In this document: one piece after another, positions 1 to 64,000 of the stretch
Numbering within the stretch: position 1 is the stretch's first letter
How the letters are laid out: every line of letters begins with the position of its first letter
Origin: Chloroflexota bacterium
Lineage (GTDB): Bacteria; Chloroflexota; Limnocylindria; Limnocylindrales; CSP1-4
Length of the DNA: 64,000 nt
Reading direction: 5' to 3'
Assembly (NCBI GenBank): GCA_046045415.1
Contig: JBJOLT010000015.1
Location: 5,988-69,987, forward strand
The notes under the pieces: generated by a model
Told to the model about the DNA's origin: nothing
Databases searched by the model: none
The model's input: only the letters and a program-made list of their open reading frames with translations
Program-made: the position numbers and the translations under genes

Positions 1-892
1 CGAAGAAGAAGGGGGTGAAGATCGCGCGGAGCGGGAGGATCTCGTGCTCCAGCTCCTTCGCGACCTCGGTCTCCGCGATGATCAGGCCGGCGACGAACGC
101 CCCGATGATCGCCGCGAGCCCGACGAAGTCGGCGAAGAGCGCGAGCGCGAGCATGAGGATGAGCGCGGGGACGAGCGGGGTCTCGGCGAACCGGGGGAAG
201 GTGAACGCCTCGCGCGGGAGGCCGCGGACTCGCCGCGCGACGGCGAACCCGAGGCCCACGAGGCCCACCGCGGAGACGGCGACGAGGAGGGTCGCGGCGG
301 AGACGTCCCCCTCCACGGCCCCGGTGAGGAGCCCGATCGCGATCAGCGCGAGGACGTCGTCGATCACGGCCGCCCCGAGGACGACCCGGGCGAACGGGCG
401 CGACAGGACCCCCATCTCCGCGAGGACCCGGCTCGTGATCCCGATGCTCGTGGCCGCGAGCGCGAGGCCGACGAAGGCGGCGCTCCCCGCCTCCTCGCCG
501 ACCGCGAGCGCGATCGCGACGCCCGCGCCGAGCGGGAGGAGCATCCCGATCACGGCGGTCGCCACCGCCGCCCGGCCGACGGCGAGGAGGTCGTCGGTCC
601 GGACCTCGAGCCCCACGGCGAAGAGGAGGATGACGACGCCGATCTCGGAGAAGGTGATCGCCGTCTCGCCCGGGACGACGAGCCCGAGCGCATGGGGACC
701 GACGAGGAAGCCGCCGACGAGCTCGCCGATGACGGCGGGCTGGCCGAGGCGCCGAGCGACCTCCTCGCCGAGCTTCGCCCCGACGAGGAGGATGAAGAGC
801 CCGAGGAGGACGTCGGTGGGCGCGCCGCCCGCCGCCGGCGCGGCGATACCGCCCGGCAGCGGCGGCGCGATGAGCGCGAGCAGCCCGTCCAT
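1..892 (-). CDS. Cation:proton antiporter (CPA2, Kef/NapA-type), N-terminal part. The C-terminus lies beyond the window start.
   Basis: Not in the ORF track because it runs off the window. Hand translation of the minus strand from ATG at 892 gives MDGLLALIAPPLPGG..VLLGLFILLVGAKLGEEVARRLGQPAVIGELVGGFLVGPHALGLV..GAAVIDDVLALIAIGLL. The product is multi-TM and matches the conserved N-terminal signature of the Na+/H+ and K+/H+ exchanger family. A GGGGAGGG Shine-Dalgarno lies about 4 nt upstream. Confidence 0.8.
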   Translation of the reverse strand, partial: MDGLLALIAPPLPGGIAAPAAGGAPTDVLLGLFILLVGAKLGEEVARRLGQPAVIGELVGGFLVGPHALGLVVPGETAITFSEIGVVILLFAVGLEVRTDDLLAVGRAAVATAVIGMLLPLGAGVAIALAVGEEAGSAAFVGLALAATSIGITSRVLAEMGVLSRPFARVVLGAAVIDDVLALIAIGLLTGAVEGDVSAATLLVAVSAVGLVGLGFAVARRVRGLPREAFTFPRFAETPLVPALILMLALALFADFVGLAAIIGAFVAGLIIAETEVAKELEHEILPLRAIFTPFFF

Positions 893-906
893 CGACCCTC
901 CCCGGC

Positions 907-932
907 GCGGGCGCCGGCCGTCCGGCGCCCGC
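907..932 (-). terminator. GC-rich stem-loop between the heliorhodopsin stop and the antiporter start. Possibly a U-tract-less terminator or attenuator.
   Basis: Perfect 11-bp stem GCGGGCGCCGG / CCGGCGCCCGC with a 4-nt loop. It starts 17 nt after the HeR stop (949-951) and is followed by the antiporter SD and ATG. There is no U-tract. Confidence 0.4.
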
Positions 933-948
933 GAGTCTCAGCGGCGGT

Positions 949-1770
949 TCAGCCGCCCGGGCGGAGCGTCCCCGTGAAGACCTGCCACGCGAGGAGGGTC
1001 TTCGCGATGAGGCTCATCGCCATGTACGTCTTCTCGCCGGCGAGGTAGTCCTTCCAGCGGCCCACCTGCTTGTACTGGAGGACCATCGTGATCGCGAAGA
1101 CGTTGAAGGCGAGGAAGAGCGACGCGATGATCGCGTAGACGAACGCCGGGATCTGCGCCTCCTCCGGGAGGTCCGGCTGGACGGAGTACGCGACGACGAG
1201 CCCGAGGATCGCGATCCACGGGATGATCCCGGCGATGCACCCGAAGATGTAGTGCTTCCAGTCGACCTTCTCGCCCTTGGCGAGCCGGCCCTCGTTCGCG
1301 GCCTCCATCGACCAGCCGAAGAGGTTCATCGCGACGTTGCAGCCGGCGATCGCGATGAGCGCCGAGAACTCGTTGATGAACGAGAGGCTGGAGATCGCGA
1401 GGATCATCACCGTCGAGCTGAACGCGTACTCCACCCAGCGGAGCGGGTTCATCCCCCGGGCGAGCCACCCCTCGTAGCGCGAGCGGAGGAACCAGCCGGC
1501 GGTCGCGTGGGCGAGCGCGCTCATCGCGAAGAAGCTCGCGATGAACCAGGCGAGCGGGATGTCGAAGAGGGCGAGCTGGACCTCCTCGAGGCCGGCGAAC
1601 GTGCCGTTCTCGAAGATCGGCTTCGCCGTCGTGATGAACGGCGCGAAGCGCGCCTCGGTCGTGCCGACCGCCACCATGACCACGGCCTGGATGCCGTGGA
1701 GGAGCGTGAGCGCGCGGTTCCACCGCGCGAGGGACCGGCTCCGGCCGGGATCGATCGCAGTCGCCGTCAT
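949..1770 (-). CDS. Heliorhodopsin (7-TM retinal protein, HeR family)
   Basis: The 273-aa ORF starts at ATG. It aligns full-length, from memory, with heliorhodopsin 48C12. Shared blocks are NPLRWVEYAFSSTVMIL (counterion Glu, E114 here), FGCIAGIIPWIAILG, PAFVYAIIASLFLAFN, LQYKQVGRWKDYLAGEKTYMAMSLIAKTLLAWQVFTGTL (Schiff-base Lys K257, codon AAG at 1002..1000), plus His25 and His88. An AAGGAG SD lies 11 nt upstream. Confidence 0.9.
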   Translation of the reverse strand: MTATAIDPGRSRSLARWNRALTLLHGIQAVVMVAVGTTEARFAPFITTAKPIFENGTFAGLEEVQLALFDIPLAWFIASFFAMSALAHATAGWFLRSRYEGWLARGMNPLRWVEYAFSSTVMILAISSLSFINEFSALIAIAGCNVAMNLFGWSMEAANEGRLAKGEKVDWKHYIFGCIAGIIPWIAILGLVVAYSVQPDLPEEAQIPAFVYAIIASLFLAFNVFAITMVLQYKQVGRWKDYLAGEKTYMAMSLIAKTLLAWQVFTGTLRPGG

Positions 1771-1864
1771 CGGTTCGTCGTCTCCTTCGAGCGCAACAAC
1801 ATTCCCGCGGGATGGGCCCGCACCCCTTCCGTTCGGCCGCGTCCTCGGCGCGGATGGCTCCCGG

Positions 1865-2965
1865 TCAGCGTCGGGCGACGTCCGGGTTCGGGAGGACGAT
1901 CTCGCCGACCGTCGCGACGAGGTCGTGGTACGACTTGATGAAGCCGCGGAGCGTCCGCATCGTCGCGCCGTACGAGTCGAACTCGTCGACCGTCATCCCG
2001 TCGGGCTCGTACGCGCGCCGGAAGTCCGGGATCCGCTCCTCGAGCTCCCGCACCGTCGCCGGGTCGACCGGCACCGCCATCCGCTCGACCGGGTCGATCC
2101 CGCTCGCGTTGAAGCGGGCCTGCCACGCGTGCGGCATCGTGAGGATGACGTCGCCGCCGACGAACTCGGTCCAGTGGAGCCGGTGGCGGTACGCGGCGGC
2201 GAGCGCCCGCGTCCGGTAGCCCCGTTCGCGGTAGATCGCGTAGGCCCGCTTGAAGGCGGCGACGCCCGCCCAGTTCGTCGCGTCGGGGTGGACCGCGATC
2301 GCGTCGCGCTCCACGAGGACCTTCATCCAGTCGTCGAGCCGCCCCACCATGAGCGTGCAGACGGGCGTCATCGACGCGACGTCGTGACCCGCCGCCTCGC
2401 GCCGGACGAGGCCGCGCTCCACCGCCTCGGCGACGGCGATCATCTGCGGGACGGTGAACGAGACGGTCGCGTTGACGCTCACCCCGTGGAAGGTCGCCTC
2501 CTCGATCGCGGCGATCCCGGCGCGCGTCGCGGGGAGCTTCACCTGGATGTTCGGCGCGAGCGCGGCGAAGCGGATCGCCTGCTCGAGCATCCGCTCCGGA
2601 TCGACGTAGAAGGTCGGGTTCGTCTGGAGCGAGAGGCGACCCTTGCGCCCCCCCTCTCGCTCGAAGACCGGCCAGAGGATCGCCGCGCCGCGGACGGCCA
2701 TCTCCTCGACGATCGCCCAGGTGAGGACCTCCTCGGTCCACGTCGGGTGCTCGGCGCGGAGGGCGAGGACCCGGTCGGTCCAGTGGGCCCGCTCCTTCTG
2801 CATCACCTCGAGGACGATCGACGGGTTCGAGGTGGCCCCGACGGCGCCCCGCTCGACGGCGTACGCGAGCTCCTCGACCGCGCACGAGTCGTTCCAGTAG
2901 TCGGTGAGGAAGCGGTCGGTCATCCGCTTCAGCGGGCTCTCGGTCGGCAGCATCGTCGTCGTCAT
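1865..2965 (-). CDS. Transaldolase-family class I aldolase/transferase (divergent, 366 aa)
   Basis: Contains ATSNPS, the active-site Lys context NIQVKLPAT, and MVGRLDDW (compare SPFVGRILDW in TalB). ATG start, 22 nt after the iolB stop. Confidence 0.8.
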   Translation of the reverse strand: MTTTMLPTESPLKRMTDRFLTDYWNDSCAVEELAYAVERGAVGATSNPSIVLEVMQKERAHWTDRVLALRAEHPTWTEEVLTWAIVEEMAVRGAAILWPVFEREGGRKGRLSLQTNPTFYVDPERMLEQAIRFAALAPNIQVKLPATRAGIAAIEEATFHGVSVNATVSFTVPQMIAVAEAVERGLVRREAAGHDVASMTPVCTLMVGRLDDWMKVLVERDAIAVHPDATNWAGVAAFKRAYAIYRERGYRTRALAAAYRHRLHWTEFVGGDVILTMPHAWQARFNASGIDPVERMAVPVDPATVRELEERIPDFRRAYEPDGMTVDEFDSYGATMRTLRGFIKSYHDLVATVGEIVLPNPDVARR

Positions 2966-2987
2966 CGTCGCGTCCCCATCGAGCGTC

Positions 2988-3827
2988 TCACGACCGCGGC
3001 GCGGCCGGGTCCCAGTCCATCAGCCAGCGGTGGTCCGGATCCACCGTGAAGTGCCAGGCCCGGTTCGGGCCCGCCATCACGTTCAGGTACCAGCCGTCGT
3101 ACCCGGCCGGTGCGCCGAACGGGTGATAGCCGCGCGGGACGAGGACGAGGTCGAGGTCGCCGACCGCGTAGGACTCGTCGAGCGAACGGTCCGCCGTGTA
3201 GACCCGCTGGAAGCCGAAGGCACCGGGCCGCGCGAACCGATAGAGGTAGAGCTCCTCGAGGAGCGCCTCGGTCGGCGGGTCCTCCGTATCGTGCTTGTGC
3301 GGCGGATAGCTCGACCAGTTCCCGCCCGGCGTGATCACCTCGAACGCGATGAGCCGGCCGGCCTCCATCGCGGGCGACATGAGGTGGTGGACCCGCCGCT
3401 CGGTGACGCCGCTCCCGCGCGTCTCGGCGCGGATCGCGTCGGCGGGGACGACCGCGGTCCGGTGGAGCGGGCCCGCCGGGGCCGAGGCGATCGCGACGAG
3501 CGAGTCGCGGGTCGCGGTCGCGGCGACGCCGACACCGGGTGCGACGAGGACGACCCCCGCGGGCGGGCCGTCGAAGACGGACGTCCGCGTCCCGACGGAC
3601 CCGGCGTCGACCCCGTCGAGCTCGATGCGGGCCGTCCCCTCGAGCACGAGGACGAGCCGCTCCCGGCCGTCCGCGGCAGGGCCGACCGAGCCGACCCGGT
3701 CGCCGTTCCGGAGCCGGTGGAGCTCGAGGCTCGTCCACGTCCAGCCGGCGTTCGACGGGTCGACCGCATGGACGAGCGACCCCGCGCCGGGACGGCGGAG
3801 GAGGGATCGGGCGCCCGCCGCGCTCAG
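2988..3827 (-). CDS. iolB: 5-deoxy-glucuronate isomerase IolB. Start uncertain, probably CTG at 3827.
   Basis: This is the C-terminal part of the over-extended ORF 2988..5462. It contains GGNWSSYPPHKHD, LEELYLYRF, FGFQRVYTADRSLDE, VPRGYHP and YLNVMAGP, matching B. subtilis IolB from memory. There is no in-frame ATG/GTG/TTG near the expected N-terminus (xSLLRRP). Confidence 0.85.
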   Translation of the reverse strand: MSAAGARSLLRRPGAGSLVHAVDPSNAGWTWTSLELHRLRNGDRVGSVGPAADGRERLVLVLEGTARIELDGVDAGSVGTRTSVFDGPPAGVVLVAPGVGVAATATRDSLVAIASAPAGPLHRTAVVPADAIRAETRGSGVTERRVHHLMSPAMEAGRLIAFEVITPGGNWSSYPPHKHDTEDPPTEALLEELYLYRFARPGAFGFQRVYTADRSLDESYAVGDLDLVLVPRGYHPFGAPAGYDGWYLNVMAGPNRAWHFTVDPDHRWLMDWDPAAPRS

Positions 3828-5725
3828 ATGAGCTCCCGACGCTGGGCGGCGAGTCCGCGCTCGTAGCGGTCGCGCGCCTCGCGGACGTTCTTCTGCGTGC
3901 TCGCCTCGGGGACCGGGACGTCCCACCAGCTCTCCTGGCCGGGGACGCGCCCCGCGGGGTCGGTCGGGACGACGACGACGGTCGGCCGGTCGCCGCCCCG
4001 CGCCCGGTCGAGGGCGGCGCGGATCTCGTCGGGTGTCCGCGCGGCGATCGCGACGGCTCCCATCGACTCGGCGTGGGCACGGAAGTCGATCGGGACCCAG
4101 TCGCCGACGAGCCGGTTCCGTGCCGGGTCGCGGAACCGGAGCTCGTTCCCGAAGTCGCGGACGCCCGAGCTCCGGGCGAGGTCCTGGATGCACTGGAACC
4201 CGTGGTTGTCGAGGACGACGATCGTGACGGGAAGCCGCTCGGCGACCGCGGTGACGATCTCGGAGTTCATCATCAGGTACGAGCCGTCGCCGACGATCAC
4301 GACGACCCGCCGGTCCGGCTCGGCGAGCTGGACGCCGAGCCCCGCCGCGATCTCGTAGCCCATGCACGAGTAGCCGTACTCGAGGTGGTACGCCTTCGGG
4401 TCCTCCGGCCGCCAGAGCTTCAGGAGGTCGCCCGGGAGGCTCCCCGCCGCGCAGACGACCGTCGCGTGGCCGCCGACCGCGTCGTTCACGATCCCGATGA
4501 TCTCCGGCTGGGCGAGGAGGCCGCCGTCGGCCGCGGCCGCCCCGCCGCTCCCGTGACGGTACCCGTCGACGCGGGCCTCCCACGTCCGCTTCTCCTCGGC
4601 GACCCGCTCCCGATAGCGGGGATCGGTCCCGGTCCAGCCGGCGGAGCGGAGCGCGGTCGCGAGCGCGACGAGGGCCTCGCGCGCGTCGGCGACGAGCGGC
4701 GTCGCCCGCATCTTCGCCGCGTCCATCCCGCCGATGTTGATCCCGATGAACGAGACGTCCGGATCCTGGAAGGCGGTCCGCGAGGCGGTGACGAAGTCGC
4801 CGAGCCGGCACCCCACCGAGACGACGAGGTCGGCGTCCCGTGCGAGCCGGTTCGCGGCGAGGCCGCCGGCGGACCCGACCGGGCCGACGTTCCACGGGTG
4901 GTCCCACGGGAGCGCGCCCTTCCCGGCCTGGCTCTCGGCGACGGGGATCCCGAAGTCGGTCGCGAGGGCGTCGAGCGCGGCGGACGCCTCGGCGTAGATG
5001 ACGCCGCCGCCGGCGACGACGATCGGCCGCTTCGCCGCCCGGATCCGCTCCACCGCCTCCGCGACGAACGCGGGCTCGGGGAGCGGCCGCCGGATCCGCC
5101 AGACCCGCTTCTCGAGGAACGAGACCGGCCAGTCGTACGCCTCCGCCTGGACGTCCTCCGGGAGGCTGATCGTCACCGCGCCCGTCTCGGCGGGGTCGGT
5201 GAGGATCCGGAACGCCTCGGGGAGGCTCGAGAGGAGCTGTTCCGGGCGGGAGATCCGGTCGAAGTAGCGCGAGACCGGCCGGAAGGCGTCGTTCGCGCTC
5301 ACGTCGCGCTCCACCGGGTGCTCGATCTGCTGGAGGACCGGATCGACGAGCCGGTTCGCGAAGTAGTCGGACGGGAGAAGGAGGACCGGGAGCCGGTTCA
5401 CCGTCGCGGTCGCGGCGCCGGTCACCATGTTCGTCGCCCCGGGCCCGATCGACGAGGTGCACGCGTAGGCGCGGAGCCGGTTCGCGTGCTTCGCGAAGGC
5501 GGTCGCGACGTGGACCTGCCCCTGCTCGTTCTGCGGCCGGTAGTACGGGAGCGCGACCTCGTCGCCGAGCTCCTCGAGCGCCTGGCCGAAGCCGGCGACG
5601 TTGCCGTGGCCGAAGATCCCCCAGACCCCGGCGATGAAGCGCCCCTCGCGTCCGTCCCGCTCGACGTGCTGCGCCGCGAGGTGGCGGACGAGCGCCTGCC
5701 CGACCGTGAGCCGTACCGTCTTCAC
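3824..5725 (-). CDS. iolD: 3D-(3,5/4)-trihydroxycyclohexane-1,2-dione acylhydrolase IolD (ThDP enzyme)
   Basis: 633 aa with a GTG start and an AGGAG SD. The N-terminus VRLTVGQALVRHL..GIFGHGNVAGFGQALEE and the block GSLPGDLLKLW..YHLEYGYSCMGYEIAAGLG..GDGSYLMMNSE match IolD. Confidence 0.9.
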   Translation of the reverse strand: MKTVRLTVGQALVRHLAAQHVERDGREGRFIAGVWGIFGHGNVAGFGQALEELGDEVALPYYRPQNEQGQVHVATAFAKHANRLRAYACTSSIGPGATNMVTGAATATVNRLPVLLLPSDYFANRLVDPVLQQIEHPVERDVSANDAFRPVSRYFDRISRPEQLLSSLPEAFRILTDPAETGAVTISLPEDVQAEAYDWPVSFLEKRVWRIRRPLPEPAFVAEAVERIRAAKRPIVVAGGGVIYAEASAALDALATDFGIPVAESQAGKGALPWDHPWNVGPVGSAGGLAANRLARDADLVVSVGCRLGDFVTASRTAFQDPDVSFIGINIGGMDAAKMRATPLVADAREALVALATALRSAGWTGTDPRYRERVAEEKRTWEARVDGYRHGSGGAAAADGGLLAQPEIIGIVNDAVGGHATVVCAAGSLPGDLLKLWRPEDPKAYHLEYGYSCMGYEIAAGLGVQLAEPDRRVVVIVGDGSYLMMNSEIVTAVAERLPVTIVVLDNHGFQCIQDLARSSGVRDFGNELRFRDPARNRLVGDWVPIDFRAHAESMGAVAIAARTPDEIRAALDRARGGDRPTVVVVPTDPAGRVPGQESWWDVPVPEASTQKNVREARDRYERGLAAQRRELI

Positions 5726-5771
5726 CCGATGCTCCTCTCGCGTCGCGACCCGCCGGGACGGACCGCTCGCG

Positions 5772-6776
5772 TCAGCGGTTCTTCCGCTCGTCGATGATGA
5801 TCGCGGCGACGATGATCACGCCCTTGACGACCTGCTGGTAGAAGGGCGAGACGTTCAGCAGGTCGAGGCCGTTGTTCATCACGCCGATGATCAGCGCTCC
5901 GACGACGGTCCCCCAGACGGTCCCGATCCCGCCCGCGAAGCTCGTCCCGCCGATGACGGCGGCCGCGATCGCGTCGAGTTCGTACCCCATCCCGAGGGCC
6001 GGCGTCGCCGACTCGACCCGGGCGGTGAGGACGACGCCGCCGAGGCCCGCGAGGAGCCCGGAGATCATGTAGATGAAGACCTTCGTCCGCGCGACGTTGA
6101 TCCCGGAGACCCGCGCCGCGGTCTCGTTCCCGCCGATCGCGTAGATGTGGCGGCCGAAGCGCGTGAAGTTCAGCATCACGTGCATGAGGACGACGACCGA
6201 GAGGAAGACGACGATCGGGACGGGGATCCCGAGGAGGTCGCCGCCGCCGATCCAGAGGAAGTCCTCGTTCAGCGTCGAGACCGGCCGCCCGTTCGAGTAG
6301 ATGTACCCGAAGCCGCGGGCCGCCGTCATCATCCCGAGCGTCGCGATGAACGGCGGGATCCTGAAGCCCGCGATGAGGAGGCCGTTCGTCATCCCGAGGA
6401 GGAGTCCGACGCCGAGGCCCGCGAGGACGGCGACGATCCCCGGGAGCTCGAGGCCCGGGTAGAGCGCCTGCTTCCAGCCGGGCTGCTGCACGAGGCTCGC
6501 GGCGACGAGCGCCGAGAAGCCGAGGATCGACCCGAGGGAGAGGTCGATCCCGAGCGTGATGATGCAGAGCATGACGCCGAGCGCGAGCAGGCCGATGACG
6601 GAGATCTGGCGCACGACGTTCAGCAGGTTCTGGCCCTGGACGAACGAGTTGTTCGGGGAGAAGACGGCGAGGATCGTGCACATCCCGAGGAAGATGAAGA
6701 CGATCAGGTACTTCCTCACGAAGCCGCTCGCGGCGGTCCGGTCGAAGCGGCCGGCGGCGGCCGGGGCAGCGGTCAT
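5772..6776 (-). CDS. Sugar ABC transporter permease (RbsC/IatP-like)
   Basis: 334 aa and multi-TM, with the typical AraH/RbsC family pattern (GIDLSLGS, NGRPV, ETAARVSGINV). GGAGGAAGAGG SD. Confidence 0.9.
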   Translation of the reverse strand: MTAAPAAAGRFDRTAASGFVRKYLIVFIFLGMCTILAVFSPNNSFVQGQNLLNVVRQISVIGLLALGVMLCIITLGIDLSLGSILGFSALVAASLVQQPGWKQALYPGLELPGIVAVLAGLGVGLLLGMTNGLLIAGFRIPPFIATLGMMTAARGFGYIYSNGRPVSTLNEDFLWIGGGDLLGIPVPIVVFLSVVVLMHVMLNFTRFGRHIYAIGGNETAARVSGINVARTKVFIYMISGLLAGLGGVVLTARVESATPALGMGYELDAIAAAVIGGTSFAGGIGTVWGTVVGALIIGVMNNGLDLLNVSPFYQQVVKGVIIVAAIIIDERKNR

Positions 6777-6791
6777 CGTCCTCTTCCTCCG

Positions 6792-8291
6792 TCAGGCCGC
6801 CGGGGCGGCGATCGTCGCCGCCTCGAGGACCTTCTCCTGCGTCACGTCCGCGCGGGTGAACTCGGCGGTGATCCGGCCCCCGGCCATCACGAGGACCCGG
6901 TCGCTCATCCCGAGGATCTCGGGGAGCTCCGACGAGACCATGAGGATCGCCTTCCCCTGCTTCGCGAGGCCGGACATGAGGCGGTGGATCTCCGCCTTCG
7001 CGCCGACGTCGATCCCGCGGGTCGGTTCGTCGATCATGAGGATCTCCGGGCCGGTGAGGAGCCAGCGCGAGACGAGCACCTTCTGCTGGTTCCCGCCGGA
7101 GAGGAGCCGGATCAGCTGGGCGAGGCTCGGCGTCTTGATCGCGAGCGCGTCCCGCTCGCGCGCGCACTCGACGTCCATCTGCCGCTTCCGGAGGAAGCCG
7201 CCGGGGCTGAACCGGGCGAGGCTCGCGACCGTCATGTTGTCGCGGACGGGGAGGACCCCCATGATCCCGGTCAGCTTCCGGTCCTCGGTGAGGAGGCCCA
7301 TCCCGGCGGCGATCGCGTCGGCGGGCTGACGGATCCGGATCGGCTTCCCCTCGACGAGGACCTCGCCGCGGTCCACCTTCGTGACGCCGAAGATCGCCTC
7401 GAGGACCTCGGTCCGCCCCGCGCCCATCAGCCCGGCGAGGCCGAGGATCTCGCCCCGGCGGAGGTCGAACGTGATGTCCTCGATGACGCCCTCGCGGGTG
7501 AGGCCGCGGACCGAGAGGACGACCTCGCCGATCGCGGCATGCTCCTTCGGGAAGAGGTGGGTCAGCTCGCGCCCGACCATGAGCGAGATGAGCTTCTGGC
7601 GGTCGAGCTCGCCGGCCTCCTTCGTGGCCACGTGCCGGCCGTCGCGGAAGACGGTGACGCGGTCGGCGATCCGGAAGACCTCGTCCATCTTGTGGGTGAT
7701 GTAGATGACCGCGACGCCGCTCCCGCGGAGCGACCGGATGATCCGGTGGAGGTGGGCGACCTCGCGCTCGCTGATCGCCGAGGTGGGCTCGTCCATGACG
7801 ATGAGCTTCGCGTCGTAGGAGATCGCCTTCGCGATCTCGACCATCTGCGTCTGCGCGACGCTCAGGGTCCGCATGACGGCGCGCGGGTCGATCTCGATCT
7901 CCCAGCGCGCGAAGAGCTCGCGGCTCGCGGCGATCATCCGGCGCCGGTCGACGAGACCGAGGCGGTTGAGCGGCTCCCGCCCGAGGAAGATGTTCTCCGC
8001 GACGATCATCTCGGGGACCGGCGCGAGCTCCTGGTGGATCATCGAGATCCCCAGCCGGAGCGCGGTCGCGCTGTCGGGGATCGCCACGTCCCGACCGTCG
8101 AAGTGGATCGTCCCGGCGTCGGCGTGGTAGATGCCGGCGAGGACCTTCATGAGCGTCGACTTGCCGGCGCCGTTCTCGCCCATGAGCGCATGGACCGTCC
8201 CGCGCTCGACCTCGAGGTGGACGTCGTCGAGCGCCTGGACGCCCGGGAACGCCTTCGAGATGCCCGTCATCCGGAGGAGCGGCTCACCCAT
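6792..8291 (-). CDS. Sugar ABC transporter ATP-binding protein (duplicated ATPase, RbsA/MglA/IatA-like)
   Basis: 499 aa with two ABC cassettes. It has Walker [10 protein letters not shown] and signature LSVAQTQ / LSGGNQQK. Confidence 0.9.
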
Positions 8292-8354
8292 CCCTGCCTC
8301 GCGACCTCAGGCTCGTCACACTGCCGCCGGTCACCGTGAACCGGCCCTGAAACG

Positions 8355-8390
8355 CCGTTCGGAGGCCCGGCGAACCGGGCCTCCGAACGG
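8355..8390 (-). promoter_or_regulatory. Intercistronic 16-bp perfect stem-loop with a UUCG tetraloop, between the binding-protein and ATPase genes
   Basis: CCGTTCGGAGGCCCGG cgaa CCGGGCCTCCGAACGG on the plus strand. On the transcribed minus strand the loop reads UUCG. It lies in the 152-nt spacer downstream of the SBP stop (8444) and upstream of the ATPase ATG (8291). Confidence 0.6.
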
Positions 8391-8443
8391 TACCACTCGC
8401 GGTGTTCGCTTCGACCGCCCCGGAGGGACGGCCTCGCGGGCTC

Positions 8444-9412
8444 CTAGTTGGCGCCCAGGTAGTCCGCGATGTTCGCCGGGGTCACGAGGACATACGGGAT
8501 GTCGACGTAATCCGGCACGGTCTTGCCGTTGATGAGGTCGACGGCCGCCTGGACGCCGCCGCCACCCTGGCCGCTCGCGTCCTGGAAGACGGTGACCTCG
8601 AGCTCGCCCGCCTGCATCGCGGCGAGCGCCTCGGAGGTCGCGTCGACACCGCCGACGAAGACCGTGTCGAGGAGCCCGGCCGCCTTGAGGGCGTTGATCG
8701 CGCCGAGCGCCATCTCGTCGTTGTTCGCGCAGACGACGTCACCGGCCTTGAGGATGCCCGACTGGATCCAGTTCTCGGTGATCGCCTGGCCCTTCGCGCG
8801 GTCCCAGTCGCCGGCCTGCGTCGCGGCGACCTTCATCCCGACCTTCGCCGCAACGTCGTTGCAGCCCTGGGTCCGGAGGACGGCCGCCTCGTTCGAGACC
8901 TGGCCCTGGAGGATGACGATGTCACCCTTGTTGCCGGCGAGCTTCGCGAGCTCCTCCATCTCGACCGTGCCCGCGTAGAGCGAGTCCGAGCCGACATAGG
9001 GGACCCCGGCCTGCGACGGGTTCCGGTTGACGTAGACGAGCGGGATCCCCGCCGCCTTCGCCGCATCGGTCATCGGGCCGGCGGCGCTGGTGTCGACCGG
9101 GACGACGACGATCGCGGAGACCTTCTGCGAGATGAAGTTCTCGACCTGGCTGAGCTGGGTCGCGACGTCATCCTTCGCGTCGGTGATGACGAGCTCGACG
9201 CCGAGCTCCTCCGCCTTCGCCTTCATGCCGTCCTGGACGCGGCTGAGGAACGTGTCGCTGTTCGGGAACGCGGCCCCGATCGTGATGTCGCCGCCGCCGC
9301 TCCCGCCGTCGGCGGGGGCCTCGGACTCGGTCGTGCTCCCGGAGCACGCCGCGACGACGAGCATCGCGGCCATCAGCAGGCTCGCGAGCTTCCCGGTGCG
9401 CTGGAACGCCAT
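8444..9412 (-). CDS. Sugar (inositol/ribose-type) ABC transporter substrate-binding lipoprotein
   Basis: 322 aa. It has a signal peptide with lipobox LVVAAC and a periplasmic-binding-protein type I pattern. AGAGGAGGA SD. Confidence 0.9.
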   Translation of the reverse strand: MAFQRTGKLASLLMAAMLVVAACSGSTTESEAPADGGSGGGDITIGAAFPNSDTFLSRVQDGMKAKAEELGVELVITDAKDDVATQLSQVENFISQKVSAIVVVPVDTSAAGPMTDAAKAAGIPLVYVNRNPSQAGVPYVGSDSLYAGTVEMEELAKLAGNKGDIVILQGQVSNEAAVLRTQGCNDVAAKVGMKVAATQAGDWDRAKGQAITENWIQSGILKAGDVVCANNDEMALGAINALKAAGLLDTVFVGGVDATSEALAAMQAGELEVTVFQDASGQGGGGVQAAVDLINGKTVPDYVDIPYVLVTPANIADYLGAN

Positions 9413-9496
9413 CTACGGATTCCTCCTCTGTCTCACCGATCGGCCGGTCCGTGCCCCGAGGGTCACGCGTCCCGTCGGTCGGTCATCGATTGCCGG

Positions 9497-9526
9497 ACGC
9501 TACCGAGCCGGCATCGCACGCGTCAA
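9497..9526 (-). promoter_or_regulatory. Candidate SigA-type promoter for the ABC/iol operon
   Basis: On the minus strand: TTGACG (9526..9521), an 18-nt spacer, then TAGCGT (9502..9497). It sits in a locally lower-GC 228-nt intergenic region, about 80 nt upstream of the SBP ATG. Confidence 0.35.
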
Positions 9527-9580
9527 GCGATGACGCGCGAGATGGCGACACTTTACGGTCTCCGGGCGCGCTCGTCATCA

Positions 9581-9602
9581 CCGATCCGCGACCGATCCGC
9601 GA
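9581..9602. repeat. Perfect 11-bp tandem direct repeat (CCGATCCGCGA x2) upstream of the candidate promoter
   Basis: Read directly: ccgatccgcga ccgatccgcga at 9581-9591 and 9592-9602. It could be an operator, but no regulator gene was recognised in the window. Confidence 0.5.
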
Positions 9603-9639
9603 CCGCGCCGAGTCCGACGGGCGCCGGGGGACGGGGCCC

Positions 9640-10569
9640 TCAGCGCGCCGGGAGCGGCCGACCGGGACCGAGGCCGATCCCCTCGAAGTAGACCCGGGTC
9701 CGGGTCGCGACGGGGAGCGGAGCGTCGAGCGCGCAGCCGAGCATGTCCTGCTCGACGATGCAGAAGAGGTCGCGGTCGAGCGCGGCGAGGGCGTCGAGGA
9801 CCGGCTCCATCGCCGGCTCCCCCTTCGGCGGCTCGATCATCACGCCGCGGCGGCAGGCCGGAGCGAAGCCCCACTGCTCGGCCTGGGCGCGGTCGCGGAC
9901 CGCCGGGTCCACCTGCTTGAGGTGGACGTACGCGATCCGCTCCGGGAAGTCGCGGATCAGCGCGAGGCTGTCGGCGCGGCCGTAGGCGACGTGGCCGGTG
10001 TCGAGGCAGAGGTTGACGTAGCGCGGGTCGGTCCCGTCGAGGAGGCGGACGATCTCGTCGTGCGTCTCGACATGGCTGTCCGCGTGCGAGTGGTAGACGA
10101 GCTTGAGGCCGTGCTGCTCGAGGAGGTACTTCCCGAGCTCGTCGTGGAGCGCCATCAGGTCGCGCCAGCCGTCGTCGGCGAGCGACCGGTCGATCGCCGG
10201 CTTGCCGTCGAGGTCGGTCGTCCCCTCGGGGAGGATCACGACGTACTCGGCGCCGAGCGGGAGGAGCGTCCGCGCCTCGGCGTCGCACGCCTCCTTCGCC
10301 TCCTGCCAGGCGGCACGCCCCCGCTGGAGCTTCGTCTGGACGGTCCCGCCGGTGAGCGTCAGGCCGCGCCGGCCCAGCTCCTCCTTGAGGCGGACCGGAT
10401 CGCTCGGGTTGTAGCCGTAGGGGCCGAGCTCCGTGTAGCGGTAGCCGGCCTTCGGGACCTCGTCGAGGTACTGCTCCCACGGGACCTGCTCGGGCGTGTA
10501 CGGGAACCAGACGCCCCAGGAGTCCGGGGCCGTCCCGAGGTGGAGCTTCGAGTAGTCGCGCGGGCTCAC
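9640..10569 (-). CDS. iolE: Xylose-isomerase-like TIM-barrel protein, IolE-like inosose dehydratase
   Basis: LGTAPDSWGVW, LVYHSHADSHVETHDEIVRLLDGTDPRYVNLCLDTGHVAY, VHLKQV and CIVEQD parallel B. subtilis IolE. I chose GTG at 10569 because GGAGGAGG lies 5 nt upstream. The ATG at 10617 used by the ORF track has no SD. Confidence 0.8.
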   Translation of the reverse strand: MSPRDYSKLHLGTAPDSWGVWFPYTPEQVPWEQYLDEVPKAGYRYTELGPYGYNPSDPVRLKEELGRRGLTLTGGTVQTKLQRGRAAWQEAKEACDAEARTLLPLGAEYVVILPEGTTDLDGKPAIDRSLADDGWRDLMALHDELGKYLLEQHGLKLVYHSHADSHVETHDEIVRLLDGTDPRYVNLCLDTGHVAYGRADSLALIRDFPERIAYVHLKQVDPAVRDRAQAEQWGFAPACRRGVMIEPPKGEPAMEPVLDALAALDRDLFCIVEQDMLGCALDAPLPVATRTRVYFEGIGLGPGRPLPAR

Positions 10570-10729
10570 GTGGTCCTCCTCCGTGCCGCGCCGGCGCCGC
10601 GTGAGCGCGTGGTCCATCTCGGCAACGGGACGAGACGCTATCGACCGGCCCGGCCCGTGTCAATCGCGGGGGGTCGCGCCGGGTCGGGGACGTCGTGCGG
10701 CCGCGTGGCGCGGGGCGCATCCTCTCGGC

Positions 10730-11707
10730 ATGCGCGCGCTCCCGCCCCCGCCGCTCCCGTCCAGGACCGCGTGGCTCCTCCTCGGCGGCCTCGTCGTCGT
10801 CTGGGGACTCCACTGGCCGATCGTGAAGGCGGTGCTCGGCGAGCTCCCGCCGATGACCTACGCGGCACTCCGGGTCGCGACCGCGATCCCGGCGGTCCTC
10901 CTCGTCCTCGGCGCCCGACGGGAGATCGAGCTCCCGCCGCGCGGCGACCTCCCGGTCCTCATCGTCGTCGGCCTCGGCCAGATCGCGATCGGGACGGCGA
11001 TCATGAACCTCGCCCTCCTCGTCGTCCCGGCGGGCCGCTCGTCGGTGCTCTCGTACACGACCCCGCTCTGGACCGCGCTCCTCGGCGCGGCGCTCCTCGG
11101 CCTCCGGCTCCGCCGGCGCGAGGGGCTCGGGGTCGCCGTCGGGGTCGTCGGGATGGGGCTCCTCTTCGCGGCCGGGCTGGGCGGCGGCGCGGGGACGGCG
11201 GATGCGGGCATGGGCGGGGCGGCGGGCGCCGGATCGGGCGCGGGGGTGGCTGCCGGGTCGTCCGGCCTCGTCGTCGGGAGCCTCGCGCTCGTCGCCGGGG
11301 CCGTCGTGAACGCCGGCGCGGTCCTCATGCTCCGTGCGCACCGGTGGCGGTCCACCCCGCTTCGCCTCCAGCCGTGGCAGCTCGCGATCGGCCTCGTCCC
11401 GCTCGCGATCCTCGCGGCGGTGCTCGAGGACCCGGCGACGATCGACCTCACCCCGACGCTCCTCCTCGCCGTCCTCTACAGCGGACCGCTCGCGACCGCC
11501 TTCGCGTTCTGGGCGTATCAGACGATCGCGCGGACCCTCACGCCGTCGCAGACGACGACCGGCCTCCTCGCCGTCCCGGTCGTCGGGCTCGCCTCGAGCG
11601 CGCTCTTCCTCGGCGAGCCCCTGGGTCCCGGGGACCTGGCGGGCTTCGCGACGACGCTCGCCGGGATCGCGCTCGTCGCGGGTCCGGGCCGCGTTCGCGA
11701 GCCGTGA
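10730..11707 (+). CDS. EamA/DMT-family transporter
   Basis: Two EamA-like 5-TM halves separated by a Gly-rich loop. The start is taken at the internal ATG (MRALPPP), because the upstream part of ORF 10583..11707 is Arg-rich and non-protein-like. Confidence 0.8.
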   Translation: MRALPPPPLPSRTAWLLLGGLVVVWGLHWPIVKAVLGELPPMTYAALRVATAIPAVLLVLGARREIELPPRGDLPVLIVVGLGQIAIGTAIMNLALLVVPAGRSSVLSYTTPLWTALLGAALLGLRLRRREGLGVAVGVVGMGLLFAAGLGGGAGTADAGMGGAAGAGSGAGVAAGSSGLVVGSLALVAGAVVNAGAVLMLRAHRWRSTPLRLQPWQLAIGLVPLAILAAVLEDPATIDLTPTLLLAVLYSGPLATAFAFWAYQTIARTLTPSQTTTGLLAVPVVGLASSALFLGEPLGPGDLAGFATTLAGIALVAGPGRVREP

Positions 11708-11795
11708 CGCGGGTCGTACGCTTGCCGGGGCGGCCGGCGGCCGTGCCGCGGCGGTCCTCGATGACGCTGCGGCCTGGCGGATGACGGGAGGGGCG

Positions 11796-13538
11796 ATGGG
11801 CGGAGGATCGACGCGGCTCGTCGGCGTGGCGGCGGCACCGGGGATCGCCCGCGGCGCCTGGGCCCGGATCGAGCGGCGGCCGCTCCCGCGGGGACGGACC
11901 GTCGGGCCGGGCGACGAGGCGGTGGACCGCGAGGTGGCGGCGCTCGCGGCCGCCGCGGCGGCGGCCGAGTCGGAGCTGAACGCCCTCGCGGCCCGGCTGA
12001 CCGAGGCGGGGCATGCCGACGAGGCCGGGATCTTCGCCGCGTCCGCGGCGATGGCCGCCGATCCGATGCTGATCGACGGCGCGACGGGACGGATCCGGGA
12101 CGGGCGGGTCGGCGGGGTCGACGCGATCCTCGCGGCAGGGGACGAGGTCGCCGCGATCCTCGCCGCGGTCGACGACGAGCTGATCCGGGCGCGGGCCGCC
12201 GACATCCTCGACGTCGCCGACCGGATCGCCCGCCACGTCGCCGGGCTCCCGACCGACGAGGTGACGCTCGGGGCCCCGGCGATCGTCGTCGCGGAGGACC
12301 TCCCGCCGTCGCTCACGGCGACGATCCCGAAGGATCGGCTCCTCGGGATCGCCCTCGCCGGCGGCTCGCCCACGGCGCACGCCGCCATCCTCGCCCGCGC
12401 CTACGGGATCCCCGCCGTCGTCGGCGTCCCCGGGATCCTCGATGCGGTGACGGCCGCGGGACACGCGAGCGAGGTGGCGCTCGACGGGTCGACCGGGGAG
12501 GTCCTGATCGCGCCGACCGCCGCGGAGGTCGCCGAGCTGGACCGGCGCGCCGCCCGCCTCTCCGCCGACCGGGACCGCGACCTGGCCGAGGCGGCCCTGC
12601 CGTCGGCGACCCGCGACGGGACGCCGGTCGCGCTCCTCGCGAACATCGGGACCCCGGACGAGGCCGAGCGGGCGATCGCCCTCGGCGCGCGGGGCGTGGG
12701 TCTCTTCCGGACCGAGTTCCTCTTCCTCGAGCGGCCGGTCGCGCCGACGGAGGACGAGCAACTGGCCGCCTACCGTCGCGTCGTCGAGCGCTTCGCGGGC
12801 GACCCGGTGACGATCCGGCTCCTCGACGTCGGGGGCGACAAGCCGCTCCCCTACCTCCCGATCCCGCGGGAGGAGAACCCGTTCCTCGGCGTCCGCGGGC
12901 TCCGGCTCGCCGTCGACCGCCCGGAGGTCTTCCTCACCCAGCTTCGCGCCTGCATGCGGGCCGCGGCCGCCGGCCCGGTGAAGGTGATGGCGCCGATGAT
13001 CGCCGACCACGACGACGTCGGCCTCCTCGTCGAGCTCACGGCGCGCGCGCGGGCCGACCTCGCGGCCGCGGGCGTCGACCACGGCGAGATCTCGCTCGGC
13101 GTCATGCTCGAGGTCCCGTCGGCGATCCTCACCGCGGACACCTGGCTCGGGGAGGTCGCGTTCGCCAGCCTCGGCACGAACGACCTGACGCAGTACGCGC
13201 TCGCGATCGACCGCGGGAACCCCGCCGTCGAGCGCTACCGCGACTCGCTCCATCCCGCCGTCCTCCGGCTCGTCGCGCTCTCGGTGGAGAGCGCGCGGCG
13301 GACCGGGGCCGAGCTCTCCGTCTGCGGGGAGATGGCCGGCGATCCGGTCGCGGCGCTCGCCCTCGTCGGCCTCGGGATCCGCTCGCTCAGCATGGGAGCG
13401 ACGAGTCTCCCGGCCGTCCGGCGCGCGATCCGCGGGAGCGACCTCGCGACGCTCGAGGCGGCCGCGGCGGCGGCGCTCGTCGACGACTCGGCGCGCGCGG
13501 TGCGGGAGCGCTTCGCGGCACTCCTCGGCTCCGCCTGA
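11796..13538 (+). CDS. ptsI: Phosphoenolpyruvate-protein phosphotransferase (PTS enzyme I)
   Basis: 580 aa. It has the phospho-His motif GGSPTAHAAILARAYGIPAV, plus GLFRTEFLF and the catalytic Cys CGEMAGDP. ATG at 11796 follows GGGAGGGG. An alternative ATG lies at 11781. Confidence 0.85.
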   Translation: MGGGSTRLVGVAAAPGIARGAWARIERRPLPRGRTVGPGDEAVDREVAALAAAAAAAESELNALAARLTEAGHADEAGIFAASAAMAADPMLIDGATGRIRDGRVGGVDAILAAGDEVAAILAAVDDELIRARAADILDVADRIARHVAGLPTDEVTLGAPAIVVAEDLPPSLTATIPKDRLLGIALAGGSPTAHAAILARAYGIPAVVGVPGILDAVTAAGHASEVALDGSTGEVLIAPTAAEVAELDRRAARLSADRDRDLAEAALPSATRDGTPVALLANIGTPDEAERAIALGARGVGLFRTEFLFLERPVAPTEDEQLAAYRRVVERFAGDPVTIRLLDVGGDKPLPYLPIPREENPFLGVRGLRLAVDRPEVFLTQLRACMRAAAAGPVKVMAPMIADHDDVGLLVELTARARADLAAAGVDHGEISLGVMLEVPSAILTADTWLGEVAFASLGTNDLTQYALAIDRGNPAVERYRDSLHPAVLRLVALSVESARRTGAELSVCGEMAGDPVAALALVGLGIRSLSMGATSLPAVRRAIRGSDLATLEAAAAAALVDDSARAVRERFAALLGSA

Positions 13539-13601
13539 GCGCGAACGGGACCGGCCGCTCCGCGCCGGGTCCCGGATCCGGAGCCCGCGGGGCCAGGCGC
13601 G

Positions 13602-14102
13602 TCAGGCGGGGACGGCTCCCTCGAGGACGAGGAGCGCCGTCTTCCGATCGAGCCCGCCGCCGAACCCGGTGAGGCTCCCGTCCGAGCCGACGACCCGGTG
13701 GCACGGGACGACGATCGAGAGCGGGTTCCGCCCGACGGCGCCGCCGACGGCCCTGCCCGCACCGGGCCGGCAGATCCGCGCGGCGATCTCGCCGTACGTC
13801 GTCGTCGTGCCGTACGGGATCGACCGGAGCGCCTCCCAGACGGCGAGCTGGAACGGGGTCCCCGCTGGGTCGAGGTCGAGGTCGAACGAGCGGCGGCGAC
13901 CGGCGAAATACTCGTCGAGCTGGCGGCCCACCGCGGCGAACGCGTCGGGCGCCTCGCGCCACCCGTCGGTCTCCCCCGGCCCGAACCGGGCACCCTCCAT
14001 GTGGATCGCGGAGAGCCGGACCCCCCGCCCCCCGGGTCCCGCGGGCTCGCCGACGAGGAGGAGCGGGCCGATCGGGCTCGGATGACGGGCGTGGATCTGC
14101 AT
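13602..14102 (-). CDS. ogt: Methylated-DNA--protein-cysteine methyltransferase
   Basis: 166 aa with PCHRVV, YGEIA and FQLAVWEAL. ATG at 14102 follows GAGGAGG. The remainder of ORF 13602..14588 is a spurious extension. Confidence 0.9.
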   Translation of the reverse strand: MQIHARHPSPIGPLLLVGEPAGPGGRGVRLSAIHMEGARFGPGETDGWREAPDAFAAVGRQLDEYFAGRRRSFDLDLDPAGTPFQLAVWEALRSIPYGTTTTYGEIAARICRPGAGRAVGGAVGRNPLSIVVPCHRVVGSDGSLTGFGGGLDRKTALLVLEGAVPA

Positions 14103-14336
14103 CTCTCGGCCTCCTCGGGTCGACGGGGCGGGGCGGTGGCGCGGGACGGTCGATGACGACGGTCCGGGGAGGATGCCACGGGTGCGATGCCCTCGTCCGT
14201 TACGGCCGGTGGCGCCCGTTCTGGTGAATCCGGTGCGGGGCGGAAACGTTCGGCTCGACTCCCCCCTTTCCGCCGCGTGCGGGGCGGGGCATCCTCGGCG
14301 GGCGGTGTCCCGTCCGGTCGCCGCGGAGGAGGGAAT

Positions 14337-14654
14337 ATGGACCCGGAGTACATCCCCGGGGGACGGTGGGTGCGGGTGCTCGCTGCCGACGGAACGATCG
14401 TCGAGCCGCGGGGCCGCTGGCACCTGGCGACCGAGGACCCGTCGACCGAGCTCGACGACACCCCCCGACGGGCCGAGCTCGTCTGCGGGCGGGAACTGCG
14501 CGCGACCCGTGCGCGCGGCGAGGAGCTCGCCTTCGTGGCGACCCTGCCGCTCGCGAACCTGTGCGTCGCCTGTCACCGCGAGTGGCACCGCGAGCAGCTG
14601 ATGGCGCTCCGCGCCTCGAAGTCGAAGGGGTCGGCCGCGTTCCTCCCCGCCTGA
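14337..14654 (+). CDS. Hypothetical small protein (105 aa) with a Cys/His cluster
   Basis: ATG at 14337 follows GGAGGAGGG. The composition is protein-like (MDPEYIPGGRWVRVLAADGTIVEPRGRWHLATED..NLCVACHREWHREQL). No family recognised. Confidence 0.5.
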   Translation: MDPEYIPGGRWVRVLAADGTIVEPRGRWHLATEDPSTELDDTPRRAELVCGRELRATRARGEELAFVATLPLANLCVACHREWHREQLMALRASKSKGSAAFLPA

Positions 14655-14717
14655 CGGAGCCCGGCCGGCGGACCGCGCCGGCCGATCGGTCCCGCAGCGT
14701 GCGTCGACCGCGGCGTC

Positions 14718-14794
14718 TGGTCGGGGCGGCCGGATTCGAACCGGCGATCTCGTGCTCCCAAAGCACGCGCGTTGCCAGACTACGCCACGCCCCG
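14718..14794 (-). tRNA. tRNA-Pro (anticodon UGG), with encoded CCA
   Basis: Cloverleaf folded by hand: acceptor CGGGGCG/CGCCCCG, D-stem GCGT/ACGC, anticodon stem CGTGC/GCACG with loop TTTGGGA, T-arm GCCGG-TTCGAAT-CCGGC, discriminator A plus CCA. 77 nt. Confidence 0.9.
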
Positions 14795-14805
14795 ACGGGC
14801 GAAGA

Positions 14806-15501
14806 CTACTCGACCGGTCGCGCCCGTCCCCGGCGCCGCCGGACGAGCCAGACGGCCGCGAGCCCGACTGCCGCGACGAGCGCCGCGAGGACGAGCCGCT
14901 CGACGGGCTTGAGGACGTCGACGATCCCCTCCCACGCGGCGCCGAGGGCGACGCCCGCCCCGACGAGGAGGATCACCCACGGGAGCGACCCGATCGCCGT
15001 GTAGACGACGAACGGGAGCCGCGGCATCCGGGCGATCCCCGCGGCGAAGCTGACGAGCGAGCGGATCACCGGGAAGACCCGTCCGACGAGCGCGGCCTTC
15101 CTGCCGTGGGCGGCGAAGAAGCGCTCCGCGGCGGCGAGATCGTCGGGCGAGAGGAGGAGGAAGCGGCCGTACCGGAGGAGGAGCGGCCGCCCGCCGCGCG
15201 CGCCGATCTCGTAGGCGATGACGGCGCCGACGACCGAGCCGATGTCGCCCGCGATGACGATCGCGACCGGGTTCCAGCGGGCCCCGGTGAGCGGCTCGAT
15301 CGCGGTCGGGTCGGAGACGAGGAAGCCCGCGAACGGGAGGATCAGCTCGGACGGGAGCGGGACGACGACGCTCTCGACCGCGACCATGACGGCGACCCCG
15401 ACGTAGCCGATGACGCCGTAGATCGTGACGACGGCCTCGCGTACCGGGCCGTCGAGGAAGTCGAACACGCGGCGGGTCTCCCGGTCGGGCGGCCGGTGCA
15501 C
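14806..15501 (-). CDS. DedA-family membrane protein
   Basis: 231 aa. It has the SNARE-associated/DedA pattern (ESVVVPLPSELILPFAGFL, GRVFPVIRSLVSFAAGIARM). Exact GTG start uncertain. Confidence 0.85.
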   Translation of the reverse strand: MHRPPDRETRRVFDFLDGPVREAVVTIYGVIGYVGVAVMVAVESVVVPLPSELILPFAGFLVSDPTAIEPLTGARWNPVAIVIAGDIGSVVGAVIAYEIGARGGRPLLLRYGRFLLLSPDDLAAAERFFAAHGRKAALVGRVFPVIRSLVSFAAGIARMPRLPFVVYTAIGSLPWVILLVGAGVALGAAWEGIVDVLKPVERLVLAALVAAVGLAAVWLVRRRRGRARPVE

Positions 15502-15543
15502 GGCTCCTGCCGCGCGACGGACGCCTGAGGATTCTCCCCGATT

Positions 15544-16195
15544 TCAGAACCCGAGGCGGGCGAGCCGCGGCGCCATCCGGCGCGCCGCCCCCGCCCGGTG
15601 GCTGATCGCGTGCTTCTCCGCGGCCGATCGCTCGCCGAGCGTCCGCCCGTCGGCCGGGTCGGCGAGCGGGACGAAGATCGGGTCGTAGCCGAAGCCGCCG
15701 TCGCCACGCGGGCCGGCGGCGATCCGGCCGCGGCAGGTCCCGCGGACGAGCATGACGGGGATCCCGCCCCGCGGCCCGGCGGCGTCCGGGAGCGCGAGCG
15801 CGAGGACGCAGACGTAGCGGGCGCCACGGCGCTCCGGCGGGAGGCCGGCGAGCGCGCCGAGCAGCTTCTCGTTGTTCGCCCGGTCGGTCGCGTCCGGCCC
15901 GGCGTACCGCTTCGTCCGGACGCCCGGCCCGCCGCCGAGCGCGTCGACCTCGAGTCCCGAGTCGTCGGCGAGCGTCGGGAGGCCGGAGCGGCGCGCATAG
16001 GCGCGGGCCTTGAGCGCCGCGTTCGCGGCGAACGTCTCGCCGGGCTCGTCGACCTCGTCGGGGATCCCGAGATCGTCGAGGTCCACGAGTTCCGCCCGCG
16101 TGACGTGGAGGAGCTCGCGGAGCTCGCGGAGCTTGTGGTGCGAGCGGGTCGCGACGAGGAGGCGCGGCCGGGCGCCCCGGGCGGGCCCGCTCAGC
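15544..16195 (-). CDS. rdgB: dITP/XTP pyrophosphatase (RdgB/HAM1). Start uncertain, probably CTG at 16195.
   Basis: This is the C-terminal part of ORF 15544..17535. It contains [37 protein letters not shown] and SHR. There is no in-frame ATG/GTG/TTG for more than 30 codons upstream of LLVATRS. Confidence 0.85.
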
Positions 16196-16925
16196 GGCGG
16201 ATCCCGGCGATCGTCTCCGCCTGGGCGGCGAACAGCGTCGCGAGCCCGTCGTTCGCGAGGTCGAGCAGCGTATCGACGGCCGGCCGGTCGAACGGCTTCC
16301 CCTCCGCGGTCCCCTGAAGCTCGACGTACGTCCCCGCATCCGTCCCGACGACGTTGAAGTCGACGTCGGCCCGCGAGTCCTCGGAGTAGTCGAGGTCGAG
16401 GTACGGGACGCCGTCGACGAGCCCGACGCTCACCGCGGCGACGTGGCCGACGATCGTCCGCTCGAAGCCGCCGGCGATGAGCGCGGCGGCGAGCGCGACG
16501 TAGCCGCCGGTGATCGAGGCGGTCCGCGTCCCGCCGTCCGCCTGGAGGACGTCGCAGTCCACCGTCACCGTCCGCTCGCCGAGCTTCGCGAGGTCGATGA
16601 CGCCGCGGAGCGAGCGCGCGATGAGCCGCTGGATCTCGTGGGTCCGGCCGCCGAGCCGACCCTTCACGGACTCGCGCGGGCTCCGCTCCGCGGTCGCGCG
16701 GGGGAGCATCGCGTACTCGGCGGTGACCCAGCCGGTCCCCTTGCCGCGAAGGTGCGGCGGGATCCGCTCCTCGATCGTCGCGGCGCAGAGGACGCGCGTC
16801 CCCCCGAACGAGATGATGCACGAGCCCTCGGCCCACTTCTGGACCCCGAGCTCGATCGAGACGGGGCGGAGCTGGTGCGGCTGGCGTCCGTCCTCGCGGA
16901 TCCGGGCGCCGTTCCCGATCGTCAT
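16191..16925 (-). CDS. rph: Ribonuclease PH
   Basis: 244 aa with [22 protein letters not shown] and [21 protein letters not shown] at 16925 follows GAGGAGG and overlaps the mazG stop (ATGA). Confidence 0.9.
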
Positions 16926-18085
16926 CGTGTCGCCTCCTCGGCCTTCGCCGCGTCCCAGAGCCGGTCGAGCTCGTCGAAGTCGAGGTCGCGGAGCGCGACC
17001 CCGCGGCTCGCCGCCTGCCGCTCGACGCTCCGGAAGCGGCGGCGGAACTTCTCGTTCGCCGCCCGGAGCGCCGCCTCGGCCTCCACGCCGTGCCGCCGGG
17101 CGAGGTTGACGACGACCATGAGGAGGTCGCCGAGTTCCTCGCGGCGGTGCTCGTGCCCGTCGGCGTCGAGGACCTCGCCGAGCTCCTCGCGCACCTTCTC
17201 GACGATCCCGTCGACGGTGGGCCAGTCGTAGCCGAGCGAGGCGGCCCGCTCCTGCATCTCCTGGCTCGCGGCGAGCGCCGGCATCGCCCGGCTGATCCCG
17301 TCGAGCGCGCTCTTCGGCGGCGCGGCGCTCCCCGCCTCGTCGGCCGCGGCGCTCGCCGCCTCGGCGGCCCGCCGCTCGTCCGCCTTGATCCGCTCCCACT
17401 GGCGGTTGACGTCGGACGAGGTCTCGGCGACCGCGTCGGCGAAGACGTGGGGGTGGCGGCGGACGATCTTCCGCCCGAGCGTCTCCCAGACGTCGGCGAG
17501 GTCGAAGACCCCGGCCTCCGCGGCGATCTCCGCATGGAGGACGACCTGGAGGAGGAGGTCGCCGAGCTCCTCGGCGAGCGCCGGGGTGGACCCGCGCTCC
17601 AGCGCGTCGTAGACCTCGTACGCCTCCTCGAGGAGGTGCTTGCGGAGCGACTCGTGCGTCTGCTCGCGATCCCACGGGCAGCCGTCCGGGGCCCGGAGCC
17701 GGTGGGAGATCCACGGGAGCGCCCACGGTCCGGTGGGCCCCTCGTCCACCGGGAGCGGGGCGAGGTAGACGGGCGCCGCGAGATCGCCGGCCGCCAGCTC
17801 CCCGACGGTCGTCGGCTCCGGCTGTCCGAACCGTCCCACCGGGTGGCCGCCCGGGTAGAGGCGGCGGAGGAGGGCGAGCGGGTCGGTCGCCCGCGGCCCG
17901 TGGCGGCCCGGGAGCGGCCCGGCGGACGTGGGCTCGCCTCCGAGGAGCGCGAGCGGGACGACGACGAGCGGGCGGGACGGCTCGATCGGGATCGCGGCGA
18001 GCTGCTCGGCAGGGGCGATCTGGAGCCCGGCGGCGGGGTCGAGCCCCCACCGGAGGCGCGCCTCGCGGACGAGCGCGTCGAGCAC
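16922..18085 (-). CDS. mazG: MazG-family nucleoside triphosphate pyrophosphohydrolase with an N-terminal extension
   Basis: 387 aa with two MazG repeats ([34 protein letters not shown], then [25 protein letters not shown]). Confidence 0.85.
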
Positions 18086-18094
18086 CGACGCGAC

Positions 18095-19819
18095 CTAGAT
18101 CAGGTCCGTCGGGAAGGGCTCGACCGTGATCTCGGCGCCGGCCTTCTGCTCGTCGTACCAGTTCCGGAAGGCGTTCGCGCGGAGCGTCGCGATCTGGTCG
18201 CCCTCGGGCTTCCTCGTGGCCTCCTCGGCGACGAGGAAGATCGTCCAGCCGCTCGAGGACTCGAGGACCTCGCTGACCGACCCGATCGGCGCGGCGAAGA
18301 TCGCCGTCTCGAGCTCCTGCTCGATCTGGCCCTTCGCGATCCAGCCCATGTCGCCGCCGCGCGTCGCATCGTCGCCCTCGGAGCTCTCGCGTGCGATCGC
18401 CGCGAAGTCCGCACCGGGTGCGCTCGCCTGCGTCCGGAGCGTCGCGATCCGCTCGGCGCCGGCCGCACGACGTCCCTCGTACCGGATCACGTGCCAGCCG
18501 AACGACGAGCGGACCGGGGCGAGGATCTGTCCTTCCGCGAGCCCGTCGGCGAAGATCGCCGCCCCGAACGCCGGGTCGACGTCCGCCTCGGCGAACCAGG
18601 GGAGGTCCCCGCCGTTCGCACCGGAGCCCTTGTCGTCGCTCTGCGAGGTCGCGAGCTCCGCGAAGCGCGACGGGTCGGCGACGAGCTGCTCGTAGACGGT
18701 GTTCGCCGACGCCTCGGCCGCCGCCCACGCGGGATCGCCGGAGGAGAAGCTGCCGGAGGCGCTCGGATCGCCGCCGGGCGAGAAGAGGATGTGCGACGAC
18801 TTCGCCTGCTCGACGGCCGCAGCGGAGGGATCGCCCTGGACGACGATCCGGCTGACGCGCCGCTGGACCGTCTCGCTCTCGACCGCGTCGGCGGTGATCT
18901 TGTCCTCGAGAGCGGTCCGGGCGAGCTCGCCGCGGAGGAGCTCGCGGTACGCCTCGATCGGGATGTCGGCGTCCTCGATCGCCTGCTGGTAGTTCGGGTC
19001 GACCTGCGACGCGACGATCTCGGTCACGCGGCCGATCCGGTAGGTCCCCTCGAACGCCTCGATCACGTCGGTGATCCCGTCCTTCTCGAGCGCGAAGAGC
19101 GCGGTGAGGAAGGGGTCCGGCTCGTCCGTCAGCGAGACGTAGCCGAGGTCGCCGCCGTTCGCGGCGCTCGGATCGGTGGAGACGGCGGTCGCGACCTCCT
19201 CCCACGCCTTCCCGGCGCGGACGTCGGCGAGCGCCTGCTCGGCCCGCTTCCGGGCGTCCTCGGCGGTGTCGCCCGAGGTCCCCGAGGCGGTGACCGAGAT
19301 GAGCCACGCCTTCCGGACCTCCGGCGCGGTCGCCTCCTTCAGGAGGGCCGCGTCGACCGCCTCGTCGGTCACCCCGACCCCCTCGCGCTCGGCGAGCTGG
19401 ATCCGGAGCGTGGAGTCGACGAGGTCCTCGAGCGAGGAGTCGGGGAGGAGCTGCGACTTGATCTGGAGATCCTGGAACTGCGCGTCCGCCTGGGCCTGGC
19501 TGATCCGCCCGGCGCTCAGCGCGTTCTGGACGTTCGACGAGAGCCGCTGGAGCCGCCACGTGTCGGCGAGGACGCGGTGGCGGAGGTCGTCCTTCGTCAG
19601 CGTCTCGCCGTTCACGACGGCGACGGTGCTGAAGTGGTCGCTCCAGTACGACGCGACGCCGGCGCCGACGAGGAGGACGACGCCGAGGATCGTCGAGCCG
19701 ACGAGGAAGAGGTTGACGTAGAGGGTCCGGCGGGCGCCGTGGTCGATCGGCTGGCGGGGCCGCCGGGCGGCGGGCGTGGGTCGAAGGCTCATGCGGTTCG
19801 GGGTCCCTGTTCGTCGCAC
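18095..19819 (-). CDS. Membrane-anchored parvulin-type peptidyl-prolyl isomerase (PrsA/SurA-like, multi-domain)
   Basis: 574 aa with one N-terminal TM segment. GGDLGYV, GGDLPWF and GGDMGWI rotamase-type motifs recur. Alternative start at ATG 19792. Confidence 0.8.
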
Positions 19820-19864
19820 GGCGGGGGGAGGCCGGCGGAGGTGGTGGTCGAGATCGGTCGCATG

Positions 19865-21166
19865 CTACCGCATCGACCAGCCGGCGCCGAGCCTGAGGAC
19901 CTGACGCGGGCGGAGCTGCCGGCCGCGGGAGGTGTTCGTCGTGTCGACGACGAGCGAGGCCGTCGCATAGACCGCCGCCCAGTCGATCGCGGCATGGGGC
20001 GTGAGCGCCACGACGACATCCGATCCGGCGAGGAGCGGCTCGAGCGCCGTCGAGGTCCGCTCGGTCCCGGCGGCATCGGCGAAGCGAGGGACGTGCGGGT
20101 CGTGGTACTCGACCGCCGCGCCGCGCTCGGCGAGGAGCGCGATCACGTCCGCCGCCGGCGAGTTCCGGGGATCCCGGACGTCGGCCTTGAAGGCGACCCC
20201 GAGGACCCCCACCCGCGCTCCCTTGAGGGCGCGGCCGCGGTCGTTCAGCGCCTCGGCGACGAGGTCCGCGACGTGGCGCGGCATCGCGAGGTTGATGTCG
20301 CCGGCGAGCTCGACGAACCGGTCGACGAAGTCGAACTCGCGGGCCCGCCACGAGAGGTAGTAGGGATCGACCGGGATGCAGTGGCCGCCGACCCCCGGCC
20401 CGGGCCGGAACGGCATGAAGCCGAACGGCTTCGTCGCCGCCCCGTCGATCACCTCCCAGACGTCGAGCCCCATCCGCTCGCAGAGGAGGGCGAGCTGGTT
20501 GACGAGCGCGATGTTCACGTTCCGGAAGACGTTCTCGAGGAGCTTGGCGAGCTCGGCCGCGTCGGGCGAGCTCATCTCGACGACCGTCGCGTTGATCCGG
20601 CGGAGGAGCGTCGCCGCCCGGGCGGTCGCCGCGGGTCCGAGGCCGCCGACGAGCCGCGGGACGTCGCGCCGCGCGCTCGCCGGGTCGCCGGGGTTCACCC
20701 GCTCGGGTGCGAAGGCGAGGTCGAAGTCCCGGCCCGCGGCGAGTCCGCCCGCCTCGAGCGCGGCCCGGAACGGGCCGGTCGTCGTCCCGGGGAAGGTCGT
20801 CGACTGGAGGACGACGAGCTGGCCTCGCCGGAGCGAGCCGCGGACGAGCGCGGCGGCCGAGAGGACCGGCTCGAGATCGGGGTCCTTCGAGCGGGTGATC
20901 GGCGTGGGGACGCAGACGAAGAGCCCGTCGACCGCCCCGAGGTCGGCATCGTCGACGTGGGCGATCGACAGGCCGGTCCCGAGCGCCGCCCGGAGCCGCG
21001 CGTCGTCGACGTCGTCGATCGGCGAACGTCCCGCCGCCAGCTCGGCGACGCGCTCGCGGCTCGCATCGACGCCGACGACCTCGAGGCCCGCCTCGACGAA
21101 CGAGATCGCGAGCGGGAGCCCGACGTAGCCGAGCCCGACGATCGCGAGGCGCTGGTCGGCGGTCAT
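19865..21166 (-). CDS. UDP-glucose/GDP-mannose dehydrogenase-family nucleotide-sugar dehydrogenase (copy 1, WecC/TviB-like)
   Basis: 433 aa with [30 protein letters not shown] and [13 protein letters not shown] at 21166 overlaps the upstream GT stop (ATGA). Confidence 0.85.
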
Positions 21167-22380
21167 CCGGACGAGGATACCGGACGTCCCGGGCCGCTCA
21201 TCAGGCGATCGACGACCGCGAGGTAGCGCGGCGCCTCCGCCTCCCACGAGCGCTCCCGGGCGAGCGCGAGCGTCCGTCCGACCCGCGCCGCCCGCGCCTC
21301 GGGCTCGTCGACGAGCGAGAGGATCGCGGCGGCCATCGCGGCGGCGTCCCCCGGCTCGTACGCGAGGACGCTCCCGGGCGGGCAGGTCGCCTCGACCATC
21401 GGGAGCCGGGTCGCGACGACCGGCTTCCCCATCGCCGCGTACTCGAAGATCTTCGTGGAGAGGCTGACGTCCGTGAAGGCGTCGCGGCGGGTCGGGGCGA
21501 GCCCGACGTCGGCGGCCGCGAGGACGGCGGGGACCTCCTCGAGCGGGATCCGGCCGTGGAGGCGGACGCGGTCGGCGATCCCGCGCGCGGCGGCGAGGGC
21601 GGCGAGCGCGGGGGCGGTGTCGCCCCGGCCGTAGATGTCGAACACGAGCGCGAGCTCCGGGCGCCGCTCGCGGATGAGCGCGACCGCCTCGACGGCCACG
21701 TCGACCTCGTAGGTCGGCGTGAGGGCGCCCGCGTAGACGAGCCGGAGCGTCCCGTCGGCCATGAACGCGCGGACCGGATGGGCCGCGGGGTCGAAGCGGG
21801 CGAGGGCGGCGAGGTTCCGGACGACGCTCACCTTCCGCACCGGGACGCCGGCGGCGAGGAGCCGCGCCTCCAGCGCCTCGTTCACGACGAGGACCTCCGA
21901 TGCGATCGCGACGGCGAGCCGCTCCTGGAGGACGAGGAGCGCGTGGGCGACGGGGTTCGCGGCCGCCGGGAAGCGGCTCCGGAAGAACTCGGGCATCGCC
22001 TCGTGGAAGTCGACGAGGAGCGGGACCCCGGCGAGCCGGAGCGGGAGCGCCGCGGCCGCGAGCAGGTCGGGGATCGTGTGGACCTGGACGAGCCCGTACC
22101 GGCGGCGGCGGTGCGCCCGGACGAGCGCGATCGTCGAGCGGACGAGGAAGTCGAGGTACTCGGCGGCGTACCGGCCGATCCCCGCCCCCTGGTGGCGCTG
22201 GACCCCGAGCCGGGCGACCCGGACCCCGGCGATCGTCGCCTCCGACGGCTCCCCCGGCCGCCGGAGCGCGATGACGTCGACCTCGCGGCCGGCGGCGACG
22301 AGCGCCTCGGCCTCGCGCCTGACGCGCGGATCCTCGTCGTAGTACGAGTGGACGATCATGCAGACCGGCGGGCGGCTCAC
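21163..22380 (-). CDS. Glycosyltransferase, GT4-type (GT-B fold)
   Basis: 405 aa with a C-terminal [17 protein letters not shown] motif. GTG start at 22380 or ATG at 22359. Confidence 0.85.
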
Positions 22381-22440
22381 CCGCTGATGCTATCGGCTCG
22401 GCCGCCGCCACCGTGCGGGGGCGTGCTACCGTGCGCGCCG

Positions 22441-23334
22441 ATGGAGAGAAGCCCCGCGCCGGCCGCCGAGGACGGCGTCGCGCTCCGCTCGACCGCCGAC
22501 CGGCCGGGACCGCTCGGGCTGATCCGCGAGGCGATCGCCGAGACCGCGTCCCGCCGCCGGCTGATCCGCTACCTCGTCCAGGCGGACCTGAAGAAGAAGG
22601 GGTCGGACACCCTCCTCGGGAACGTCTGGTGGATCCTCGACCCGCTCCTCCAGATGGCGGTCTACGTCGTCCTCGTCACCGTCATCTTCCAGCGGACGGT
22701 CCCGGACTACCCGCTCTTCATCTTCGCGGCGATCCTCCCGTGGAAGTGGTACACGAGCAGCGTGAGCGACGCGATCGGCTCGGTCGTCGGCCAGGAGCGG
22801 CTCATCAAGCAGATCCACTTCCCGAAGCTGATCCTCCCGACCGCGACGACGGTCGCGGGGATCGCGAACTTCGGCTTCGGGCTCGTCGCCCTCGCCGGGC
22901 TCCTCGTCGTCTTCTACGCGGACCGCGCGTCGCCGTACCTCCTCCTCCTCCCGGCGATCGCCGCGGTCCAGCTCGTCCTGACGCTCGCGGTCGCGTACGT
23001 CGTCTCCGCCGTGAACGTCTTCTTCCGCGACGTCGCGAACGTGAGCCGGCACGCGCTCCGGATCTGGTTCTACCTCTCGCCCGGGCTCTACGGCGCCGAC
23101 GCGATCGAGGCGCTCAGCGAGACGAACCCGCTCGTCGCCGACCTCATGCGGCTCAACCCGTTCTACACGCTCTTCGAGTCGTACCGGGCGGTGATCTACG
23201 GGACGGCGGCCGGCGGGCCGACGAGCCCGCCGTGGGCGGAGCTCGCCGCGTGGGGCCTCGGTTCGGTCGTCCTCCTCGCGCTCGCGACGTTCGTCTTCAA
23301 GCGGCTCGAGCCCGCGTTCGCGAAGGTCCTCTGA
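22441..23334 (+). CDS. ABC-2 type polysaccharide/teichoic-acid exporter permease (Wzm/TagG-like)
   Basis: 297 aa with DLKKKGSDTLLGNVWWILDPLLQM and 6 predicted TM segments. It is the internal part of ORF 21556..23334. Confidence 0.85.
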   Translation: MERSPAPAAEDGVALRSTADRPGPLGLIREAIAETASRRRLIRYLVQADLKKKGSDTLLGNVWWILDPLLQMAVYVVLVTVIFQRTVPDYPLFIFAAILPWKWYTSSVSDAIGSVVGQERLIKQIHFPKLILPTATTVAGIANFGFGLVALAGLLVVFYADRASPYLLLLPAIAAVQLVLTLAVAYVVSAVNVFFRDVANVSRHALRIWFYLSPGLYGADAIEALSETNPLVADLMRLNPFYTLFESYRAVIYGTAAGGPTSPPWAELAAWGLGSVVLLALATFVFKRLEPAFAKVL

Positions 23335-24179
23335 TGGCCGACGAGCGACTCCATCCCGACGCGGTCGACGCGACCGCCCCGACGGTGATCGACGTCCATG
23401 GGCTCGGCGTCCGCTACAGCCTTCGGCTGACCCGTCGGAACACCGTCCGGCAGTCCTTCGCGAACCTGCTGAAGCCGCGCGAGGGCCCGACCGACTTCTG
23501 GGCGCTCCGCGACGTGACGTTCCGGCTGATGCGGGGCGAGTCGCTCGCGGTGATCGGGCCGAACGGCGCCGGGAAGTCGACGCTCCTCCAGGCGCTCGCC
23601 GGGATCATCACGCCGTCCGAGGGGGAGATCGCCGTCCGCGGCCAGATCTCGAGCCTCCTGACGCTCGGCGCCGGCTTCGACGCGGAGCTGAGCGGGCGCG
23701 ACAACATCATGCTCGCCGGCGCGTTCATGGGGATGGACCACCGGGAGATCGAGCGGCGGATCGACGGGATCATCGCGTTCGCGGACATCGGCCAGTTCAT
23801 CGACGCCCCGATCAAGACGTACTCGTCCGGGATGCGGGCGCGGCTCGGCTTCTCGATCGCGACCTCGGTCGACCCGGACATCCTCCTCCTCGACGAGGTC
23901 CTCGCGACCGGCGACCAGGTCTTCCGGGCGAAGTCGCAGGCGCGGGTCCTCGAGCTCGTCCGCGCGGCGAAGGGGATCGTCCTCGTGACCCACGACATGA
24001 ACTGGGTGACCGAGTTCTGCAACCGGGCGCTCCTCCTCGAGGGAGGCCGGATCGTCGCCGAGGGGGATCCGGCGGAGATCGTCGCGATCCACCGCGAGCA
24101 CTCCGAGCGGGTGAAGGCCGAGAAGCTCGCCGAGGCGGCGCGGCTCCTCGCGGGCGCGCGCGAGGGCGGCGGCCGCTAG
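23334..24179 (+). CDS. Polysaccharide/teichoic-acid exporter ATP-binding protein (Wzt/TagH-like, short form)
   Basis: 281 aa with Walker A GPNGAGKST, YSSGMRARLGF and LLLDEVLATGD. The ATG overlaps the permease stop (TGATG). There is no C-terminal carbohydrate-binding extension. Confidence 0.9.
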   Translation: MADERLHPDAVDATAPTVIDVHGLGVRYSLRLTRRNTVRQSFANLLKPREGPTDFWALRDVTFRLMRGESLAVIGPNGAGKSTLLQALAGIITPSEGEIAVRGQISSLLTLGAGFDAELSGRDNIMLAGAFMGMDHREIERRIDGIIAFADIGQFIDAPIKTYSSGMRARLGFSIATSVDPDILLLDEVLATGDQVFRAKSQARVLELVRAAKGIVLVTHDMNWVTEFCNRALLLEGGRIVAEGDPAEIVAIHREHSERVKAEKLAEAARLLAGAREGGGR

Positions 24180-25579
24180 GCCGGGACCGGCGGGCGCCCG
24201 CCCGCGGGCGGCGGGGCGTCAAGAGGCGGCGGCGCGTCGCGGGGCGGCGGGGGGACGAGCCGTGCCGCGAGCGCGAGGTACGGGACGACGGCGGTCTCCC
24301 AGTTGTACCGCTCCCTGGCGGCGGCGAGCGCGCGGGCCCGCATCGCCTCGCGCTCGTCCGACGGGGCCTCGAGGACCGCTCGGAGCGCCCGCCGCAGGTC
24401 GGCGACGTCGCCCGGGTCCGCGACCGCGCCGATCCGCTCCGCCTCGAGGATCGAGCGCATCACCTCGAGGTCGCGGCCGAGGACGATCGGGGTCCCCGCG
24501 GCGAGCGACTCCCAGAACTTGTTCGGCGTCGAGAGCCGCTGGTTCAGCGAGCCCGCGGGGACGGCGATGATCGTCGCGTCGGCGGAGGCGGTCCAGGCCG
24601 GGACGTCGTCGGGGTGCACCGGCGGGAGCGTCACGTGGCGGCCGGCGTAGCGCGGGTCGCGGTCGCGCTCGCGGAGCCGCTCCGCCCACGGCCCGAAGCC
24701 CAGCATGACGAGCGCCGCGTCCTCGAGGCCGAGGACCGCCTCGGCGGCCTCCTCGAGCCCGCGCTCTCGGCCGAGCCGCCCGAGCCAGAGGACGACGCGC
24801 CGCTCCGGCGGGAGTCCGGCCGCCGCGCGGATGAGGTCGGGCCGGCGCGCGGGCGGGTCCCATCGCGGCTGGCAGTTCGCGAGGACGGTCGGGCGGGTCC
24901 GGACCGGCCAGGTCGCCGCGAGGTGGTCGGCGAGCGGCTCGTTCACGGTCACGACCGCGTCGGCGCGCCGGACCCAGCCCCGCTCCCGTGCCGCGTAGGC
25001 GGCGACGAGCGGGCGCGGCAGCCCGGCGACGTTGTTCGACTCGAGGATCACGTCGATCACGTCGTAGACGACCCGGCCCTCGCGGCCCGCGCGGCGCGCG
25101 GCCGCGGCGAGCGGGAGCGCCACCCCGACGGTGAGGATCCCGCACGCGTGGTAGAGATCGGCCGGCGGCAGCTCCGCGCGGAGCGCCGCCCACCAGCCGC
25201 GGGCGTTGAGCGGCCAGGCGAGCGCCTTGGCGGCGACGTCGACGAGCCGTCGGATCGCCGCGAGCGGCCCGCGCCGACGGCCGCGCGAGCCGGTGGCGGC
25301 GCCGACCGCGTACCGGGCGAACGGGCCGCGCGGACGGTAGCGGCGGATGACGACCCCGGAGCGGCCGTCACGCTCCGTCTCGGGGACCTCGGGGCGCGCG
25401 GCCTCCGCGAGCGCGGCGATCTCCACCTCGAACCCGGCCCCCTCGAGACTCCGGGCGACGCGGAGGCCGCGCGAATAGGGAGCGGCGGCGTTCGCGACGA
25501 GGACGACGGCGCGCCGCACGGGCGGGGGCGCCGGCGGCGGGGCGACCGGGCGGGGGGCGCGACCGGCGGGGCCGCTCAC
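24176..25579 (-). CDS. Glycosyltransferase, tandem paralog A (GT-B fold)
   Basis: This is the C-terminal part of ORF 24176..26698. It contains VYDVIDVILESNN and SLNQRLSTPNKFWESLAAGTPIV. GTG at 25579 overlaps the paralog B stop (GTGA). Alternative GTG at 25519. Confidence 0.8.
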   Translation of the reverse strand: MSGPAGRAPRPVAPPPAPPPVRRAVVLVANAAAPYSRGLRVARSLEGAGFEVEIAALAEAARPEVPETERDGRSGVVIRRYRPRGPFARYAVGAATGSRGRRRGPLAAIRRLVDVAAKALAWPLNARGWWAALRAELPPADLYHACGILTVGVALPLAAAARRAGREGRVVYDVIDVILESNNVAGLPRPLVAAYAARERGWVRRADAVVTVNEPLADHLAATWPVRTRPTVLANCQPRWDPPARRPDLIRAAAGLPPERRVVLWLGRLGRERGLEEAAEAVLGLEDAALVMLGFGPWAERLRERDRDPRYAGRHVTLPPVHPDDVPAWTASADATIIAVPAGSLNQRLSTPNKFWESLAAGTPIVLGRDLEVMRSILEAERIGAVADPGDVADLRRALRAVLEAPSDEREAMRARALAAARERYNWETAVVPYLALAARLVPPPPRDAPPPLDAPPPAGGRPPVPA

Positions 25580-26973
25580 CACGGCCGTCCGGTCAGACGC
25601 CCGTACTCCTCGACGAGGAGTCCCATCTGGCGTTCCCACGAGTACGGGCCGTGCGCCGCGGCGAGGGCGCGGTCGCGGAGCGCGCGCCGCTCCGCCGGCG
25701 GCGCGTCGAGGATCGCCCGGATCGCCGCCGCGATCGCCGCGGGGTCGGTGGGGTCGACGAGCCGGCCGCAGCCGGTCTCCCGGACGATCGCCGCCATCCC
25801 GGGGAGGTCGCTCGCGACGACCGGGACCCCGGCCGCCATCGCCTCGAAGAGCTTGTTCGGCGTCGTCAGCCGGTGGTTGAGCGTCGAGGGCTGGATCGGC
25901 ATCGCGACGACGTCGGCCGCCGCGACCCAGCCGAGGAGCTCCGCCGGCGGGACCGCGGGGAGGAGCCGGACGCGCCCGGCCGCGGGGCCGGCCGGATCCG
26001 CCGCGATCCGCTCCAGCTCCCCGGCGAGCGGCCCGTACCCGAGGAGGACGAGCACCGCGTCCGGGACCCCGCCGATCGCGGCGACGAGCTGCTCGATCCC
26101 GCGATGCGGCGCCAGCCCGCCCTGGTAGAGGACGACGCGCGTCCCGGCGGCGAGTCCGAGCGCTTCGTGGAAGCGGCGCACGGGCGGGTCGCCGGGGTCG
26201 AAGCGGTACGAGCAGTTCATGACGATCGCCGGGAGCGGGACGCCGAAGCGGTCGGCCATCACCTCCGCGTACGGCCGGTTGACCGTCATCACCCGGTCCG
26301 CGCGGCGGGCCCAGCCGCGCTCGACCCGGCCGAGGAGCCGGCGCGCCGGACCGGGGAGACGCGCGAGGTTGTTCGCATCGACGTAGATGTCGCGCGCGTC
26401 GTAGACGACCCGGCCGCCGCGGGCGGCGGCGACCGCGAGCGCGACCGGGATCCCCATGTACGCCATCCCGTGGACGACGTCGGCCGGTGGGGCGACCGCC
26501 CGGGCGGCACGTGCCTGGGACCGGACGGTGAGCGCGATCGCGGCGATCCGGACGGCGGCCGCCACCGCGCGCCGGAGCCGGCCGCGGGACGCGACGCGGG
26601 ATGGCGCGGCGGCCGCCACGCCCGTCGCCGCGGCGTCCGTCGCCGCCGCGTCCGTCGTCGCCGCGCCCGTCGCCGCGGCGCGTCGCCCGGAGCGCCACCG
26701 GGCGACGGCTCGCCGGATCGGGGCCGGGAGCGGAAGGCCGTCCGCGGCGGAGACGGGAAGACGGACGATCCGGTAGCCGGCCGGATCGCGCGCCTCGGCG
26801 GGGAGGCCCGGCGCGAGCCGCGCGAGGACGGTCACCTCGTGGCCGCGGGCGGCGAGCGCGCTCGCGATCCGGAAGGTCCGTGAGTCGAACTCGCCGGTCG
26901 TCGGGAGGACGATCGTGCAGCGCTGCGGGACCGGCGCGTTCGAGCCGTCCGCCGCGGCGCGTCCCCCGCTCAC
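25576..26973 (-). CDS. Glycosyltransferase, tandem paralog B (GT-B fold) with a low-complexity insert
   Basis: Contains VYDARDIYVDANN and STLNHRLTTPNKLFEAMAAGVPVV. GTG at 26973 overlaps the paralog C stop (GTGA). Confidence 0.8.
   Translation of the reverse strand: MSGGRAAADGSNAPVPQRCTIVLPTTGEFDSRTFRIASALAARGHEVTVLARLAPGLPAEARDPAGYRIVRLPVSAADGLPLPAPIRRAVARWRSGRRAAATGAATTDAAATDAAATGVAAAAPSRVASRGRLRRAVAAAVRIAAIALTVRSQARAARAVAPPADVVHGMAYMGIPVALAVAAARGGRVVYDARDIYVDANNLARLPGPARRLLGRVERGWARRADRVMTVNRPYAEVMADRFGVPLPAIVMNCSYRFDPGDPPVRRFHEALGLAAGTRVVLYQGGLAPHRGIEQLVAAIGGVPDAVLVLLGYGPLAGELERIAADPAGPAAGRVRLLPAVPPAELLGWVAAADVVAMPIQPSTLNHRLTTPNKLFEAMAAGVPVVASDLPGMAAIVRETGCGRLVDPTDPAAIAAAIRAILDAPPAERRALRDRALAAAHGPYSWERQMGLLVEEYGRLTGRPW
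26624..26683. repeat. Imperfect 15-nt tandem repeat (4 units) inside glycosyltransferase paralog B
   Basis: Units are gtcgccgcggcgtcc, gtcgccgccgcgtcc, gtcgtcgccgcgccc and gtcgccgcggcgcgt. They encode the T-(G/D)-A-A-(A/T) pentapeptide tract AATGAATTDAAATDAAATGVAAAA. Confidence 0.6.
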
Positions 26974-28382
26974 GCCGTCGTCCGCACCGGCCCGGCCGCC
27001 GTGAGCTCCTCGTAGAGCCGGATCAGCCCGGCCGATTCGGTCTCCCAGTTCCAGCGACCGTGCGCGGCCGCGAGGCAGCGCGCCCGGAGCGTCGCCATCC
27101 CGTCCGGGGGCAGGGCGAGGAGCTCGGCGATCCCCCGGGCGAGCGCCGGGACCGACGCGGGGTCGCAGACGACCCCGAGCGGGCCCGCCGGGTCGCCGAG
27201 GACGATCCGCCGCATCTCGGGGAAGTCGCTCGCGACGACCGGGACGCCGGCCGCGAGGCACTCGAAGAGCTTGTTCGGCGTCGAGAGCGCGTGGTTGAGC
27301 GTCGAGGCCTGGATGGCGACGACACCGACGTCGGCGCCGGCGACCCACTCGACGAGCTCGTCGGGCGGGACGGCGTCGAGGACGTGGAGCCGACCGCCGT
27401 AGCGGGGGTCCGCCGCGGCGCGGTCGAGGTCCTCGCGCATCCGCCCGTAGCCGAGGTAGACCGCGTGGACCCGCTCGAGGCCCGGCTCGAGGATCGCGGC
27501 CGCGAGCTCCTCCAGCCCGCGGTGCGCCGAGAAGCCGCCGTGATAGAGCGCGATCGGCTCACCGGCGGGGACCCCGGCGGCGGTCCTCAGCAGGTCGCGC
27601 CGCTCGATCCGACGCTCGTGGCGGGCCGGCGTGTTGTGGAGGACGACGGTCCGCCGGGGCGCGTACCGGCGCCCGAGCTCCTCCGCGAGCGAGACGTTCA
27701 CGGTCACGAGCGCGTCGGCGGCCGCGACCCAGCGCGCCTCGAGGCGCCGGAACCGGTCGCGGATCCAGCGTGGCCGGTGGGCGTTCGTCCCCGACTCGAG
27801 GAAGATCTCGTGGCTGTCGTAGACGACGCGGCCGCCGTTCCGCGCCGCGGCCCGGAGCGCGGCCGGGAGACCCGTCAGGTCGTGCCCGTGGTAGACGTCG
27901 GCGAGCGGCGCCGCCCGGGCCGCGGCGTCCGCCCAGCCGAGGATCGCGAAGCGCCAGCGGACGAGCCAGTCGAGCAGCGTCCCGCCGGGCGGCTGCGGCC
28001 TCCCGCGCCCCCACGCGAGGTACCACGCGCCGCGGACGACGACCCACGGCATCGCGACGACGGCGAGGGCGGCCGCCGCGGCCGCGTTCAGGAGCCCGAT
28101 CGGGAAGCGGCCGAGCGCGTGCCGGAGCCGGAAGAGGAGCCACGAGCGGGCCCGCCACGGGTAGCGCGCCCAGATCCACCAGCGTCGCCACGCGTGCGGG
28201 ATCGGGACGCGGACGATCTCGACGCCGTCGCGCGTCTCGCGGTCACCCACCCGCGCCGCCGGGTCGGTCGGGCGGGCGAGGATCGTCACCTCGTGACCGG
28301 CCGCGGCGAGCGTCCCCGCCTCGCGGAGCACCCGCGCGTCGGTCCGGCAGTCGTTGAAGACGAACATGACGACGCGGCTCAT
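26970..28382 (-). CDS. Glycosyltransferase, tandem paralog C (GT-B fold)
   Basis: 470 aa. Starts MSRVVMFVFNDCRTDARV and contains VYDSHEIFLESG and STLNHALSTPNKLFECLAAGVPVV. ATG at 28382 overlaps the epimerase stop (ATGA). Confidence 0.85.
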   Translation of the reverse strand: MSRVVMFVFNDCRTDARVLREAGTLAAAGHEVTILARPTDPAARVGDRETRDGVEIVRVPIPHAWRRWWIWARYPWRARSWLLFRLRHALGRFPIGLLNAAAAAALAVVAMPWVVVRGAWYLAWGRGRPQPPGGTLLDWLVRWRFAILGWADAAARAAPLADVYHGHDLTGLPAALRAAARNGGRVVYDSHEIFLESGTNAHRPRWIRDRFRRLEARWVAAADALVTVNVSLAEELGRRYAPRRTVVLHNTPARHERRIERRDLLRTAAGVPAGEPIALYHGGFSAHRGLEELAAAILEPGLERVHAVYLGYGRMREDLDRAAADPRYGGRLHVLDAVPPDELVEWVAGADVGVVAIQASTLNHALSTPNKLFECLAAGVPVVASDFPEMRRIVLGDPAGPLGVVCDPASVPALARGIAELLALPPDGMATLRARCLAAAHGRWNWETESAGLIRLYEELTAAGPVRTTA

Positions 28383-29497
28383 CGGACGCCACCGGCCTCG
28401 AGCGCCGTGACGATCGCCTCGGCCGCTCCGGCCGGCGCGAGGGCGACGGTCGCGGCCCGCTCCCGTGCCGCGGCCGGGGCCGACGACGGCGGTGCGAGGC
28501 GATCGAGCGCCGCGACGGCGAGCGCCGCATCGCGGCCGACGAGGACCGTCAGCCCGCGCGGATCGGCAGCCGCCTCGACCCACTCGGTCGTCCCGCGGAG
28601 CACGAGGCACGGCACCGCGAGCCAGGCGGCCTCGCGCTGGACGCCGCCGGAATCCGTGAGGACGGCGGCGGCGTGGAGCTGCAGGGCGAGCGAGGTCCGG
28701 TAGCCCTGCGGCTCGAGGATCGCGACGCTCGCGGGGAGCTCGATCCCGGCGGCGTCGAGCGCCGCCCGGGTCCCCGGGTGGAGCGCGAGGACGACGGGCC
28801 GCTCCGGGGTGGCGACGGCGGCGAGGAGCGCGCTCCAGCCGCGGAGCGCCGCCTCGTCGCGGTTCTCGGCGCGGTGGACCGTCGCGAAGCAGTAGCCGCC
28901 CGGCCGGAGCGGGATCCCGAGGCGCTCCCCGATCGCGGCGACGGGCGCCGGGTCGCGGATCGCCGCGAGCGTCCGTGCCGCGAGATCCTGCATCAGGTCG
29001 CCGACGAGCGTGACGCCCTCCCCGATCCGTTCGGCCTCGAGGTTCGCGACGGCCGCCGGGGTCGGGGCGAAGCGCCAGCGGGCGAGGTGATCGGCGACGA
29101 TCCGGTTCCGCTCCTCCGGCATCGCCCGGTCGAAGCTCCGGAGCCCCGCCTCGACGTGCGCGAGCGGGATCCCCGCCCGGGTCGCGGCGAGCGCCCCGGC
29201 GAGCGTCGAGTTCGTGTCGCCGTAGACGAGGACCGCGTCCGGGCGCCACTCGGCGAGGAGCGGGTCGAGCGCGTCGAGCATCCGGGCGACCTGCTCGCCG
29301 GCCGTCCCGCCGCCGATCCCGAGGGAGCGGTCGGGCTTCGGGAGGCCGAGCTCGGCGAAGAAGGCGCCGGCCATCGCCTCGTCGTAGTGCTGGCCGGTGT
29401 CGACGAAGCGCTCGTCATGGCGTGCGCGGAGGACCGGGCCGAGCGCCGCCGCCTTGATCAACTGGGGGCGCGTCCCGAGGACGCTGACGATCCGCAC
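28379..29497 (-). CDS. UDP-N-acetylglucosamine (or UDP-GlcNAc3NAcA) 2-epimerase, WecB/WbpI-like
   Basis: 372 aa with VLGTRPQLIKAA, YGDTNSTLAGALAA, HVEAGLRS and TDSGGVQREA. Confidence 0.9.
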   Translation of the reverse strand: MRIVSVLGTRPQLIKAAALGPVLRARHDERFVDTGQHYDEAMAGAFFAELGLPKPDRSLGIGGGTAGEQVARMLDALDPLLAEWRPDAVLVYGDTNSTLAGALAATRAGIPLAHVEAGLRSFDRAMPEERNRIVADHLARWRFAPTPAAVANLEAERIGEGVTLVGDLMQDLAARTLAAIRDPAPVAAIGERLGIPLRPGGYCFATVHRAENRDEAALRGWSALLAAVATPERPVVLALHPGTRAALDAAGIELPASVAILEPQGYRTSLALQLHAAAVLTDSGGVQREAAWLAVPCLVLRGTTEWVEAAADPRGLTVLVGRDAALAVAALDRLAPPSSAPAAARERAATVALAPAGAAEAIVTALEAGGVR

Positions 29498-29525
29498 GCG
29501 GAGAGCCTACCCGCCGCCGGGCGGG

Positions 29526-30956
29526 TCAGCGGCGCGCGGCGGGACGGCGGACGGCGGACGGGACCCCGACGCCGTGGTAGGCGACCCCGCGCGGGAGGGC
29601 GAGCGACCGAAGGCTGTTCCGGCCGTCGTAGAGGACCTGCAGGTGCGGGAAGCAGCCGAAGTCGAGCGTCGCGAAGCGGGGATCCGCGGTCTGGGTGACG
29701 ATCGCGAGCGCGTCGCTCCGCTCGCCCCAGCGGTACGGGGCGGCGCCGAGGGCGGCCGTCTCCGCCTCGTCGAGGAGCGGGTCGTAGGCGGCGACGCGGG
29801 CGCCGTGGAAGGTGAGGCGCTCGATCAGCGGGACCGCCCGGCTGTAGGCGAGCTCCTTCACCCCGTGGCGGTAGGTGAGCCCGAGGACGAGGATCGTCGT
29901 CCCGTCGAGCCCGCCGAGCGCCCGCTGGAGCGCCCTGACCGCGACGCCGACCTGCCCGTCGTTCGTCTTCCGCGACGTCGCGACGAGCTCCATCTCCGGG
30001 GCGCGACTGAGGAGGAAGTGCGGATAGACCGGGATGCAGTGGCCCCCGACGCCGATCCCGGGCTGGTGGATGTGCGAGTAGGGCTGGCTGTTCGCCGCGT
30101 CGATCACCTCCTGGATGTCGACGCCGACCCGGTCGGCATAGCGCGCGAACTCGTTCGCGAGCGCGATGTTCACGTCGCGGTAGGTGGTGTCGGCGAGCTT
30201 GCTGAACTCGGCCGCCTCGGCCGACGACATCGCGACGATCTCCGCGTCGAGGACGGACGCGTAGAAGCGGGCGGCGAGGTCGGTCGCCTCGGGCGTCAGC
30301 CCCCCGACGAGCTTCGGATAGGCGGCGAGGTTCCGGAGCGCCGCCCCGCTGTAGAGCCGCTCCGGCGAGAAGGCGACGTGGAGGTCGCGCTCGATCGACG
30401 TGCCGCTCGCCGCCTCGAGCTTCGGCGCGAAGCGGCCGCGCGTGTCCCCGACCGGGAGCGTGGTCTCGAAGATGACGAGCGAGCCCGGATGGACCCCGGG
30501 CGCGATCGACGCGACCGCGGCGTCCATGTAGCGGTAGTCCGGCTGGTGGGCGTCGTCGAGCATGACCGGGACGATGAGGACGACGACGTCGGACTCGCGC
30601 GCCGCGGCGGCGGCATCGGTCGTCGCGCGGAGCCGGCCGGCGGCGTGGGCGCCCGCGACGAGCTCGGCGAGCCCCGGCTCGTCGTCGACGTGCGACTCGC
30701 CCCGATTGATCGAGTCGACGACCTCGCGTCGGACGTCGACGGCGACGACCTCCCAGCCGTGCGAGGCGTACTGGGCGCAGAGCGGGAGCCCCATCTTGCC
30801 GGCGCCGATCACCGCGACCCGGCCGGCGGTCCCCTCCTCGCCGGTCCACGGGGAGACCCGGCGCGTCTCGCCGTGCGGGCACGGCGCCGCCGGGAGCTCG
30901 ATCGAGCCGCCGAGGAGGCTCGGCCCCGTCGCGCTCGGGCGGGCGACGATCCTCAT
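29526..30956 (-). CDS. Nucleotide-sugar dehydrogenase (copy 2, WbpA-like UDP-GlcNAc 6-dehydrogenase candidate)
   Basis: 476 aa with VAVIGAGKMGLPLC and [18 protein letters not shown] at 30956 overlaps the upstream stop (ATGA). About 45 aa of unusual N-terminal lead precede the Rossmann fold. Confidence 0.8.
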   Translation of the reverse strand: MRIVARPSATGPSLLGGSIELPAAPCPHGETRRVSPWTGEEGTAGRVAVIGAGKMGLPLCAQYASHGWEVVAVDVRREVVDSINRGESHVDDEPGLAELVAGAHAAGRLRATTDAAAAARESDVVVLIVPVMLDDAHQPDYRYMDAAVASIAPGVHPGSLVIFETTLPVGDTRGRFAPKLEAASGTSIERDLHVAFSPERLYSGAALRNLAAYPKLVGGLTPEATDLAARFYASVLDAEIVAMSSAEAAEFSKLADTTYRDVNIALANEFARYADRVGVDIQEVIDAANSQPYSHIHQPGIGVGGHCIPVYPHFLLSRAPEMELVATSRKTNDGQVGVAVRALQRALGGLDGTTILVLGLTYRHGVKELAYSRAVPLIERLTFHGARVAAYDPLLDEAETAALGAAPYRWGERSDALAIVTQTADPRFATLDFGCFPHLQVLYDGRNSLRSLALPRGVAYHGVGVPSAVRRPAARR

Positions 30957-32005
30957 CGGGCCGGGAGCCGCGCGGCGAGGGCGGAGAGGTCGGACGGGCG
31001 CCCGGCGTCGGCGGATTCGAGGAGTGCGGTGGCGATCGCGACCGCCCAGAGGCCGTCCTCGACGTCGACTGCGGGGCGGCCGCCGCCCCGGACCGTCGCG
31101 AGGAAGGCGTCGATCTCCGCGACGAGCGGCTCCCGGTTCTCGACCGGGATCTCCGCGACGTCGCCGGCGAACGTCGTCGCGTAGCCCCCGAGCGTCTGCG
31201 GGTTCGCGACGTCGGCCTTCGTGAAGGTGAGGCGCTGCGTCAGGTAGTCGAGCTCGAACATCCCCTCCTCGCCGATGACGGTCAGCTGGCGTCGCTTCGC
31301 GGGCGTCAGCCAGTTGACGTCGATCATCCCGGTCGCGCCCGACGGGAAGTGGAGGAGGCCGAAGAGGAGGTCCTCGTGCGTCGCGTGGATCCGCTGCGCA
31401 TGCTCGGCGTAGGCGCGGGAGGGGCGCTCGCCGGCGATCCAGCAGAGCATGTCGGCATCGTGCGTGCCGAGGTCCACCGTCACCCCGACGTCGCGGATCC
31501 GCGCGGGGAACGGGCCGGCGCGCCGGCTCGCGATCGCGTAGACCGTCGAGAGGGCGCCCCCCCGGAGGAGCTCGCCGAGCCGGAGGACGGCGGGGTTGAA
31601 GCGCTCGACGTGGCCGACCTGGACCGGGACACCCGCGGCGCGGGAGGCCTCGACGATCCGGAGCCCCTCCTCCACCGACGCGGCGAGCGGCTTCTCGACG
31701 AGGAGCGCGACGCCCCGCTCGATCGCGGCGAGCGCGAGCGGGAGGTGGGCGGTCGTCGGCGCCGCGACGACGACCGCGTCGAGCTCCGCCTCGGCGATCA
31801 TCGCGAGCGGCTCGGAGAAGCCCTGTGCGCCCGATCGCGCCACCGCCTCCTCGACCGCGGCGGCCGCGGGGTCCGCGACCGCGACGAGCCGGCAGCCGGG
31901 CTGCGCGGCGAGGACGCGGAGATGGTTCCGTCCCATCGAGCCGAGTCCCGCGAGGCCGACGCGGACCTCGCGCTCGCCGACCGGCGTCCAGCGCGCGGGG
32001 CTCAT
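30953..32005 (-). CDS. Gfo/Idh/MocA-family oxidoreductase (WbpB-like)
   Basis: 350 aa with VGLAGLGSMGRNHL and EKPLA. ATG at 32005. Confidence 0.85.
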   Translation of the reverse strand: MSPARWTPVGEREVRVGLAGLGSMGRNHLRVLAAQPGCRLVAVADPAAAAVEEAVARSGAQGFSEPLAMIAEAELDAVVVAAPTTAHLPLALAAIERGVALLVEKPLAASVEEGLRIVEASRAAGVPVQVGHVERFNPAVLRLGELLRGGALSTVYAIASRRAGPFPARIRDVGVTVDLGTHDADMLCWIAGERPSRAYAEHAQRIHATHEDLLFGLLHFPSGATGMIDVNWLTPAKRRQLTVIGEEGMFELDYLTQRLTFTKADVANPQTLGGYATTFAGDVAEIPVENREPLVAEIDAFLATVRGGGRPAVDVEDGLWAVAIATALLESADAGRPSDLSALAARLPAR

Positions 32006-32015
32006 CGGGCGGGGC

Positions 32016-33116
32016 TCATCGGGGGGCGGCGTCCCCGTGCCGCGCGACGGCGGCCCGGACGGCGCCGATCACCGTCGCCTGCTCGTCGGCGGTCAGGTTG
32101 GGGTGCATCGGGAGGGCGATCGTCCGCGCCGCCGCGGCGTCGGTCACCGGGAGGTCGGCGTGGAGGCCGCGCTCCATCACGTACTCCTGCCGGTGGACCG
32201 GGAGCGGGTAGTAGACGTCGGCGCCGACCCCGTTCTCCCGGAGATCGGCGAGGATCGCGTCGCGCGCGCCGCCGACCTCGACGGTGTACTGGTGATAGAC
32301 GTGCGTCCGTCCCTCGGGCGTGACCGGGAGCCGGACCGGGAGATCGGCGAACGCCTCGTCGTACCGACCGGCGATCGCCTGGCGGCGTGCGGTGTTCCGC
32401 TCGAGCTTGTCGAGCTGGACGAGCCCGATCGCCGCGTTCAGGTTCGTCATCCGGAAGTTGTAGCCGAGGATCTCGAACGCGTAGCGGGTCCGCATCCCCT
32501 GGTTGCGGTAGAGCCGGAGCCAGTCGGCGAGCCGGTCGTCGTTCGTCGTCACCATCCCGCCCTCGGCGGTCGTCATGTTCTTCGTCGCGTAGAAGCTGAA
32601 GGCGCCGTGGCCGAACGAGCCGGCGCGGCGGCCGCGGTAGGTCGCCCCGTGCGCCTGGCAGGCGTCCTCCACGACCGCGATCCCGTGGCGGTCGGCGATC
32701 GCGCAGATCATGTCCATGTCGGCGACGAGGCCGAAGAGATGGACCGGGACGATCGCGCGGGTCCGCGGCGTGATCGCCTTCTCGATCAGCTTCGCGTCGA
32801 TGACGTAGGTGTCCGGCTCGATGTCGACGAAGACCGGGGTGGCGCCGGTGAAGAGGATCGAGTTCGCCGTCGCCGCGAACGTGTGCGCGACGGTGATCGC
32901 CTCGTCGCCGGGGCCGAGCCCGAGGCCGGCGAAGATCGCCATCTCGGCGAGCGTCCCGTTGCCGAACGCGATCGCGTGGCGGACGCCGCACATCGCGGCG
33001 AACCGCTCCTCGAACTCCGCGACCTGCTTCCCCTGGGCGATCATCCCGCTCCGGAGGACCTCGGTCACCGCCTCGATCTCCTCGGGACCGATGTCCGGCT
33101 TCGCGATCGGGATCAT
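32016..33116 (-). CDS. DegT/DnrJ/EryC1/StrS-family PLP aminotransferase (WbpE-like)
   Basis: 366 aa starting MIPIAKPDIGPEEIEAV. Contains FSFYATKNMTTAEGG (PLP Lys) and YHQYTV. ATG at 33116 overlaps the acetyltransferase stop (ATGA). Confidence 0.9.
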   Translation of the reverse strand: MIPIAKPDIGPEEIEAVTEVLRSGMIAQGKQVAEFEERFAAMCGVRHAIAFGNGTLAEMAIFAGLGLGPGDEAITVAHTFAATANSILFTGATPVFVDIEPDTYVIDAKLIEKAITPRTRAIVPVHLFGLVADMDMICAIADRHGIAVVEDACQAHGATYRGRRAGSFGHGAFSFYATKNMTTAEGGMVTTNDDRLADWLRLYRNQGMRTRYAFEILGYNFRMTNLNAAIGLVQLDKLERNTARRQAIAGRYDEAFADLPVRLPVTPEGRTHVYHQYTVEVGGARDAILADLRENGVGADVYYPLPVHRQEYVMERGLHADLPVTDAAAARTIALPMHPNLTADEQATVIGAVRAAVARHGDAAPR

Positions 33117-33787
33117 GCGCTCGCTCCATCGGCTGGGGCGTCGGCCCGCTCGGCGAGCGCGTCGGCCCTGGGGTCGTACCGGTAGGCGCGCCCGCATCGG
33201 GCGCAGTGGAGACTCGGATCGTGAGCGTACAACTCGGGCTTCCCCGGCGCCGGGTTCCCGTGCTCGTCCTTCAGCCGGTCGCCGCACGCGCAGACCCAGC
33301 CGATCCGGCGGGCCGGGTTGCCGGCGACGAGCGCGTGGTCGGGGACGGTCCTCGTGACGACCGCCCCGGCCCCGACGGTCGCGAAGCGCCCGACGTCCAC
33401 CCCCGCGACGACGACGGCGCCCGCACCGATCGAGCAGCCGTAGCGGAGCGTGATCGGGCTGACGACCCAGTCGGCGGCGCGGGCGAGCTCGCCGGTCGCG
33501 GTGATCGCGCGGGGGAACCGGTCGTTCGTGAGGATCGCGTTCGGGCCGATGAAGACGCCGTCCTCGACCGTGACGCCGTGGTAGACGAGCGCGGCGTTCT
33601 GGATCTTCACCCGGTCGCCGATGACGACGTCCTCGTCGATGAACGCATCGCGGCCCACGATGCAGCCCGCGCCGATCGTCGCGCGGTTCCGCACCTGGGC
33701 GCGGTGCCAGACGCTCGATCCGGCGCCGATCGCGACGTCCGCCTCGATGTCGGCCGACGGGTGGACGCGCGCAGAGGGGTCGATCAC
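33113..33787 (-). CDS. Left-handed beta-helix (hexapeptide) N-acetyltransferase (WbpD-like) with a C-terminal Cys-rich tail
   Basis: 224 aa with hexapeptide repeats (IGAGSSV, IGAGCIV, IGDRVKI, IGAGAVV). The tail is WVCACGDRL...HCARCG. GTG at 33787. Confidence 0.85.
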   Translation of the reverse strand: MIDPSARVHPSADIEADVAIGAGSSVWHRAQVRNRATIGAGCIVGRDAFIDEDVVIGDRVKIQNAALVYHGVTVEDGVFIGPNAILTNDRFPRAITATGELARAADWVVSPITLRYGCSIGAGAVVVAGVDVGRFATVGAGAVVTRTVPDHALVAGNPARRIGWVCACGDRLKDEHGNPAPGKPELYAHDPSLHCARCGRAYRYDPRADALAERADAPADGASA

Positions 33788-33863
33788 GGGTGGGAAGGGC
33801 TCCTTCGACGGCGCGCGACGGGGGCTCGGCGAGCGCGGCGCGAGCGCGACCGAGGCGTGGCGG

Positions 33864-33869
33864 AGTATA
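33864..33869 (-). promoter_or_regulatory. Candidate -10 box (TATACT) for the minus-strand wbp/glycosyltransferase operon
   Basis: This is the only AT-rich hexamer in the 178-nt spacer upstream of the acetyltransferase gene. It fits TAnnnT. No convincing -35. Confidence 0.3.
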
Positions 33870-33965
33870 CCGGAGCGGCCCTTCGGGACCCGGCGGGCGA
33901 CGGGCCGATCCCGTCGGTCCGACGCGCTCGGGCAGGTGGGCGCGGGCCGGTCGCCCTCCCCGGCC

Positions 33966-34796
33966 TCATCGCCGGCGGACCGCCGCCGCGACGGCCGCAC
34001 CCTGGCGGAGGAGCGCGCGGACGAGGCGCTCGACGAGCCGGCCCGCTCCGGTCGCACGGAGCTCGTCGCGGCGGAGGGCGAGGACGAGGACGAGCGCCTC
34101 CCAGATGATCCGGCGCGACATCTTCGAGCGGCCCACCCGACGGTCGCGGAAGGTGATCGGGACCTCCCGGATCCGTGCGCGGCCCCGCGCGGCCCGGTAG
34201 GTCATCTCGATCTGGAAGACGTAGCCGCCGGCATGGATCCCGCCGAGGTCGATCGCCGCGAGCGTCGCGGCGCGCCACGCCTTGAAGCCGCCGGTGAGGT
34301 CGCCCGGGCCGAGCCGGAGGACGAGCTTGGCGAAGAGGCTCCCGCCGCGGGAGACGATCCGACGACCGATCCCCCAGTCCTCGACCCGCCCGCCGCGGCA
34401 GTACCGAGAGCCGATGACGAGGTCGGCCTCGCCGCGCTCGAGCGGCCCGAGGAGCGCCGGCAGCGCGTCAGGATCGTGGGACCAGTCGGCATCCATCTGG
34501 ACGACGGTCCCGGCACCGCCGGCGAGGGCGACCCCGAAGCCGTCGACGTAGGCGCGCCCGAGTCCCTCCTTCCCGGCTCGATGGCGGACCCTGATCCGCG
34601 GGTCGGCGGCGGCGAGCTCGTCGGCGAGCCGGCCGGTCCCGTCCGGCGAGGCGTCGTCGACGACGAGGAGCGTCGCCTCGGGGAGCGCCTCGAGGATGGC
34701 GCGCGCGATCGGGGCGAGGTTCTCCGCCTCGTCGTACGTCGGGAGGACCACCCACGTCCCGGCGGGACGGGGCTCCGCGGTCGTTCGGCGCGCCAC
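33966..34796 (-). CDS. Polyprenol-phosphate mannose/glycose synthase (GT2, Ppm1/DPM1-like)
   Basis: 276 aa with VVLPTYDEAENL, VVDDASPDGT, VQMDADWSHDP and GGFKAW. Confidence 0.85.
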   Translation of the reverse strand: MARRTTAEPRPAGTWVVLPTYDEAENLAPIARAILEALPEATLLVVDDASPDGTGRLADELAAADPRIRVRHRAGKEGLGRAYVDGFGVALAGGAGTVVQMDADWSHDPDALPALLGPLERGEADLVIGSRYCRGGRVEDWGIGRRIVSRGGSLFAKLVLRLGPGDLTGGFKAWRAATLAAIDLGGIHAGGYVFQIEMTYRAARGRARIREVPITFRDRRVGRSKMSRRIIWEALVLVLALRRDELRATGAGRLVERLVRALLRQGAAVAAAVRRR

Positions 34797-34880
34797 GCCC
34801 GGGAGTGTAGGGCAGGTCCGGCGGCCCCTCCCGGGGCGCCGCGTGGCCTGCGGGTCAGCGGGAGGGCCGCGGCCCGCAGG

Positions 34881-36668
34881 TCAGCGGAGCGGGATCGAGA
34901 GCTGCGCCACGCCGCGGAGCCCGAGGAGGTCGGTCCCGCTCACGGCGATCGAGAGGCGACCGGCCGTCCCGCCCCGGAGGACGGGGATCCGGGCGACCCA
35001 GCGGTCGCCCTCGAGGACCATCCGGACGCTCCGCGCCGCGAGGCCGGGCTGCATGACGCGGGCGACCGGCGGCGCGGCGACCGGCTCGGCCGCGGCCGCG
35101 GTGAGGACGAGGATCCCGCCCCGGACGGCGATCGAGCGGCCGGTCGCGAGGGCGAACGGCCCGACCCCGATCGGCACCCCGATCCGGGTCGCGAGCCCGC
35201 CCGACGCCGCGACGACGCTCGCCCGGTACGTGCCCGGCGCGACGGGGCGGCCGTCCGCCCCGATCCCGTCCCAGGGGACGGCGTGGAACCCGGCCCCCCG
35301 CGGCGCTCGCGGGGCGACGGTCGCGACGGTCCGGCCGGCCGCGTCGAGGATCGCGACCGAGACGGTGGCGGCCGCCGCGAGCGTGAACGAGACCTCGGTC
35401 GCGCCGGGGGCGGTCCCGTTCGGGTCCGCCGGCCAGATCGCGGGGAGGCTCGTGGCGACCCCCGCGAGCGCCGTGTGGACGGCGATCCGCTTCTGGAGCG
35501 GCGGCGCCACGTTCCCGGCCGCGTCGCGGGCGGAGACGGTCGCGACGTACCGTCCGTCGGGGACGACCGCGCCCGCGTCGTCGCGCCCGTCCCACGTGAC
35601 GGTCGTCCGTCCCGGAGCGACGGGGAGCGACCAGGCGCGGACCGGGCCGCCTCCCTCCGCGGCGATCGCGACCTCGAGCAGGCCGCCCTCGCCGAGGGCG
35701 AGCGGGAGTGCGATCGACTCGCCGACGCCGTCGCCGTTCGGCGAGAAGGTGACGGGGGCGAGGGCGTTCCCGACCGCGACGAGCGTCGGCGGGGCGACGT
35801 CGGGGGGCGGGGCGACGACCGGGGCGCCGAGCGCCGGATCGAACGGCGCGAGCGGGTCGGACGAGGTCGCGCCGCGGACGGCGTCGGTCGTGAGCGACGG
35901 GTCGCCGAGGAACGAGCGGTAGAAGCCGGTCGTCGGCGTCTCCGGATCGAGCTGGCCGAGCCGGCCGGGCGTCCGGACGCTCTGGAAGGGGATGAGGTTC
36001 CAGTTCGCCCCCGGCGCGACCCGCCAGAGCGAGTCGAGCGTCTGGCTCGTCGCGAAGAGCGCGTTCATGTAGTAGACGGAGCCGCGGTGCGCGTCCGCGA
36101 TGACGGCGCCCGCGCCCGCCGCGCTCCAGCCGGCCGCCATGTTGTCGACGCGCTGCTGCGCGACGTCGATCGTCGGCTCGCCCCGGCCCGGCTCGGAGTT
36201 CCCCGAGGCGTAGCAGAGGTGGTGGAGGAGGACGAGGGCACCCGGCGCCAGCCTCACCTCGGCGGCGAGATACGCCTCGCCCCAGTAGCGGGTCGTGGAG
36301 TCGCCGCTCCCCGGATACGGGTTGAGGCCGAGGCCGTCCTGGGTCGCCGGGAGGAGCGTGGTCGAGTACGGGCTCGGGAACCCGTTCCCGTGGCCGAGGT
36401 AGACGACGACGTTCGCGCCCTGGAGCGCCGGCTTCGCGAGCTCCCACGTCGCGTTCGGGGAGTAGAGGGTCGTGACGTCGCTCGTCCACCGGCGGGCCTC
36501 CGCGGCGATCGCCTCCGCCTCGCTCCGATACGAGGAGGTCATCGAGCCGGCGGGGCCGACGATGACGACGACCTTCGGCGGGGTCGCGGCGGCGACCGGC
36601 GGGGCGGCGAGCCCGAGGGAGCCGGCGGCGGCGAGTGCCGCGAGGATGACGGCGACGAGTCGGTTCAC
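34881..36668 (-). CDS. Secreted protein: N-terminal domain with clan-CD-like His/Cys motifs plus two FlgD-Ig-like domains
   Basis: 595 aa with signal peptide VNRLVAVILAALAAAGSLGLAAPPVAAA. It contains ANVVVYLGHGNG and ALVLLHHLCYASGN, then FSPNGDG..VTWDGRDDAGAVVPDGRYV..ARDAAGN and a second WDG..G..V..GTY module. Confidence 0.75.
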   Translation of the reverse strand: MNRLVAVILAALAAAGSLGLAAPPVAAATPPKVVVIVGPAGSMTSSYRSEAEAIAAEARRWTSDVTTLYSPNATWELAKPALQGANVVVYLGHGNGFPSPYSTTLLPATQDGLGLNPYPGSGDSTTRYWGEAYLAAEVRLAPGALVLLHHLCYASGNSEPGRGEPTIDVAQQRVDNMAAGWSAAGAGAVIADAHRGSVYYMNALFATSQTLDSLWRVAPGANWNLIPFQSVRTPGRLGQLDPETPTTGFYRSFLGDPSLTTDAVRGATSSDPLAPFDPALGAPVVAPPPDVAPPTLVAVGNALAPVTFSPNGDGVGESIALPLALGEGGLLEVAIAAEGGGPVRAWSLPVAPGRTTVTWDGRDDAGAVVPDGRYVATVSARDAAGNVAPPLQKRIAVHTALAGVATSLPAIWPADPNGTAPGATEVSFTLAAAATVSVAILDAAGRTVATVAPRAPRGAGFHAVPWDGIGADGRPVAPGTYRASVVAASGGLATRIGVPIGVGPFALATGRSIAVRGGILVLTAAAAEPVAAPPVARVMQPGLAARSVRMVLEGDRWVARIPVLRGGTAGRLSIAVSGTDLLGLRGVAQLSIPLR

Positions 36669-36812
36669 GCGATCGAGACCTCCGCTCTGCGAGGGAGGAC
36701 GATCGTGGGCGCGGCCCGGGGTGGTGCGCAGCCGTGCGAAGGTCCGCGGGTCGCTGGCCCCTTCGTCCGGCTGTGCCCGGTGCGCGGACGCCCACGGCGG
36801 GGCGGCCGCCCG

Positions 36813-37796
36813 CTACGGGACCGGGGTCGGGCTCGGCGCGGCGGGGTCGGGGGTGACGAACGGCTGCTCCGAGTCGGGGAGCGTCCCGTCGTCGTTCGTC
36901 ACCTCGGTCGGCTGCTCGCCGAGGTCCGGGAGGCCGCCCTCGTAGTCGGTGATGACGAGGACGTACTCGAGCCGGTCGAGGTCGGCGGTCGGCTGGAGGT
37001 AGGCGGTCTGGACGACCGCGTTCGCGTCGCGGATCACGTCGACGACCTGGCCGACGACGAGGCCCTTCGGATACGGGGAGCGGACCCCCGACTGGAGCTC
37101 GATCCCGGCGGTGACCACCTCGTCGCCGATGAGGATCTTCTCCGTCGAGTCGATGTTCCGCATGACGAGGACGCCGCCGAGCTGGCCGTCGATCTCCCCG
37201 GTCGCGGCGCTCGCCTGCAGCTGGCCGATCACCGTCGAGCTCGTGTCGTTGATGAGGACGACGTTCGCGGCATCGCGGCCGACCTGGACGACCCGGCCGG
37301 CGAGCGCGCCGCCCGCCGCGATGACGACGTCGCCGACGGCGATCCCCTGCGCGGTCCCGACGTCGATCGTGATCACCCGTCGGAAGTCGGACGCATCACG
37401 GCCGATGACGATCGCGGTGACGGTCGCGAACTGGAGTCCGTTCCGGAGCTGGAGGAGCCCGGTGAGGAGCTCGTTCTCCCGCGCGAGCTCGACCGCCCGG
37501 GCGTTCTCGGCCCGGAGCCGCGCGTTCTCGTCGATGAGCCGGGCGTTGTCGCGCCGGAGCCCGTCGATCTCGGTGAGCGCCGCGGTGATGGACGCCCCCG
37601 TCCTCGCGACCGAGGTGAGCGCCGCCTGGAGCGGCCGGAAGGCGAAGCCGATCCCCTTCTGGACCTCGACGATCGGCTCGGCGCTCGAGAAGGCCATGAG
37701 GACGACCGTCGCGACGAGGAAGACGACGTACGTGGCGACCCGCCGCCGCGCGGCGCGCGCGGCGAGGGCGGCGGCGGAGGGACCGACCCCGGCCAT
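36813..37796 (-). CDS. mreC: Rod shape-determining protein MreC
   Basis: 327 aa with an N-terminal TM segment, a coiled coil (LRRDNARLIDENARLRAENAR) and beta-barrel domains (GIAVGDVV, GRVVQV). Coordinates are taken from the ORF track. Confidence 0.9.
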   Translation of the reverse strand: MAGVGPSAAALAARAARRRVATYVVFLVATVVLMAFSSAEPIVEVQKGIGFAFRPLQAALTSVARTGASITAALTEIDGLRRDNARLIDENARLRAENARAVELARENELLTGLLQLRNGLQFATVTAIVIGRDASDFRRVITIDVGTAQGIAVGDVVIAAGGALAGRVVQVGRDAANVVLINDTSSTVIGQLQASAATGEIDGQLGGVLVMRNIDSTEKILIGDEVVTAGIELQSGVRSPYPKGLVVGQVVDVIRDANAVVQTAYLQPTADLDRLEYVLVITDYEGGLPDLGEQPTEVTNDDGTLPDSEQPFVTPDPAAPSPTPVP

Positions 37797-37814
37797 CGAC
37801 GACCCGGGCCCGGG

Positions 37815-38867
<1,053 letters not shown>

Positions 38868-38907
38868 CCGGGCGTGTGTCCCCACGGGCTGGTGATGAAG
38901 GCACCGC

Positions 38908-38913
38908 AGTATA
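38908..38913 (-). promoter_or_regulatory. Candidate -10 box (TATACT) upstream of mreB
   Basis: An AT-rich TAnnnT hexamer in the 86-nt radC-mreB spacer, about 40 nt upstream of the mreB ATG. Confidence 0.3.
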
Positions 38914-38953
38914 CCCGCCGCCCCCACGCGGACTCTCGGGAGCGATGCGGCGC

Positions 38954-39724
38954 TCACTCCGCCGCGCGTGCCGCCGACGGCCCCCGGTCGAAGGCGACGC
39001 CACGGTCGCGGAGGCTGACGAACGCGTCGTGCCCGACGACGAGGTGGTCGAGGACCTCGACGTCGAGGAGCCGGCCGGCCGCGAGCGCCTCGGCGGTGAG
39101 ATGGAGGTCGTCGGGGCTCGGGGTCGGGTCGCCCGACGGGTGGTTGTGGACGAGGATCACCCCGACGGCGTTCTCCCGGACCGCGTCGCGGAAGAGCTCC
39201 CCCACCCGGACGAGCGACGCGCTCACGTTCCCCTGGTAGACCGTGACGACCCGGAGGACGGCGTTCCGGCTGTTGAGGAGGACGACCCGGAGCTCCTCGC
39301 GCTCGAGCCGGCCCATCTGGAGGACGAGCCGGTCGGCGATGTCCCTCGGGGAGCGGACGATCCAGCGGCCGGTCGGCCAGTCGGCGAGGAGGCGGCGACC
39401 GAGCTCGAAGGCCGCGACGAGGCGCGCCGCCCGCGCGGCACCGACCCCCGGGAGCGAGTCGAGCTCCGACGGCGCGGCCCGCGCGAGACCGCTCAGCCCG
39501 TCATGGCGGGCGAGCGCGTCCTCGGCGATCGCGACGGCGCTCGCGCCCCGGACGCCGCTCCCCCAGAGGAGCGCGATCAGCTCGGCCGAGGTGAGGCCGG
39601 CGACCCCGCGCTGGACGAGGCGCTCACGGGGTCGCTCCGCGGCGGGGAGCTCCCTGATCGTGCGACCCGGCCGTGCCGCCCGCCCCCGGGGCGCCATGCC
39701 CGTCCCGTCTCCGCTCACGTCCAC
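38954..39724 (-). CDS. radC: RadC-family JAB/MPN-domain protein (UPF0758)
   Basis: Contains ERPRERL, ELIALLWGSG and HNHPSGDPTPSPDD. Alternative start at ATG 39697. The radC-mreB-mreC order matches that in B. subtilis. Confidence 0.85.
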   Translation of the reverse strand: MDVSGDGTGMAPRGRAARPGRTIRELPAAERPRERLVQRGVAGLTSAELIALLWGSGVRGASAVAIAEDALARHDGLSGLARAAPSELDSLPGVGAARAARLVAAFELGRRLLADWPTGRWIVRSPRDIADRLVLQMGRLEREELRVVLLNSRNAVLRVVTVYQGNVSASLVRVGELFRDAVRENAVGVILVHNHPSGDPTPSPDDLHLTAEALAAGRLLDVEVLDHLVVGHDAFVSLRDRGVAFDRGPSAARAAE

Positions 39725-39887
39725 CCCGACCTCCAGCGCTGGATCCCCGGACCCGGACGACGGAGCCCGCCGATTCCCCCGCCATCCGGATCCGGGGACG
39801 AGGCGAGACTAGGCGGCGCCGCTCACCGGTCGATCGACGGGGCCTCCACCCGGGCTCGCCGCCGGCGCCGTCGTCGGGCGAGGGCCG

Positions 39888-40946
39888 TCAGGTGCCGGCG
39901 AGGTTCGAGGCCGCCTGCGCGACGACGATGAGGGCGCCGTTGAACGCGGCGTGGAGGCCGATCGCGGCGTAGAGCGACCGGCGGCGGAGGAAGATCCAGC
40001 CGAGGGCGATCGCGACGGGGAGCCGTCCCGCGAAGCCGACGGCGGCGATCCCGACCGCCTCGCCGAACGTCGGGGCGCTGACGGCGATCACGTGGACGAG
40101 CGCGAAGAAGAGTGCCCCCCGGACGAGGGCCGCCCGCTCGCCGATCGCCCGCGCCCAGGCGGTCGTCGCGAAGCCGCGGAAGAAGATCTCCTCGCCGATC
40201 GGCGCGACGATCGCCGCCGTCACGAGGTTCAGCGCGAGGCCGGCCGCGTCGGTCGCCTCGGGGAGCGCGGGCTCCGGGGTCGATCCGACGACGCGGATGA
40301 GGAGGTCGAGGAGGAGTCCGGTGACGAGGACGACCGGCGCCGCGAGGAGCGCACCGGCGAGGAGCTCGCGGAGCGCCCGTCCGGGCGGCACGGCGAGGCC
40401 GATCTCCGACCACGAGAGCGCGCCGGACCCCACGACGAGGAGGCGGACGAGGACGAGGTAGACGACGCCGGTCGCGAGGACGGAGGCGAGCGCCGTCGTC
40501 GGCGAACGCGCCGGGACGCCGGCCGCACCGAGGAGCGCCACGAGGAGGGCGACGAGGAGGAGGGTGAGCGGGATCGTCGCCGCGAAGACGAGGAAGGGCG
40601 ACGGGCCGCGATACGGCGCCGCGCCGCCGTCGCTCCCGTGATCGTCGTCGCCCACCGCATCCGGCGACCCGCGGCGCCGTTCGAGCGCCTGGGAGCCGGC
40701 GCCGCCGAAGAGGCCGAGGCCGAGGAAGAGGAGGCCTGCGAGCAGCAGGCCGCTCGCCGCCGCCCGCCCGCCGGCGAGGAGCGAGACGAGGATCAGGCCG
40801 CCGCCGACGATCGTGAGGAGCCAGGCGACGAGGTAGAGGCCGGGCGCAGCACGGCGGTCGAGGCCGAACGTCGCGCTCCCCGGCGGCCCTGCCCGCGTCG
40901 GCTCGGGCGCGGCTCCGGGCGGCTCCTCGCGGGTCGGGTCGGTCAC
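39888..40946 (-). CDS. CPBP-family intramembrane glutamic endopeptidase (CAAX protease/Abi)
   Basis: Multi-TM, with motifs PIGEEIFFRG, FFALVH and HAAFN. GTG at 40946 overlaps the upstream stop (GTGA). The rest of ORF 39888..41189 is a spurious extension. Confidence 0.8.
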   Translation of the reverse strand: MTDPTREEPPGAAPEPTRAGPPGSATFGLDRRAAPGLYLVAWLLTIVGGGLILVSLLAGGRAAASGLLLAGLLFLGLGLFGGAGSQALERRRGSPDAVGDDDHGSDGGAAPYRGPSPFLVFAATIPLTLLLVALLVALLGAAGVPARSPTTALASVLATGVVYLVLVRLLVVGSGALSWSEIGLAVPPGRALRELLAGALLAAPVVLVTGLLLDLLIRVVGSTPEPALPEATDAAGLALNLVTAAIVAPIGEEIFFRGFATTAWARAIGERAALVRGALFFALVHVIAVSAPTFGEAVGIAAVGFAGRLPVAIALGWIFLRRRSLYAAIGLHAAFNGALIVVAQAASNLAGT

Positions 40947-41560
40947 CGCTCCGGCAGCGACCCGGTGGCTGCGCTCGCGCTCGGCTGCTTCGACGGCGCG
41001 GTCGCGGACGACGGAGCGCGACCGGCGGCGGCCGGGCCGCCCGCGGTCGCCTCCGACCCGGCCGGTGCCGACTCGCTCGCCCGCTCCCCGAGGTCGCGGC
41101 CGCACCAGGCGCAGAGGAGCCAGTCGGTCGCGACGAGGCGGCTGCACCCCGGGCACGGCCGGCTCAGCCGCACCCGGCAAGAGGGACACGCGATCCAGTC
41201 GTCGCGGACGCGCCGGCGGCAGCGCGGGCAGGACCCCGACGCGTCCACCTCGGCGAGGAGCGCCTCCTGCGCGAGCGTCCGCTCGTAGACGTCGTCCGTC
41301 CGCTCCTGGGGCCGGATCAGCCGGTAGAGGAGGACGGCGGCCGGGAAGAGGATGGGCGTGAAGACGACGATGACGGCCGCGGCGACGTACGGGAGGACGG
41401 CGTTGTCGGTCCGGAGCTGGAGGTCGCGGAAGGCCCAGTACGCGGACGCGAGCCAGAGGACGACCCAGTAGATCGCGAAGGCGCGGATCCCGAGCTGGAC
41501 GATCGGGCTCCCGAGGAAGCCGCCGATCGCGCCGGTGATCCCGTCGATGATGTCGGCCAT
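40943..41560 (-). CDS. Membrane protein with a C-terminal double zinc-ribbon (4x CxxC) and a Ser/Ala-rich tail
   Basis: 205 aa starting MADIIDGITGAIGGFLGSP, with 2 TM segments. The ribbon region is CPRCRRRV..CPSCRVRL..CPGCSRLV..CAWCGRDL. Confidence 0.7.
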   Translation of the reverse strand: MADIIDGITGAIGGFLGSPIVQLGIRAFAIYWVVLWLASAYWAFRDLQLRTDNAVLPYVAAAVIVVFTPILFPAAVLLYRLIRPQERTDDVYERTLAQEALLAEVDASGSCPRCRRRVRDDWIACPSCRVRLSRPCPGCSRLVATDWLLCAWCGRDLGERASESAPAGSEATAGGPAAAGRAPSSATAPSKQPSASAATGSLPER

Positions 41561-41618
41561 CGGGTCGTGGGGGCCTCCGTCGCTGCCCCGGCGCGGCGCC
41601 GCGGGGCGGAGCGCGAGT

Positions 41619-42518
41619 CTAGCAGGCGTCCGGCCCGGCTCGGCCGAGGAGCGAGGAGGTCGCGACGACCGCGAGGAGGGCGAGCGAGCCGCCCCACGCC
41701 CCGACGAAGAGAAGGGCGAGCGGGAGGGCGGCGGGACTCCCGATCGCGAGGGCGTCGCCGGCCGCCTCCCAGGCGAACCGCGCGAGCGCGAGCGACGGGA
41801 CGACGAGGAGGGCGGTGCGGGCGGCGTCGCGGAGTCCGCCGCGGACGAGCTCCCCGGGCCGTCGGATCGCCGCGGCGAGGGCGGCCGCGACCGCGCTCCC
41901 GGACCCCGTGCCGTCGACCGCGACCCGCCGGGCGGCGACGCCCCCGAGCCGGCTCGCGAGGAGCCACGCCGCTCCCACGAGGAGGAGGACGTCGGCGGCA
42001 CCCGCCGCGACCCTGAGCGGGAGGGCGACGGCGGGGTCCGATGGGCCGGTCAGCTCCCCGTACGCCACCGCGACGAGCCGGGGCACCGACCATGCGAGGG
42101 CGACGCCGAGCGGGATCGCGAGGAAGGCGCGGACGGCGAGGATCCGGAGCGGGTCGCCGCGCCGGGGAGTGGCGACGGGCACGACCCTCCCGTCGGCTCC
42201 GGCCGCGGTACGGAGGAGGGCGGCCTCGACGACCGCCGCGACGAGTCCCGCGCCGGCGAGCCAGCCGGCGACCCCGAGGACGGCGGACGCGATCGCGCCG
42301 AGCAGGGCGGGCGAGGGGCCGGACGGCGTGATCGCCGTCGGGCCGACGAAGGTGGCGACCCCGACGGACGACGGGAGGACGACGACCGGGAGGAGCGCGA
42401 CCGCGAGCCAGCCGTGGAGGAGCGCGACCGCGAGCGCGGCGGGCCAGAGGTCGCGTCGCGCGAGTGCCGCCCGGAGGCCGAGCGGCCCGCCGCTCATCCG
42501 GGCCGGGCCGTCCCGCAT
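41619..42518 (-). CDS. Hypothetical integral membrane protein (Ala/Leu-rich, about 7 TM)
   Basis: 299 aa with an ATG start 8 nt after the UPF0182 stop. The hydrophobic periodicity is consistent with a membrane protein. No family recognised. Confidence 0.6.
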   Translation of the reverse strand: MRDGPARMSGGPLGLRAALARRDLWPAALAVALLHGWLAVALLPVVVLPSSVGVATFVGPTAITPSGPSPALLGAIASAVLGVAGWLAGAGLVAAVVEAALLRTAAGADGRVVPVATPRRGDPLRILAVRAFLAIPLGVALAWSVPRLVAVAYGELTGPSDPAVALPLRVAAGAADVLLLVGAAWLLASRLGGVAARRVAVDGTGSGSAVAAALAAAIRRPGELVRGGLRDAARTALLVVPSLALARFAWEAAGDALAIGSPAALPLALLFVGAWGGSLALLAVVATSSLLGRAGPDAC

Positions 42519-42525
42519 CCGGACG

Positions 42526-45500
42526 TCACGGGGCGGGGCTGGCGCCGCCGGTCAGCTCGGCGAGCTGGCTGAGCGCCTCCTCGACGAGCGCGATCTCGCT
42601 CCCGTACGTGGCGAAGTCGCCGCGGCGGAGCGCCGCCTGCGCGAGCTCGAAGTGAAGGTTCGCGTACTCGATGAGCGCCGCGACGTCGCCGGTCGGCGGG
42701 GTCGGCGCGGGGCTCCCGCCCGGCGCCGGCGTCGGGGTCGGCGTCGCACCGCCCGAGCCGCCCGAGCCGCCCGAACCCCCGGAGCCGCCGGTCCCGTTCG
42801 AGGCGAGCTGCGCCTCGAGGGCCTCCTCGAGCGTGTCGCCCCAGACGACGGTCGTCGAGGTCGCGATGATCACCTTCTGGAGCTCGGGGAAGGCGGAACT
42901 CGTCGACTGCAGGTAGATCGGCTGGAGGTAGATGAGCGAGTCCTGGATCGGCATGACGATCAGGTTCCCGCGGATCACCCGGCTCCCGGCCTGGCTCCAG
43001 AGGCTGATCTGCGCGCTGATCGTCGGATCGGCGTCGATCCGCGCCTCGATCTGGTTCGGGCCGAGGACCGACGTGTTCTCCGGGAACTTGTGGACCCGGA
43101 CCTCGCCGTACGCCTCGCCGTCGTTCCGGGCCGCGATCCACGCGATCATGTTCGGCCGCCGCTGCGGGACCATCGGCTGGAGGAGGAGGAACTCGGTCGC
43201 GGTCTCCCCGGGCATCCGCATCTGGACGTAGTACGCCTCGGCGGGGAGCGTCTGGTCGCTCCCCGAGTCGACCGGGACGGTCCAGAGGTCCTCGCGGTTG
43301 TAGAAGGCGGCCGGGTCGCTCACGTGGTAGGTGGCGTAGAGGCGCGTCTGGACGTTGAAGAGCTCCTCCGGGTAGCGGACGTGCGAGCGGAGATCCTCGG
43401 GGAGCTCGTCGAGCGGCCGGAAGAGCGTCGGGAAGACGCCGCCGTAGGCCCGGACGAGCGGGTCGTCGGTGTCCGCGACGTAGAAGCTCATCGTCCCGTC
43501 GTACGCGTCCATGACGACCTTCACGGAGTTCCGGATGTAGTTGAACGGAAGGTCGCCGAGCCCGGTCCCGGGGAGTTCGAGCGGATCGAAGCGCTGGGCG
43601 TTCGGGAAGCGGTCGCTCACGGAGTAGGCGTCCTGGATCCAGACGAGCCGGCCGTCCTCGCGGATGACGAGGTACGGATCCTTGTCGTACCGGAGGAAGG
43701 GGGCGACGAGCCGGAGCCGCTCCTCGAGCGATCGGTGGAAGAGGATCTGGCTCTCCGAGGTGACCTGGTCGCTGATGAAGAGGTTCAGGTCGCGGAAGCG
43801 CGCGGCGAAGAGGAGCCGCGTCAGCGTGTTGTCGATGCGGACGCCGGTCGTGCCGGTCCAGCGGGTCTGCTGCCCGAGCCCGGCCGAGCCGCCCTCCGCG
43901 TCGCTCCCGACCGGGTAGTCGAACTCGCTCTGGCGGGCGCCGACGAGGACCCAGTCGCTCGGGCGCTCGCCGAAGTAGATCCGGAACTGGTCGATCGACG
44001 GCGCGCCGTCGACGGAGACGGGCGGGAGATCCTTGACGTAGAGGTTCGGCTGGCCGCTCTGCGTCGCCTCGTTCACCGGGACGAGGACCGCCCCGACGCC
44101 GTGCGTGAAGGTGATCTTCTGGTTGACCCACGAGTTCGCCTGCGGGTTCTTCTCGGGGGCGAGCTCGCGCGCCGAGAGCATCACCTGGCGCTGCTCGCCG
44201 TCGATCAGATAGCGGTCCGTGTCGACGTCGACGAACTCGTAGTACTGGCGGACCGTCTGGACCTGGTCGATGACGTCGCGGAGCGGCCGGTAGTCCCAGA
44301 CGCGGGCGCTCCGGAAGGTCTCGTCCTCGGCGGCGACGCTCGCCGCGGTGAGGGGCGCCTCGCCGCCGTAGTCGACCTGGCGCCAGTCGTCGAGGTCGTA
44401 GGCGAGCCGCGTCATCTCGATGTTGTTCCGGATGTACGGCTGCTCCTGGGCGAACTGGTTCGGGACGACGGTGAAGCGCTGGATGAACTCCGGGTAGAGC
44501 GTCCCGAGGACGACGGATGCGCCGAGCCAGATCGCGACCGTCATCGCGAGCGGCCAGACCATGTTCGTGAAGGCGCCGCCGACGAGGAACGCGGCGGCGA
44601 GCGCTGCGATCGCCGTGAGGACGTCGAGGCCGAGGAAGCGGGCGTTCGCGTCCGTGTAGCTGACGCCGGTGGCGACGCCCTGGGCGCCGTAGACGAGCTC
44701 GTACTTGTCGAGCTGGTACCCGGCGGCGACCGAGAGGAGGTAGAGGCCGGCGAGGACGCCGATGTGGACCCGGATCGGCGTCGTGGGGCGGAGGTCACCG
44801 CGGAGCCCCGCGAGGAGGTACCGGGCGCCGGCGACGATGAGCGCGCCGACGACGAGCCCGTTGAGGACCGACTGGACGAGCCGGAGGAACGGGAGGTCGA
44901 AGAGGAAGAACGAGATGTCCTGCCCGAAGACCGGGTCCGGGGCGGCCGCACCGGCGGCGTCGAACGGGACGCGGTTGAGGTAGAGCTGGATCGTCTCCCA
45001 CGACCCGGCGGCCGCGGCGCCGATCCCGAGCGCGAGGAGGAGCGAGAGGCCGACGATGAGCGGGATCCCGACCGGCCCGAGATCGGGCATCGAGGCGCCC
45101 GGCGTCACGTCGCGGGCCCCGCCCGACCGGGCCCGGTAGCGGTCGTCGCCCTGACCGGAGACGGTCCAGCCGCGCTCCCCGGCGGCGGCCGCCTCGTTCA
45201 TCCGGTCGATGAGGCGGGCGAGGGTCCCGCGGCCGTCCGGATCCGGCGGCGGGCCGAGCCGACCGGCGACCCAGAGGTTCCCGAGCAGGAAGAGGAGCGC
45301 GACGGCGAGGGCGGCGGCGAAGAGGATCAGCTGCGTCCCGACGCGGGTCCAGAAGACGTCGTCGTAGCCGACGCTCGTGAACCAGATCGCGTCGGTCCAG
45401 AGGTCGAGGACGAAGCCGCCGAGGAGGAAGACGAGGAAGGCGACCCCGGCGACGACGGTGAGGGAGACCTGGCGGACGGCGCCGATCCCGGCGCCGTCGT

Positions 45501-45717
45501 TCGGTCCGCCGGCGCCCCGGCGCGGCGGGCGCGGCCCGGACCCGCCGGGTCCGTCGGCGCGGGGCCGCCGGATCGGCTCCGGCTCGTCGTCCGCGTCCCG
45601 GTCGCCGGGGTCGCGCGGACCGCTCTCGCCGGGCGGCCGCTCGCCGCGGGCCATCGCGGCCTCGGCTTCCTGGCGGCGCCGCAGCTCTTCCATGAACTCG
45701 CCGAAGAGGTCCTTCAT
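42526..45717 (-). CDS. UPF0182-family large membrane protein (COG1615)
   Basis: 1063 aa. An N-terminal disordered segment is followed by multiple TM helices and then a large extracytoplasmic domain. Length and architecture match actinobacterial UPF0182. The C-terminal tail is Gly/Ser-rich (GGSGGSGGSGGSGG). Confidence 0.85.
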   Translation of the reverse strand: MKDLFGEFMEELRRRQEAEAAMARGERPPGESGPRDPGDRDADDEPEPIRRPRADGPGGSGPRPPRRGAGGPNDGAGIGAVRQVSLTVVAGVAFLVFLLGGFVLDLWTDAIWFTSVGYDDVFWTRVGTQLILFAAALAVALLFLLGNLWVAGRLGPPPDPDGRGTLARLIDRMNEAAAAGERGWTVSGQGDDRYRARSGGARDVTPGASMPDLGPVGIPLIVGLSLLLALGIGAAAAGSWETIQLYLNRVPFDAAGAAAPDPVFGQDISFFLFDLPFLRLVQSVLNGLVVGALIVAGARYLLAGLRGDLRPTTPIRVHIGVLAGLYLLSVAAGYQLDKYELVYGAQGVATGVSYTDANARFLGLDVLTAIAALAAAFLVGGAFTNMVWPLAMTVAIWLGASVVLGTLYPEFIQRFTVVPNQFAQEQPYIRNNIEMTRLAYDLDDWRQVDYGGEAPLTAASVAAEDETFRSARVWDYRPLRDVIDQVQTVRQYYEFVDVDTDRYLIDGEQRQVMLSARELAPEKNPQANSWVNQKITFTHGVGAVLVPVNEATQSGQPNLYVKDLPPVSVDGAPSIDQFRIYFGERPSDWVLVGARQSEFDYPVGSDAEGGSAGLGQQTRWTGTTGVRIDNTLTRLLFAARFRDLNLFISDQVTSESQILFHRSLEERLRLVAPFLRYDKDPYLVIREDGRLVWIQDAYSVSDRFPNAQRFDPLELPGTGLGDLPFNYIRNSVKVVMDAYDGTMSFYVADTDDPLVRAYGGVFPTLFRPLDELPEDLRSHVRYPEELFNVQTRLYATYHVSDPAAFYNREDLWTVPVDSGSDQTLPAEAYYVQMRMPGETATEFLLLQPMVPQRRPNMIAWIAARNDGEAYGEVRVHKFPENTSVLGPNQIEARIDADPTISAQISLWSQAGSRVIRGNLIVMPIQDSLIYLQPIYLQSTSSAFPELQKVIIATSTTVVWGDTLEEALEAQLASNGTGGSGGSGGSGGSGGATPTPTPAPGGSPAPTPPTGDVAALIEYANLHFELAQAALRRGDFATYGSEIALVEEALSQLAELTGGASPAP

Positions 45718-45799
45718 CGTCTCGCGATCTCTCGTGGGCGGTGGGACTCAGGGGTCGAGGGGGTCGGGCGTCTGGGAGGAAGCGTACGACGAATCCCGT

Positions 45800-46255
45800 T
45801 CAGGGGCTGCCGAGCCGCTCCGCCGCACGCCGGAACCCGTCGAGCGCGGTCGCCGCGAGCTCCGACGGCTCCATCGTCGCGGCCCGCATCGGCTCCCAGC
45901 GGAAGCCCGCGACGACGATCGCGGGCGCGGTCCACGGGCGCCCCTCGTCCTCCGGGGCGACGCCGAGCCGGAGGCGGATCATCTGCCGTCCGCCCTCCTC
46001 GAGGATCATCCCGGAGAGGGCGCCCGCGAGCGCCGGGCCGAGCCGGGCGAGCGGCGGGTCGGCGGGCGGGCCGGAGCGCGGCGCGAGGGCGCGGAGCGGG
46101 ACGATCCCCGCGTCGTCGGCGACCCAGAGGAGCGCGAGCCACCAGCCCTCGAGGTCGCGGACCTCCGAGACCCCGGCGCGGAGCGTCCCGCCGGGGGCGC
46201 GGACCTCGACCTCGGGGGCGACCGAGCTCCCGGGGACCGCGAGCCGGTCGCTCAT
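45800..46255 (-). CDS. Hypothetical protein (151 aa)
   Basis: ATG at 46255 overlaps the stop of the small zinc-ribbon ORF (ATGA). The composition is protein-like ([42 protein letters not shown]). No family recognised. Confidence 0.5.
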   Translation of the reverse strand: MSDRLAVPGSSVAPEVEVRAPGGTLRAGVSEVRDLEGWWLALLWVADDAGIVPLRALAPRSGPPADPPLARLGPALAGALSGMILEEGGRQMIRLRLGVAPEDEGRPWTAPAIVVAGFRWEPMRAATMEPSELAATALDGFRRAAERLGSP

Positions 46256-46500
46256 CGGCGCCCGGACCGGTCCTCCTCGCCCTCGTCGGTCCCGATCAGG
46301 AGGCGGAGGAGGAGGCCGCGGCGCGGCCGGGGACGCTCGGGGAGGGCGACGGTCGTGACGCCGGGGATCGGCGGGAGCTCGTCCTCTGCGGCGCCCGGCT
46401 TCGGGAGCGTCGCGCCGCACGACGGACAGACGGCGGCCGACTTCGCCCGCGACGCCTTCGGGAGCGGCTCCGAGCACCAGGGGCAGGCGGTCACTCCCAT
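46252..46500 (-). CDS. Small zinc-ribbon protein (82 aa)
   Basis: Starts [33 protein letters not shown] (CxxC-x15-CxxC). ATG at 46500 overlaps the guaA 3' end by 10 nt. Confidence 0.5.
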
Positions 46501-48236
46501 TCGATCGTCGCCGGCGGCTTCGAGCTGATGTCGTAGACGACGCGGTTCACGCCGGGCACCTCGTTCACGATCCGGGCGGAGATCCGCCCGAGGACGTCGT
46601 ACGGGAGCTTCGCCCAGTCGGCGGTCATCCCGTCCTCGGAGGTGACGGCGCGGATCGCGACGACGTTCGCGTAGGTGCGGCCGTCGCCCATGACGCCGAC
46701 GGAGCGGACCGGGGTGAGGATCGCGAACGACTGCCAGACGCTCCGGTAGAGGCCGGCCGCCTTGATCTCGTCGATCACGATCCAATCCGCCTCGCGGAGC
46801 GTGTCGAGCCGCTCGGCGGTCACCTCGCCGATGATCCGGATCGCGAGGCCGGGGCCGGGGAAGGGCTGGCGCTGGACCATCGCCTCCGGGAGCCCGAGCT
46901 CCAGCCCGACGACCCGGACCTCGTCCTTGAAGAGGTACCGGAGCGGCTCGATCAGCTGGAACCGGAGGTCCGCCGGGAGGCCGCCGACGTTGTGGTGCGT
47001 CTTGATCTTCTGGGCGGTCTTCGTGTCCGAGGTGGCCGACTCGATCACGTCTGGGTAGAGGGTCCCCTGGGTGAGGAAGTCGATCCGCCCGAGCTTCGTC
47101 GCCTCCTCCTCGAAGACGCGGATGAACTCGTCGCCGATGATCCGGCGCTTCTGCTCCGGGTCGATGACCCCCGCGAGCCGGGCGAGGAAGCGCTCCCGCG
47201 CGTCGACCATCACGAGCCGCATCCCGAGGTTCGCCTCGAAGGTCGCGCGGAGGAGCTCCGACTCCTTCTTCCGCATCAGCCCGTGGTCGACGTAGATGCA
47301 CGTGAGCCGGTCGCCGACCGCGCGATGGACGAGCGCCGCCGCGACCGCCGAGTCCACCCCGCCGGAGAGCGCGCAGATCACCTTCCCGTCGGAGCCGGTG
47401 GACGCGGCGTGCCCGTCGACCCGGTCGCGGATCTCCGCGACGGTCGTCTCGATGAAGTTCGCCGGGGTCCACGCGGGGGCGATCCGGGCGATCCCGGTCA
47501 CGAAGTTGCGGAGGAGGTCCTTGCCGCGCGGCGTGTGGACGACCTCGGGGTGGAACTGGATCCCGTAGAGGCGCCGGTCCGGGGCGGCGAGCCCCGCGTA
47601 CGGCGTCGAGTCGGTCTGGGCGGTCGCGACGAAGCCCTCGGGGAGCCGGGTGATCGAGTCGCCGTGGCTCATCCAGACCGGCTGATCCCGCTCGAGCCCG
47701 GCGAAGAGCGCGTCCGACTCGCTCGTCACGTGGACCGACGCCGGCCCGTACTCGCGCTTCGCGGAGGCGGCGACCTCGCCGCCGAGCTCGCGCGCCATCA
47801 GCTGCGCGCCGTAGCAGATCCCGAGGACCGGGAGCCGGCCGCCCCAGATCGAGGCGTGCGGCCGCGGCGCCCCGGCGTCGTAGACGGAGTTCGGGCCGCC
47901 GGAGAGGATCACCGCGCGGACGCCGCGTCGCTCGAGCTCGTCGACCGGCGTGTCGTGCGGGAGGAGCTCGGAGTAGACGTTCAGCTCGCGGACCCGGCGG
48001 GCGATCAGCTGCGCGAACTGGCTCCCGAAGTCGAGGACGGCGACGACGCCCGGCTCCGGGACGATCGCGGCCGTCGGCGGCGGGTCCGACGGCGCCCGCG
48101 ACGGCGCGGGCGCATCGAGCGCGACCTCGAGATAGGCCTCGACCTCCGCGTCGTCGGGCGCGAGGACCCGGTGCCCGGCGTTCGCCGCGTCGCCGTGGAC
48201 GGTCTTCCCGCGCTCGGTCCTCCCGCGCTCGGTCAC
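46491..48236 (-). CDS. guaA: GMP synthase (glutamine-hydrolysing) with an N-terminal extension of about 65 aa
   Basis: Contains [39 protein letters not shown] and a C-terminal ATIEWE. The only canonical in-frame start is GTG at 48236. Confidence 0.9.
48204..48233. repeat. 15-nt tandem duplication at the guaA 5' end ([10 protein letters not shown])
   Basis: cttcccgcgctcggt (48204-48218) and cctcccgcgctcggt (48219-48233), with one mismatch. Confidence 0.7.
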
Positions 48237-48294
48237 GCTCGATCGATCCTCCGTCGGCCGCGTCCACCCCGTCCGCGACAGTCTATCGGTGGGC

Positions 48295-48717
48295 TCACGA
48301 CCGGTTCCGCATCGCCTCGGCGGCCATCGCGAGGTAGCCGTCGATCCGCTCGACGACGACCGGCGGCGTCCCGAGCTCGGCCGCCGTCACGGCGAGCGAG
48401 GCGCGCATCGCCTCGAGCCAGTGGTCGCGCTCCTCCGGCCCGATCGGGAACTCGAAGTGACGCGCTCGGAGGCGGGGGTGGCCGCGCTCGGCGGAGTAGG
48501 TCGTCGGGCCGCCCCAGTACTGGGCGAGGAAGAGGGTGAGGCGGCGTCGGGCGGGGCCGAGGTCATCCCGCTCGGGGTAGAGGCGAAGGAGGACCTCGTC
48601 GGTCGCCACCCGATCGTAGAAGCCGTCGACGAGCCGCTCGAAGAACGGCATCCCGCCGGCGGCCTCGAAGACGCTCGTCTCGTCGTCGGCTCCGGCGGCG
48701 GCCGGTTCGCTCGTCAC
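48295..48717 (-). CDS. glbO: Group II truncated haemoglobin (GlbO/trHbO)
   Basis: Contains [42 protein letters not shown] and ERDHWL, matching M. tuberculosis GlbO from memory. GTG at 48717, 10 nt after the guaB3 stop. Confidence 0.85.
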
Positions 48718-48727
48718 GGGTCCCGGG

Positions 48728-49918
48728 TCAGCCGCCGCGCTGCCAGCTCTTCCCCTCGGTCTGCACCGACGGGGCATGGACGATCTCGACCGCCTGCATC
48801 TCGCGGAGCGTGCGGGCCCCGAGGGCGGCCATCGACTGGCGGAGCGCGCCGACGAGGTTCTCGGAGCCGTCGGTGACGCGCGCCGGGCCGAAGAGGATCC
48901 GCTCGAGGCTCCCGACCGTCCCGACCGAGATCCGCGTCCCGCGCGGGAGCGTCGGCGACGGGGCGGCCATCCCCCAGTTCGTCCCCCGGCCGGGCGCCTC
49001 CTCGGCGCGGGCGAGCGGCGAGCCGAGCATCACCGCATCCGCTCCGGCGGCGATCGCCTTCGCCAGCTCGCCGCCCCGGCGCATCCCGCCGTCGGCGACG
49101 ACCGGGACGTACCGGCCGGTCTCCTTCATGTACGCGTCGCGCGCGGCGGCGACGTCGGCGATCGCGGTGACCTGCGGGACGCCGATCCCGAGGACCTCGC
49201 GCGTCGTGCACGCGGCCCCGGGCCCGACGCCGACGAAGACCGCGGCGGCGCCCTGCTCCATGAGGGCGAACGCCGCTTCCGCGTTCGTCGTGTTCCCGAC
49301 CGCGACCGGGATCGGCATGAAGCGGGTGAAGTCGCCGAGCTCGAGCGGCTCGTAGCCGGTCGCGAGGTGGCGGGCGCTGCTCACCTGGCTCTGGACGAGG
49401 AAGAGGTCGGCGCCGTGCTCGGCGCAGAAGGGACCCCACCGTCGGGCCGCGGCGGGGGTGGCGGCCACCGCGACCTTCGAGCCGGCGTCGCGGATCGCGG
49501 CGAGGCGTCGGGCGACGAGCTCCTCCTGAAGAGGCTCGGCGTATGCCGCCGCGAGCAGCCCCTGGACCTCGTCCTTCGGCGCGGCCGCGATCCGGGCGAG
49601 GACGGCGTCGGGGTCGGGGAAGCGACCCTGGACGCCCTCGAGGTTGAGGACCGCGAGCCCGCCGAGGCGGGCGAGCTCGCCGGCGAGCCGCGCGTCGACG
49701 ACGGCGTCCATCGCGGCGGCGAGGACCGGGATCGCGAGCGGGATCCCGGCGAAGACCTGGGAGAGGTCGACGTCGCCGGGCTCGACCGTGCTCGTTCCGG
49801 GAGCGAGCGAGACGTCCTCGAAGCCGTAGGTCGGGCGGATCGCATCGACCTTCGAGCGGAAGACCCGCCGGGCCGCGGGATCGGTCGCCGAGACCGGGAC
49901 GCCTCTTCCGTGCTGCAA
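48728..49918 (-). CDS. GuaB3-type IMP dehydrogenase-family protein (no CBS pair)
   Basis: Contains YGFEDVSLAPG, IPVLAAAMD, GVGPGAACTTREVLGIGVPQ and ADGGMRRGGELAKAIAAGADAVMLG. I chose TTG at 49918 because a GGAGGG SD lies 5 nt upstream. The track ORF starts at GTG 49969. Confidence 0.8.
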   Translation of the reverse strand: MQHGRGVPVSATDPAARRVFRSKVDAIRPTYGFEDVSLAPGTSTVEPGDVDLSQVFAGIPLAIPVLAAAMDAVVDARLAGELARLGGLAVLNLEGVQGRFPDPDAVLARIAAAPKDEVQGLLAAAYAEPLQEELVARRLAAIRDAGSKVAVAATPAAARRWGPFCAEHGADLFLVQSQVSSARHLATGYEPLELGDFTRFMPIPVAVGNTTNAEAAFALMEQGAAAVFVGVGPGAACTTREVLGIGVPQVTAIADVAAARDAYMKETGRYVPVVADGGMRRGGELAKAIAAGADAVMLGSPLARAEEAPGRGTNWGMAAPSPTLPRGTRISVGTVGSLERILFGPARVTDGSENLVGALRQSMAALGARTLREMQAVEIVHAPSVQTEGKSWQRGG

Positions 49919-50067
49919 CGCGGCCCTCCAGGGTTGCCGGCGCTGCCGGCGGGGGTGAGCGGGTTGCACGCCAGTCTACAGCGGCGCCGCGGAGGCGGCC
50001 GGATCGACGACCCCGATCGACGTGCCGCACCGGCGTCCGGCCGCGCCGCGCAGCCGTGGCGCGTCCC

Positions 50068-50556
50068 TCAGGTCAGTGCCCGGGCCCCCGCGAGCGTCAG
50101 CTCGAACCAGACGGCGCGCGCCGGGTCCGCGAGATCCTCGGCGATCCGCCGGAGCGCCTCGCGATAGCCGGGCCAGACGACCTCGGCGATCGCGTCCTCG
50201 ATCGGGACCCACCGGTGCCCGTCGTGCTCGTGCGAACGGACGGGCTCGATCCCCGGGCGGACGACGACGGCGAAGACCGCGCTCAAGACGACGGCGTCGA
50301 CCGACGGCTCGTGGAACTGGTTCACGAGGTCGAGGTCGTAGAAGGCCTCGATCCCGTCGGCGGCGATCCCGGTCTCCTCGGCGAGCTCGCGGAGCGCGCC
50401 GAAGGTGATCCGCTCCCCCGGCTCGAGCGACCCGGAGACGCACTGCCAGAGGCCGGGGAGGATCCGGCCCGGGGCGCGGCGGAGGAGCAGGGTCTCGAGG
50501 CGGTCGCCGGCGCGCCGGACGACCCAGCAGTCGACGAGGTCCGGCCTGAGGCTCAC
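50068..50556 (-). CDS. NUDIX hydrolase
   Basis: 162 aa from GTG 50556. Nudix box GSLEPGERITFGALRELAEETGI. Confidence 0.8.
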   Translation of the reverse strand: MSLRPDLVDCWVVRRAGDRLETLLLRRAPGRILPGLWQCVSGSLEPGERITFGALRELAEETGIAADGIEAFYDLDLVNQFHEPSVDAVVLSAVFAVVVRPGIEPVRSHEHDGHRWVPIEDAIAEVVWPGYREALRRIAEDLADPARAVWFELTLAGARALT

Positions 50557-50569
50557 GGGGCGGCGGCGA

Positions 50570-50899
50570 TCAGAGCCGCTCGAACCGCTCGACCGGGACG
50601 ACGAAGACCGTCGCCCCGCCGATCTCCACCTCGAGCGGGTACGGCATGAAGAACTCGCCCGGCTCGACGATCGGCGGCAGCGGGTCGACGACCTGGGTCC
50701 GGGCGCGGCACGTCTCGCGGACGATCCCGAGGATCTCGTCGATCCGATCCTCCTCGGCGCCGACGAGGACGGTCGCGTTCGACTGGCGGAGGAACCCGCC
50801 CGACGACTGGAGGCGGGTCGCCCGGTGGTCGGCGGCGAGGAGCGCCTCGACGAGCGGGCCCGCATCCTCGCCGTGGACGATCGCGATGACGAGCTTCAC
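50570..50899 (-). CDS. darA: PII-like cyclic-di-AMP receptor DarA/PstA (YaaQ family)
   Basis: The 109-aa product aligns end to end with B. subtilis YaaQ from memory: MKLVIAIV, TRLQSSGGFLRQSNATVLVG, PYPLEVEIGGATVFVVPVERF. Confidence 0.9.
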   Translation of the reverse strand: MKLVIAIVHGEDAGPLVEALLAADHRATRLQSSGGFLRQSNATVLVGAEEDRIDEILGIVRETCRARTQVVDPLPPIVEPGEFFMPYPLEVEIGGATVFVVPVERFERL

Positions 50900-50990
50900 G
50901 GGGACGAGTATCGGTCAGGCGGGCCGCCGGGTCCACCCTCCCGGGGACGGTCGGGGGACCGGCCCGGGGAGGGGGCTCGTCGCGACCCCC

Positions 50991-50996
50991 TACAAT
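50991..50996 (+). promoter_or_regulatory. Candidate -10 box (TACAAT) for the GAF-GGDEF gene
   Basis: A near-consensus hexamer in the 95-nt divergent spacer. It overlaps the ATG used by the ORF track. It is followed by GGAGGAGGAG and then GTG at 51025. Confidence 0.35.
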
Positions 50997-51024
50997 GCGC
51001 GGGACGACCCCGGAGGAGGAGCTG

Positions 51025-52047
51025 GTGGCGATCGAGGGACCCGGCACGGAGACGAAGCTCGACGCGCTGACCGACGCAGCGGCTGCGCTCGCGCGGGCGA
51101 GCGACCTCGACGCCGCGATCGGGGCGATCCTCGACGCGACCGTCGGCGCGGTCGGCGCGACCGCCGGCGCGGTCTTCCTCCGCCAGCCCGACTCGCCGAT
51201 CCTCTACGTCGCCGCCCGCCACGGCCTCGACGACGCCGCGGTCGCGACCTTCGAGCGCGAGGTCGAGGACCCGGCCCACCCGGTCGCCGCCGCCGCCCGC
51301 GACGTCGCCGCGGTCTTCGACCGCCCGGTCGTCGGCGCCGAACCGCGGGCCCGCTCGGCGGCGGACCTCCCGCTCGTCGTCACCCACGAGGGCCTCGACC
51401 TCGCCCTCGGCGTGATGACGCTCGCCTGGGCGAGCGCGCGGACGACCTCCCGGAGCGAGCAGCAGCTCGCGCGCGCCGCCGCGGACCTCATCGCCGCCGC
51501 GGTCGACCGGGCGCACCTCGGCGCGCTCCTCGCCGAGCGGGCGGAGTGGTACGAGCGGCTCACCCACACGGACGCCCTCACCGGGCTCGCGAACCGGCGG
51601 ACCTTCGAGCGGGTCCTCGAGATGGACCTCGCCCGGGCCGCGCGGCAGCGGACCGAGCTCTCGCTCGTCGTCTTCGACGTCGACGACTTCGGGAACCTGA
51701 ACGCGACCCGCGGCCACGCCGTCGGCGACGACGTCCTCCGGACGATCGCCGCGACGATCGCGGAGGGGGTCCGCCTCGTCGACACCGTCGCCCGGCTCGG
51801 ACCGGACGAGTTCATCGTCAGCGCCCCCGGGGCGGGCGGCGTCGTCGTCGCCCGCCGCATCCTCGCGACGCTCGCGGCCGGGAACGCGGAGGGCGGGGAG
51901 CCGTTCACCACCTCCGCCGCCGTCGTCCGCTACCCGAGCGACGGGGCGGACGGTCCGGAGCTGATCGCGGCCGCCGAGGCGGCGATCGCCCGGGCGAAGG
52001 CGCAGGGCCCCGGTTCGGTCGAGGCCGCGGAGTACCTCGCGCCCTAG
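51025..52047 (+). CDS. GAF-domain protein with a degenerate GGDEF domain (GPDEF, with RxxD retained)
   Basis: Contains DALTGLANRR, FDVDDFGNLNATRGHAVGD and RLVDTVARLGPDEF. GTG at 51025 follows GGAGGAGGAG. The alternative ATG at 50995 has no SD. Confidence 0.8.
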   Translation: MAIEGPGTETKLDALTDAAAALARASDLDAAIGAILDATVGAVGATAGAVFLRQPDSPILYVAARHGLDDAAVATFEREVEDPAHPVAAAARDVAAVFDRPVVGAEPRARSAADLPLVVTHEGLDLALGVMTLAWASARTTSRSEQQLARAAADLIAAAVDRAHLGALLAERAEWYERLTHTDALTGLANRRTFERVLEMDLARAARQRTELSLVVFDVDDFGNLNATRGHAVGDDVLRTIAATIAEGVRLVDTVARLGPDEFIVSAPGAGGVVVARRILATLAAGNAEGGEPFTTSAAVVRYPSDGADGPELIAAAEAAIARAKAQGPGSVEAAEYLAP

Positions 52048-52727
52048 GCCCCGGGCGTCCCGACGGCGAGCCCGAGCCGCCGGACCGCATCGGCGAGCGA
52101 GCCCGCGACCGTCGCCTCGTCGCGAGTCGCGTCGACGACGACCCAGCGGGCCGGGTCCTCGGCCGCGAGCCGGAGGAAGCCCGCCCGGACCCGCTCGTGG
52201 AACGCGACGTCGAAGGCCGACTCGAACCGGAGATGCTCGTCGGAGCCCTTCCGCGCGAGACCGGCGGCGACCGGGACGTCGAGGAGGATCGTGAGGTCCG
52301 GCCGGAGGCCGCCGGTCGCGTAGGCGCCGATCGCCCGGAGCTCGTCGACCGGCTGCCCGGAGCCGAAGCCCTGGTAGGCGAGCGTCGAGTCCGCGTACCG
52401 GGCGACGATGACGACCTCGCCGCTCGCGAGCGCCGGCTCGATCACCTCGTCGACGTGCTGGGCGCGGGCGGCGTTGAAGAGGAGGACGTCGGTCCGCGGC
52501 CCGATCGGGACCTCGGCCGGGTCCGCGCGGAGGAGCAGCTCGCGGATCCGCTCGCCGGCGGCCGTCCCCCCCGGCTCCCGCGAGAGCCTCACCCGGTGCC
52601 CGGCGGCGGTGAGCGCCGCGGCGAGCCGGGCCGCCTGCGAGGTCTTGCCGCTCCCGTCGGGGCCCTCGATCGTGATGAACCGGCCGCGCGCGGCGTGCTG
52701 CCGGGGAGGGGCGGTCGGGTCGCTCAC
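52044..52727 (-). CDS. tmk: Thymidylate kinase
   Basis: 227 aa with FITIEGPDGSGKTS, REPGGT and DRY-like ARYADSTLAYQG. GTG start. Confidence 0.9.
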   Translation of the reverse strand: MSDPTAPPRQHAARGRFITIEGPDGSGKTSQAARLAAALTAAGHRVRLSREPGGTAAGERIRELLLRADPAEVPIGPRTDVLLFNAARAQHVDEVIEPALASGEVVIVARYADSTLAYQGFGSGQPVDELRAIGAYATGGLRPDLTILLDVPVAAGLARKGSDEHLRFESAFDVAFHERVRAGFLRLAAEDPARWVVVDATRDEATVAGSLADAVRRLGLAVGTPGA

Positions 52728-52788
52728 CGGGCGAGTCTACCGTCGCGACCCGGCCCGGCGCCGTCCGCGGTGCTAGGCTTCCGACCCG

Positions 52789-54243
52789 ATGAAGGACCTC
52801 GCCGACCTCGCGCTCGACACCGCCACCGCAGCCGGCGCCGGCTATGCCGACGTCCGGATCGTCGAGCGGACGGAGGAGTCCGTGACGGTCCGCTCCGGGC
52901 GGCTCGAGGCCGCCGCCTCCGGGGCGGAGGACGGGGTCGGGGTGCGGGTCCTCGTCGACGGTGCGTGGGGCTTCGCGGCGACCCACCGACTCGAGCGACA
53001 GGACGTGGAGCGGGTCGCCGCCGAGGCGGTCGAGATCGCCCGGGCGTCCGCCACCGCGCTCAGGACCCCGGTCCGGCTCGACGACCGGCCGGTCGCGCGG
53101 GGCCGCTACGAGACGCCGTGCGCGGAGGACCCGTTCGCCGTCCCGCTCGAGCAGAAGGTCGCCGAGCTCCTCGCCGCCGATGCCGAGATGGGCCGGGTGA
53201 AGGGCATCGCGTGGACGGAGGCGACCTACGGGGCGCGACGCGAGCGGAAGACGTTCGCCGCCTCGGACGGCTCCTTCGTGGAGCAGACGATCGTCCACGC
53301 CGGGGCGGGCATCGAGGCGAACGCCGTCGAGGGCGACGAGCACCAGCGGCGGAGCTACCCGATGGACACCGGCTCGTGGCGATCCGCGGGCTACGAGCAC
53401 ATCCGCGGCCTCGGGCTCGTCGAGAACGCCGGGCGGATCGCCGAGGAGGCGGTCGCGCTCCTCTCCGCGCCGCAGTGCCCGTCGGGCCGGATGACGGTGA
53501 TCCTCGACCCGAGCCAGCTCTACCTCCAGGTCCACGAGAGCTGCGGCCACCCGACCGAGCTCGACCGGGTCTTCGGGACCGAGGCGTCGTACGCCGGCAC
53601 TAGCTTCCTCACGACGGACAAGCTCGAGGCCGGCTTCCGGTACGGCTCCGACCTCGTGACGATCGTCGCCGACGCGACCGAGCCGGGAGGCCTCGGCACC
53701 TTCGGCTGGGACGACGAAGGGGTCGCCGCCCAGCGGGTCCCGCTCGTCGAGGACGGGATCTTCGTCGGCTACCTCTCGTCCCGCGAGACGGCCCCGCGGA
53801 TCGGGCGACGGAGCGGCGGGGCGATGCGGGCCGACGGCTGGAACCGGATCCCGCTCATCCGGATGACGAACGTCAGCCTCGTGCCGCGCGACGGGATGTC
53901 GCTCGGGCAGATCATCGAGTCGACCGACGACGGCCTCTACCTCGTGACGAACCGCTCGTGGTCGATCGACGACCGGCGGCTCAACTTCCAGTTCGCGACC
54001 GAGGTCGCGTACGAGGTGAAGGGCGGGAAGATCGGCCGGCTCCTGAAGAACCCGACGTACACCGGGATCACGCCCGAGTTCTGGCGCTCGTGCGACGCCG
54101 TCGCGGACGCGAGCAGCTACCGGATGTTCGGGACCCCGAACTGCGGGAAGGGCGAGCCCGGCCAGGTCGGCTTCGTCGGCCACGGGGTGAGCGGCGCCCG
54201 GTTCCGCGACGTCCAGGTCGGGGTCGGGAAGTGGCGCGGATGA
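52789..54243 (+). CDS. tldD: TldD-family metallopeptidase
   Basis: 484 aa with the HESCGHPTE metal motif, plus GTFGWDDEG and RMTN. Confidence 0.9.
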   Translation: MKDLADLALDTATAAGAGYADVRIVERTEESVTVRSGRLEAAASGAEDGVGVRVLVDGAWGFAATHRLERQDVERVAAEAVEIARASATALRTPVRLDDRPVARGRYETPCAEDPFAVPLEQKVAELLAADAEMGRVKGIAWTEATYGARRERKTFAASDGSFVEQTIVHAGAGIEANAVEGDEHQRRSYPMDTGSWRSAGYEHIRGLGLVENAGRIAEEAVALLSAPQCPSGRMTVILDPSQLYLQVHESCGHPTELDRVFGTEASYAGTSFLTTDKLEAGFRYGSDLVTIVADATEPGGLGTFGWDDEGVAAQRVPLVEDGIFVGYLSSRETAPRIGRRSGGAMRADGWNRIPLIRMTNVSLVPRDGMSLGQIIESTDDGLYLVTNRSWSIDDRRLNFQFATEVAYEVKGGKIGRLLKNPTYTGITPEFWRSCDAVADASSYRMFGTPNCGKGEPGQVGFVGHGVSGARFRDVQVGVGKWRG

Positions 54244-55604
54244 GGTACGCGCCGCCCCCGCGCGATCCCGCGCCGACGCTCGAGCTCGCCGAGGCCGCGG
54301 TCCGGCACGCGCTCGACGCCGGGGCCGACGAGGCCGAGGCGGTGGTCCTCGCGAGCGACTCGGCACTCACCCGCTTCGCGAACAGCGAGATCCACCAGAA
54401 CGTCGCCGAGCGGAGCCTCGAGGTCCGGCTCCGGTTCATCCGCGACGGCCGGTCCGGGGTCGTCACCGCCGACGCGACGGACGACGAGGGGCTCCGCCGG
54501 CTCGCCGGATCGGCCGCCGGCCTGACGAGGCTCCTCGAGCCGCAGCCGGACCTCCCGTCGCTCCCCGACCCGACGCCGCTCCCAGAGGTGACCGGCGCGT
54601 TCGCCGAGGCGACGGCGACGGCGTCGCCGGCGATGCGGGCCGAGGGGGCACGGGCCGTGATCGCGGCGGCCGACGCGGCGGGTGTCGGGTCGTTCGGTTC
54701 GTTCACGACCTCGGTCGACTGGACGGCCGTCGTCAACTCGCGCGGGATCCGCGTCGCGGAGGCGCGGACCCGGGCGCACCTCGTCACGGTCGCGATGGGC
54801 CCGGACGAGGGGACGGGCTACGCGGAGTCGTGCGCGGTCGACGTCGGCACGATCGACGCGGCGGCGCTCGGCCGGGAGGCGGCCGCGACCGCCCGTGCCT
54901 CGGCGCGTCCGGTGGACATCGCCCCGGGCGACTACCCGGTCGTCCTCGCGGAGTACGCGGTCGGCGACATCCTCGACTACCTCGGCTACTGCGGCTTCTC
55001 CGCCCTCGCCGTCCAGCAGGGACGCTCGTTCTTCGAGGCGGGGAAGCGGATCGGCTCGCCCCTCGTGACGATCTGGGACGACGCGCTCGACCCGGCCGGG
55101 ACGCCGGCGTCGTTCGACTTCGAGGGCGTCGCGAAGCAGCGGGTCCCGCTCGTCGTCGACGGGGTCTGCCGCGAGATCGTCCACGACGCGGCGACGGCCG
55201 CCGCCGCGGGACGCCGCTCGACGGGCCACGGCCTCCCCGCGCCGAACACGTGGGGCCCCTTCCCGCTCAACATGGTGATGCGCGCCGGCGACGCGAGCCG
55301 CGACGAGCTGATCGGCGGCCTGGAGCGGGGGCTCCTCGTGACGCGGATCTGGTACTCGAACCCGGTCCACCAGAAGCAGCTGATCATGACCGGGATGACC
55401 CGCGACGGGACCTTCCTCGTCGAGGGCGGACGGATCGTCGGACCGGTCCGGAACCTCCGCTTCACGCACAGCTATCTCGATGCGCTCGCCGCGACGAGCG
55501 CGGTCGGCCGCGAGCGGCGGACGATCTCGGGGATGCTCGGCACGTACGTCGTCCCGTCGATCCGGGCCGACTCGTTCACGTTCACGGGCGCGACGGAGCG
55601 CTGA
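54240..55604 (+). CDS. pmbA: PmbA/TldE-family partner protein
   Basis: 454 aa. ATG at 54240 overlaps the tldD stop (ATGA). It has TldD/PmbA-fold motifs (FDFEGV, TRIWYSN) but no HExxxH. Confidence 0.9.
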   Translation: MRYAPPPRDPAPTLELAEAAVRHALDAGADEAEAVVLASDSALTRFANSEIHQNVAERSLEVRLRFIRDGRSGVVTADATDDEGLRRLAGSAAGLTRLLEPQPDLPSLPDPTPLPEVTGAFAEATATASPAMRAEGARAVIAAADAAGVGSFGSFTTSVDWTAVVNSRGIRVAEARTRAHLVTVAMGPDEGTGYAESCAVDVGTIDAAALGREAAATARASARPVDIAPGDYPVVLAEYAVGDILDYLGYCGFSALAVQQGRSFFEAGKRIGSPLVTIWDDALDPAGTPASFDFEGVAKQRVPLVVDGVCREIVHDAATAAAAGRRSTGHGLPAPNTWGPFPLNMVMRAGDASRDELIGGLERGLLVTRIWYSNPVHQKQLIMTGMTRDGTFLVEGGRIVGPVRNLRFTHSYLDALAATSAVGRERRTISGMLGTYVVPSIRADSFTFTGATER

Positions 55605-55623
55605 CTTCGCGGGAGGCGGACGG

Positions 55624-56613
55624 ATGGCGAAGATCGGCTACGCGGCGATGCTCGAGCAGTTCCACCCGACGGACCTGCTCGACTGGTGCGCGCAGGCGGA
55701 GGCGGCGGGGTTCTCGGCGGGCTTCATGGTCTCCGAGCACTTCCACCCGTGGACGCCGCAGCAGGGCCAGTCCGCCTTCGCGTGGAGCTTCATGGGGGCG
55801 CTCGGGACGCGGACGTCGCTCCCGTTCGGCACCGCCGTCACCTGCCCCGGCTTCCGCTACCACCCGGCGGTCATCGCCCATGCCGCCGCGACGCTCGGTG
55901 CGATGTTCCCCGGCCGCTTCTACCTGGGGCTCGGCGCCGGGGAGGCGCTCAACGAGCACGTCGTCGGGTCGTTCTGGCCGGAGATCGGCGTCCGGAGCGC
56001 GATGATGTTCGAGTCGATCGAGATCATCAACAAGCTCTTCACCGGCGAGGTCGTCAAGCACAAGGGCGAGTACTTCACGCTCGAGAGCGCCCGTCTCTAC
56101 ACCCGCCCGGAGAAGCCGGTCCCGATCCTCGTCGCCACCGCGGGCCCGGTGAACGCGAAGAAGACCGGGAAGTACGCGGACGGGATCATCACCGTCGGCG
56201 CGGCGGACGAGAAGATCGCGATGCTCTGGGGGAAGTACGAGGAGGGCGCGAAGGAGGCGGGCAAGGACGTCACGACGACGCCGAAGCTCCTCCAGATCCA
56301 CGTCTCCTGGGCGCGGACCGACGACGAGGCGGTCGAGAACGCGATGAAGGAGTGGCCGAACGGCGGGATGCCCTTCCCGAAGCAGGACATCAAGAACCCG
56401 GAGGACTTCGCCGCGATGGCGAAACTCGTCAGGCCGGAGGACTTCAAGAACCGCGTCCTCATGACGTCCGATCTCGGCAGGCACATCGCCCACATCCAGC
56501 ACTACGTCGACATGGGCTTCGACGAGGTCCACGTCCACAACGTCGGCCGGAACCAGGCCGAGTTCATCGAGGTCTTCGGGAAGGACGTCATCCCGGCCCT
56601 CAGGCTCGGGTAG
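55624..56613 (+). CDS. LLM-class F420-dependent oxidoreductase, glucose-6-phosphate dehydrogenase (Fgd) family
   Basis: 329 aa with SEHFHPW, FRYHPAVIAHAAATLG and GLGAGEALNEH, paralleling M. tuberculosis Fgd1 from memory. GGGAGG SD. Confidence 0.85.
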   Translation: MAKIGYAAMLEQFHPTDLLDWCAQAEAAGFSAGFMVSEHFHPWTPQQGQSAFAWSFMGALGTRTSLPFGTAVTCPGFRYHPAVIAHAAATLGAMFPGRFYLGLGAGEALNEHVVGSFWPEIGVRSAMMFESIEIINKLFTGEVVKHKGEYFTLESARLYTRPEKPVPILVATAGPVNAKKTGKYADGIITVGAADEKIAMLWGKYEEGAKEAGKDVTTTPKLLQIHVSWARTDDEAVENAMKEWPNGGMPFPKQDIKNPEDFAAMAKLVRPEDFKNRVLMTSDLGRHIAHIQHYVDMGFDEVHVHNVGRNQAEFIEVFGKDVIPALRLG

Positions 56614-56616
56614 CCG

Positions 56617-57039
56617 TCAGCGGCGGGCGCCTCGTCCGTCGAAGAACCCGAGCCGGACGAGCAGGTCCCGGTTCGCCGCCACCGCCGCGTAGAGGAGCCG
56701 GACCGCGCGACGGAACGGGGTGACGCCGAGCCACGGGCGGACCGCGCCGCCCCCCGGGAGCCGGACCGCGATCGCGAGGATCGCGTCGCCGCCACGCGCC
56801 ACCTCCCCGCTCCGCGGGTCGACGACGGTGAGCGCCTCGGCGAGATCGTGCGTCCCTGCAGCCGCGCGCACGTGGTCGTGGGCGGACCCGGGCGCCTCGG
56901 CGAGCGGGAGCAGCTCGAACGCCCGGCGGCCCCTCGGCCCGGCATCCCAGCGCCGGAGGTGCGCGACCGCCCAGCGGCAGAACGAGCACTCCCCGTCGTA
57001 GAGGACGACGAGCGACCCGGCGCCCCCGGTCAGCCCCAC
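56617..57039 (-). CDS. DCC-family thiol-disulfide oxidoreductase (DUF393)
   Basis: 140 aa with the [15 protein letters not shown] motif. GTG at 57039 overlaps the end of the upstream gene by 10 nt. Confidence 0.8.
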
Positions 57040-59144
57040 GAGCTGCGGGCCGTCTCGGGGTAGAGCCTGACGCGCCGGTACGGCTCCCGGCCGCGGGACC
57101 GCGAGACGACGTTCGCGCGCTCGGCGAGCTGGTGCTGGAGGCGGCGGATGTACGCGTTCTGCGGCGAGAGCTCCACCGGCTCCGAGCCGTGGAGGACGAG
57201 CCCGATCCCCTCCTCGGCCTCGCGGAGCGCCGCCTCGCGCGGGTCGATCGCGAGCGAGAAGATCGAGGTGAGGCTCGCCTCCATCTGGAGGACCGTGTTG
57301 CTCTTCAGGACGTAGACGGGCATCGAGCGCTCCTCCGCCTCGCGGAGCTGCGGCGTCTTCTGGCGGTACTCGCTCTTCAGCACCATGACGACGTCGGCCT
57401 CGTCCACGTCGCGCGCGACGACGACGGGGAGCTGGAGCTCGCGGACCGCCTGCTCGAGCCGCTTCCGGCTCACCCCGATCGGCAGGACCCGGATCGTCGG
57501 GAGGATCGACCCCTCCTCGTCGTCGTACCCGGCGTCCGCGTCTGCGCCGGACCCGAAGGCCTCGGCGGCGAGCTGCTCCGCGTTGACCGGGCCGGTCCCC
57601 TCCTCGGCCCGGAGCGACGTGATCGCCCGCTCCGCCTGGTCGAGCCACTCCTGCTGGCGGCGGAGCTCCCGGGCGTCGCGGGCGCGCGGCTCCGGGGAGG
57701 GGACGGCGCCGCGCTCGAGCGGACCGCGGTCCGCGATCTCGCCGATGACGAACGGGACGCCCGGCACGGTCGGCGCCGCGCCGCCGGGGGCGGCCGGACC
57801 GACTGCGAGGTCGCGACCGGAGAGCCGCTCCCCGGGGAGCGAGTACGGTCCCCCGGGCGGGCCGCCGTCGCCGCGGTCGTGGCGGGTGCCGGTCCCGCGA
57901 CCCGCCGACTCGCGGCCGCCCGGCTCGCGGCCGCGCGCCCCCCGCCAGCCGCCGGACTGACCGGGCCGGTACCCCGGGCGGTACGCCGCTCCCTGCTCCC
58001 CGTGGCCGCCGCGGTACGAGCCACCGCGCCAGCCCGGCTCCATCCGCCATGGCGCGCCGCCACCGACGAGGCCGGCGAAGCGCTCGGTGCCGAGACGCTC
58101 GCGCGGCGACGGGCGCGGCCGCGACTGGGACCGGTGGACCCCCTCCTCGTCGCGCCACCGGAGCTCCGGCGCCTCGGGCTCCCCGCGGAGGAGCGAGTCG
58201 ACGGTCTCCGCGACGTCGGCGTGGACGATCACCCGGTCGCGGTCCTGGATCTCGATGACGACGTCGAAGGTGGGCGGCGCCTTCCGCTCGAGGACGCTCT
58301 TCTGCGAGCGGCGGCGGCGGGCTTCCTCGTCGCCGAGCGTGACGCTCTGGATCCCGCCGATCAGGTCCGAGAGGGTCGGGTTGAGCATCAGGTTGTCGAG
58401 GTTGTTCCCGTGCGCCGTCCCGATCAGCTGGACGCCCCGCTCCGCGATCGTCCGGGCGGCCTGCGCCTCGAGCTCCGTCCCGATCTCGTCGATGACGATC
58501 ACCTGGGGCATGTGGTTCTCGACCGCCTCGATCATCACCTCGTGCTGGAGCGAGGGCGTCCGGACCTGCATCCGGCGCGCCTTGCCGATCGCCGGATGCG
58601 GGATGTCGCCGTCCCCGGCGATCTCGTTCGACGTGTCGACGACGACGACCCGCTTGCGGAGGTCGTCGGCGAGGACGCGCGCCGCCTCGCGGAGCATCGT
58701 CGTCTTGCCGATCCCCGGGCGGCCCATGATGAGGATCGACTTCCCGCTCTCGACGAAGTCCCCGATGATCTCGATCGTCCCGAAGACGGCGCGCCCGATC
58801 CGGCAGGTGAGCCCGACGATCTTCCCGTTCCGGTTCCGGATGGCGCTGATCCGGTGGAGCGTCCGCTCGATGCCCGCCCGGTTGTCGTCGCCGAACGACC
58901 CGATGTGGTCGACGACGTAGCCGATGTCGGCCTCGGTGACCTCGCGCTCGAGGAGCATCACCTCGTCGTTCGGGAAGCGCGCCTCGGGACGCCGGCCCAG
59001 GTCGAGGACGACCTCGATGAGGTCGGACCGGTCCGGGAGGGCGCGGACGGCGGCGACCACCTCCGGCGGGAGCGCCGTCAGGAGGAGCTCGAGGTCGTCG
59101 GCCGCCTCGCGGCGGGTGGCTGCGGTCGGGCGCGGGTCGGGCAC
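57030..59144 (-). CDS. SpoIIIAA/Ycf45-like AAA ATPase fused to a C-terminal R3H domain through a Gly/Arg-rich linker
   Basis: About 704 aa with Walker [10 protein letters not shown] and Walker B VIVIDEIG. The RGG-type linker reads [34 protein letters not shown]. The C-terminus is [33 protein letters not shown] (R3H). GTG at 59144 follows GGAAGGAGAG. Alternative GTG at 59159. Confidence 0.8.
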
Positions 59145-59161
59145 GGTCTCTCCTTCCACGC

Positions 59162-60202
59162 TCAGCGGATCGCGGGGACGAGCGCCGGCTGGGCGACGCG
59201 GACGAGCGTCTCCTTCAGGAGGAGGACGACGCTCGCGACCGTCGCGAAGCCCGCCTCCTCGAGGCGGCGGTCGAGCGGCGCCTCGTACGTGCGGACCGGG
59301 GAGATGACGCCGTGCTCCCGCCGGTCGCCGCCGCGATGCTCGGCGATGACGCCGAGACCGTGGCGGATCGCGCCGGACGGGTCGGCCCCGGGACGGGCGA
59401 TCACCTTGAGGTAGTGCGGCTGGTCCGCCTCCGCGACCCCCACCTGGACGAAGGCGTCGAGGAGCGTCCCGTCCTCGCCCCCGTCCTCGGCCTCGACGAC
59501 GAACGAGCGGACGTCCGCGAAGCGGAGGAGCGGCGCGAGGCTGGAGCGCGGGACGCGCCACGCGCCGCCCTGCCGCTCCCAGTCGACGAGCCGGTAGGCC
59601 TCGAGCCGCCGGACGGGGACCGGGGTCGTCGCCTCGTAGAGGCGGCTGAGCGCGAGGGCGTCGAGCGGGGTCGTCGGCCGGATCCGTGCCGCGGCGATCT
59701 CGTCCCGGCCCATCGGCTCGGGGAGCGGCCGGTCGGCCGGGCGGACCATCACGAGCTCCTCGCCGTAGCGGGCGAAGCCCGACTGCATGAAGAGCTCGAC
59801 GTTCCCCGCCCGGTCGAGGCACGCGACGTGGAGGCGGATCGCCCCGCGCCGGGACCCCTCGCGCATCAGCTGCTGGAGGAGGCGGAAGCGGATGTCGCCG
59901 GCGGTCGCCGCCCCGATCGCGTCGAGCTCCACGATCGTCCACTCGTCGCGATGGCCGTCCCGCTCGACCCTCAGGAGGCCCGCGACGGTCCCCGACTCCT
60001 CGTAGACGTAGAGCAGGTCATGCGGGCTGAAGGCGCCGAGGGGGAGCCGGAAGAGACTGAAGACGCCGATCGGCGGACCGCTCACCGGCAGCCCGAGCGA
60101 GCGGGTCTCCTGCGCCTCCCGCTCGGCGAGCCGGGAGAGCTCCCCGAGCGCGGCGAGGTCCGTGAGGCGCGCGATCCGGACCTTCCCGGGGCGCGCGCTC
60201 AT
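59162..60202 (-). CDS. GNAT-family N-acetyltransferase (tandem GNAT-like halves)
   Basis: 346 aa. ATG at 60202 overlaps the pdxT stop (ATGA). It has a GNAT-like core ([40 protein letters not shown]). Confidence 0.7.
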
Positions 60203-60885
60203 CCGCCGACCCGCTCCCCTGCCGACCGGCGGGTGGGGTGGCGGCGGCGACCGGATCCCTCGCCGGGCTGCTCGTGCTCGGTCGCCATCGTCGCGACGAG
60301 GCGGTGGAAACGGGTCTCCCCCGCGAGCTCCGGATGGAAGGCGGTCGCGATGACGTTCCGCTCGCGGACGGCGACGATCCGGCCGTCCTCGAGCCGGGCG
60401 AGGACGTCGACGCCGGGCCCGACCCGCTCGATGACCGGCGCGCGGATGAAGACCGCCCGGACCGGCTGGTCGCCGAGGACGGGGACGGGAAGGTCCGCCT
60501 CGAACGAGTCGAGCTGGCGGCCGAACGCGTTCCGCGCGACCGTGACGTCGAGGAGGGGGAAGACCGGCTCGTCCCCGCCCGAGATCTCCTTCGCGAGGAT
60601 GATCATCCCGGCGCACGTCCCGAAGATCGGCGCGCCGCGGGCCGCGAGCTCGAGCACCGGCTCCCGGAGCCCCCATCGATCGATCAGCTTCCGCATCGTC
60701 GTGCTCTCGCCGCCGGGGAGGATCAGGCCGCTCACCCCGGCGAGGTCGCGGGGAAGGCGCACCTCGACCGCCTCGACGCCGATCCGGCGGAGGAGCTGGA
60801 CGTGCTCGATGAACGCCCCCTGGAGGGCAAGGACCCCGATCCTCACGAGAGGGGTGCCGCCGCGCGGATCGCTCGCACCGGCCAC
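60199..60885 (-). CDS. pdxT: Pyridoxal 5'-phosphate synthase glutaminase subunit PdxT
   Basis: Contains IGVLALQGAF, PGGESTT, GTCAGMI and FHPE. Alternative GTG start at 60846. The C-terminal tail is unusually long and charged. Confidence 0.9.
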   Translation of the reverse strand: MAGASDPRGGTPLVRIGVLALQGAFIEHVQLLRRIGVEAVEVRLPRDLAGVSGLILPGGESTTMRKLIDRWGLREPVLELAARGAPIFGTCAGMIILAKEISGGDEPVFPLLDVTVARNAFGRQLDSFEADLPVPVLGDQPVRAVFIRAPVIERVGPGVDVLARLEDGRIVAVRERNVIATAFHPELAGETRFHRLVATMATEHEQPGEGSGRRRHPTRRSAGERVGG

Positions 60886-60898
60886 CCGAGCCGGCCCA

Positions 60899-61783
60899 CT
60901 ACCAGCCGCGGACCGCCAGGCGCTCGTGCTCCGGGATCGCCTCGAGGGCGATCCCTCGCATCGCCCCGCCGAGCCCCTTCGAGACGTCGGCGATGATCGC
61001 CGGGTCCTCGAAGTGCGTCGTCGCCTGGACGATCGCGTTCGCCATCCTCGCCGGCGACTCGCTCTTGAAGATCCCCGAGCCGACGAACACCCCCTCGGCC
61101 CCGAGGTGCATCGCGAGCGCGGCGTCCGCCGGGGTCGCGATCCCGCCGGCGACGAAGTTCACCACCGGGAGCTTCCCCGCACGGGCGACCTCGCGGACGA
61201 GGTCGAGCGGCGCCTGCAGCTCCTTCGCCGCGACGAAGAGCTCGTCGTCGCGCATCGACGCGAGCCGGCGGATCTCGGCGTTCACGGTCCGGATGTGGCG
61301 GACGGCCTCGACGATGTTCCCGGTCCCCGCCTCGCCCTTCGTCCGCATCATCGCGGCGCCCTCGCTGATCCGGCGGAGGGCCTCGCCGAGGTTCCGCGAG
61401 CCGCAGACGAACGGGACCTTGAAGGCGTGCTTGTCGATGTGGTTCGACTCGTCGGCGGGGGTGAGGACCTCCGACTCGTCGATGTAGTCGACGCCGAGCG
61501 CCTCGAGGACCTGCGCCTCGACGATGTGGCCGATCCGGGCCTTCGCCATGACCGGGATCGTCACGGCGTCCATGATCCCGACGATCATCTCGGGGTCGCT
61601 CATCCGGGCGACGCCGCCCGAGGCGCGGATGTCGGAGGGGACGCGCTCGAGCGCCATGACGGCGACGGCGCCGGCGTCCTCCGCGATCTTCGCCTCGTCG
61701 GGGGTGACGACGTCCATGATGACGCCGCCCTTGAGCATCTGCGCGAGGCCCGTCTTGGTCGCCCAGGTGGAGGTCTCGGTCAT
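60899..61783 (-). CDS. pdxS: Pyridoxal 5'-phosphate synthase lyase subunit PdxS
   Basis: 294 aa with [24 protein letters not shown] and TKGEAGTGN. Highly conserved. Confidence 0.95.
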
Positions 61784-61884
61784 GATCGGATCGGTCCTTC
61801 AGCGGTGGTGGTCGCGCCGAACGCCGCCGGGACGGCCCCGGCCCCGCGTCCGCACCTGATCATTCGCGGCCACCGCCTCCGCGG

Positions 61885-61890
61885 ATTATC
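61885..61890 (-). promoter_or_regulatory. Candidate extended -10 box (TGcGATAAT) for pdxS
   Basis: This is the only AT-rich hexamer in the 155-nt spacer. It lies about 100 nt upstream of the pdxS ATG and just downstream of the VOC-gene hairpin. Confidence 0.3.
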
Positions 61891-61908
61891 GCACGCGTGG
61901 TCGAACGG

Positions 61909-61937
61909 CCCGGCGACCGTCCGGTCCGGTCGCCGGG
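61909..61937 (-). terminator. Stem-loop immediately after the VOC-gene stop (10-bp perfect stem, 9-nt loop)
   Basis: CCCGGCGACC gtccggtcc GGTCGCCGGG, starting 1 nt after the stop at 61939-61941. There is no long U-tract. Confidence 0.4.
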
Positions 61938-61938
61938 C

Positions 61939-62727
61939 TCATCGCCCCCCGCCGAGGACGAGCCAGCGGCAGCCGAGGAGCTCCGCGCACCGGAGCTCGC
62001 CCGCGGGCGTCCCGGCGACCCGGAGGACGACCGTCGCGACCGGCGGATCCCCCGGCGGCCGCGTCGGCACGAGGCGGAGCGTCGCGGCGCCGATCGCCGC
62101 GTCACGGGCGCCGCGACCGGCGAGCGACGGCCGGAACGGCCCGATCCCCGCGCCGACGAGGAGACGCATCCCGATCCGGTGGGTCTCGGCGACCGGGAGC
62201 TCGAGCCGCTCGAGCCTCACGGGTCCGCCGATCGGATGGGCCTCGGCCGCCCGCGCCGCCCGCTCCGCGGGCGTCCATTCGGCCGCGGCGCCGTCGTGCT
62301 CGATGAGGAACGGGGGTTCGAGGGGGCCGAGGCGGGACGCGGCGGCGAGCCGCCAGCGGACGACCCGGCCGTCCGGCCGCGTCCGCTCCCCGTCCAGCGG
62401 CCCGGCGAGGTCGGCGCCGCCGGCCCGCAGCCGGTCGACCTCGACGTCGAGCCGCTCGGTCGCCACGGCCCACGTCGCGAGCCCGCCGCCCGCCGCGAGC
62501 GTCCGGACGGTCGGCGCCCCGACCCAGGAGGCGGCGGCGAGCGTCGGGTCGCGCACCCCGATCAGCTCGAGGTAGGTGTCGCCGAGCCAGACGAGCCGGT
62601 TGAAGGTCCCGAGCCGCGCATGGTCGCCACCGCCGGTCGCCCGGAGGCCGAGCTCGCGCTCGAGGAGCGCCGCCGCGCCGTCGGGGTCGGCGACGGCGAT
62701 GACGAGGTGGTCGATCCGGGTCGGCAC
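61939..62727 (-). CDS. VOC/glyoxalase-like domain protein
   Basis: 262 aa from GTG 62727, starting VPTRIDHLVIAVADPDGAAALLERELGL..YLELIGV. Confidence 0.7.
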   Translation of the reverse strand: MPTRIDHLVIAVADPDGAAALLERELGLRATGGGDHARLGTFNRLVWLGDTYLELIGVRDPTLAAASWVGAPTVRTLAAGGGLATWAVATERLDVEVDRLRAGGADLAGPLDGERTRPDGRVVRWRLAAASRLGPLEPPFLIEHDGAAAEWTPAERAARAAEAHPIGGPVRLERLELPVAETHRIGMRLLVGAGIGPFRPSLAGRGARDAAIGAATLRLVPTRPPGDPPVATVVLRVAGTPAGELRCAELLGCRWLVLGGGR

Positions 62728-62783
62728 GTGCGCAGCGTAGCGCCGCGACGACGCGCCCCCGGGGCGGTACCCTCTCGTGGCGC

Positions 62784-62975
62784 ATGGAGGGTCCGATGAC
62801 GAGCGACTACGCGACGACGCGCGAGCGGCTCCTAGCTGAGCACGCCGAGGCGCGGCGCCGCCGCGACGCGGCGGAGCACGGGAGCGACGCCCACCGAAAG
62901 GCGATCGCCGAGGTCGGCCGGATCGAGGTCGAGCTCGCGCGACTCGCGAGGGACCAGGACCCGCCGCTCGTCTGA
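62784..62975 (+). CDS. Small helical hypothetical protein (63 aa)
   Basis: Protein-like charged helical composition (ERLLAEHAEARRRRDAAEHGSDAHRKAIAEVGRIEVELARLARD). No family recognised. Confidence 0.45.
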   Translation: MEGPMTSDYATTRERLLAEHAEARRRRDAAEHGSDAHRKAIAEVGRIEVELARLARDQDPPLV

Positions 62976-63050
62976 CGCGGCGCGATCCGCGAGCTGCCCG
63001 GTCCGTGGTCCGCACGGACCGCGACCCGGACCCCTGCTAGCATCGCGGCG

Positions 63051-63566
63051 ATGGATGGGGTCGTCCTCGTGCTCAACCAGAACTACGAGCCGCTGAACGT
63101 CTGCAACCTGCCTCGCGCGTTCCGGCTCGTCTTCGGGTCGAAGGCCGAGGTGATCGAGTACGACCACCAGGTGATCCGGACGCCACGGGAGAGCTACCGC
63201 GCCCCGTCGGTGATCCGGCTCCAGCACCAGGTCCGCCGGCCGCGGCCCCGGGTGAAGCTCTCGCGCCGGGAGGTCTTCAATCGCGACCGGCACACCTGCC
63301 AGTACTGCGGGCGGCAGGCGAACGACCTGACGCTCGACCACGTGGTCCCGCGCCGCCATGGCGGCGGCCACTCGTGGGAGAACCTCGTCGCCGCCTGCAA
63401 GGCGTGCAACCACCGCAAGGGCTCCCGGACCCCGGAGGAGGCGCATCTCAGGCTCGTCCGCCCGCCGTTCGAGCCGCGGAGCGACGTCTACTCGCTCTTC
63501 ACCCCCTACCTGGACGACGCGCGGAACGAGGCCTGGCGCGGCTACCTCTTCCTCGGTCGGAGCTGA
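63051..63566 (+). CDS. HNH endonuclease-family protein
   Basis: 171 aa with CQYCG..LTLDHVVPRRHGGGHSWENLVAACKACNHRKG. Confidence 0.85.
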   Translation: MDGVVLVLNQNYEPLNVCNLPRAFRLVFGSKAEVIEYDHQVIRTPRESYRAPSVIRLQHQVRRPRPRVKLSRREVFNRDRHTCQYCGRQANDLTLDHVVPRRHGGGHSWENLVAACKACNHRKGSRTPEEAHLRLVRPPFEPRSDVYSLFTPYLDDARNEAWRGYLFLGRS

Positions 63567-63609
63567 GGCGATCGGCGCGCCGGTCGCCCCGCCCGCGCTC
63601 CCCCCGGCG

Positions 63610-64000
63610 GTGGGGGCGCTCCTCGACGAGCTGGTGGACGCCGGTCACGCGGCCTTCGTCGTCGGCGGGTCCCTCCGCGACGCGCTCCTCGGCCGACCGG
63701 CGGAAGACTGGGATCTCGCGACGGACGCACGGCCGGAGCGGCTCCTCGAGCTCCACCCCGAGGCGCTCTACAAGAACCGCTTCGGGACGGTGATCGTCCG
63801 GCGCGACGAGGTCGCGTACGAGATCACGACGTTCCGGAGCGACCACGAGTACACGGACTTCCGCCGGCCGGGGCGGGTCGAGTTCGGGTCGTCGATCGAG
63901 GAGGACCTCGCTCGCCGGGACTTCACGGTGAACGCGATGGCGTGGGGGCGCCGACCCGGCGAGGCCGCCCCCGCGTACGTCGACCCGTACGGCGGCCGTG
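63610..64000 (+). CDS. cca: CCA tRNA nucleotidyltransferase / poly(A) polymerase family, N-terminal part (runs off the window end)
   Basis: Not in the ORF track. Hand translation gives LLDELVDAGHAAFVVGGSLRDALLGRPAEDWDLATDA..RFGTV..YEITTFR..EEDLARRDFTVNAMAW. The start is uncertain; GTG at 63610 is the nearest canonical codon. Confidence 0.75.
   Translation, partial: MGALLDELVDAGHAAFVVGGSLRDALLGRPAEDWDLATDARPERLLELHPEALYKNRFGTVIVRRDEVAYEITTFRSDHEYTDFRRPGRVEFGSSIEEDLARRDFTVNAMAWGRRPGEAAPAYVDPYGGR

What the first reader, a model, noticed from the sequence alone, without database searches (positions are those of the whole stretch)
1..1770. Heliorhodopsin-CPA2 antiporter tandem separated by a structured 56-nt spacer
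A Kef/NapA-type cation:proton antiporter starts 56 nt downstream of HeR on the same strand. The spacer is almost entirely an 11-bp perfect GC hairpin (907-932) followed directly by the antiporter SD GGGGAGGG. The hairpin has no U-tract, so read-through is plausible. HeRs do not generally pump ions. An adjacent secondary ion exchanger is therefore a candidate effector, for example light-modulated K+/Na+-H+ exchange. The hairpin could set the HeR:antiporter expression ratio.
Basis: inference. Interest (0 to 1): 0.6.

Follow-up and report, generated by a model that had tools for sequence, protein, structure and literature searches.

The report
Heliorhodopsin beside a recently juxtaposed antiporter
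A light-sensing heliorhodopsin gene really is followed by a strong RNA hairpin and a sodium/proton antiporter gene, but the pairing occurs in only one narrow bacterial lineage and looks like a recent gene juxtaposition, not a conserved light-controlled ion-exchange system.

Summary
All the genes lie on the minus strand. HeR is at 949-1770. A 56-nt spacer follows, containing a perfect 12-bp all-G·C hairpin (906-933, -28.7 kcal/mol, no U-tract) and a Shine-Dalgarno site. A CPA2 antiporter starts at 892 and is cut by the window edge.

An identical contig gives the full antiporter. It is 408 aa, has no RCK/TrkA domain, and its closest solved homolog is Thermus NapA (E 7e-73, DD motif kept).

- None of 141 HeR loci from relatives (61-79% identity) has the antiporter next to HeR.
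- The tandem is seen only in one roughly species-level population (about 95% nucleotide identity).
- Antiporter orthologs (73-75%) sit in a different conserved CBS-CitMHS-CPA2 block.
- The conserved HeR neighbours in this order are a DUF2867/NAD-binding protein, glutamine synthetase, a LitR-like MerR and photolyase.

The hairpin is real and under constraint. Nine spacer differences between two haplotypes all fall outside it. It is one of three ≥12-bp hairpins in the window, all in co-directional spacers. HeR genes in the nearest relatives end in their own terminator hairpins. It is most likely HeR's 3'-end element, probably leaky. Ordinary; low interest.

The parts
949..1770 (-). Heliorhodopsin gene (273 aa), apparently intact
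   Evidence: Pfam PF18761 at E 1.7e-79 and the NCBIfam HeR equivalog at 255.8 bits. phmmer against 48C12 HeR (6SU3) gives E 2.3e-47. The retinal Lys (SLIAK), the Glu in RWVEY and both His residues align with 48C12.
893..948 (-). 56-nt intercistronic spacer
   Evidence: It has the lowest MFE per nt (-0.648) of the 36 intergenic spacers in the window. Rfam found nothing here.
906..933 (-). Perfect 12-bp all-G·C hairpin with loop ACGG and no U-tract. Most likely the HeR 3'-end element (leaky terminator or mRNA stabiliser).
   Evidence: -28.7 kcal/mol. It is 100% identical in the two spacer haplotypes, and all 9 spacer differences lie outside it. It is found at no other place in 153 loci.
896..903 (-). 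Shine-Dalgarno site GGGGAGGG of the antiporter, 2 nt after the hairpin and 3 nt before the ATG
   Evidence: The other haplotype keeps the core as CGGAGGA.
1..892 (-). N-terminal 297 codons of a 408-aa NapA-type CPA2 Na+/H+ antiporter, cut by the window edge
   Evidence: The full gene is at L001:2265-3491 and has only Na_H_Exchanger, with no TrkA_N domain. The best PDB match is T. thermophilus NapA 4BWZ at E 6.6e-73, with the AAVIDDVL motif identical and the TM10 Lys aligned.
1771..1864 (-). 94-nt spacer upstream of HeR. It is weakly structured and holds the Shine-Dalgarno site GAAGGAGA. It is a possible but unproven promoter region.
   Evidence: MFE per nt -0.365. The sigma-70 scan found no site.
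1865..2965 (-). Transaldolase/FSA-family gene. It is the last gene of a co-directional inositol-catabolism and ABC-transporter cluster upstream of HeR.
8355..8390 (-). Comparator: perfect 16-bp hairpin between the sugar-binding-protein gene and the ATPase gene of an ABC transporter
   Evidence: -35.9 kcal/mol.
61908..61938 (-). Comparator: perfect 12-bp hairpin abutting the stop codon of a glyoxalase-like gene, upstream of pdxS
   Evidence: -28.3 kcal/mol.

Best explanation
This is a recent, lineage-restricted juxtaposition of two ordinary native genes in a very high-GC Chloroflexota (Limnocylindria-type) genome.

The first gene is a bona fide heliorhodopsin. It is followed by its own 3'-end GC hairpin. 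HeR genes in the nearest relatives end their transcription unit, several with terminator-type hairpins. In this lineage a NapA-type electrogenic Na+(Li+)/H+ antiporter has come to lie 56 nt downstream. The orthologs of that antiporter elsewhere in the order belong to a CBS-CitMHS-CPA2 block.

The hairpin has no U-tract, and a Shine-Dalgarno site follows it directly. It therefore most likely works as a leaky terminator and/or a 3'-exonuclease barrier. Under that model HeR mRNA is abundant and stable, and the antiporter is made at a lower level from read-through transcripts.

Shown: the gene identities, the anatomy, the lineage restriction, and the sequence constraint on the hairpin. Inferred: read-through, the ratio-setting role, and the absence of functional coupling.
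For: Identities.

Full antiporter without RCK.

The tandem is present only in contigs about 95% identical in DNA to the window (L001, L002, L083, L084). It is also in L085, but the junction half of L085 is 96-98% identical to the window.

The tandem is absent in every relative examined:
- 80 GTDB species representatives with HeR at 61-74% identity, 76 of which have a called downstream gene.
- 61 metagenome contigs, 45 of which have at least 300 nt downstream.
- The 74% relative.
- The 77% relative, where HeR is followed by its own hairpin; in L155 that hairpin is followed by GCGUUUUCC.

Antiporter orthologs at 73-75% identity lie in a conserved mreD-PBP2-rodA-CBS-CitMHS-CPA2 block in 5 contigs.

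The conserved HeR neighbours in the order are DUF2867/NAD-binding (27 loci), glutamine synthetase (26), MerR+B12 (14) and photolyase (11). These match the published HeR neighbour groups (PMC11109279).

GC3 is 0.98-0.99 for all three genes, so nothing suggests foreign origin.

Hairpin constraint and statistics. 3' hairpins of at least 10 bp are enriched after HeR in relatives, 5 of 79 against 1% in controls. A hairpin of the same kind lies inside an ABC-transporter gene string. In vitro, mycobacterial RNA polymerase does not terminate at hairpins lacking U-tracts (PMC3993855).
Against: There are no transcript data, so read-through, termination efficiency and promoters are all untested. Nothing is known about termination in Limnocylindria.

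HeRs have been shown to regulate proteins encoded in the same operon, including a membrane transporter (PMC11109279, PMC9529153). A lineage-specific new partner therefore cannot be excluded.

The hairpin constraint rests on two haplotypes only, with no compensatory changes.

Distant, non-orthologous CPA2 genes lie 2-10 kb from HeR in 11 of 80 relatives. This could hint at a looser association.
Confidence: 0.72

Rival explanations
1. The two genes form a functional regulatory pair. In this lineage HeR has been recruited as a light-dependent modulator of the NapA-type antiporter through direct membrane protein-protein contact, as reported for HeR with the ABC exporter OmrDE. The two genes are co-transcribed through the U-less hairpin, which tunes their stoichiometry.
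For: The genes are on the same strand, 56 nt apart, with a Shine-Dalgarno site directly after the hairpin and no promoter-like site in the spacer. There is precedent for HeR regulating neighbours encoded in the same operon, including a transporter (PMC11109279; PMC9529153). Three or four non-orthologous CPA2 genes lie within about 7 kb of HeR in other Limnocylindria.
Against: The adjacency is confined to one roughly species-level population and is absent from 141 relatives. Antiporter orthologs have a different conserved context. No antiporter appears among the published recurrent HeR neighbours. The nearby CPA2 paralogs in relatives are not adjacent to HeR. Six of the 11 are on the opposite strand, and they are embedded in a shared synteny block, so they count as few independent events.
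Confidence: 0.12
2. The hairpin is an efficient terminator, either factor-assisted or non-canonical. The antiporter is then an independent transcription unit driven by a promoter inside the 3' end of HeR or in the spacer.
For: The stem is very stable (-28.7 kcal/mol). HeR in the 77% relatives ends with terminator hairpins. The hairpin is under sequence constraint.
Against: There is no U-tract. U-less hairpins did not terminate in the one high-GC system tested in vitro (PMC3993855). Only 13 nt lie between the hairpin and the ATG, and no promoter-like site was found. That scan is weak evidence, because it covers sigma-70 consensus promoters only.
Confidence: 0.12
3. The hairpin is a chance palindrome or a dispersed REP/MITE-like repeat, with no role at this locus.
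For: The genome is 74.5% GC, and the MFE of the 81-nt region is not significantly below its shuffles (z = -1.39).
Against: Perfect stems of at least 12 bp are about 7-fold over expectation, and all three are intergenic. There are zero changes in the 28 hairpin nucleotides against 9 in the 28 flanking ones (my arithmetic: C(28,9)/C(56,9) is about 9e-4). The sequence occurs nowhere else in the window or in 148 other loci.
Confidence: 0.04

Closest known systems
Heliorhodopsin 48C12 / TaHeR (PF18761; PDB 6SU3, 6IS6)
   Same: The match is full-length. The retinal-binding Lys in the SxxxK motif, the Glu counterion in RWVEY and the two conserved His residues all align. The protein passes the NCBIfam equivalog cut-off.
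   Different: The match is remote but full-length (phmmer E about 2e-47). It belongs to the Chloroflexota/Limnocylindria clade, whose closest relatives are about 70-74% identical. No photochemistry has been tested.
Thermus thermophilus NapA (PDB 4BWZ, 5BZ2), an electrogenic CPA2 Na+/H+ antiporter
   Same: The alignment is near full-length at E 6.6e-73. The ion-binding AAVIDDVL motif is identical, the TM10 Lys aligns, and there is no cytoplasmic regulatory domain.
   Different: It has a 27-residue Ala/Pro/Gly-rich N-terminal extension. It scores below the TIGR00932 curated cut-off (168 against 238.3 bits). Its ion specificity is untested.
KefB/KefC glutathione-gated K+ efflux systems
   Same: They share the CPA2 membrane fold (E 3.5e-19 to KefC 8BXG).
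   Different: There is no C-terminal KTN/RCK (TrkA_N) domain. So it is not Kef-type. True Kef/YbaL-like CPA2 proteins with TrkA_N do occur 2-7 kb from HeR in some relatives.
HeR-partner regulatory pairs: AbHeR-glutamine synthetase, TfHeR-photolyase, OcHeR-OmrDE ABC exporter (PMC9529153, PMC9769723, PMC11109279)
   Same: HeR and a candidate partner are encoded on the same strand with a short gap. One published partner is also a membrane transporter.
   Different: The published partner classes recur across many genomes. This pairing is confined to one narrow lineage, and antiporters are not among the ten published neighbour groups. No binding or activity data exist.
Intra-operon stabilising hairpins (E. 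coli malE-malF REP, Rhodobacter puf intercistronic stem-loop), cited from general knowledge
   Same: It is a stable stem-loop between co-directional cistrons, 3' of the gene expected to be the more abundant. The same window shows the classic case after an ABC binding-protein gene.
   Different: It is a single-copy sequence and not a dispersed REP. mRNA decay has not been measured.

Membership tests
Heliorhodopsin (PF18761 / NF038020) | Profile match above the curated cut-off over the full length | tested here: met
   Pfam 267 bits against 26.7. NCBIfam equivalog 255.8 against 100.
Heliorhodopsin (PF18761 / NF038020) | Retinal Schiff-base Lys in TM7 (SxxxK) and Glu counterion in TM3 | tested here: met
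   SLIAK aligns with SLVAK of 48C12. RWVEYA aligns with RWVEYS.
Heliorhodopsin (PF18761 / NF038020) | Inverted topology (N-terminus in the cytoplasm), retinal binding, long photocycle | not testable with these tools
   Needs expression and spectroscopy.
CPA2, NapA-type Na+/H+ antiporter | Na_H_Exchanger fold with the DD ion-binding motif in TM5 and Lys in TM10 | tested here: met
   Pfam PF00999 at 201 bits for the full length. AAVIDDVL is identical to NapA and the Lys aligns.
CPA2, NapA-type Na+/H+ antiporter | Score above the TIGR00932 (CPA2 subfamily) curated cut-off | tested here: not met
   168 bits against a cut-off of 238.3 for the full-length protein. CPA2 is still the best-scoring family.
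CPA2, NapA-type Na+/H+ antiporter | Na+(Li+)/H+ exchange activity | not testable with these tools
   Needs a vesicle assay.
Kef-type K+ efflux (KefB/KefC/YbaL) | C-terminal KTN/RCK (TrkA_N) domain | tested here: not met
   The 408-aa protein has only PF00999. The Kef equivalog scores are far below their cut-offs (98.6 against 752).
Canonical intrinsic terminator | GC-rich hairpin | tested here: met
   12 G·C pairs, -28.7 kcal/mol.
Canonical intrinsic terminator | U-tract of 7-9 nt immediately 3' of the stem | tested here: not met
   The stem is followed by CCGGGGAGGGUCGAUG. The terminator scan did not report it.
HeR-partner regulatory operon | Partner gene adjacent on the same strand with a short gap | tested here: met
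   56 nt, same strand.
HeR-partner regulatory operon | Adjacency recurs across independent lineages | tested here: not met
   0 of 141 relatives. Only one lineage at about 95% ANI carries it.
HeR-partner regulatory operon | Physical binding and light-dependent modulation of the partner | not testable with these tools
   Needs biochemistry.
Intercistronic mRNA-stabilising hairpin | Stable stem-loop between co-directional cistrons, conserved relative to its flanks | tested here: met
   Only two haplotypes were available, and no covariation test was possible.
Intercistronic mRNA-stabilising hairpin | The upstream mRNA segment is more stable or more abundant than the downstream one | not testable with these tools
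   Needs RNA-seq or Northern blots.

The most novel reading that the evidence does not exclude
In this one Limnocylindria lineage, heliorhodopsin has acquired a NapA-type Na+/H+ antiporter as a new light-regulated partner. That would extend the 'regulatory helper rhodopsin' concept to secondary ion exchangers. The conserved U-less hairpin would fix the stoichiometry of the pair. The scattered presence of other CPA2 genes (Kef-like and short types) 2-7 kb from HeR in 10 of 80 related genomes, plus an 11th partial hit at 9.7 kb, would then reflect a broader and looser HeR-cation/proton-exchange link.
Probability: 0.1. Interest if true: 0.6.

Novelty: new member of a known kind. Interest (0 to 1): 0.2.

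Why it matters
The physiological roles of heliorhodopsin are still being worked out, partner by partner. A conserved HeR-antiporter operon would have been a testable lead to light-gated ion homeostasis and a possible optogenetic tool.

The survey shows that this pairing is not such a lead. It is confined to one population. In this order, HeR keeps company with a DUF2867/NAD-binding protein, glutamine synthetase, a LitR-like regulator and photolyase, which agrees with published partner classes.

The useful by-product is modest evidence about intercistronic hairpins. In this 74.5%-GC Chloroflexota genome, perfect U-less GC hairpins mark the 3' ends of genes inside co-directional gene strings, and at least this one is under sequence constraint.

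Tried and rejected
1. RCK/TrkA domain on the antiporter. The full-length gene was recovered (L001) and has none.

2. Dispersed repeat (REP/MITE) reading of the hairpin. The exact 28-mer occurs only at this junction among 153 loci. The perfect-stem scan found it only once in the window.

3. Known RNA family. Rfam gave no relevant hit in 1-3000 at E ≤ 1, and only a tRNA across the whole window.

4. Covariation test of the stem. This is impossible, because the stem is invariant in both available haplotypes.

5. MFE z-score as a significance test. It is uninformative at 74.5% GC (z = -1.39). I replaced it with perfect-stem counts against Markov simulations, plus the genomic location of the stems.

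6. L085 (HeR 86% identical) as independent evidence for a deeper tandem. Rejected. Its HeR is a mosaic: nt 1-411 are 77-83% identical to the window and nt 412-822 are 96-98% identical. Its spacer is identical to L083, and the record is an N-gapped scaffold. The junction therefore belongs to the same lineage, or the scaffold is chimeric.

7. Sigma-70 promoter scan. It found no sites in 1-6000. This is not informative for Chloroflexota.

8. Published neighbourhood surveys. Bulzu 2021 and Kim 2024, including the supplements held for the latter, do not mention antiporters.

9. Foreign origin of either gene. GC3 is 0.98-0.99 for all three genes.

10. My first gene caller merged antisense ORFs. I replaced it with a position-specific GC log-odds caller, which reproduced the reference gene calls.
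Full report
**Observation**

The window is 74.5% G+C. The genes in the finding are on the minus strand.

ORF 949..1770(-) encodes a 273-aa protein. It matches Pfam Heliorhodopsin end to end (E 1.7e-79) and passes the NCBIfam HeR equivalog cut-off (255.8 against 100 bits). Against solved structures it aligns over its full length with 48C12 HeR (6SU3, E 2.3e-47). The Schiff-base Lys (SLIAK), the Glu of RWVEY and both conserved His residues are in register.

The HeR stop codon is at 951-949. The next ATG on the same strand is at 892-890, so the spacer is 56 nt, as reported. The spacer holds a perfect hairpin of 12 G·C pairs, not 11. Its arms are 906-917 and 922-933 and its loop is 4 nt. Alone it folds at -28.7 kcal/mol. 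It is followed by CC, GGGGAGGG, UCG and AUG. There is no U-tract, and the terminator scan does not call it.

The downstream ORF runs off the window start after 297 codons. It is a Na_H_Exchanger/CPA2 protein.

**Is the hairpin more than chance?**

The MFE of the 81-nt region is not exceptional for this composition (z = -1.39). Perfect stems are a better measure. Three stems of at least 12 bp occur in the 64 kb, against a mean of 0.43 (maximum 2) in 30 second-order Markov simulations.

All three lie in spacers between co-directional minus-strand genes. Intergenic DNA is only 7.3% of the window, so my arithmetic gives 0.073^3, about 4e-4. The HeR-antiporter spacer has the lowest MFE per nucleotide of the 36 spacers.

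The 28-mer was found at no other place in 148 other loci or in the window's perfect-stem scan, so it is not a dispersed repeat. Rfam has nothing for it.

**The full antiporter**

A Logan contig (L001, 6,978 bp) carries the identical HeR and the complete downstream gene. That gene is 408 aa and contains Na_H_Exchanger only, with no TrkA_N/RCK domain. A convergent MFS gene follows it, so the antiporter ends the co-directional run.

Its best solved homolog is Thermus thermophilus NapA (4BWZ, E 6.6e-73, near full length). The AAVIDDVL ion-binding motif is identical and the TM10 Lys aligns. KefC is far weaker (E 3.5e-19). The protein is therefore NapA-type and not Kef-type. It scores below the TIGR00932 curated cut-off (168 against 238.3 bits).

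**Is the adjacency conserved?**

The genome collection returned 80 species-representative loci. All are Chloroflexota/Limnocylindria-type MAGs with HeR at 61-74% identity. A tblastn search with the 408-aa antiporter found no homolog adjacent to HeR in any of them. Seventy-six of the 80 have a called downstream gene.

The metagenome collection returned 61 further loci at 61-79% identity. Forty-five of them have at least 300 nt downstream, and none has any antiporter homolog.

The closest relatives were looked up individually:
- The 74% relative has LpqE-like and DUF1684 neighbours.
- The 77% relative (two strain variants) has HeR followed by its own terminator-type hairpin. In L155 that hairpin is followed by GCGUUUUCC. 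No antiporter start lies within 110-117 nt.

The tandem is present only in L001 and L002 (identical to the window) and in L083 and L084 (95.5% DNA identity, HeR 97%). It is also present in L085.

L085 (HeR 86%) is not an independent case. Its HeR is a mosaic: nt 1-411 are 77-83% identical to the window and nt 412-822 are 96-98% identical. Its spacer is identical to that of L083, and the record is an N-gapped scaffold.

The tandem therefore belongs to a single, roughly species-level population.

**Where the two genes normally live**

Many Limnocylindrales MAGs contain antiporter homologs at 69-77% identity. In all five contigs examined, from three proteins, the gene is the last member of a conserved block. 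That block reads gyrB-parB-parA | mreD-PBP2-rodA-CBS-CitMHS/ArsB-CPA2, with gaps of 0-15 nt and no HeR.

I called genes with a position-specific GC log-odds caller, which reproduced the reference calls. I then clustered the neighbours of HeR in the relatives and annotated cluster representatives with Pfam. The recurrent neighbours are:
- a NAD_binding_10+DUF2867 protein in 27 loci, directly adjacent in 24 and almost always on the same strand, sometimes overlapping by 4 nt;
- glutamine synthetase in 26 loci, convergent downstream;
- an SDR in 20 loci;
- fasciclin in 15 loci;
- a MerR+B12-binding (LitR/CarH-like) regulator in 14 loci;
- an APC permease in 14 loci;
- photolyase in 11 loci;
- DUF4397 in 11 loci.

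These agree with the published neighbour groups, which include GS, photolyase, MerR and SDR and contain no antiporter (PMC11109279; PMC8612252). None of these conserved partners is found in the 64-kb window.

In the window, HeR instead sits at the end of a co-directional inositol-catabolism and ABC-transporter string. That string comprises the binding protein, ATPase, permease, IolD-like, IolB-like and transaldolase-family genes, with a xylose-isomerase-like TIM-barrel gene (9640-10617) beyond a 227-nt gap. GC3 is 0.98-0.99 in the transaldolase-family, HeR and antiporter genes, so nothing suggests foreign DNA.

**The hairpin**

The two spacer haplotypes differ at 9 of 56 positions. All nine differences lie outside the 28-nt hairpin. 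My arithmetic gives C(28,9)/C(56,9), about 9e-4. The spacer flanks are more diverged (16%) than the adjoining coding DNA. The Shine-Dalgarno core is kept (GGGGAGGG against CGGAGGA). The stem is therefore under constraint, although no compensatory change exists to prove pairing.

Hairpins of at least 10 bp within 90 nt after the HeR stop are enriched in the relatives, at 5 of 79 against 1% in random controls. They occur mostly before convergent genes. The 77% relatives have terminator hairpins. This fits the hairpin being HeR's own 3'-end element.

Two lines of argument bear on read-through:
- A hairpin of the same style (16 bp, 4-nt loop, followed only by GUUUC) lies between the binding-protein gene and the ATPase gene of the ABC transporter in this window. 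That is the classic position of an intra-operon stabiliser that still allows expression of the downstream genes. The comparison with malE-malF is from general knowledge.
- In the one high-GC system tested in vitro, RNA polymerase did not terminate at U-less hairpins (PMC3993855).

I therefore infer leaky termination and/or 3'-exonuclease protection, with lower expression of the antiporter from read-through transcripts. This step is inferred and not shown.

**Verdict**

The anatomy is real. The hairpin is a genuine, constrained 3'-end element.

The proposal that the antiporter is the HeR effector has no comparative support. The pairing is a recent, population-restricted juxtaposition of a HeR with a NapA-type antiporter whose orthologs belong elsewhere. 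A lineage-specific interaction cannot be excluded, because HeRs do regulate proteins encoded in the same operon, including a transporter (PMC11109279, PMC9529153). I rate that at about 0.1.

One loose end remains. Non-orthologous CPA2 genes lie 2-10 kb from HeR in 11 of the 80 relatives:
- Kef/YbaL-like proteins with TrkA_N lie upstream on the opposite strand in six loci.
- A short 387-391-aa type lies downstream in four loci.
- One further Kef/YbaL-like gene with TrkA_N lies 4.1 kb downstream on the opposite strand in L070.
- In addition, a partial hit lies 9.7 kb away in L078.

These sit inside a shared synteny block, so they represent few independent events. I could not compute a genome-wide background.

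Noticed in passing
window 8355-8390 (-): A perfect 16-bp GC hairpin (-35.9 kcal/mol, followed only by GUUUC). It lies between the periplasmic sugar-binding-protein gene (8444-9412) and the ABC ATPase gene (6792-8291). This is the classic position of an intra-operon mRNA-stabilising or attenuating hairpin.
   Followed up: partly
window 61908-61938 (-): A perfect 12-bp hairpin that starts immediately after the stop codon of a glyoxalase-like gene (61939-62727). It lies 124 nt upstream of pdxS (60899-61783) and has no U-tract.
   Followed up: partly
window 1865-10617 (-): A co-directional myo-inositol-catabolism-like cluster leads into HeR. It comprises a xylose-isomerase-like TIM barrel, the ABC transporter (binding protein, ATPase, permease), an IolD-like TPP enzyme, IolB/KduI and a transaldolase/FSA-family gene. 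L083 and L084 share the IolB-TAL-HeR order.
   Followed up: partly
L085:261-1082: The HeR in this scaffold is a mosaic. The 5' half is 77-83% identical in DNA to the window and the 3' half is 96-98% identical. The upstream gene is different, and the spacer is identical to L083. This is either recombination inside HeR or a chimeric metagenome scaffold (it contains N gaps).
   Followed up: partly
L003-L082 (HeR at about 10001-10810 in the long loci): The conserved HeR neighbourhood in Limnocylindria-type genomes includes a NAD_binding_10+DUF2867 protein directly adjacent on the same strand (24 loci, sometimes overlapping by 4 nt). It also includes convergent glutamine synthetase (26 loci), a LitR/CarH-like MerR+B12 regulator (14), photolyase (11), fasciclin (15) and DUF4397 (11). 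The DUF2867 protein looks like the best candidate partner for HeR in this order.
   Followed up: partly
L011, L019, L024, L027, L038, L058 (upstream, opposite strand); L010, L043, L059, L063 (downstream, same strand); L070 (downstream, opposite strand): Non-orthologous CPA2 genes lie 2-7 kb from HeR in 11 of 80 relatives. They are Kef/YbaL-like proteins with TrkA_N (about 570-610 aa) and a short 387-391-aa type. They sit inside a shared synteny block. The apparent enrichment could not be tested against a genome-wide background.
   Followed up: partly
L088-L092 (antiporter at 8001-9260): Orthologs of the antiporter form a tight, conserved CBS-domain protein / CitMHS-ArsB-family transporter / CPA2 trio. 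The gaps are 0-15 nt. The trio follows mreD-PBP2-rodA and lies near parAB-gyrB, so it is probably close to the replication origin.
   Followed up: no
window 26467-26969: A 503-nt apparently non-coding gap between co-directional genes, with strong predicted structure (-0.61 kcal/mol per nt). No Rfam family matches it.
   Followed up: no
window 14718-14794 (-): The only RNA gene detected in the window is tRNA-Pro (TGG).
   Followed up: yes

What the first reader, a model, noticed from the sequence alone, without database searches (positions are those of the whole stretch)
949..1770. A heliorhodopsin gene in a high-GC actinobacterial-type chromosome
The 273-aa 7-TM product is collinear over its whole length with the founding heliorhodopsin 48C12. 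The Schiff-base Lys lies in SLIAKTLLAWQ (K257, AAG at 1002..1000). The counterion Glu lies in RWVEY (E114, GAG at 1431..1429). His25 and His88 occupy the positions of the two conserved HeR histidines, and the FGCIAGIIPW and VFTGTL blocks are present. It has no type-1 rhodopsin TM3 motif (DTD/DTE/NDQ/NTQ). HeRs have inverted topology, slow photocycles and mostly unknown physiological outputs, so each new genomic context is informative.
Basis: partly seen in the sequence, partly recalled or inferred. Interest (0 to 1): 0.85.

Follow-up and report, generated by a model that had tools for sequence, protein, structure and literature searches.

The report
Ordinary heliorhodopsin gene in Chloroflexota
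The gene is a genuine, intact heliorhodopsin (a retinal-binding light receptor), but it is a routine member of a well-described family, its host is a freshwater Chloroflexota bacterium rather than an actinobacterium, and its gene neighbourhood gives only a weak hint of what it controls.

Summary
The ORF at 949..1770 (-) exists exactly as described and is a heliorhodopsin. It gives full-length hits to Pfam PF18761 (267 bits) and the NCBIfam HeR equivalog (256 bits, cutoff 100). It is 41% identical to 48C12, and 31 of 35 structurally important residues are identical, including K257, E114, H25, H88 and S253. The predicted 7-TM fold matches only solved HeRs strongly, and charge bias predicts a cytoplasmic N-terminus.

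The "actinobacterial" label is wrong. The same protein and the window's GuaA are NCBI entries from one Chloroflexota MAG contig, and the nearest relatives are Ca. Limnocylindrales (Ellin6529). An HeR cluster for that lineage was described in 2021.

The residues that mark viral proton-transporting HeRs are absent, so the gene most likely encodes a slow-cycling sensory or regulatory HeR.

The gene lies between a transaldolase-like gene of an inositol-catabolism cluster and a NapA-type CPA2 Na+/H+ antiporter. A conserved 12-bp GC hairpin sits in the 56-nt gap before the antiporter. This pairing is kept only in relatives with at least 86% HeR identity. It is absent from 80 clade genomes and from six antiporter orthologues. 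Clade relatives instead sit beside glutamine synthetase or SDR-fusion genes, which are known partner classes.

Verdict: a real feature, a new member of a known kind, and low interest.

The parts
949..1770 (-). Heliorhodopsin gene, 273 aa. Predicted helices: A 8-35, B 73-94, C 109-129 (E114), D 135-157, E 171-196, F 209-235, G 239-266 (K257). The AB loop forms a beta-hairpin at 45-67.
   Evidence: GC3 0.99, like the neighbouring genes. dN/dS 0.15-0.39 against relatives.
1782..1787 (-). AAGGAG Shine-Dalgarno-like motif 11 nt upstream of the HeR start codon.
   Evidence: Read. The start is supported by the conserved MTAT(A/T)IDP N-termini of 273-aa relatives.
906..933 (-). Perfect 12-bp G+C hairpin (CGCGGGCGCCGG-ACGG-CCGGCGCCCGCG) between the HeR stop codon (951..949) and the antiporter ribosome-binding site and start. 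It has no T tract. It is a probable intercistronic attenuator or mRNA-stabilising element.
   Evidence: It is invariant in the 86-100% relatives while 8 flanking intergenic positions vary. It is one of only 3 perfect hairpins of 12 bp or more in the window (0.3 expected). All three are intergenic and all three lie shortly downstream of stop codons of minus-strand reading frames.
1..892 (-). 5' part (297 codons) of a NapA-type CPA2 Na+/H+ antiporter gene, cut by the window start. The full length is 408 aa in the identical contig L086. The start ATG is at 892..890, preceded by GGGGAGGG.
   Evidence: T. thermophilus NapA 4bwz, E 6.6e-73.
1865..2965 (-). Transaldolase-family gene immediately upstream (94-nt gap). 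It is the last gene of an inositol-catabolism and sugar ABC transporter cluster.
   Evidence: The same neighbour is present in the 97-100% relatives but not in the 86% relative.

Best explanation
The gene encodes a canonical prokaryotic heliorhodopsin of a freshwater, very high-GC Chloroflexota bacterium of the Limnocylindria/Ellin6529 type.

Shown here: it has the HeR sequence signature, the predicted fold and the predicted N-in topology. It keeps the complete set of residues that hold the protonated retinal Schiff base (K257, counterion E114, S253, S84, S118). It also keeps the residues that line the cytoplasmic water cavity (H25, H88, N18, N108, R111, Y99, Y115, E246).

Inferred from characterised HeRs: it binds all-trans retinal and absorbs green light. 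A rough estimate is the low 540s nm, because it carries Met at the Q213 tuning site and Ala at the A240 site. It isomerises retinal and dwells for a long time in an O-like state. It moves no ions across the membrane. It acts as a sensory or regulatory rhodopsin whose positively charged cytoplasmic face modulates a partner protein.

The partner in this organism is unknown. The gene is probably transcribed together with the downstream NapA-type Na+/H+ antiporter through an intercistronic hairpin, which would give more HeR than antiporter. That adjacency is lineage-specific, so a functional coupling is only a possibility.
For: Family membership. Residues: 31 of 35 structurally important 48C12 residues listed by Kovalev et al. 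2020 (PMC7049168) are identical, and the four changes are conservative or common variants (D127E, I142N, Q213M, S242T). Fold: 7 helices plus the AB beta-hairpin, pLDDT 76.5. The ten best Foldseek PDB matches are all HeRs (E 8e-15 to 1e-12), and type-1 rhodopsins follow at E 5e-4 or worse. Topology: 12 K+R on the N-terminal side against 3 on the other side. Purifying selection: dN/dS 0.15-0.39. Not a transporter: the V2HeR3 hallmarks E191 and W195 (PMC9448325) are L218 and F222 here, as in 48C12. Regulatory mode: HeRs bind and regulate glutamine synthetase, photolyase and an ABC exporter (PMC9529153, PMC9769723, PMC11109279). In 74 clade relatives the recurrent neighbours are an SRPBCC+NAD-epimerase/SDR fusion (22 loci) and glutamine synthetase (20 loci). 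Co-transcription: same strand and a 56-nt gap. The hairpin ends 13 nt before the antiporter ATG, which leaves no room for a separate promoter.
Against: No experiment exists, so retinal binding, the spectrum and the photocycle are all inferred. No retinal-synthesis gene (blh or crt) was noticed in the window; this was not searched systematically, and HeR genomes often lack blh. None of the known partner classes is adjacent or present in the 64 kb. The AF2 model is only moderately confident, with TM-scores to solved HeRs of 0.65-0.73. The hairpin could be a full terminator, which would make HeR the last gene of its transcript.
Confidence: 0.8

Rival explanations
1. The HeR is a light switch for the adjacent NapA-type CPA2 Na+/H+ antiporter. 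The two membrane proteins would be made from one transcript, and the photoactivated HeR would bind the antiporter and change its activity. This would couple pH or Na+ homeostasis to light and would be a new partner class.
For: Same strand, 56-nt gap and no room for a separate promoter. The HeR-hairpin-antiporter unit is kept in the 86% relative even though the upstream gene differs. HeRs are known to modulate a membrane transporter (PMC11109279).
Against: The adjacency is found only in relatives with at least 86% HeR identity. It is absent from the 74% relative and from all 80 GTDB species loci at 61-74% identity. It is also absent beside all six antiporter orthologues at 67-77% identity. In the 86% relative the whole downstream block (antiporter, MFS, luciferase-like gene) is syntenic, so the retained pair may be plain synteny. 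Antiporters are not among the ten recurrent HeR neighbour groups. The hairpin may terminate transcription.
Confidence: 0.1
2. The HeR regulates a soluble enzyme encoded elsewhere in the genome, as its clade relatives suggest. The candidates are glutamine synthetase or the SRPBCC+SDR oxidoreductase. Its position here would be a neutral rearrangement.
For: 20 of 74 clade loci have a glutamine synthetase gene next to HeR, and 22 of 74 have the SRPBCC+NAD-epimerase fusion on the same strand. HeR-GS regulation has been shown in an actinobacterium (PMC9529153). An SDR group is listed by Cho et al. 2024.
Against: Neither gene is in the window, and the rest of the genome was not available. More than half of the clade loci have neither neighbour. 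The GS genes are mostly convergent with HeR rather than co-transcribed.
Confidence: 0.25
3. The protein is a light-driven or light-gated ion transporter, as in the viral V2HeR3 group or type-1 pumps. It would energise or depolarise the membrane, and the antiporter would use or balance the resulting gradient.
For: Some HeRs transport protons (PMC9448325). A neighbouring H+-coupled antiporter would fit an ion-gradient theme.
Against: The hallmark Glu (V2HeR3 E191) and Trp (W195) are Leu218 and Phe222 here. The positions of V2HeR3 E205 and E215 are Q232 and E246, exactly as in the non-transporting 48C12. There is no DTD/DTE/NDQ/NTQ motif and no type-1 rhodopsin Pfam hit.
Confidence: 0.03
4. The gene is an inactive relic, or an opsin without chromophore in this host because no retinal is available.
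For: No retinal-biosynthesis gene was noticed in the 64 kb. blh is rare near HeRs.
Against: The ORF is intact and every retinal-pocket and Schiff-base residue is kept. dN/dS is below 0.4. Codon usage is native. Identical or 97%-identical copies recur in several independent metagenome samples.
Confidence: 0.05

Closest known systems
Heliorhodopsin 48C12 (actinobacterial fosmid, Lake Kinneret; PDB 6SU3, 6SU4, 6UH3)
   Same: Collinear over residues 12-271 with 41% identity. The Schiff-base Lys, the single Glu counterion, the Ser at the bR-D212 position, both histidines, the water-cavity residues, P172 of the helix-E pi-bulge and the AB beta-hairpin proline are all the same.
   Different: The AB and DE loops are longer by 6 and 5 residues, and 4 residues are inserted in helix E and the EF region. 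Q213 is Met, a natural blue-shifting variant (PMC7807009). I142 is Asn; Ile and Asn occur 23:17 in the clade. The host phylum is different.
HeR cluster C18 of Bulzu et al. 2021 (exclusively aerobic Chloroflexota, Ellin6529 lineage)
   Same: The nearest relatives of the window's HeR (65-74% identity) are almost all Chloroflexota or Ca. Limnocylindrales MAGs. Ellin6529 is, to my knowledge, the older name for that lineage. The cluster is described.
   Different: I did not place the window's sequence in their tree, so membership of C18 is inferred from taxonomy only.
Regulatory HeRs with known partners: AbHeR-glutamine synthetase, TfHeR-photolyase, OcHeR-OmrDE ABC exporter
   Same: Same family. 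The cytoplasmic face is likewise positively charged. Clade relatives sit next to GS, SDR, MerR-B12 and photolyase genes.
   Different: None of those partner genes is beside this HeR or anywhere in the window. The neighbour here is a CPA2 antiporter, which is not a described partner class.
Proton-transporting viral HeR V2HeR3
   Same: HeR fold and counterion Glu.
   Different: It lacks the E191/W195 gate; this protein has L218/F222.

Membership tests
Heliorhodopsin (Pfam PF18761 / NCBIfam NF038020 HeR) | Full-length match to the family profile above the curated cutoff | tested here: met
   PF18761: 267 bits against a cutoff of 26.7, profile 1-242 of 242. NF038020 equivalog: 255.8 bits against a cutoff of 100, profile 1-244 of 244.
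Heliorhodopsin (Pfam PF18761 / NCBIfam NF038020 HeR) | Retinal Schiff-base lysine in the seventh helix (K241 of 48C12) | tested here: met
   K257 aligns with K241 and lies in predicted helix G, 239-266.
Heliorhodopsin (Pfam PF18761 / NCBIfam NF038020 HeR) | Single Glu counterion in helix C (E107), with Ser instead of Asp at the bR-D212 position (S237) | tested here: met
   E114 lies in helix C, 109-129. S253 corresponds to S237, and the stabilising serines are S84 and S118.
Heliorhodopsin (Pfam PF18761 / NCBIfam NF038020 HeR) | Conserved histidines of helices A and B (H23, H80) and the polar Schiff-base cavity residues | tested here: met
   H25, H88, N18, Y99, N108, R111, Y115 and E246 are all identical to 48C12 (residue list from PMC7049168).
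Heliorhodopsin (Pfam PF18761 / NCBIfam NF038020 HeR) | 7-TM fold closest to solved HeRs, with the long AB-loop beta-hairpin | tested here: met
   AF2 model with 7 helices plus strands 45-54 and 57-67, pLDDT 76.5. The Foldseek top 10 are all TaHeR or 48C12, with TM-scores 0.65-0.73. Model confidence is moderate.
Heliorhodopsin (Pfam PF18761 / NCBIfam NF038020 HeR) | Inverted topology (N-terminus cytoplasmic) | tested here: met
   Positive-inside count: 12 K+R on the N-terminus/BC/DE/FG side against 3 on the AB/CD/EF/C-terminus side. This is a prediction only, with no experimental test.
Heliorhodopsin (Pfam PF18761 / NCBIfam NF038020 HeR) | Binds all-trans retinal and has a slow photocycle without ion transport | not testable with these tools
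   This needs expression, spectroscopy and flash photolysis.
Type-1 microbial rhodopsin (ion pumps, channels, sensory rhodopsins) | Family profile match and an Asp-based TM3 motif (DTD/DTE/NDQ/NTQ) | tested here: not met
   No type-1 rhodopsin family at E<=1 in Pfam. Helix C reads RWVEYAFSSTV. Structural matches to type-1 rhodopsins have E 5e-4 or worse and 7-14% identity.
Proton-transporting (viral, V2HeR3-type) heliorhodopsins | Glu at the V2HeR3 E191 position in TM6, with Trp at the W195 position | tested here: not met
   L218 and F222 occupy these positions.
HeR-partner operons described so far (GS, NAD+ synthetase, photolyase, MerR, TerC, ABC exporter, SDR, alpha/beta hydrolase, DUF2177, DUF2238) | One of these genes adjacent to HeR on the same strand | tested here: not met
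   The neighbours are a transaldolase-like gene and a CPA2 antiporter. tblastn with clade GS, SRPBCC-SDR, photolyase and MerR-B12 representatives finds nothing in the window. The other groups (NAD+ synthetase, TerC, alpha/beta hydrolase, DUF2177, DUF2238) were not searched for beyond the two immediate neighbours.

The most novel reading that the evidence does not exclude
In this Limnocylindria-like lineage the heliorhodopsin has been recruited as a light-dependent regulator of the co-transcribed NapA-type CPA2 Na+/H+ antiporter. That would be a partner class not yet described for HeRs and would link light to pH or sodium homeostasis. The conserved intercistronic hairpin would set the HeR:antiporter ratio.
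Probability: 0.08. Interest if true: 0.55.

Novelty: new member of a known kind. Interest (0 to 1): 0.15.

Why it matters
It matters little for discovery. The family, its presence in Chloroflexota and its typical neighbourhoods are already published. The exact protein is already in GenBank, labelled only "hypothetical protein".

Three modest practical points follow. First, the record can be annotated as heliorhodopsin HeR. Second, the host assignment should read Chloroflexota, not Actinobacteria. Third, the HeR-hairpin-NapA arrangement is a cheap candidate to include if someone screens HeR partners beyond the known ten groups.

The Ile/Asn polymorphism at the retinal-pocket position 149 in this clade is a possible natural colour-tuning site worth one mutant.

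Tried and rejected
(1) I tested whether the HeR-antiporter adjacency is conserved. tblastn of the window's antiporter, transaldolase and iolB against 80 GTDB loci carrying related HeRs found no adjacent copy. Only 5 distant Kef-type hits appeared, 2.4-4.8 kb from the HeR gene, three on the opposite strand upstream and two downstream. These hits are unrelated in arrangement, so I treated them as background.

(2) I ran the reverse test. A scan of metagenome contigs with the full antiporter gave six orthologues at 67-77% identity, and none has an HeR beside it.

(3) I looked for a conserved promoter or operator upstream of HeR. The consensus scan found nothing. The upstream intergenic region is not conserved in the 86% relative, and its predicted fold is no better than shuffled sequence.

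(4) I tested the hairpin as a clade-wide HeR terminator. Only 6 of 78 relatives have a perfect hairpin of 9 bp or more after the stop codon, and their sequences are unrelated. I rejected it as a family feature.

(5) The fold of the whole 81-nt spacer is not significant against shuffles in this 74% GC background (z = -1.4). The case for the hairpin rests on its perfect stem, its rarity (3 observed against 0.3 expected) and its invariance, not on the energy z-score.

(6) An Rfam scan of the window found only tRNA-Pro.

(7) I searched supplements for antiporter neighbours. None is held for Bulzu 2021, and there are no mentions in the Cho 2024 files that are held, some of which are truncated.

(8) My first crude ORF caller mis-called genes in high-GC loci. 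I repeated it with a stricter codon-position GC filter.

Full report
**Observation**

The minus-strand ORF 949..1770 (ATG start, 273 aa) is present exactly as described. Reading the reverse strand confirms the two named codons: AAG at 1002..1000 is K257 and GAG at 1431..1429 is E114. It also shows an AAGGAG motif 11 nt upstream of the start. The other named motifs are all in the translation: H25, H88, FGCIAGIIPW and VFTGTL. Codon-position GC (GC3 0.99) matches the neighbouring genes, so the gene is native to this 74.5% GC sequence.

**Identity**

- The protein matches Pfam PF18761 (Heliorhodopsin) end to end, at 267 bits and E 1.7e-79.
- It matches the NCBIfam equivalog NF038020 'heliorhodopsin HeR' at 255.8 bits against a cutoff of 100.
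- No type-1 rhodopsin family appears even at E<=1.
- Against PDB sequences, all six hits reported at E<=1 are heliorhodopsin entries, including 48C12 (E 2e-47) and Thermoplasmatales TaHeR (E 6.5e-46).

A pairwise alignment with 48C12 gives 41% identity. I checked the 35 residues that Kovalev et al. 2020 (PMC7049168) single out as structurally important. Thirty-one are identical:

- the Schiff-base lysine (K257);
- the counterion (E114) and its stabilising serines (S84, S118, S253);
- both histidines (H25, H88);
- the cavity residues N18, Y99, N108, R111, Y115 and E246;
- the E156/Q232/Y242/W112 cluster;
- P44 and P184.

The four differences are D127E, S242T, Q213M and I142N. Met at the Q213 position is found in all 40 clade sequences, and the paper itself calls it a frequent variant. 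At the I142 position, Asn and Ile occur 17:23 in the clade.

**Fold and topology**

An AlphaFold2 model built on 40 homologues has pLDDT 76.5 and pTM 0.72. It shows seven helices (8-35, 73-94, 109-129, 135-157, 171-196, 209-235, 239-266) and the HeR-typical beta-hairpin in the AB loop (45-67).

Foldseek against the PDB returns ten HeR chains first (E 8e-15 to 1e-12, TM 0.65-0.73). After a gap of about nine orders of magnitude it returns type-1 rhodopsins at 7-14% identity.

Lys+Arg counts are 12 on the side of the N-terminus and 3 on the other side. This predicts the cytoplasmic N-terminus that defines HeRs.

dN/dS against three relatives is 0.15-0.39, so the gene is under purifying selection.

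**Host**

- The window's GMP synthase is 100% identical to NCBI MFM2105278.1, 'hypothetical protein RL338_310 [Chloroflexota bacterium]', on a 71,334-bp contig.
- The HeR itself is an exact match to MFM2105238.1, 'hypothetical protein RL338_270 [Chloroflexota bacterium]', also on a 71,334-bp contig.
- The next GuaA relatives (89-90%) that carry names are Ca. Limnocylindrales or Chloroflexota.
- The 80 closest HeR loci in GTDB species genomes (61-74% identity) are almost all Chloroflexota or Limnocylindrales MAGs.
- Identical or 97%-identical copies occur in several metagenome samples, one of them labelled a freshwater metagenome.

So the gene is already public, although unannotated. Its host is a Chloroflexota bacterium of the Limnocylindria (Ellin6529) type.

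**Context**

All genes at this end of the window run on the minus strand.

- Upstream of HeR lies an inositol-catabolism and sugar-transport cluster. It comprises a xylose-isomerase-like TIM barrel gene, a sugar-binding protein, an ABC ATPase, a permease, iolD, iolB and a transaldolase-family gene. The gap to HeR is 94 nt.
- Downstream, 56 nt after the HeR stop, starts a Na_H_Exchanger gene that is cut by the window edge.
- In the identical contig L086 this gene is 408 aa and is followed by a convergent MFS gene.
- It belongs to CPA2, and its closest solved relative is Thermus NapA (E 6.6e-73).

**The spacer hairpin**

The spacer holds a perfect 12-bp G+C hairpin at 933..906, with an ACGG loop and no T tract. 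It ends 13 nt before the antiporter ATG, with the GGGGAGGG ribosome-binding site in between. The hairpin is invariant in relatives of 86-100% HeR identity, while eight flanking spacer positions vary.

Perfect hairpins of 12 bp or more are rare in the window: three are observed against 0.3 expected from a first-order Markov model. All three are intergenic and lie shortly downstream of stop codons of minus-strand reading frames. One sits between the sugar-binding-protein and ATPase genes of the ABC operon.

I read these hairpins as U-tract-poor attenuators or mRNA-stabilising elements. No separate promoter fits between the hairpin and the antiporter start. The antiporter is therefore most simply expressed by read-through from HeR, at a lower level. 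This is inference, not demonstration.

**Is the context informative?**

I tested the HeR-antiporter pairing in both directions.

- It is kept in relatives at 97-100% identity (L081, L082, L086, L087).
- It is kept in the 86% relative L083, where the upstream gene is no longer the transaldolase.
- In L083 the whole downstream block (antiporter, MFS, luciferase-like gene) is syntenic, so this is ordinary synteny among close relatives.
- The 74% relative has a different neighbourhood.
- None of the 80 GTDB loci has the antiporter, the transaldolase or iolB next to HeR.
- None of six antiporter orthologues at 67-77% identity from metagenomes has an HeR nearby.

In 74 clade loci the recurrent HeR neighbours are different:

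- an SRPBCC+NAD-epimerase/SDR fusion on the same strand (22 loci);
- glutamine synthetase, mostly convergent (20 loci);
- an amino-acid permease (13 loci);
- DUF4397, a further secreted protein I did not scan, SDR, MerR-B12 and photolyase genes.

Glutamine synthetase, SDR, MerR and photolyase are among the neighbour groups already catalogued by Cho et al. 2024 (PMC11109279). Photolyase and cobalamin-binding proteins also appear in the neighbour analysis of Chazan et al.. None of the four I searched for (GS, the SRPBCC-SDR fusion, photolyase, MerR-B12) is present in the window. The context here is therefore lineage-specific and only weakly informative.

**Mechanism**

Prokaryotic HeRs characterised so far do not transport ions. 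They have slow photocycles and act by binding partner proteins: glutamine synthetase, photolyase and an ABC exporter.

The viral proton-transporting HeRs require a Glu at V2HeR3 position 191, together with W195 (PMC9448325). This protein has L218 and F222 there, and Q232/E246 at the E205/E215 positions, exactly like the non-transporting 48C12.

I therefore commit to a sensory or regulatory HeR. It would bind retinal at K257 with the E114 counterion, photoisomerise it, and dwell in a long-lived signalling state. Output would pass through the Arg/Lys-rich cytoplasmic loops.

From the two natural colour-tuning sites reported by Kim et al. 2021 (PMC7807009), Met229 and Ala256 suggest an absorption maximum a few nm to the blue of 48C12's. 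This is a rough inference, and N149 may also contribute.

The partner is unknown. I put about 0.25 on a GS or SDR enzyme encoded elsewhere, as in clade relatives. I put about 0.1 on the adjacent NapA-type antiporter.

**Comparison and novelty**

The family has been known since 2018. More than 4,000 database proteins match this one at E<=1e-10. HeRs in Chloroflexota are documented. Bulzu et al. describe an HeR cluster (C18) made up only of aerobic Ellin6529 Chloroflexota. The protein passes every sequence-testable membership criterion and shows no unusual domain, fusion or motif.

It is a new, so far unannotated member of a known kind. The one non-standard element is the hairpin-linked NapA-type antiporter directly downstream. 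That is not among the described partner classes, but the evidence for a functional link is weak.

**Verdict**

The host assignment is wrong and the novelty is overstated. Interest is 0.15.

Noticed in passing
window 906-933 (-): A perfect 12-bp G+C hairpin with an ACGG loop lies between the HeR stop and the antiporter ribosome-binding site. It is invariant in 86-100% relatives while the flanking spacer bases vary, and it has no T tract.
   Followed up: yes
window 8355-8390 (-) and 61908-61938 (-): These are the only other perfect hairpins of 12 bp or more in the window (16-bp and 12-bp stems). Both lie shortly downstream of stop codons of minus-strand reading frames. The first sits between the sugar-binding-protein and ATPase genes of an ABC operon. 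This suggests that U-tract-poor hairpins are this genome's usual terminator or attenuator form.
   Followed up: partly
window 1865-10617 (-): A myo-inositol-catabolism-like cluster lies directly upstream of HeR. It contains iolD, iolB, a transaldolase-family gene scoring well below the NCBIfam transaldolase cutoffs, a sugar ABC transporter (binding protein, fused ATPase, permease) and a xylose-isomerase-like TIM barrel gene.
   Followed up: partly
HeR residue 149 (window codon 1326..1324); alignment A2: The retinal-pocket position equivalent to 48C12 I142 is polymorphic in the clade: Ile in 23 and Asn in 17 of 40 sequences. The window has Asn. It is a possible natural colour-tuning site that did not come up in the colour-tuning paper I searched.
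   Followed up: partly
loci L001-L080 (HeR at about 6001-6810): In Limnocylindria-type genomes HeR is repeatedly flanked by a fused SRPBCC (polyketide cyclase-like) + NAD-dependent epimerase/SDR protein (22 of 74 loci, same strand) and by a glutamine synthetase-family gene (20 of 74, mostly convergent). An amino-acid permease often lies beyond the GS gene.
   Followed up: partly
window 21163-34796: A cell-envelope polysaccharide cluster. By eye it contains an ABC-2 type exporter pair (about 22.4-24.2 kb, +), what look like three tandem paralogous glycosyltransferase genes (about 24.2-28.2 kb, -, GC up to 79%), a UDP-GlcNAc 2-epimerase-like gene, a nucleotide-sugar dehydrogenase, a DegT-type aminotransferase and an acetyltransferase. 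These assignments come from reading the translations only.
   Followed up: no
window 50995-52047 (+): A GAF+GGDEF diguanylate cyclase gene (Pfam). It is the only signalling protein noticed in the window, about 49 kb from HeR, so no link is implied.
   Followed up: no
NCBI records MFM2105238.1 and MFM2105278.1: The source MAG names even GMP synthase a 'hypothetical protein'. The deposited annotation therefore seems to carry no functional names, and that would explain why the HeR is unlabelled.
   Followed up: no
window 14718-14794 (-): A single tRNA-Pro (TGG) gene. It is the only Rfam or ARAGORN hit in the 64 kb.
   Followed up: no

Follow-up and report, generated by a model that had tools for sequence, protein, structure and literature searches.

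The operon and its surroundings

On the minus strand, an operon spanning 10569 to 1865 carries the genes for an IolE-like protein, a ribose-type ABC importer, IolD, IolB and a transaldolase-like (Tal-like) protein. It lies in a window of 64 kb, the whole stretch of DNA analyzed, out of a 71-kb MAG contig. Genes were assigned by profile searches with Pfam and curated NCBIfam/TIGR models, in which bit scores were compared with the model cut-offs, and the IolE-like, IolD, IolB and transaldolase-family genes described in a first-pass annotation were all recovered in place on the minus strand.

The operon's first gene (9640..10569, minus strand) encodes a TIM barrel of the xylose-isomerase fold (PF01261, 68.8 bits), a putative inosose dehydratase. 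The protein aligns over nearly its full length with the IolE model TIGR04379 and scores 150 bits versus a cut-off of 290; the corresponding proteins of relatives score 182 to 356 bits. A possible start is GTG at 10569, which coincides with the end first reported for the cluster and has GGAGGAGG just upstream; ATG at 10617 is a second. Upstream of the operon, a TTGACA-17 nt-TAGCGT element (10635..10663, minus strand), read directly off the sequence, could conceivably be the promoter; it was not reported by a consensus promoter scan, and a promoter/terminator scan of 800-11900 yielded nothing useful.

The importer genes, also on the minus strand, specify a periplasmic sugar-binding protein of the ribose/inositol type (8444..9412; PF13407, Peripla_BP_4, 196 bits), an ATPase with two ABC domains (6792..8291; PF00005 twice) and a permease (5772..6776; BPD_transp_2, PF02653, 171.6 bits). 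With the AraG, XylG and RbsA models the ATPase reaches 568-590 bits, under the cut-offs of all three. Next on the same strand are IolD, the ThDP enzyme 3D-(3,5/4)-trihydroxycyclohexane-1,2-dione hydrolase (3824..5725; TIGR04377, 887.9 bits, cut-off 715), and IolB, 5-deoxy-glucuronate isomerase (2988..3827; TIGR04378, 266.3 bits, cut-off 205; PF04962). No canonical in-frame start keeps the KduI domain of IolB while avoiding a 103-nt overlap with iolD, and CTG at 3827, with GGGAG upstream, fits best as the probable start. The last gene (1865..2965, minus strand) encodes the 366-aa Tal-like protein of the TAL_FSA family (PF00923, 141.6 bits, gathering threshold 27), and the spacer from the iolB stop to its ATG is exactly the 22 nt noted earlier.

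Pfam was run on 56 of the 58 genes called in the window, the two omitted being ORFs of 80 and 59 aa. None of the 56 encodes a PfkB kinase, class II aldolase, aldehyde dehydrogenase or LacI/RpiR/GntR regulator, and none was identified as IolG, IolC, IolJ, IolA or a sugar regulator, which bears out the first-pass claim that these, and an IolR-type regulator, are missing from the cluster. An IolC-DUF2090 fusion is likewise absent from the 64-kb window. The window's only GFO_IDH_MocA gene (30953-32005) was ruled out as the missing IolG: it belongs to a UDP-sugar/polysaccharide cluster, with DegT, hexapeptide acyltransferase, UDP-sugar dehydrogenase and glycosyltransferase genes as neighbors. A PTS enzyme I gene (11826-13538) lies 1.2 kb from the operon; as a sign of a PEP-dependent dihydroxyacetone kinase, and through it of a lyase mechanism, it was rejected, the window being without HPr, EIIA and Dak.

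Family and active site of the Tal-like protein

NCBI and JGI both annotate the last gene as ‘transaldolase’. Its translation contains the motifs NIQVKLPAT and LMVGRLDDW, as anticipated from the shorter QVKLPAT and MVGRLDDW, and its reported divergence is evident from scores far below every curated cut-off: 123.7 bits against the best transaldolase model (NF002881, cut-off 367), 96 against TIGR00876 (cut-off 234), 55 against TIGR00874 (cut-off 396) and 40 against TIGR00875, the model for fructose-6-phosphate aldolase (FSA; cut-off 246). An AF2 model (pLDDT 90.8, pTM 0.88) predicts a (beta/alpha)8 fold of the transaldolase type, and Foldseek matched this model to N. gonorrhoeae transaldolase 7oey with a TM-score of 0.80 and to 3clm and 3r5e with 0.78.

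The donor pocket is conserved. In alignments with TalB and FSA reference sequences checked against the PDB, Lys143, Asp26, Asn47 and Thr167 correspond to K132, D17, N35 and T156 of TalB and to K85, D6, N28 and T109 of FSA, which places Lys143 as the Schiff-base lysine on strand 4. Of the anion/phosphate site, both Arg are kept (Arg209 and Arg260, matching R181 and R228 of TalB), the Ser (TalB S226) is replaced by Ala258, and the invariant or near-invariant basic residues H261, R262 and H264 follow.

Two further positions set the protein apart. Gln114 occupies the catalytic position of the transaldolase Glu (TalB E96, which holds the catalytic water) and equals Gln59 of FSA; all 84 close homologues and all 120 of the Myxococcota type have it, as do nearly all distant members. 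Met206, also invariant and hydrophobic like Phe, replaces the Phe of transaldolase (TalB 178) and Tyr131 of FSA, such that the FSA triad Gln59-Thr109-Tyr131 retains its Gln and Thr and has Met in place of Tyr. The exchange of the catalytic Glu for Gln speaks against the protein being an ordinary transaldolase. Since Gln114 stands in for the Glu of all characterized transaldolases with no compensating Tyr, the acid-base chemistry, and with it the choice between transferase and lyase, is not readable from sequence. By these residues, the protein is a member of a large uncharacterized Gln/Met subfamily of TAL_FSA.

Inositol genes beside Tal homologues in related genomes

IolB adjoins the Tal homologue, or lies within 5 kb of it, in 25 of 80 species-level genomes (GTDB loci), including Acidimicrobiaceae and other Actinomycetota. 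Tal homologue genes sit beside iolB, iolD or iolE in Chloroflexota, Actinomycetota and cultured Myxococcota (Stigmatella and Hyalangium), and this recurrence, together with the 25 linked genomes, indicates that the iolB-tal juxtaposition is not due to chance. Both the iolB-tal order and that of tal with a CoA-acylating malonate-semialdehyde dehydrogenase gene (MMSDH, iolA type) are conserved; the latter directly follows tal in 40 of 85 loci, and the dehydrogenase downstream of tal scores 613 bits against TIGR01722 (cut-off 448.5).

Several relatives carry fuller gene sets. Locus L086 is a single same-strand operon, IolD-IolE-ABC-IolG-IolG-LacI-IolB-Tal, and L083, from Anaerolineaceae, reads LacI-IolB-Tal-IolD-IolG-MMSDH-IolE-IolG, with all proteins but the IolE-like one reaching curated cut-offs (genes of L083 and of three other loci of lower GC, L085, L043 and L078, were taken from plain ORFs). 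Stigmatella sp. ncwal1 and Hyalangium gracile share the order KduI/IolB-IolD-IolE-Tal with a convergent GFO-family gene; IolD, IolE and IolG of Stigmatella are above curated cut-offs, and for Hyalangium the assignments come from Pfam only. In the closest larger relative, L022, the same transporter, with a binding protein 85% identical to that of the window, has three GFO genes and one LacI gene next to it. One metagenomic contig of 42% GC encodes, after IolD, a natural IolE::Tal fusion (P0126), with an IolE part of 341 bits (cut-off 290) and a Tal-like domain that shares 44% identity with the window protein.

This distribution bears on whether the gene could encode a housekeeping pentose-phosphate transaldolase that came to lie after iolB by accident. 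The database name, the fold and the Schiff-base lysine would all agree with such an enzyme, but it would have to fail every curated transaldolase model, lack the catalytic Glu, recur beside iol genes in Chloroflexota, Actinomycetota and Myxococcota, and be fused to IolE. The copy in Stigmatella aurantiaca is moreover named ‘transaldolase 2’, which suggests that a separate housekeeping enzyme exists, and we consider an accidental position highly improbable.

The kinase and aldolase of the canonical pathway were not found at the related loci. Pfam annotation and phmmer searches, with verified RbsK and class II FBA as queries, found no credible IolC and no IolJ in any of about 90 loci. Among 1.5 Mb of six-frame ORFs from these loci there was no class II aldolase, and PfkB gave one marginal match, in a non-iol locus. 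Neither an IolC-DUF2090 fusion nor DUF2090 (PF09863) occurs among the annotated genes of related loci. Complete iolG/E/D/B(+A) operons that contain Tal and are free of IolC, IolJ and DUF2090 were found at L086, L083, L091 and L092. A DapA-family aldolase present in several Limnocylindria loci (cluster C33) was rejected as a substitute aldolase: it is encoded on the opposite strand with unrelated genes between, and is missing from the same four loci.

The Tal-like family is not confined to iol clusters. A large paralogous clade in Limnocylindria has about 70% identity and shares the active-site residues, and its genes belong to a non-iol island, which likewise has MMSDH at its end. This clade, the lack of IolG and IolA in the window, and the IolE-like score under the curated cut-off would each agree with another substrate (a cyclitol, keto-inositol or deoxy-keto sugar acid, with Tal acting on an analogue of 2-deoxy-5-keto-D-gluconate, DKG), or with an operon that is a remnant and needs iolG/iolC/iolJ/iolA encoded elsewhere. 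We judge either to be improbable, given that IolD and IolB exceed their equivalog cut-offs, that bona fide IolG, IolE and MMSDH share the Tal operon in close relatives, and that L022 supplies GFO and LacI genes next to the same transporter.

A proposed kinase-free route and its known counterparts

We modestly favor a role in which the Tal-like protein splits unphosphorylated DKG and transfers the dihydroxyacetone unit to an acceptor, thereby replacing IolC and IolJ. The importer would take up a cyclitol (myo-inositol or one of its isomers being most likely), which the IolE-like dehydratase, IolD and IolB would convert to DKG. Viewed from its keto end, DKG is a 2-ketose of fructose-like 3S,4R configuration, with CH2-COO- instead of the C5-C6-phosphate. 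Lys143 may form a Schiff base with the DKG carbonyl, and cleavage of the C3-C4 bond (gluconate numbering) would release malonate semialdehyde and leave dihydroxyacetone bound. We infer glyceraldehyde-3-phosphate (GAP) as the acceptor, which would yield fructose-6-phosphate (F6P); erythrose-4-phosphate (E4P) would alternatively give sedoheptulose-7-phosphate (S7P). A split transketolase encoded inside several iol-Tal clusters (L054, L064 and L077) fits a sugar-phosphate product. One step would thus serve for the IolC kinase and the IolJ aldolase, with phosphorylation left to ordinary glycolysis, and an IolA-type CoA-acylating malonate-semialdehyde dehydrogenase, its gene not in the window, would produce acetyl-CoA and CO2. 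The first-pass suggestion that the protein acts on the IolB product, possibly without a kinase, thereby gains support from comparison: the conserved gene orders, the operons free of IolC and IolJ, the P0126 fusion and the fructose-like configuration all point to it.

Hydrophobic Met206 at the position of the FSA proton-shuttle Tyr fits a transferase that retains dihydroxyacetone (the triad rationale for transaldolase versus FSA follows PMC13259622). The context after IolB counts equally for an FSA-like lyase, which would release malonate semialdehyde and free dihydroxyacetone, the latter to be phosphorylated by a dihydroxyacetone kinase or glycerol kinase whose gene lies elsewhere. Gln114, matching FSA Gln59 rather than transaldolase Glu96 and invariant in the family members examined, also speaks for a lyase, as does the nearby PTS enzyme I gene. 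Nonetheless, we regard a lyase as unlikely: Met replaces the very Tyr131 that shuttles protons in FSA, and swapping triad residues between FSA and TalB interconverts their activities (Stellmacher et al. 2015, as cited in PMC13259622). Dak1/Dak2 occur in no Pfam-annotated locus, the one further PtsI close to a Tal homologue (L030) is part of a galactitol-type PTS operon, and the protein, at about 360 aa, is of the subfamily-3 type and not the 220-aa FSA type.

Our literature search on transaldolase and inositol catabolism found no paper describing such a route, and neither a large iol survey (PMC9430895) nor GapMind mentions transaldolase. A broader reading, which we put forward tentatively and at somewhat under even confidence, is that the Gln/Met subfamily may be a new functional class of TAL_FSA without either known acid-base catalyst (the Glu of transaldolases and the Tyr of FSA); the beta-carboxylate of the substrate itself, or some new residue, may serve instead in cleaving unphosphorylated DKG. 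It would then provide a third, kinase-free ending of inositol catabolism in at least three named phyla, and the Limnocylindria paralogues may act in a second pathway that likewise ends in malonate semialdehyde.

Inositol, mostly derived from phytate, is a major carbon source in soil and gut. Organisms that use the proposed route without iolC are likely to be called incomplete by surveys and pathway gap-fillers, which would touch the Limnocylindria, abundant Chloroflexota of soil, as well as Acidimicrobiia and myxobacteria. All annotations of the Tal-like family read plain ‘transaldolase’, and confirmation of its function would correct thousands of them; the cultured carriers Stigmatella and Hyalangium make that function directly testable. 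A Schiff-base enzyme with an unusual Gln/Met set and a non-phosphorylated acidic donor would also be of interest for biocatalysis.

In the canonical pathway, the last myo-inositol steps are catalyzed by IolC, a PfkB kinase, and IolJ, a class II aldolase (PMC8355322). The proposed reaction shares with them the substrate backbone, the bond cleaved and the C3 acid product, and the gene occupies the same slot after iolB and before iolA; it differs in having no homology to either enzyme, no ATP step, Schiff-base rather than metal-dependent chemistry, and F6P/S7P (or dihydroxyacetone) instead of DHAP as the other product. An IolC-DUF2090 fusion has been predicted from fitness data to be an alternative DKG-6-phosphate aldolase (GapMind preprint, doi 10.1101/2021.11.02.466981). 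It is likewise of the class I (lysine) aldolase type and shows that non-homologous enzymes have taken over the IolJ step more than once, but its DUF2090 part is related to DeoC/LacD aldolases, and the fusion keeps the kinase and uses the phosphorylated substrate.

Within the TAL_FSA fold, FSA (1l6w) has the same Lys, Asp, Asn and Thr and the same Gln for the transaldolase Glu, but is a decamer of 220-aa subunits with Tyr131 as proton shuttle in place of Met. Subfamily-3 transaldolases (C. glutamicum 3r5e, N. gonorrhoeae 3clm) are the closest solved structures (TM 0.78-0.80) and have a similar length and C-terminal helical extension; they are only 23% identical (80-86 bits), carry the catalytic Glu together with Phe, and function in the pentose-phosphate pathway.

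A close functional parallel is SftT, the 6-deoxy-6-sulfofructose transaldolase of the sulfo-transaldolase pathway: it stands in for a kinase-aldolase pair, with GAP or E4P as the acceptor (PMC7491151). In SftT/SqvA systems, as proposed here, an isomerase first converts an aldose into a ketose of fructose configuration whose tail is anionic, a TAL_FSA enzyme removes the anion-bearing C3 aldehyde and passes dihydroxyacetone to GAP/E4P, the kinase and aldolase of a parallel pathway are replaced, and an aldehyde dehydrogenase is co-encoded. Neither a sulfoquinovosidase nor an SQ isomerase turned up in the annotated loci. SftT is short (226 residues in the solved B. megaterium homologue 8bc3) and 41.7% identical to Thermoplasma acidophilum transaldolase, and 8bc3 matches the window protein at 32 bits over only 74 residues (106-179); the window family, by contrast, would act on a carboxylate tail and release malonate semialdehyde, and its acid-base positions are occupied by Gln and Met. 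If the proposed route is correct, it would be the second natural exchange of a kinase and aldolase for a transaldolase, after SftT.

An incomplete iol operon with a transaldolase-family gene

Genes of the window (G+C content 70-79%) were called with a GC3-based caller and scanned against Pfam and NCBIfam. Read along the minus strand, the operon begins with an IolE-like TIM barrel (9640-10569/10617), which is divergent (TIGR04379, 150 bits against a cut-off of 290). It continues with a Peripla_BP_4 binding protein (8444-9412), a two-domain ABC ATPase (6792-8291), a permease (5772-6776), IolD (3824-5725; 888 bits, cut-off 715) and IolB (2988 to about 3827; 266 bits, cut-off 205). After a 22-nt spacer follows a 366-aa TAL_FSA protein (1865-2965; PF00923, 141.6 bits), hereafter the Tal-like protein. 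The iolB frame (2988-3930, minus strand) has no canonical start codon at a sensible position. Its in-frame options are GTG 3926, which overlaps iolD by 103 nt; CTG 3827, with GGGAG 5 nt upstream and a CTGA overlap with the iolD stop; and GTG 3647, the choice of JGI and of a naive caller, which truncates the KduI domain and leaves 219 aa.

The first-pass annotation described an incomplete iol set with a transaldolase-family gene after iolB, and gene calls and profile scans agree. A Pfam scan of 56 of the 58 called genes (all except two ORFs of 80 and 59 aa) detected no PfkB kinase, class II aldolase, aldehyde dehydrogenase or DUF2090 protein, and no LacI, RpiR or GntR regulator; likewise, neither iolG nor iolA occurs within the 64-kb window. 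The sole GFO_IDH_MocA gene (30953-32005) is part of a UDP-sugar/polysaccharide cluster. Together, these results confirm the observation as it was written, and both motifs quoted for the Tal-like protein are present in it.

Several neighbors lie outside the operon. A heliorhodopsin gene (949-1770, minus strand; PF18761, 267 bits; NF038020, 256 bits) is located 94 nt downstream of tal on the same strand and is followed by a CPA2 cation:proton antiporter gene (2-937, minus strand); the same order recurs in L001, an independent metagenome contig. An EamA transporter gene precedes an apparently orphan PTS enzyme I (11826-13538, plus strand; TIGR01417, 447 bits, above cut-off), for which no HPr or EII partner gene was found in the window. 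The large polysaccharide biosynthesis cluster (19865-36668, minus strand) encodes two UDP-sugar dehydrogenases and a UDP-GlcNAc 2-epimerase, together with a WbpB-like GFO oxidoreductase, a DegT aminotransferase and a hexapeptide acyltransferase; five glycosyltransferases and a 595-aa protein carrying FlgD Ig-like domains also belong to it.

A divergent member of the transaldolase superfamily

NCBI lists the Tal-like protein, encoded on a 71-kb contig, under MFM2105239.1 with the name "MAG: transaldolase [Chloroflexota bacterium]"; its closest genomic relatives are Limnocylindria MAGs. By sequence, it is very unlikely to be an ordinary transaldolase. Each curated NCBIfam model for transaldolase or fructose-6-phosphate aldolase (FSA) scores far under its cut-off (best 123.7 bits versus 367); the best solved relatives, the transaldolases of C. 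glutamicum and N. gonorrhoeae, match at 80-86 bits and 23% identity; and the match to sulfofructose transaldolase (8bc3) reaches only 32 bits. The fold itself is not in doubt, since the AlphaFold2 model is confident (pLDDT 90.8) and superposes on the N. gonorrhoeae and C. glutamicum enzymes with TM scores of 0.80 and 0.78, respectively.

Transaldolases and aldolases are told apart by a Glu/Phe versus a Gln/Tyr pair. We aligned the family with E. coli TalB and FSA reference sequences that exactly match 1ucw/1onr and 1l6w. The Schiff-base lysine is kept (K143, TalB K132), as are D26 (D17), N47 (N35), T167 (T156) and an arginine pair, R209 (R181) and R260 (R228). TalB Glu96 is replaced by Gln114, as in FSA (Gln59); TalB Phe178, which is Tyr131 in FSA, by Met206; and TalB Ser226 by Ala258. 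All of 84 close homologues and all of 120 Myxococcota-type homologues have Gln114 and Met206; among relatives at 29-48% identity, Gln114 is present in nearly all and Met206 in most. Both known acid-base residues are absent from the family. According to the summary in PMC13259622 of Stellmacher et al. 2015, TalB and FSA activities interconvert when the two enzymes exchange the residues that organize the catalytic water; PDB titles of such TalB/FSA variant structures turn up among the structural matches.

Family distribution and linkage to iol genes

Among 8000 matches from a word-indexed search, the best 120 clusters listed share 71-98% identity, and an exhaustive search of 50%-identity representatives recovered 355 at E<1e-30. 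The latter score 170-540 bits, well over canonical transaldolases. When IolB was placed by tblastn with window proteins over 80 species-level genome loci, it lay directly upstream of Tal in 21, directly downstream in one, and within 5 kb in a further three, all from Acidimicrobiaceae or other Actinomycetota. Gene clustering revealed a recurrent order of iolB, tal, a 508-aa aldehyde dehydrogenase, GFO oxidoreductases, IolE-like, LacI and iolD. The dehydrogenase is a CoA-acylating, IolA-type methylmalonate/malonate-semialdehyde dehydrogenase (MMSDH; TIGR01722, 613 bits, cut-off 448.5), and its gene directly follows tal in 40 of 85 loci.

In two fully annotated loci there is no place left for a kinase or aldolase gene. 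L086 encodes, on one strand, IolD, IolE, an ABC ATPase, a permease, a binding protein, an IolG-like protein, IolG (399 bits, cut-off 355), LacI, IolB and Tal; L083 (Anaerolineaceae, 57% GC) encodes LacI, IolB, Tal, IolD, IolG, MMSDH, an IolE-like protein and IolG. We also searched all six-frame ORFs of 88 loci and the window (1.5 Mb in total) by phmmer. One query was a class II FBP aldolase that matches the 285-residue chain 7nc7 over its full length at 541 bits; the other was E. coli ribokinase (checked against PDB 1gqt). The aldolase had no match at E<=10, and the PfkB query had one marginal match (E about 1e-3), in a non-iol locus. Neither enzyme emerged when neighbor genes still without an identity were scanned with Pfam, and the second known solution, an IolC kinase fused to the alternative aldolase DUF2090 (GapMind preprint, doi 10.1101/2021.11.02.466981), is absent among annotated loci. 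Some iol-tal clusters (L054, L064, L077, Limnocylindria) carry a split transketolase with its N- and C-terminal halves as separate genes, which may recycle a sugar-phosphate product or acceptor.

The association extends beyond Chloroflexota. In a 655-aa protein, P0126 (L089, 686-2653), a bona fide IolE (TIGR04379, 341 bits, cut-off 290) is naturally fused to a Tal-like domain that shares 44% identity with the window protein; the P0126 gene directly follows IolD on a metagenome contig of 42% GC. With this domain as query, homologues were recovered from cultured Myxococcota (Hyalangium gracile, H. versicolor, Stigmatella sp. ncwal1, S. aurantiaca DW4/3-1, where it is annotated "transaldolase 2", and Archangium) and from Bdellovibrionales, Elusimicrobia and Planctomycetota MAGs. 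The loci of Stigmatella sp. ncwal1 (L091) and H. gracile (L092) each contain, at 6347-12074, a compact operon of KduI/IolB, IolD, IolE and Tal; a convergent gene of the GFO family accompanies it and, in Stigmatella, encodes a bona fide IolG. Neither locus contains PfkB or a class II aldolase. Stigmatella IolD, IolE and IolG exceed curated cut-offs (897, 356 and 447 bits), its KduI-family protein has no NCBIfam IolB match at E<=1e-40, and the Hyalangium iol proteins are assigned by Pfam only.

In a neighbor-joining tree of 85 homologues, most iol-linked Tal proteins form one clade, with the window protein and that of L006 branching beside it; the most diverged branches (Actinomycetota, L041, L085) are iol-linked too. 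A second large clade shares 63-74% identity with the window protein and has the same active-site residues. It occupies a strongly conserved non-iol island, with Tal at about 10001-11090 each time (L003-L005, L008, L011, L016, L018, L024, L035-L037, L044, L060 and others). One side encodes GntR, a 590-aa PEP-utilizer, UPF0261 and a three-subunit Mo-hydroxylase; the divergent side encodes Tal and MMSDH as well as a 122-aa cupin, a split transketolase and an ABC transporter of the branched-chain type. Both paralogues occur in one genome, MGOE01 (L037 and L054). This non-iol paralogue shows either that the family acts on more substrates than the IolB product, 2-deoxy-5-keto-D-gluconate (DKG), or that iol genes may lie apart from it. 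The MMSDH of the island shares 74-83% identity with the iol-linked enzyme; because MMSDH accompanies Tal in both settings, it is the constant partner of the family, which points to malonate (or methylmalonate) semialdehyde as the product in both.

A distant member, P0128 (L090, 7887-10393; 42% identical), has Asn in place of Arg260 and is encoded in tandem with a second TAL_FSA gene (456 aa), near a zinc alcohol dehydrogenase, a LarA_N protein and an HpcH/HpaI aldolase. This arrangement suggests further functions within this superfamily branch.

A candidate reaction and its precedent

The canonical pathway proceeds through IolG, IolE, IolD, IolB, IolC and IolJ, the last of which cleaves DKG-6-phosphate, yielding glycerone phosphate as well as 3-oxopropionate (PMC8355322). 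From its known structure, DKG read from the keto end is a 2-ketose with D-threo (3S,4R) hydroxyls at C3/C4, like fructose, and has CH2-COO- where fructose phosphate has C5-C6-phosphate. DKG thus has the right stereochemistry for a transaldolase donor. The aldehyde that would leave, malonate semialdehyde, corresponds to glyceraldehyde-3-phosphate (GAP) or sulfolactaldehyde, with a carboxylate as its anionic group. In sulfoglycolysis, SftT converts sulfofructose and GAP or E4P to sulfolactaldehyde and F6P or S7P (PMC7491151). Based on this donor chemistry and the SftT precedent, we propose that the Tal-like enzyme would convert DKG and GAP to malonate semialdehyde and F6P.

Alternatively, the enzyme could act as an FSA-like lyase, as its FSA-like Gln114 might indicate. 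The retained arginine pair, the hydrophobic Met at the position of the FSA Tyr and the split transketolase of L054, L064 and L077 favor a transferase instead. No dihydroxyacetone-kinase genes were seen. The window offers no PTS partners for the PtsI near its operon, and the other PtsI is part of a galactitol-type PTS.

Across the full text of 7.7 M PMC papers and of bioRxiv (subscription-only literature was outside the scope), we found no paper tying a transaldolase to the iol pathway, and neither a large iol survey nor GapMind mentions one. The documented parallel to the proposed transferase is SftT, which stands in for the kinase and aldolase of the sulfo-EMP pathway and acts after an aldose-ketose isomerase (PMC7491151), the role held here by IolB. 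What is proposed is a known pathway in which a new enzyme family would take over two steps, by a replacement logic already known from sulfoglycolysis.
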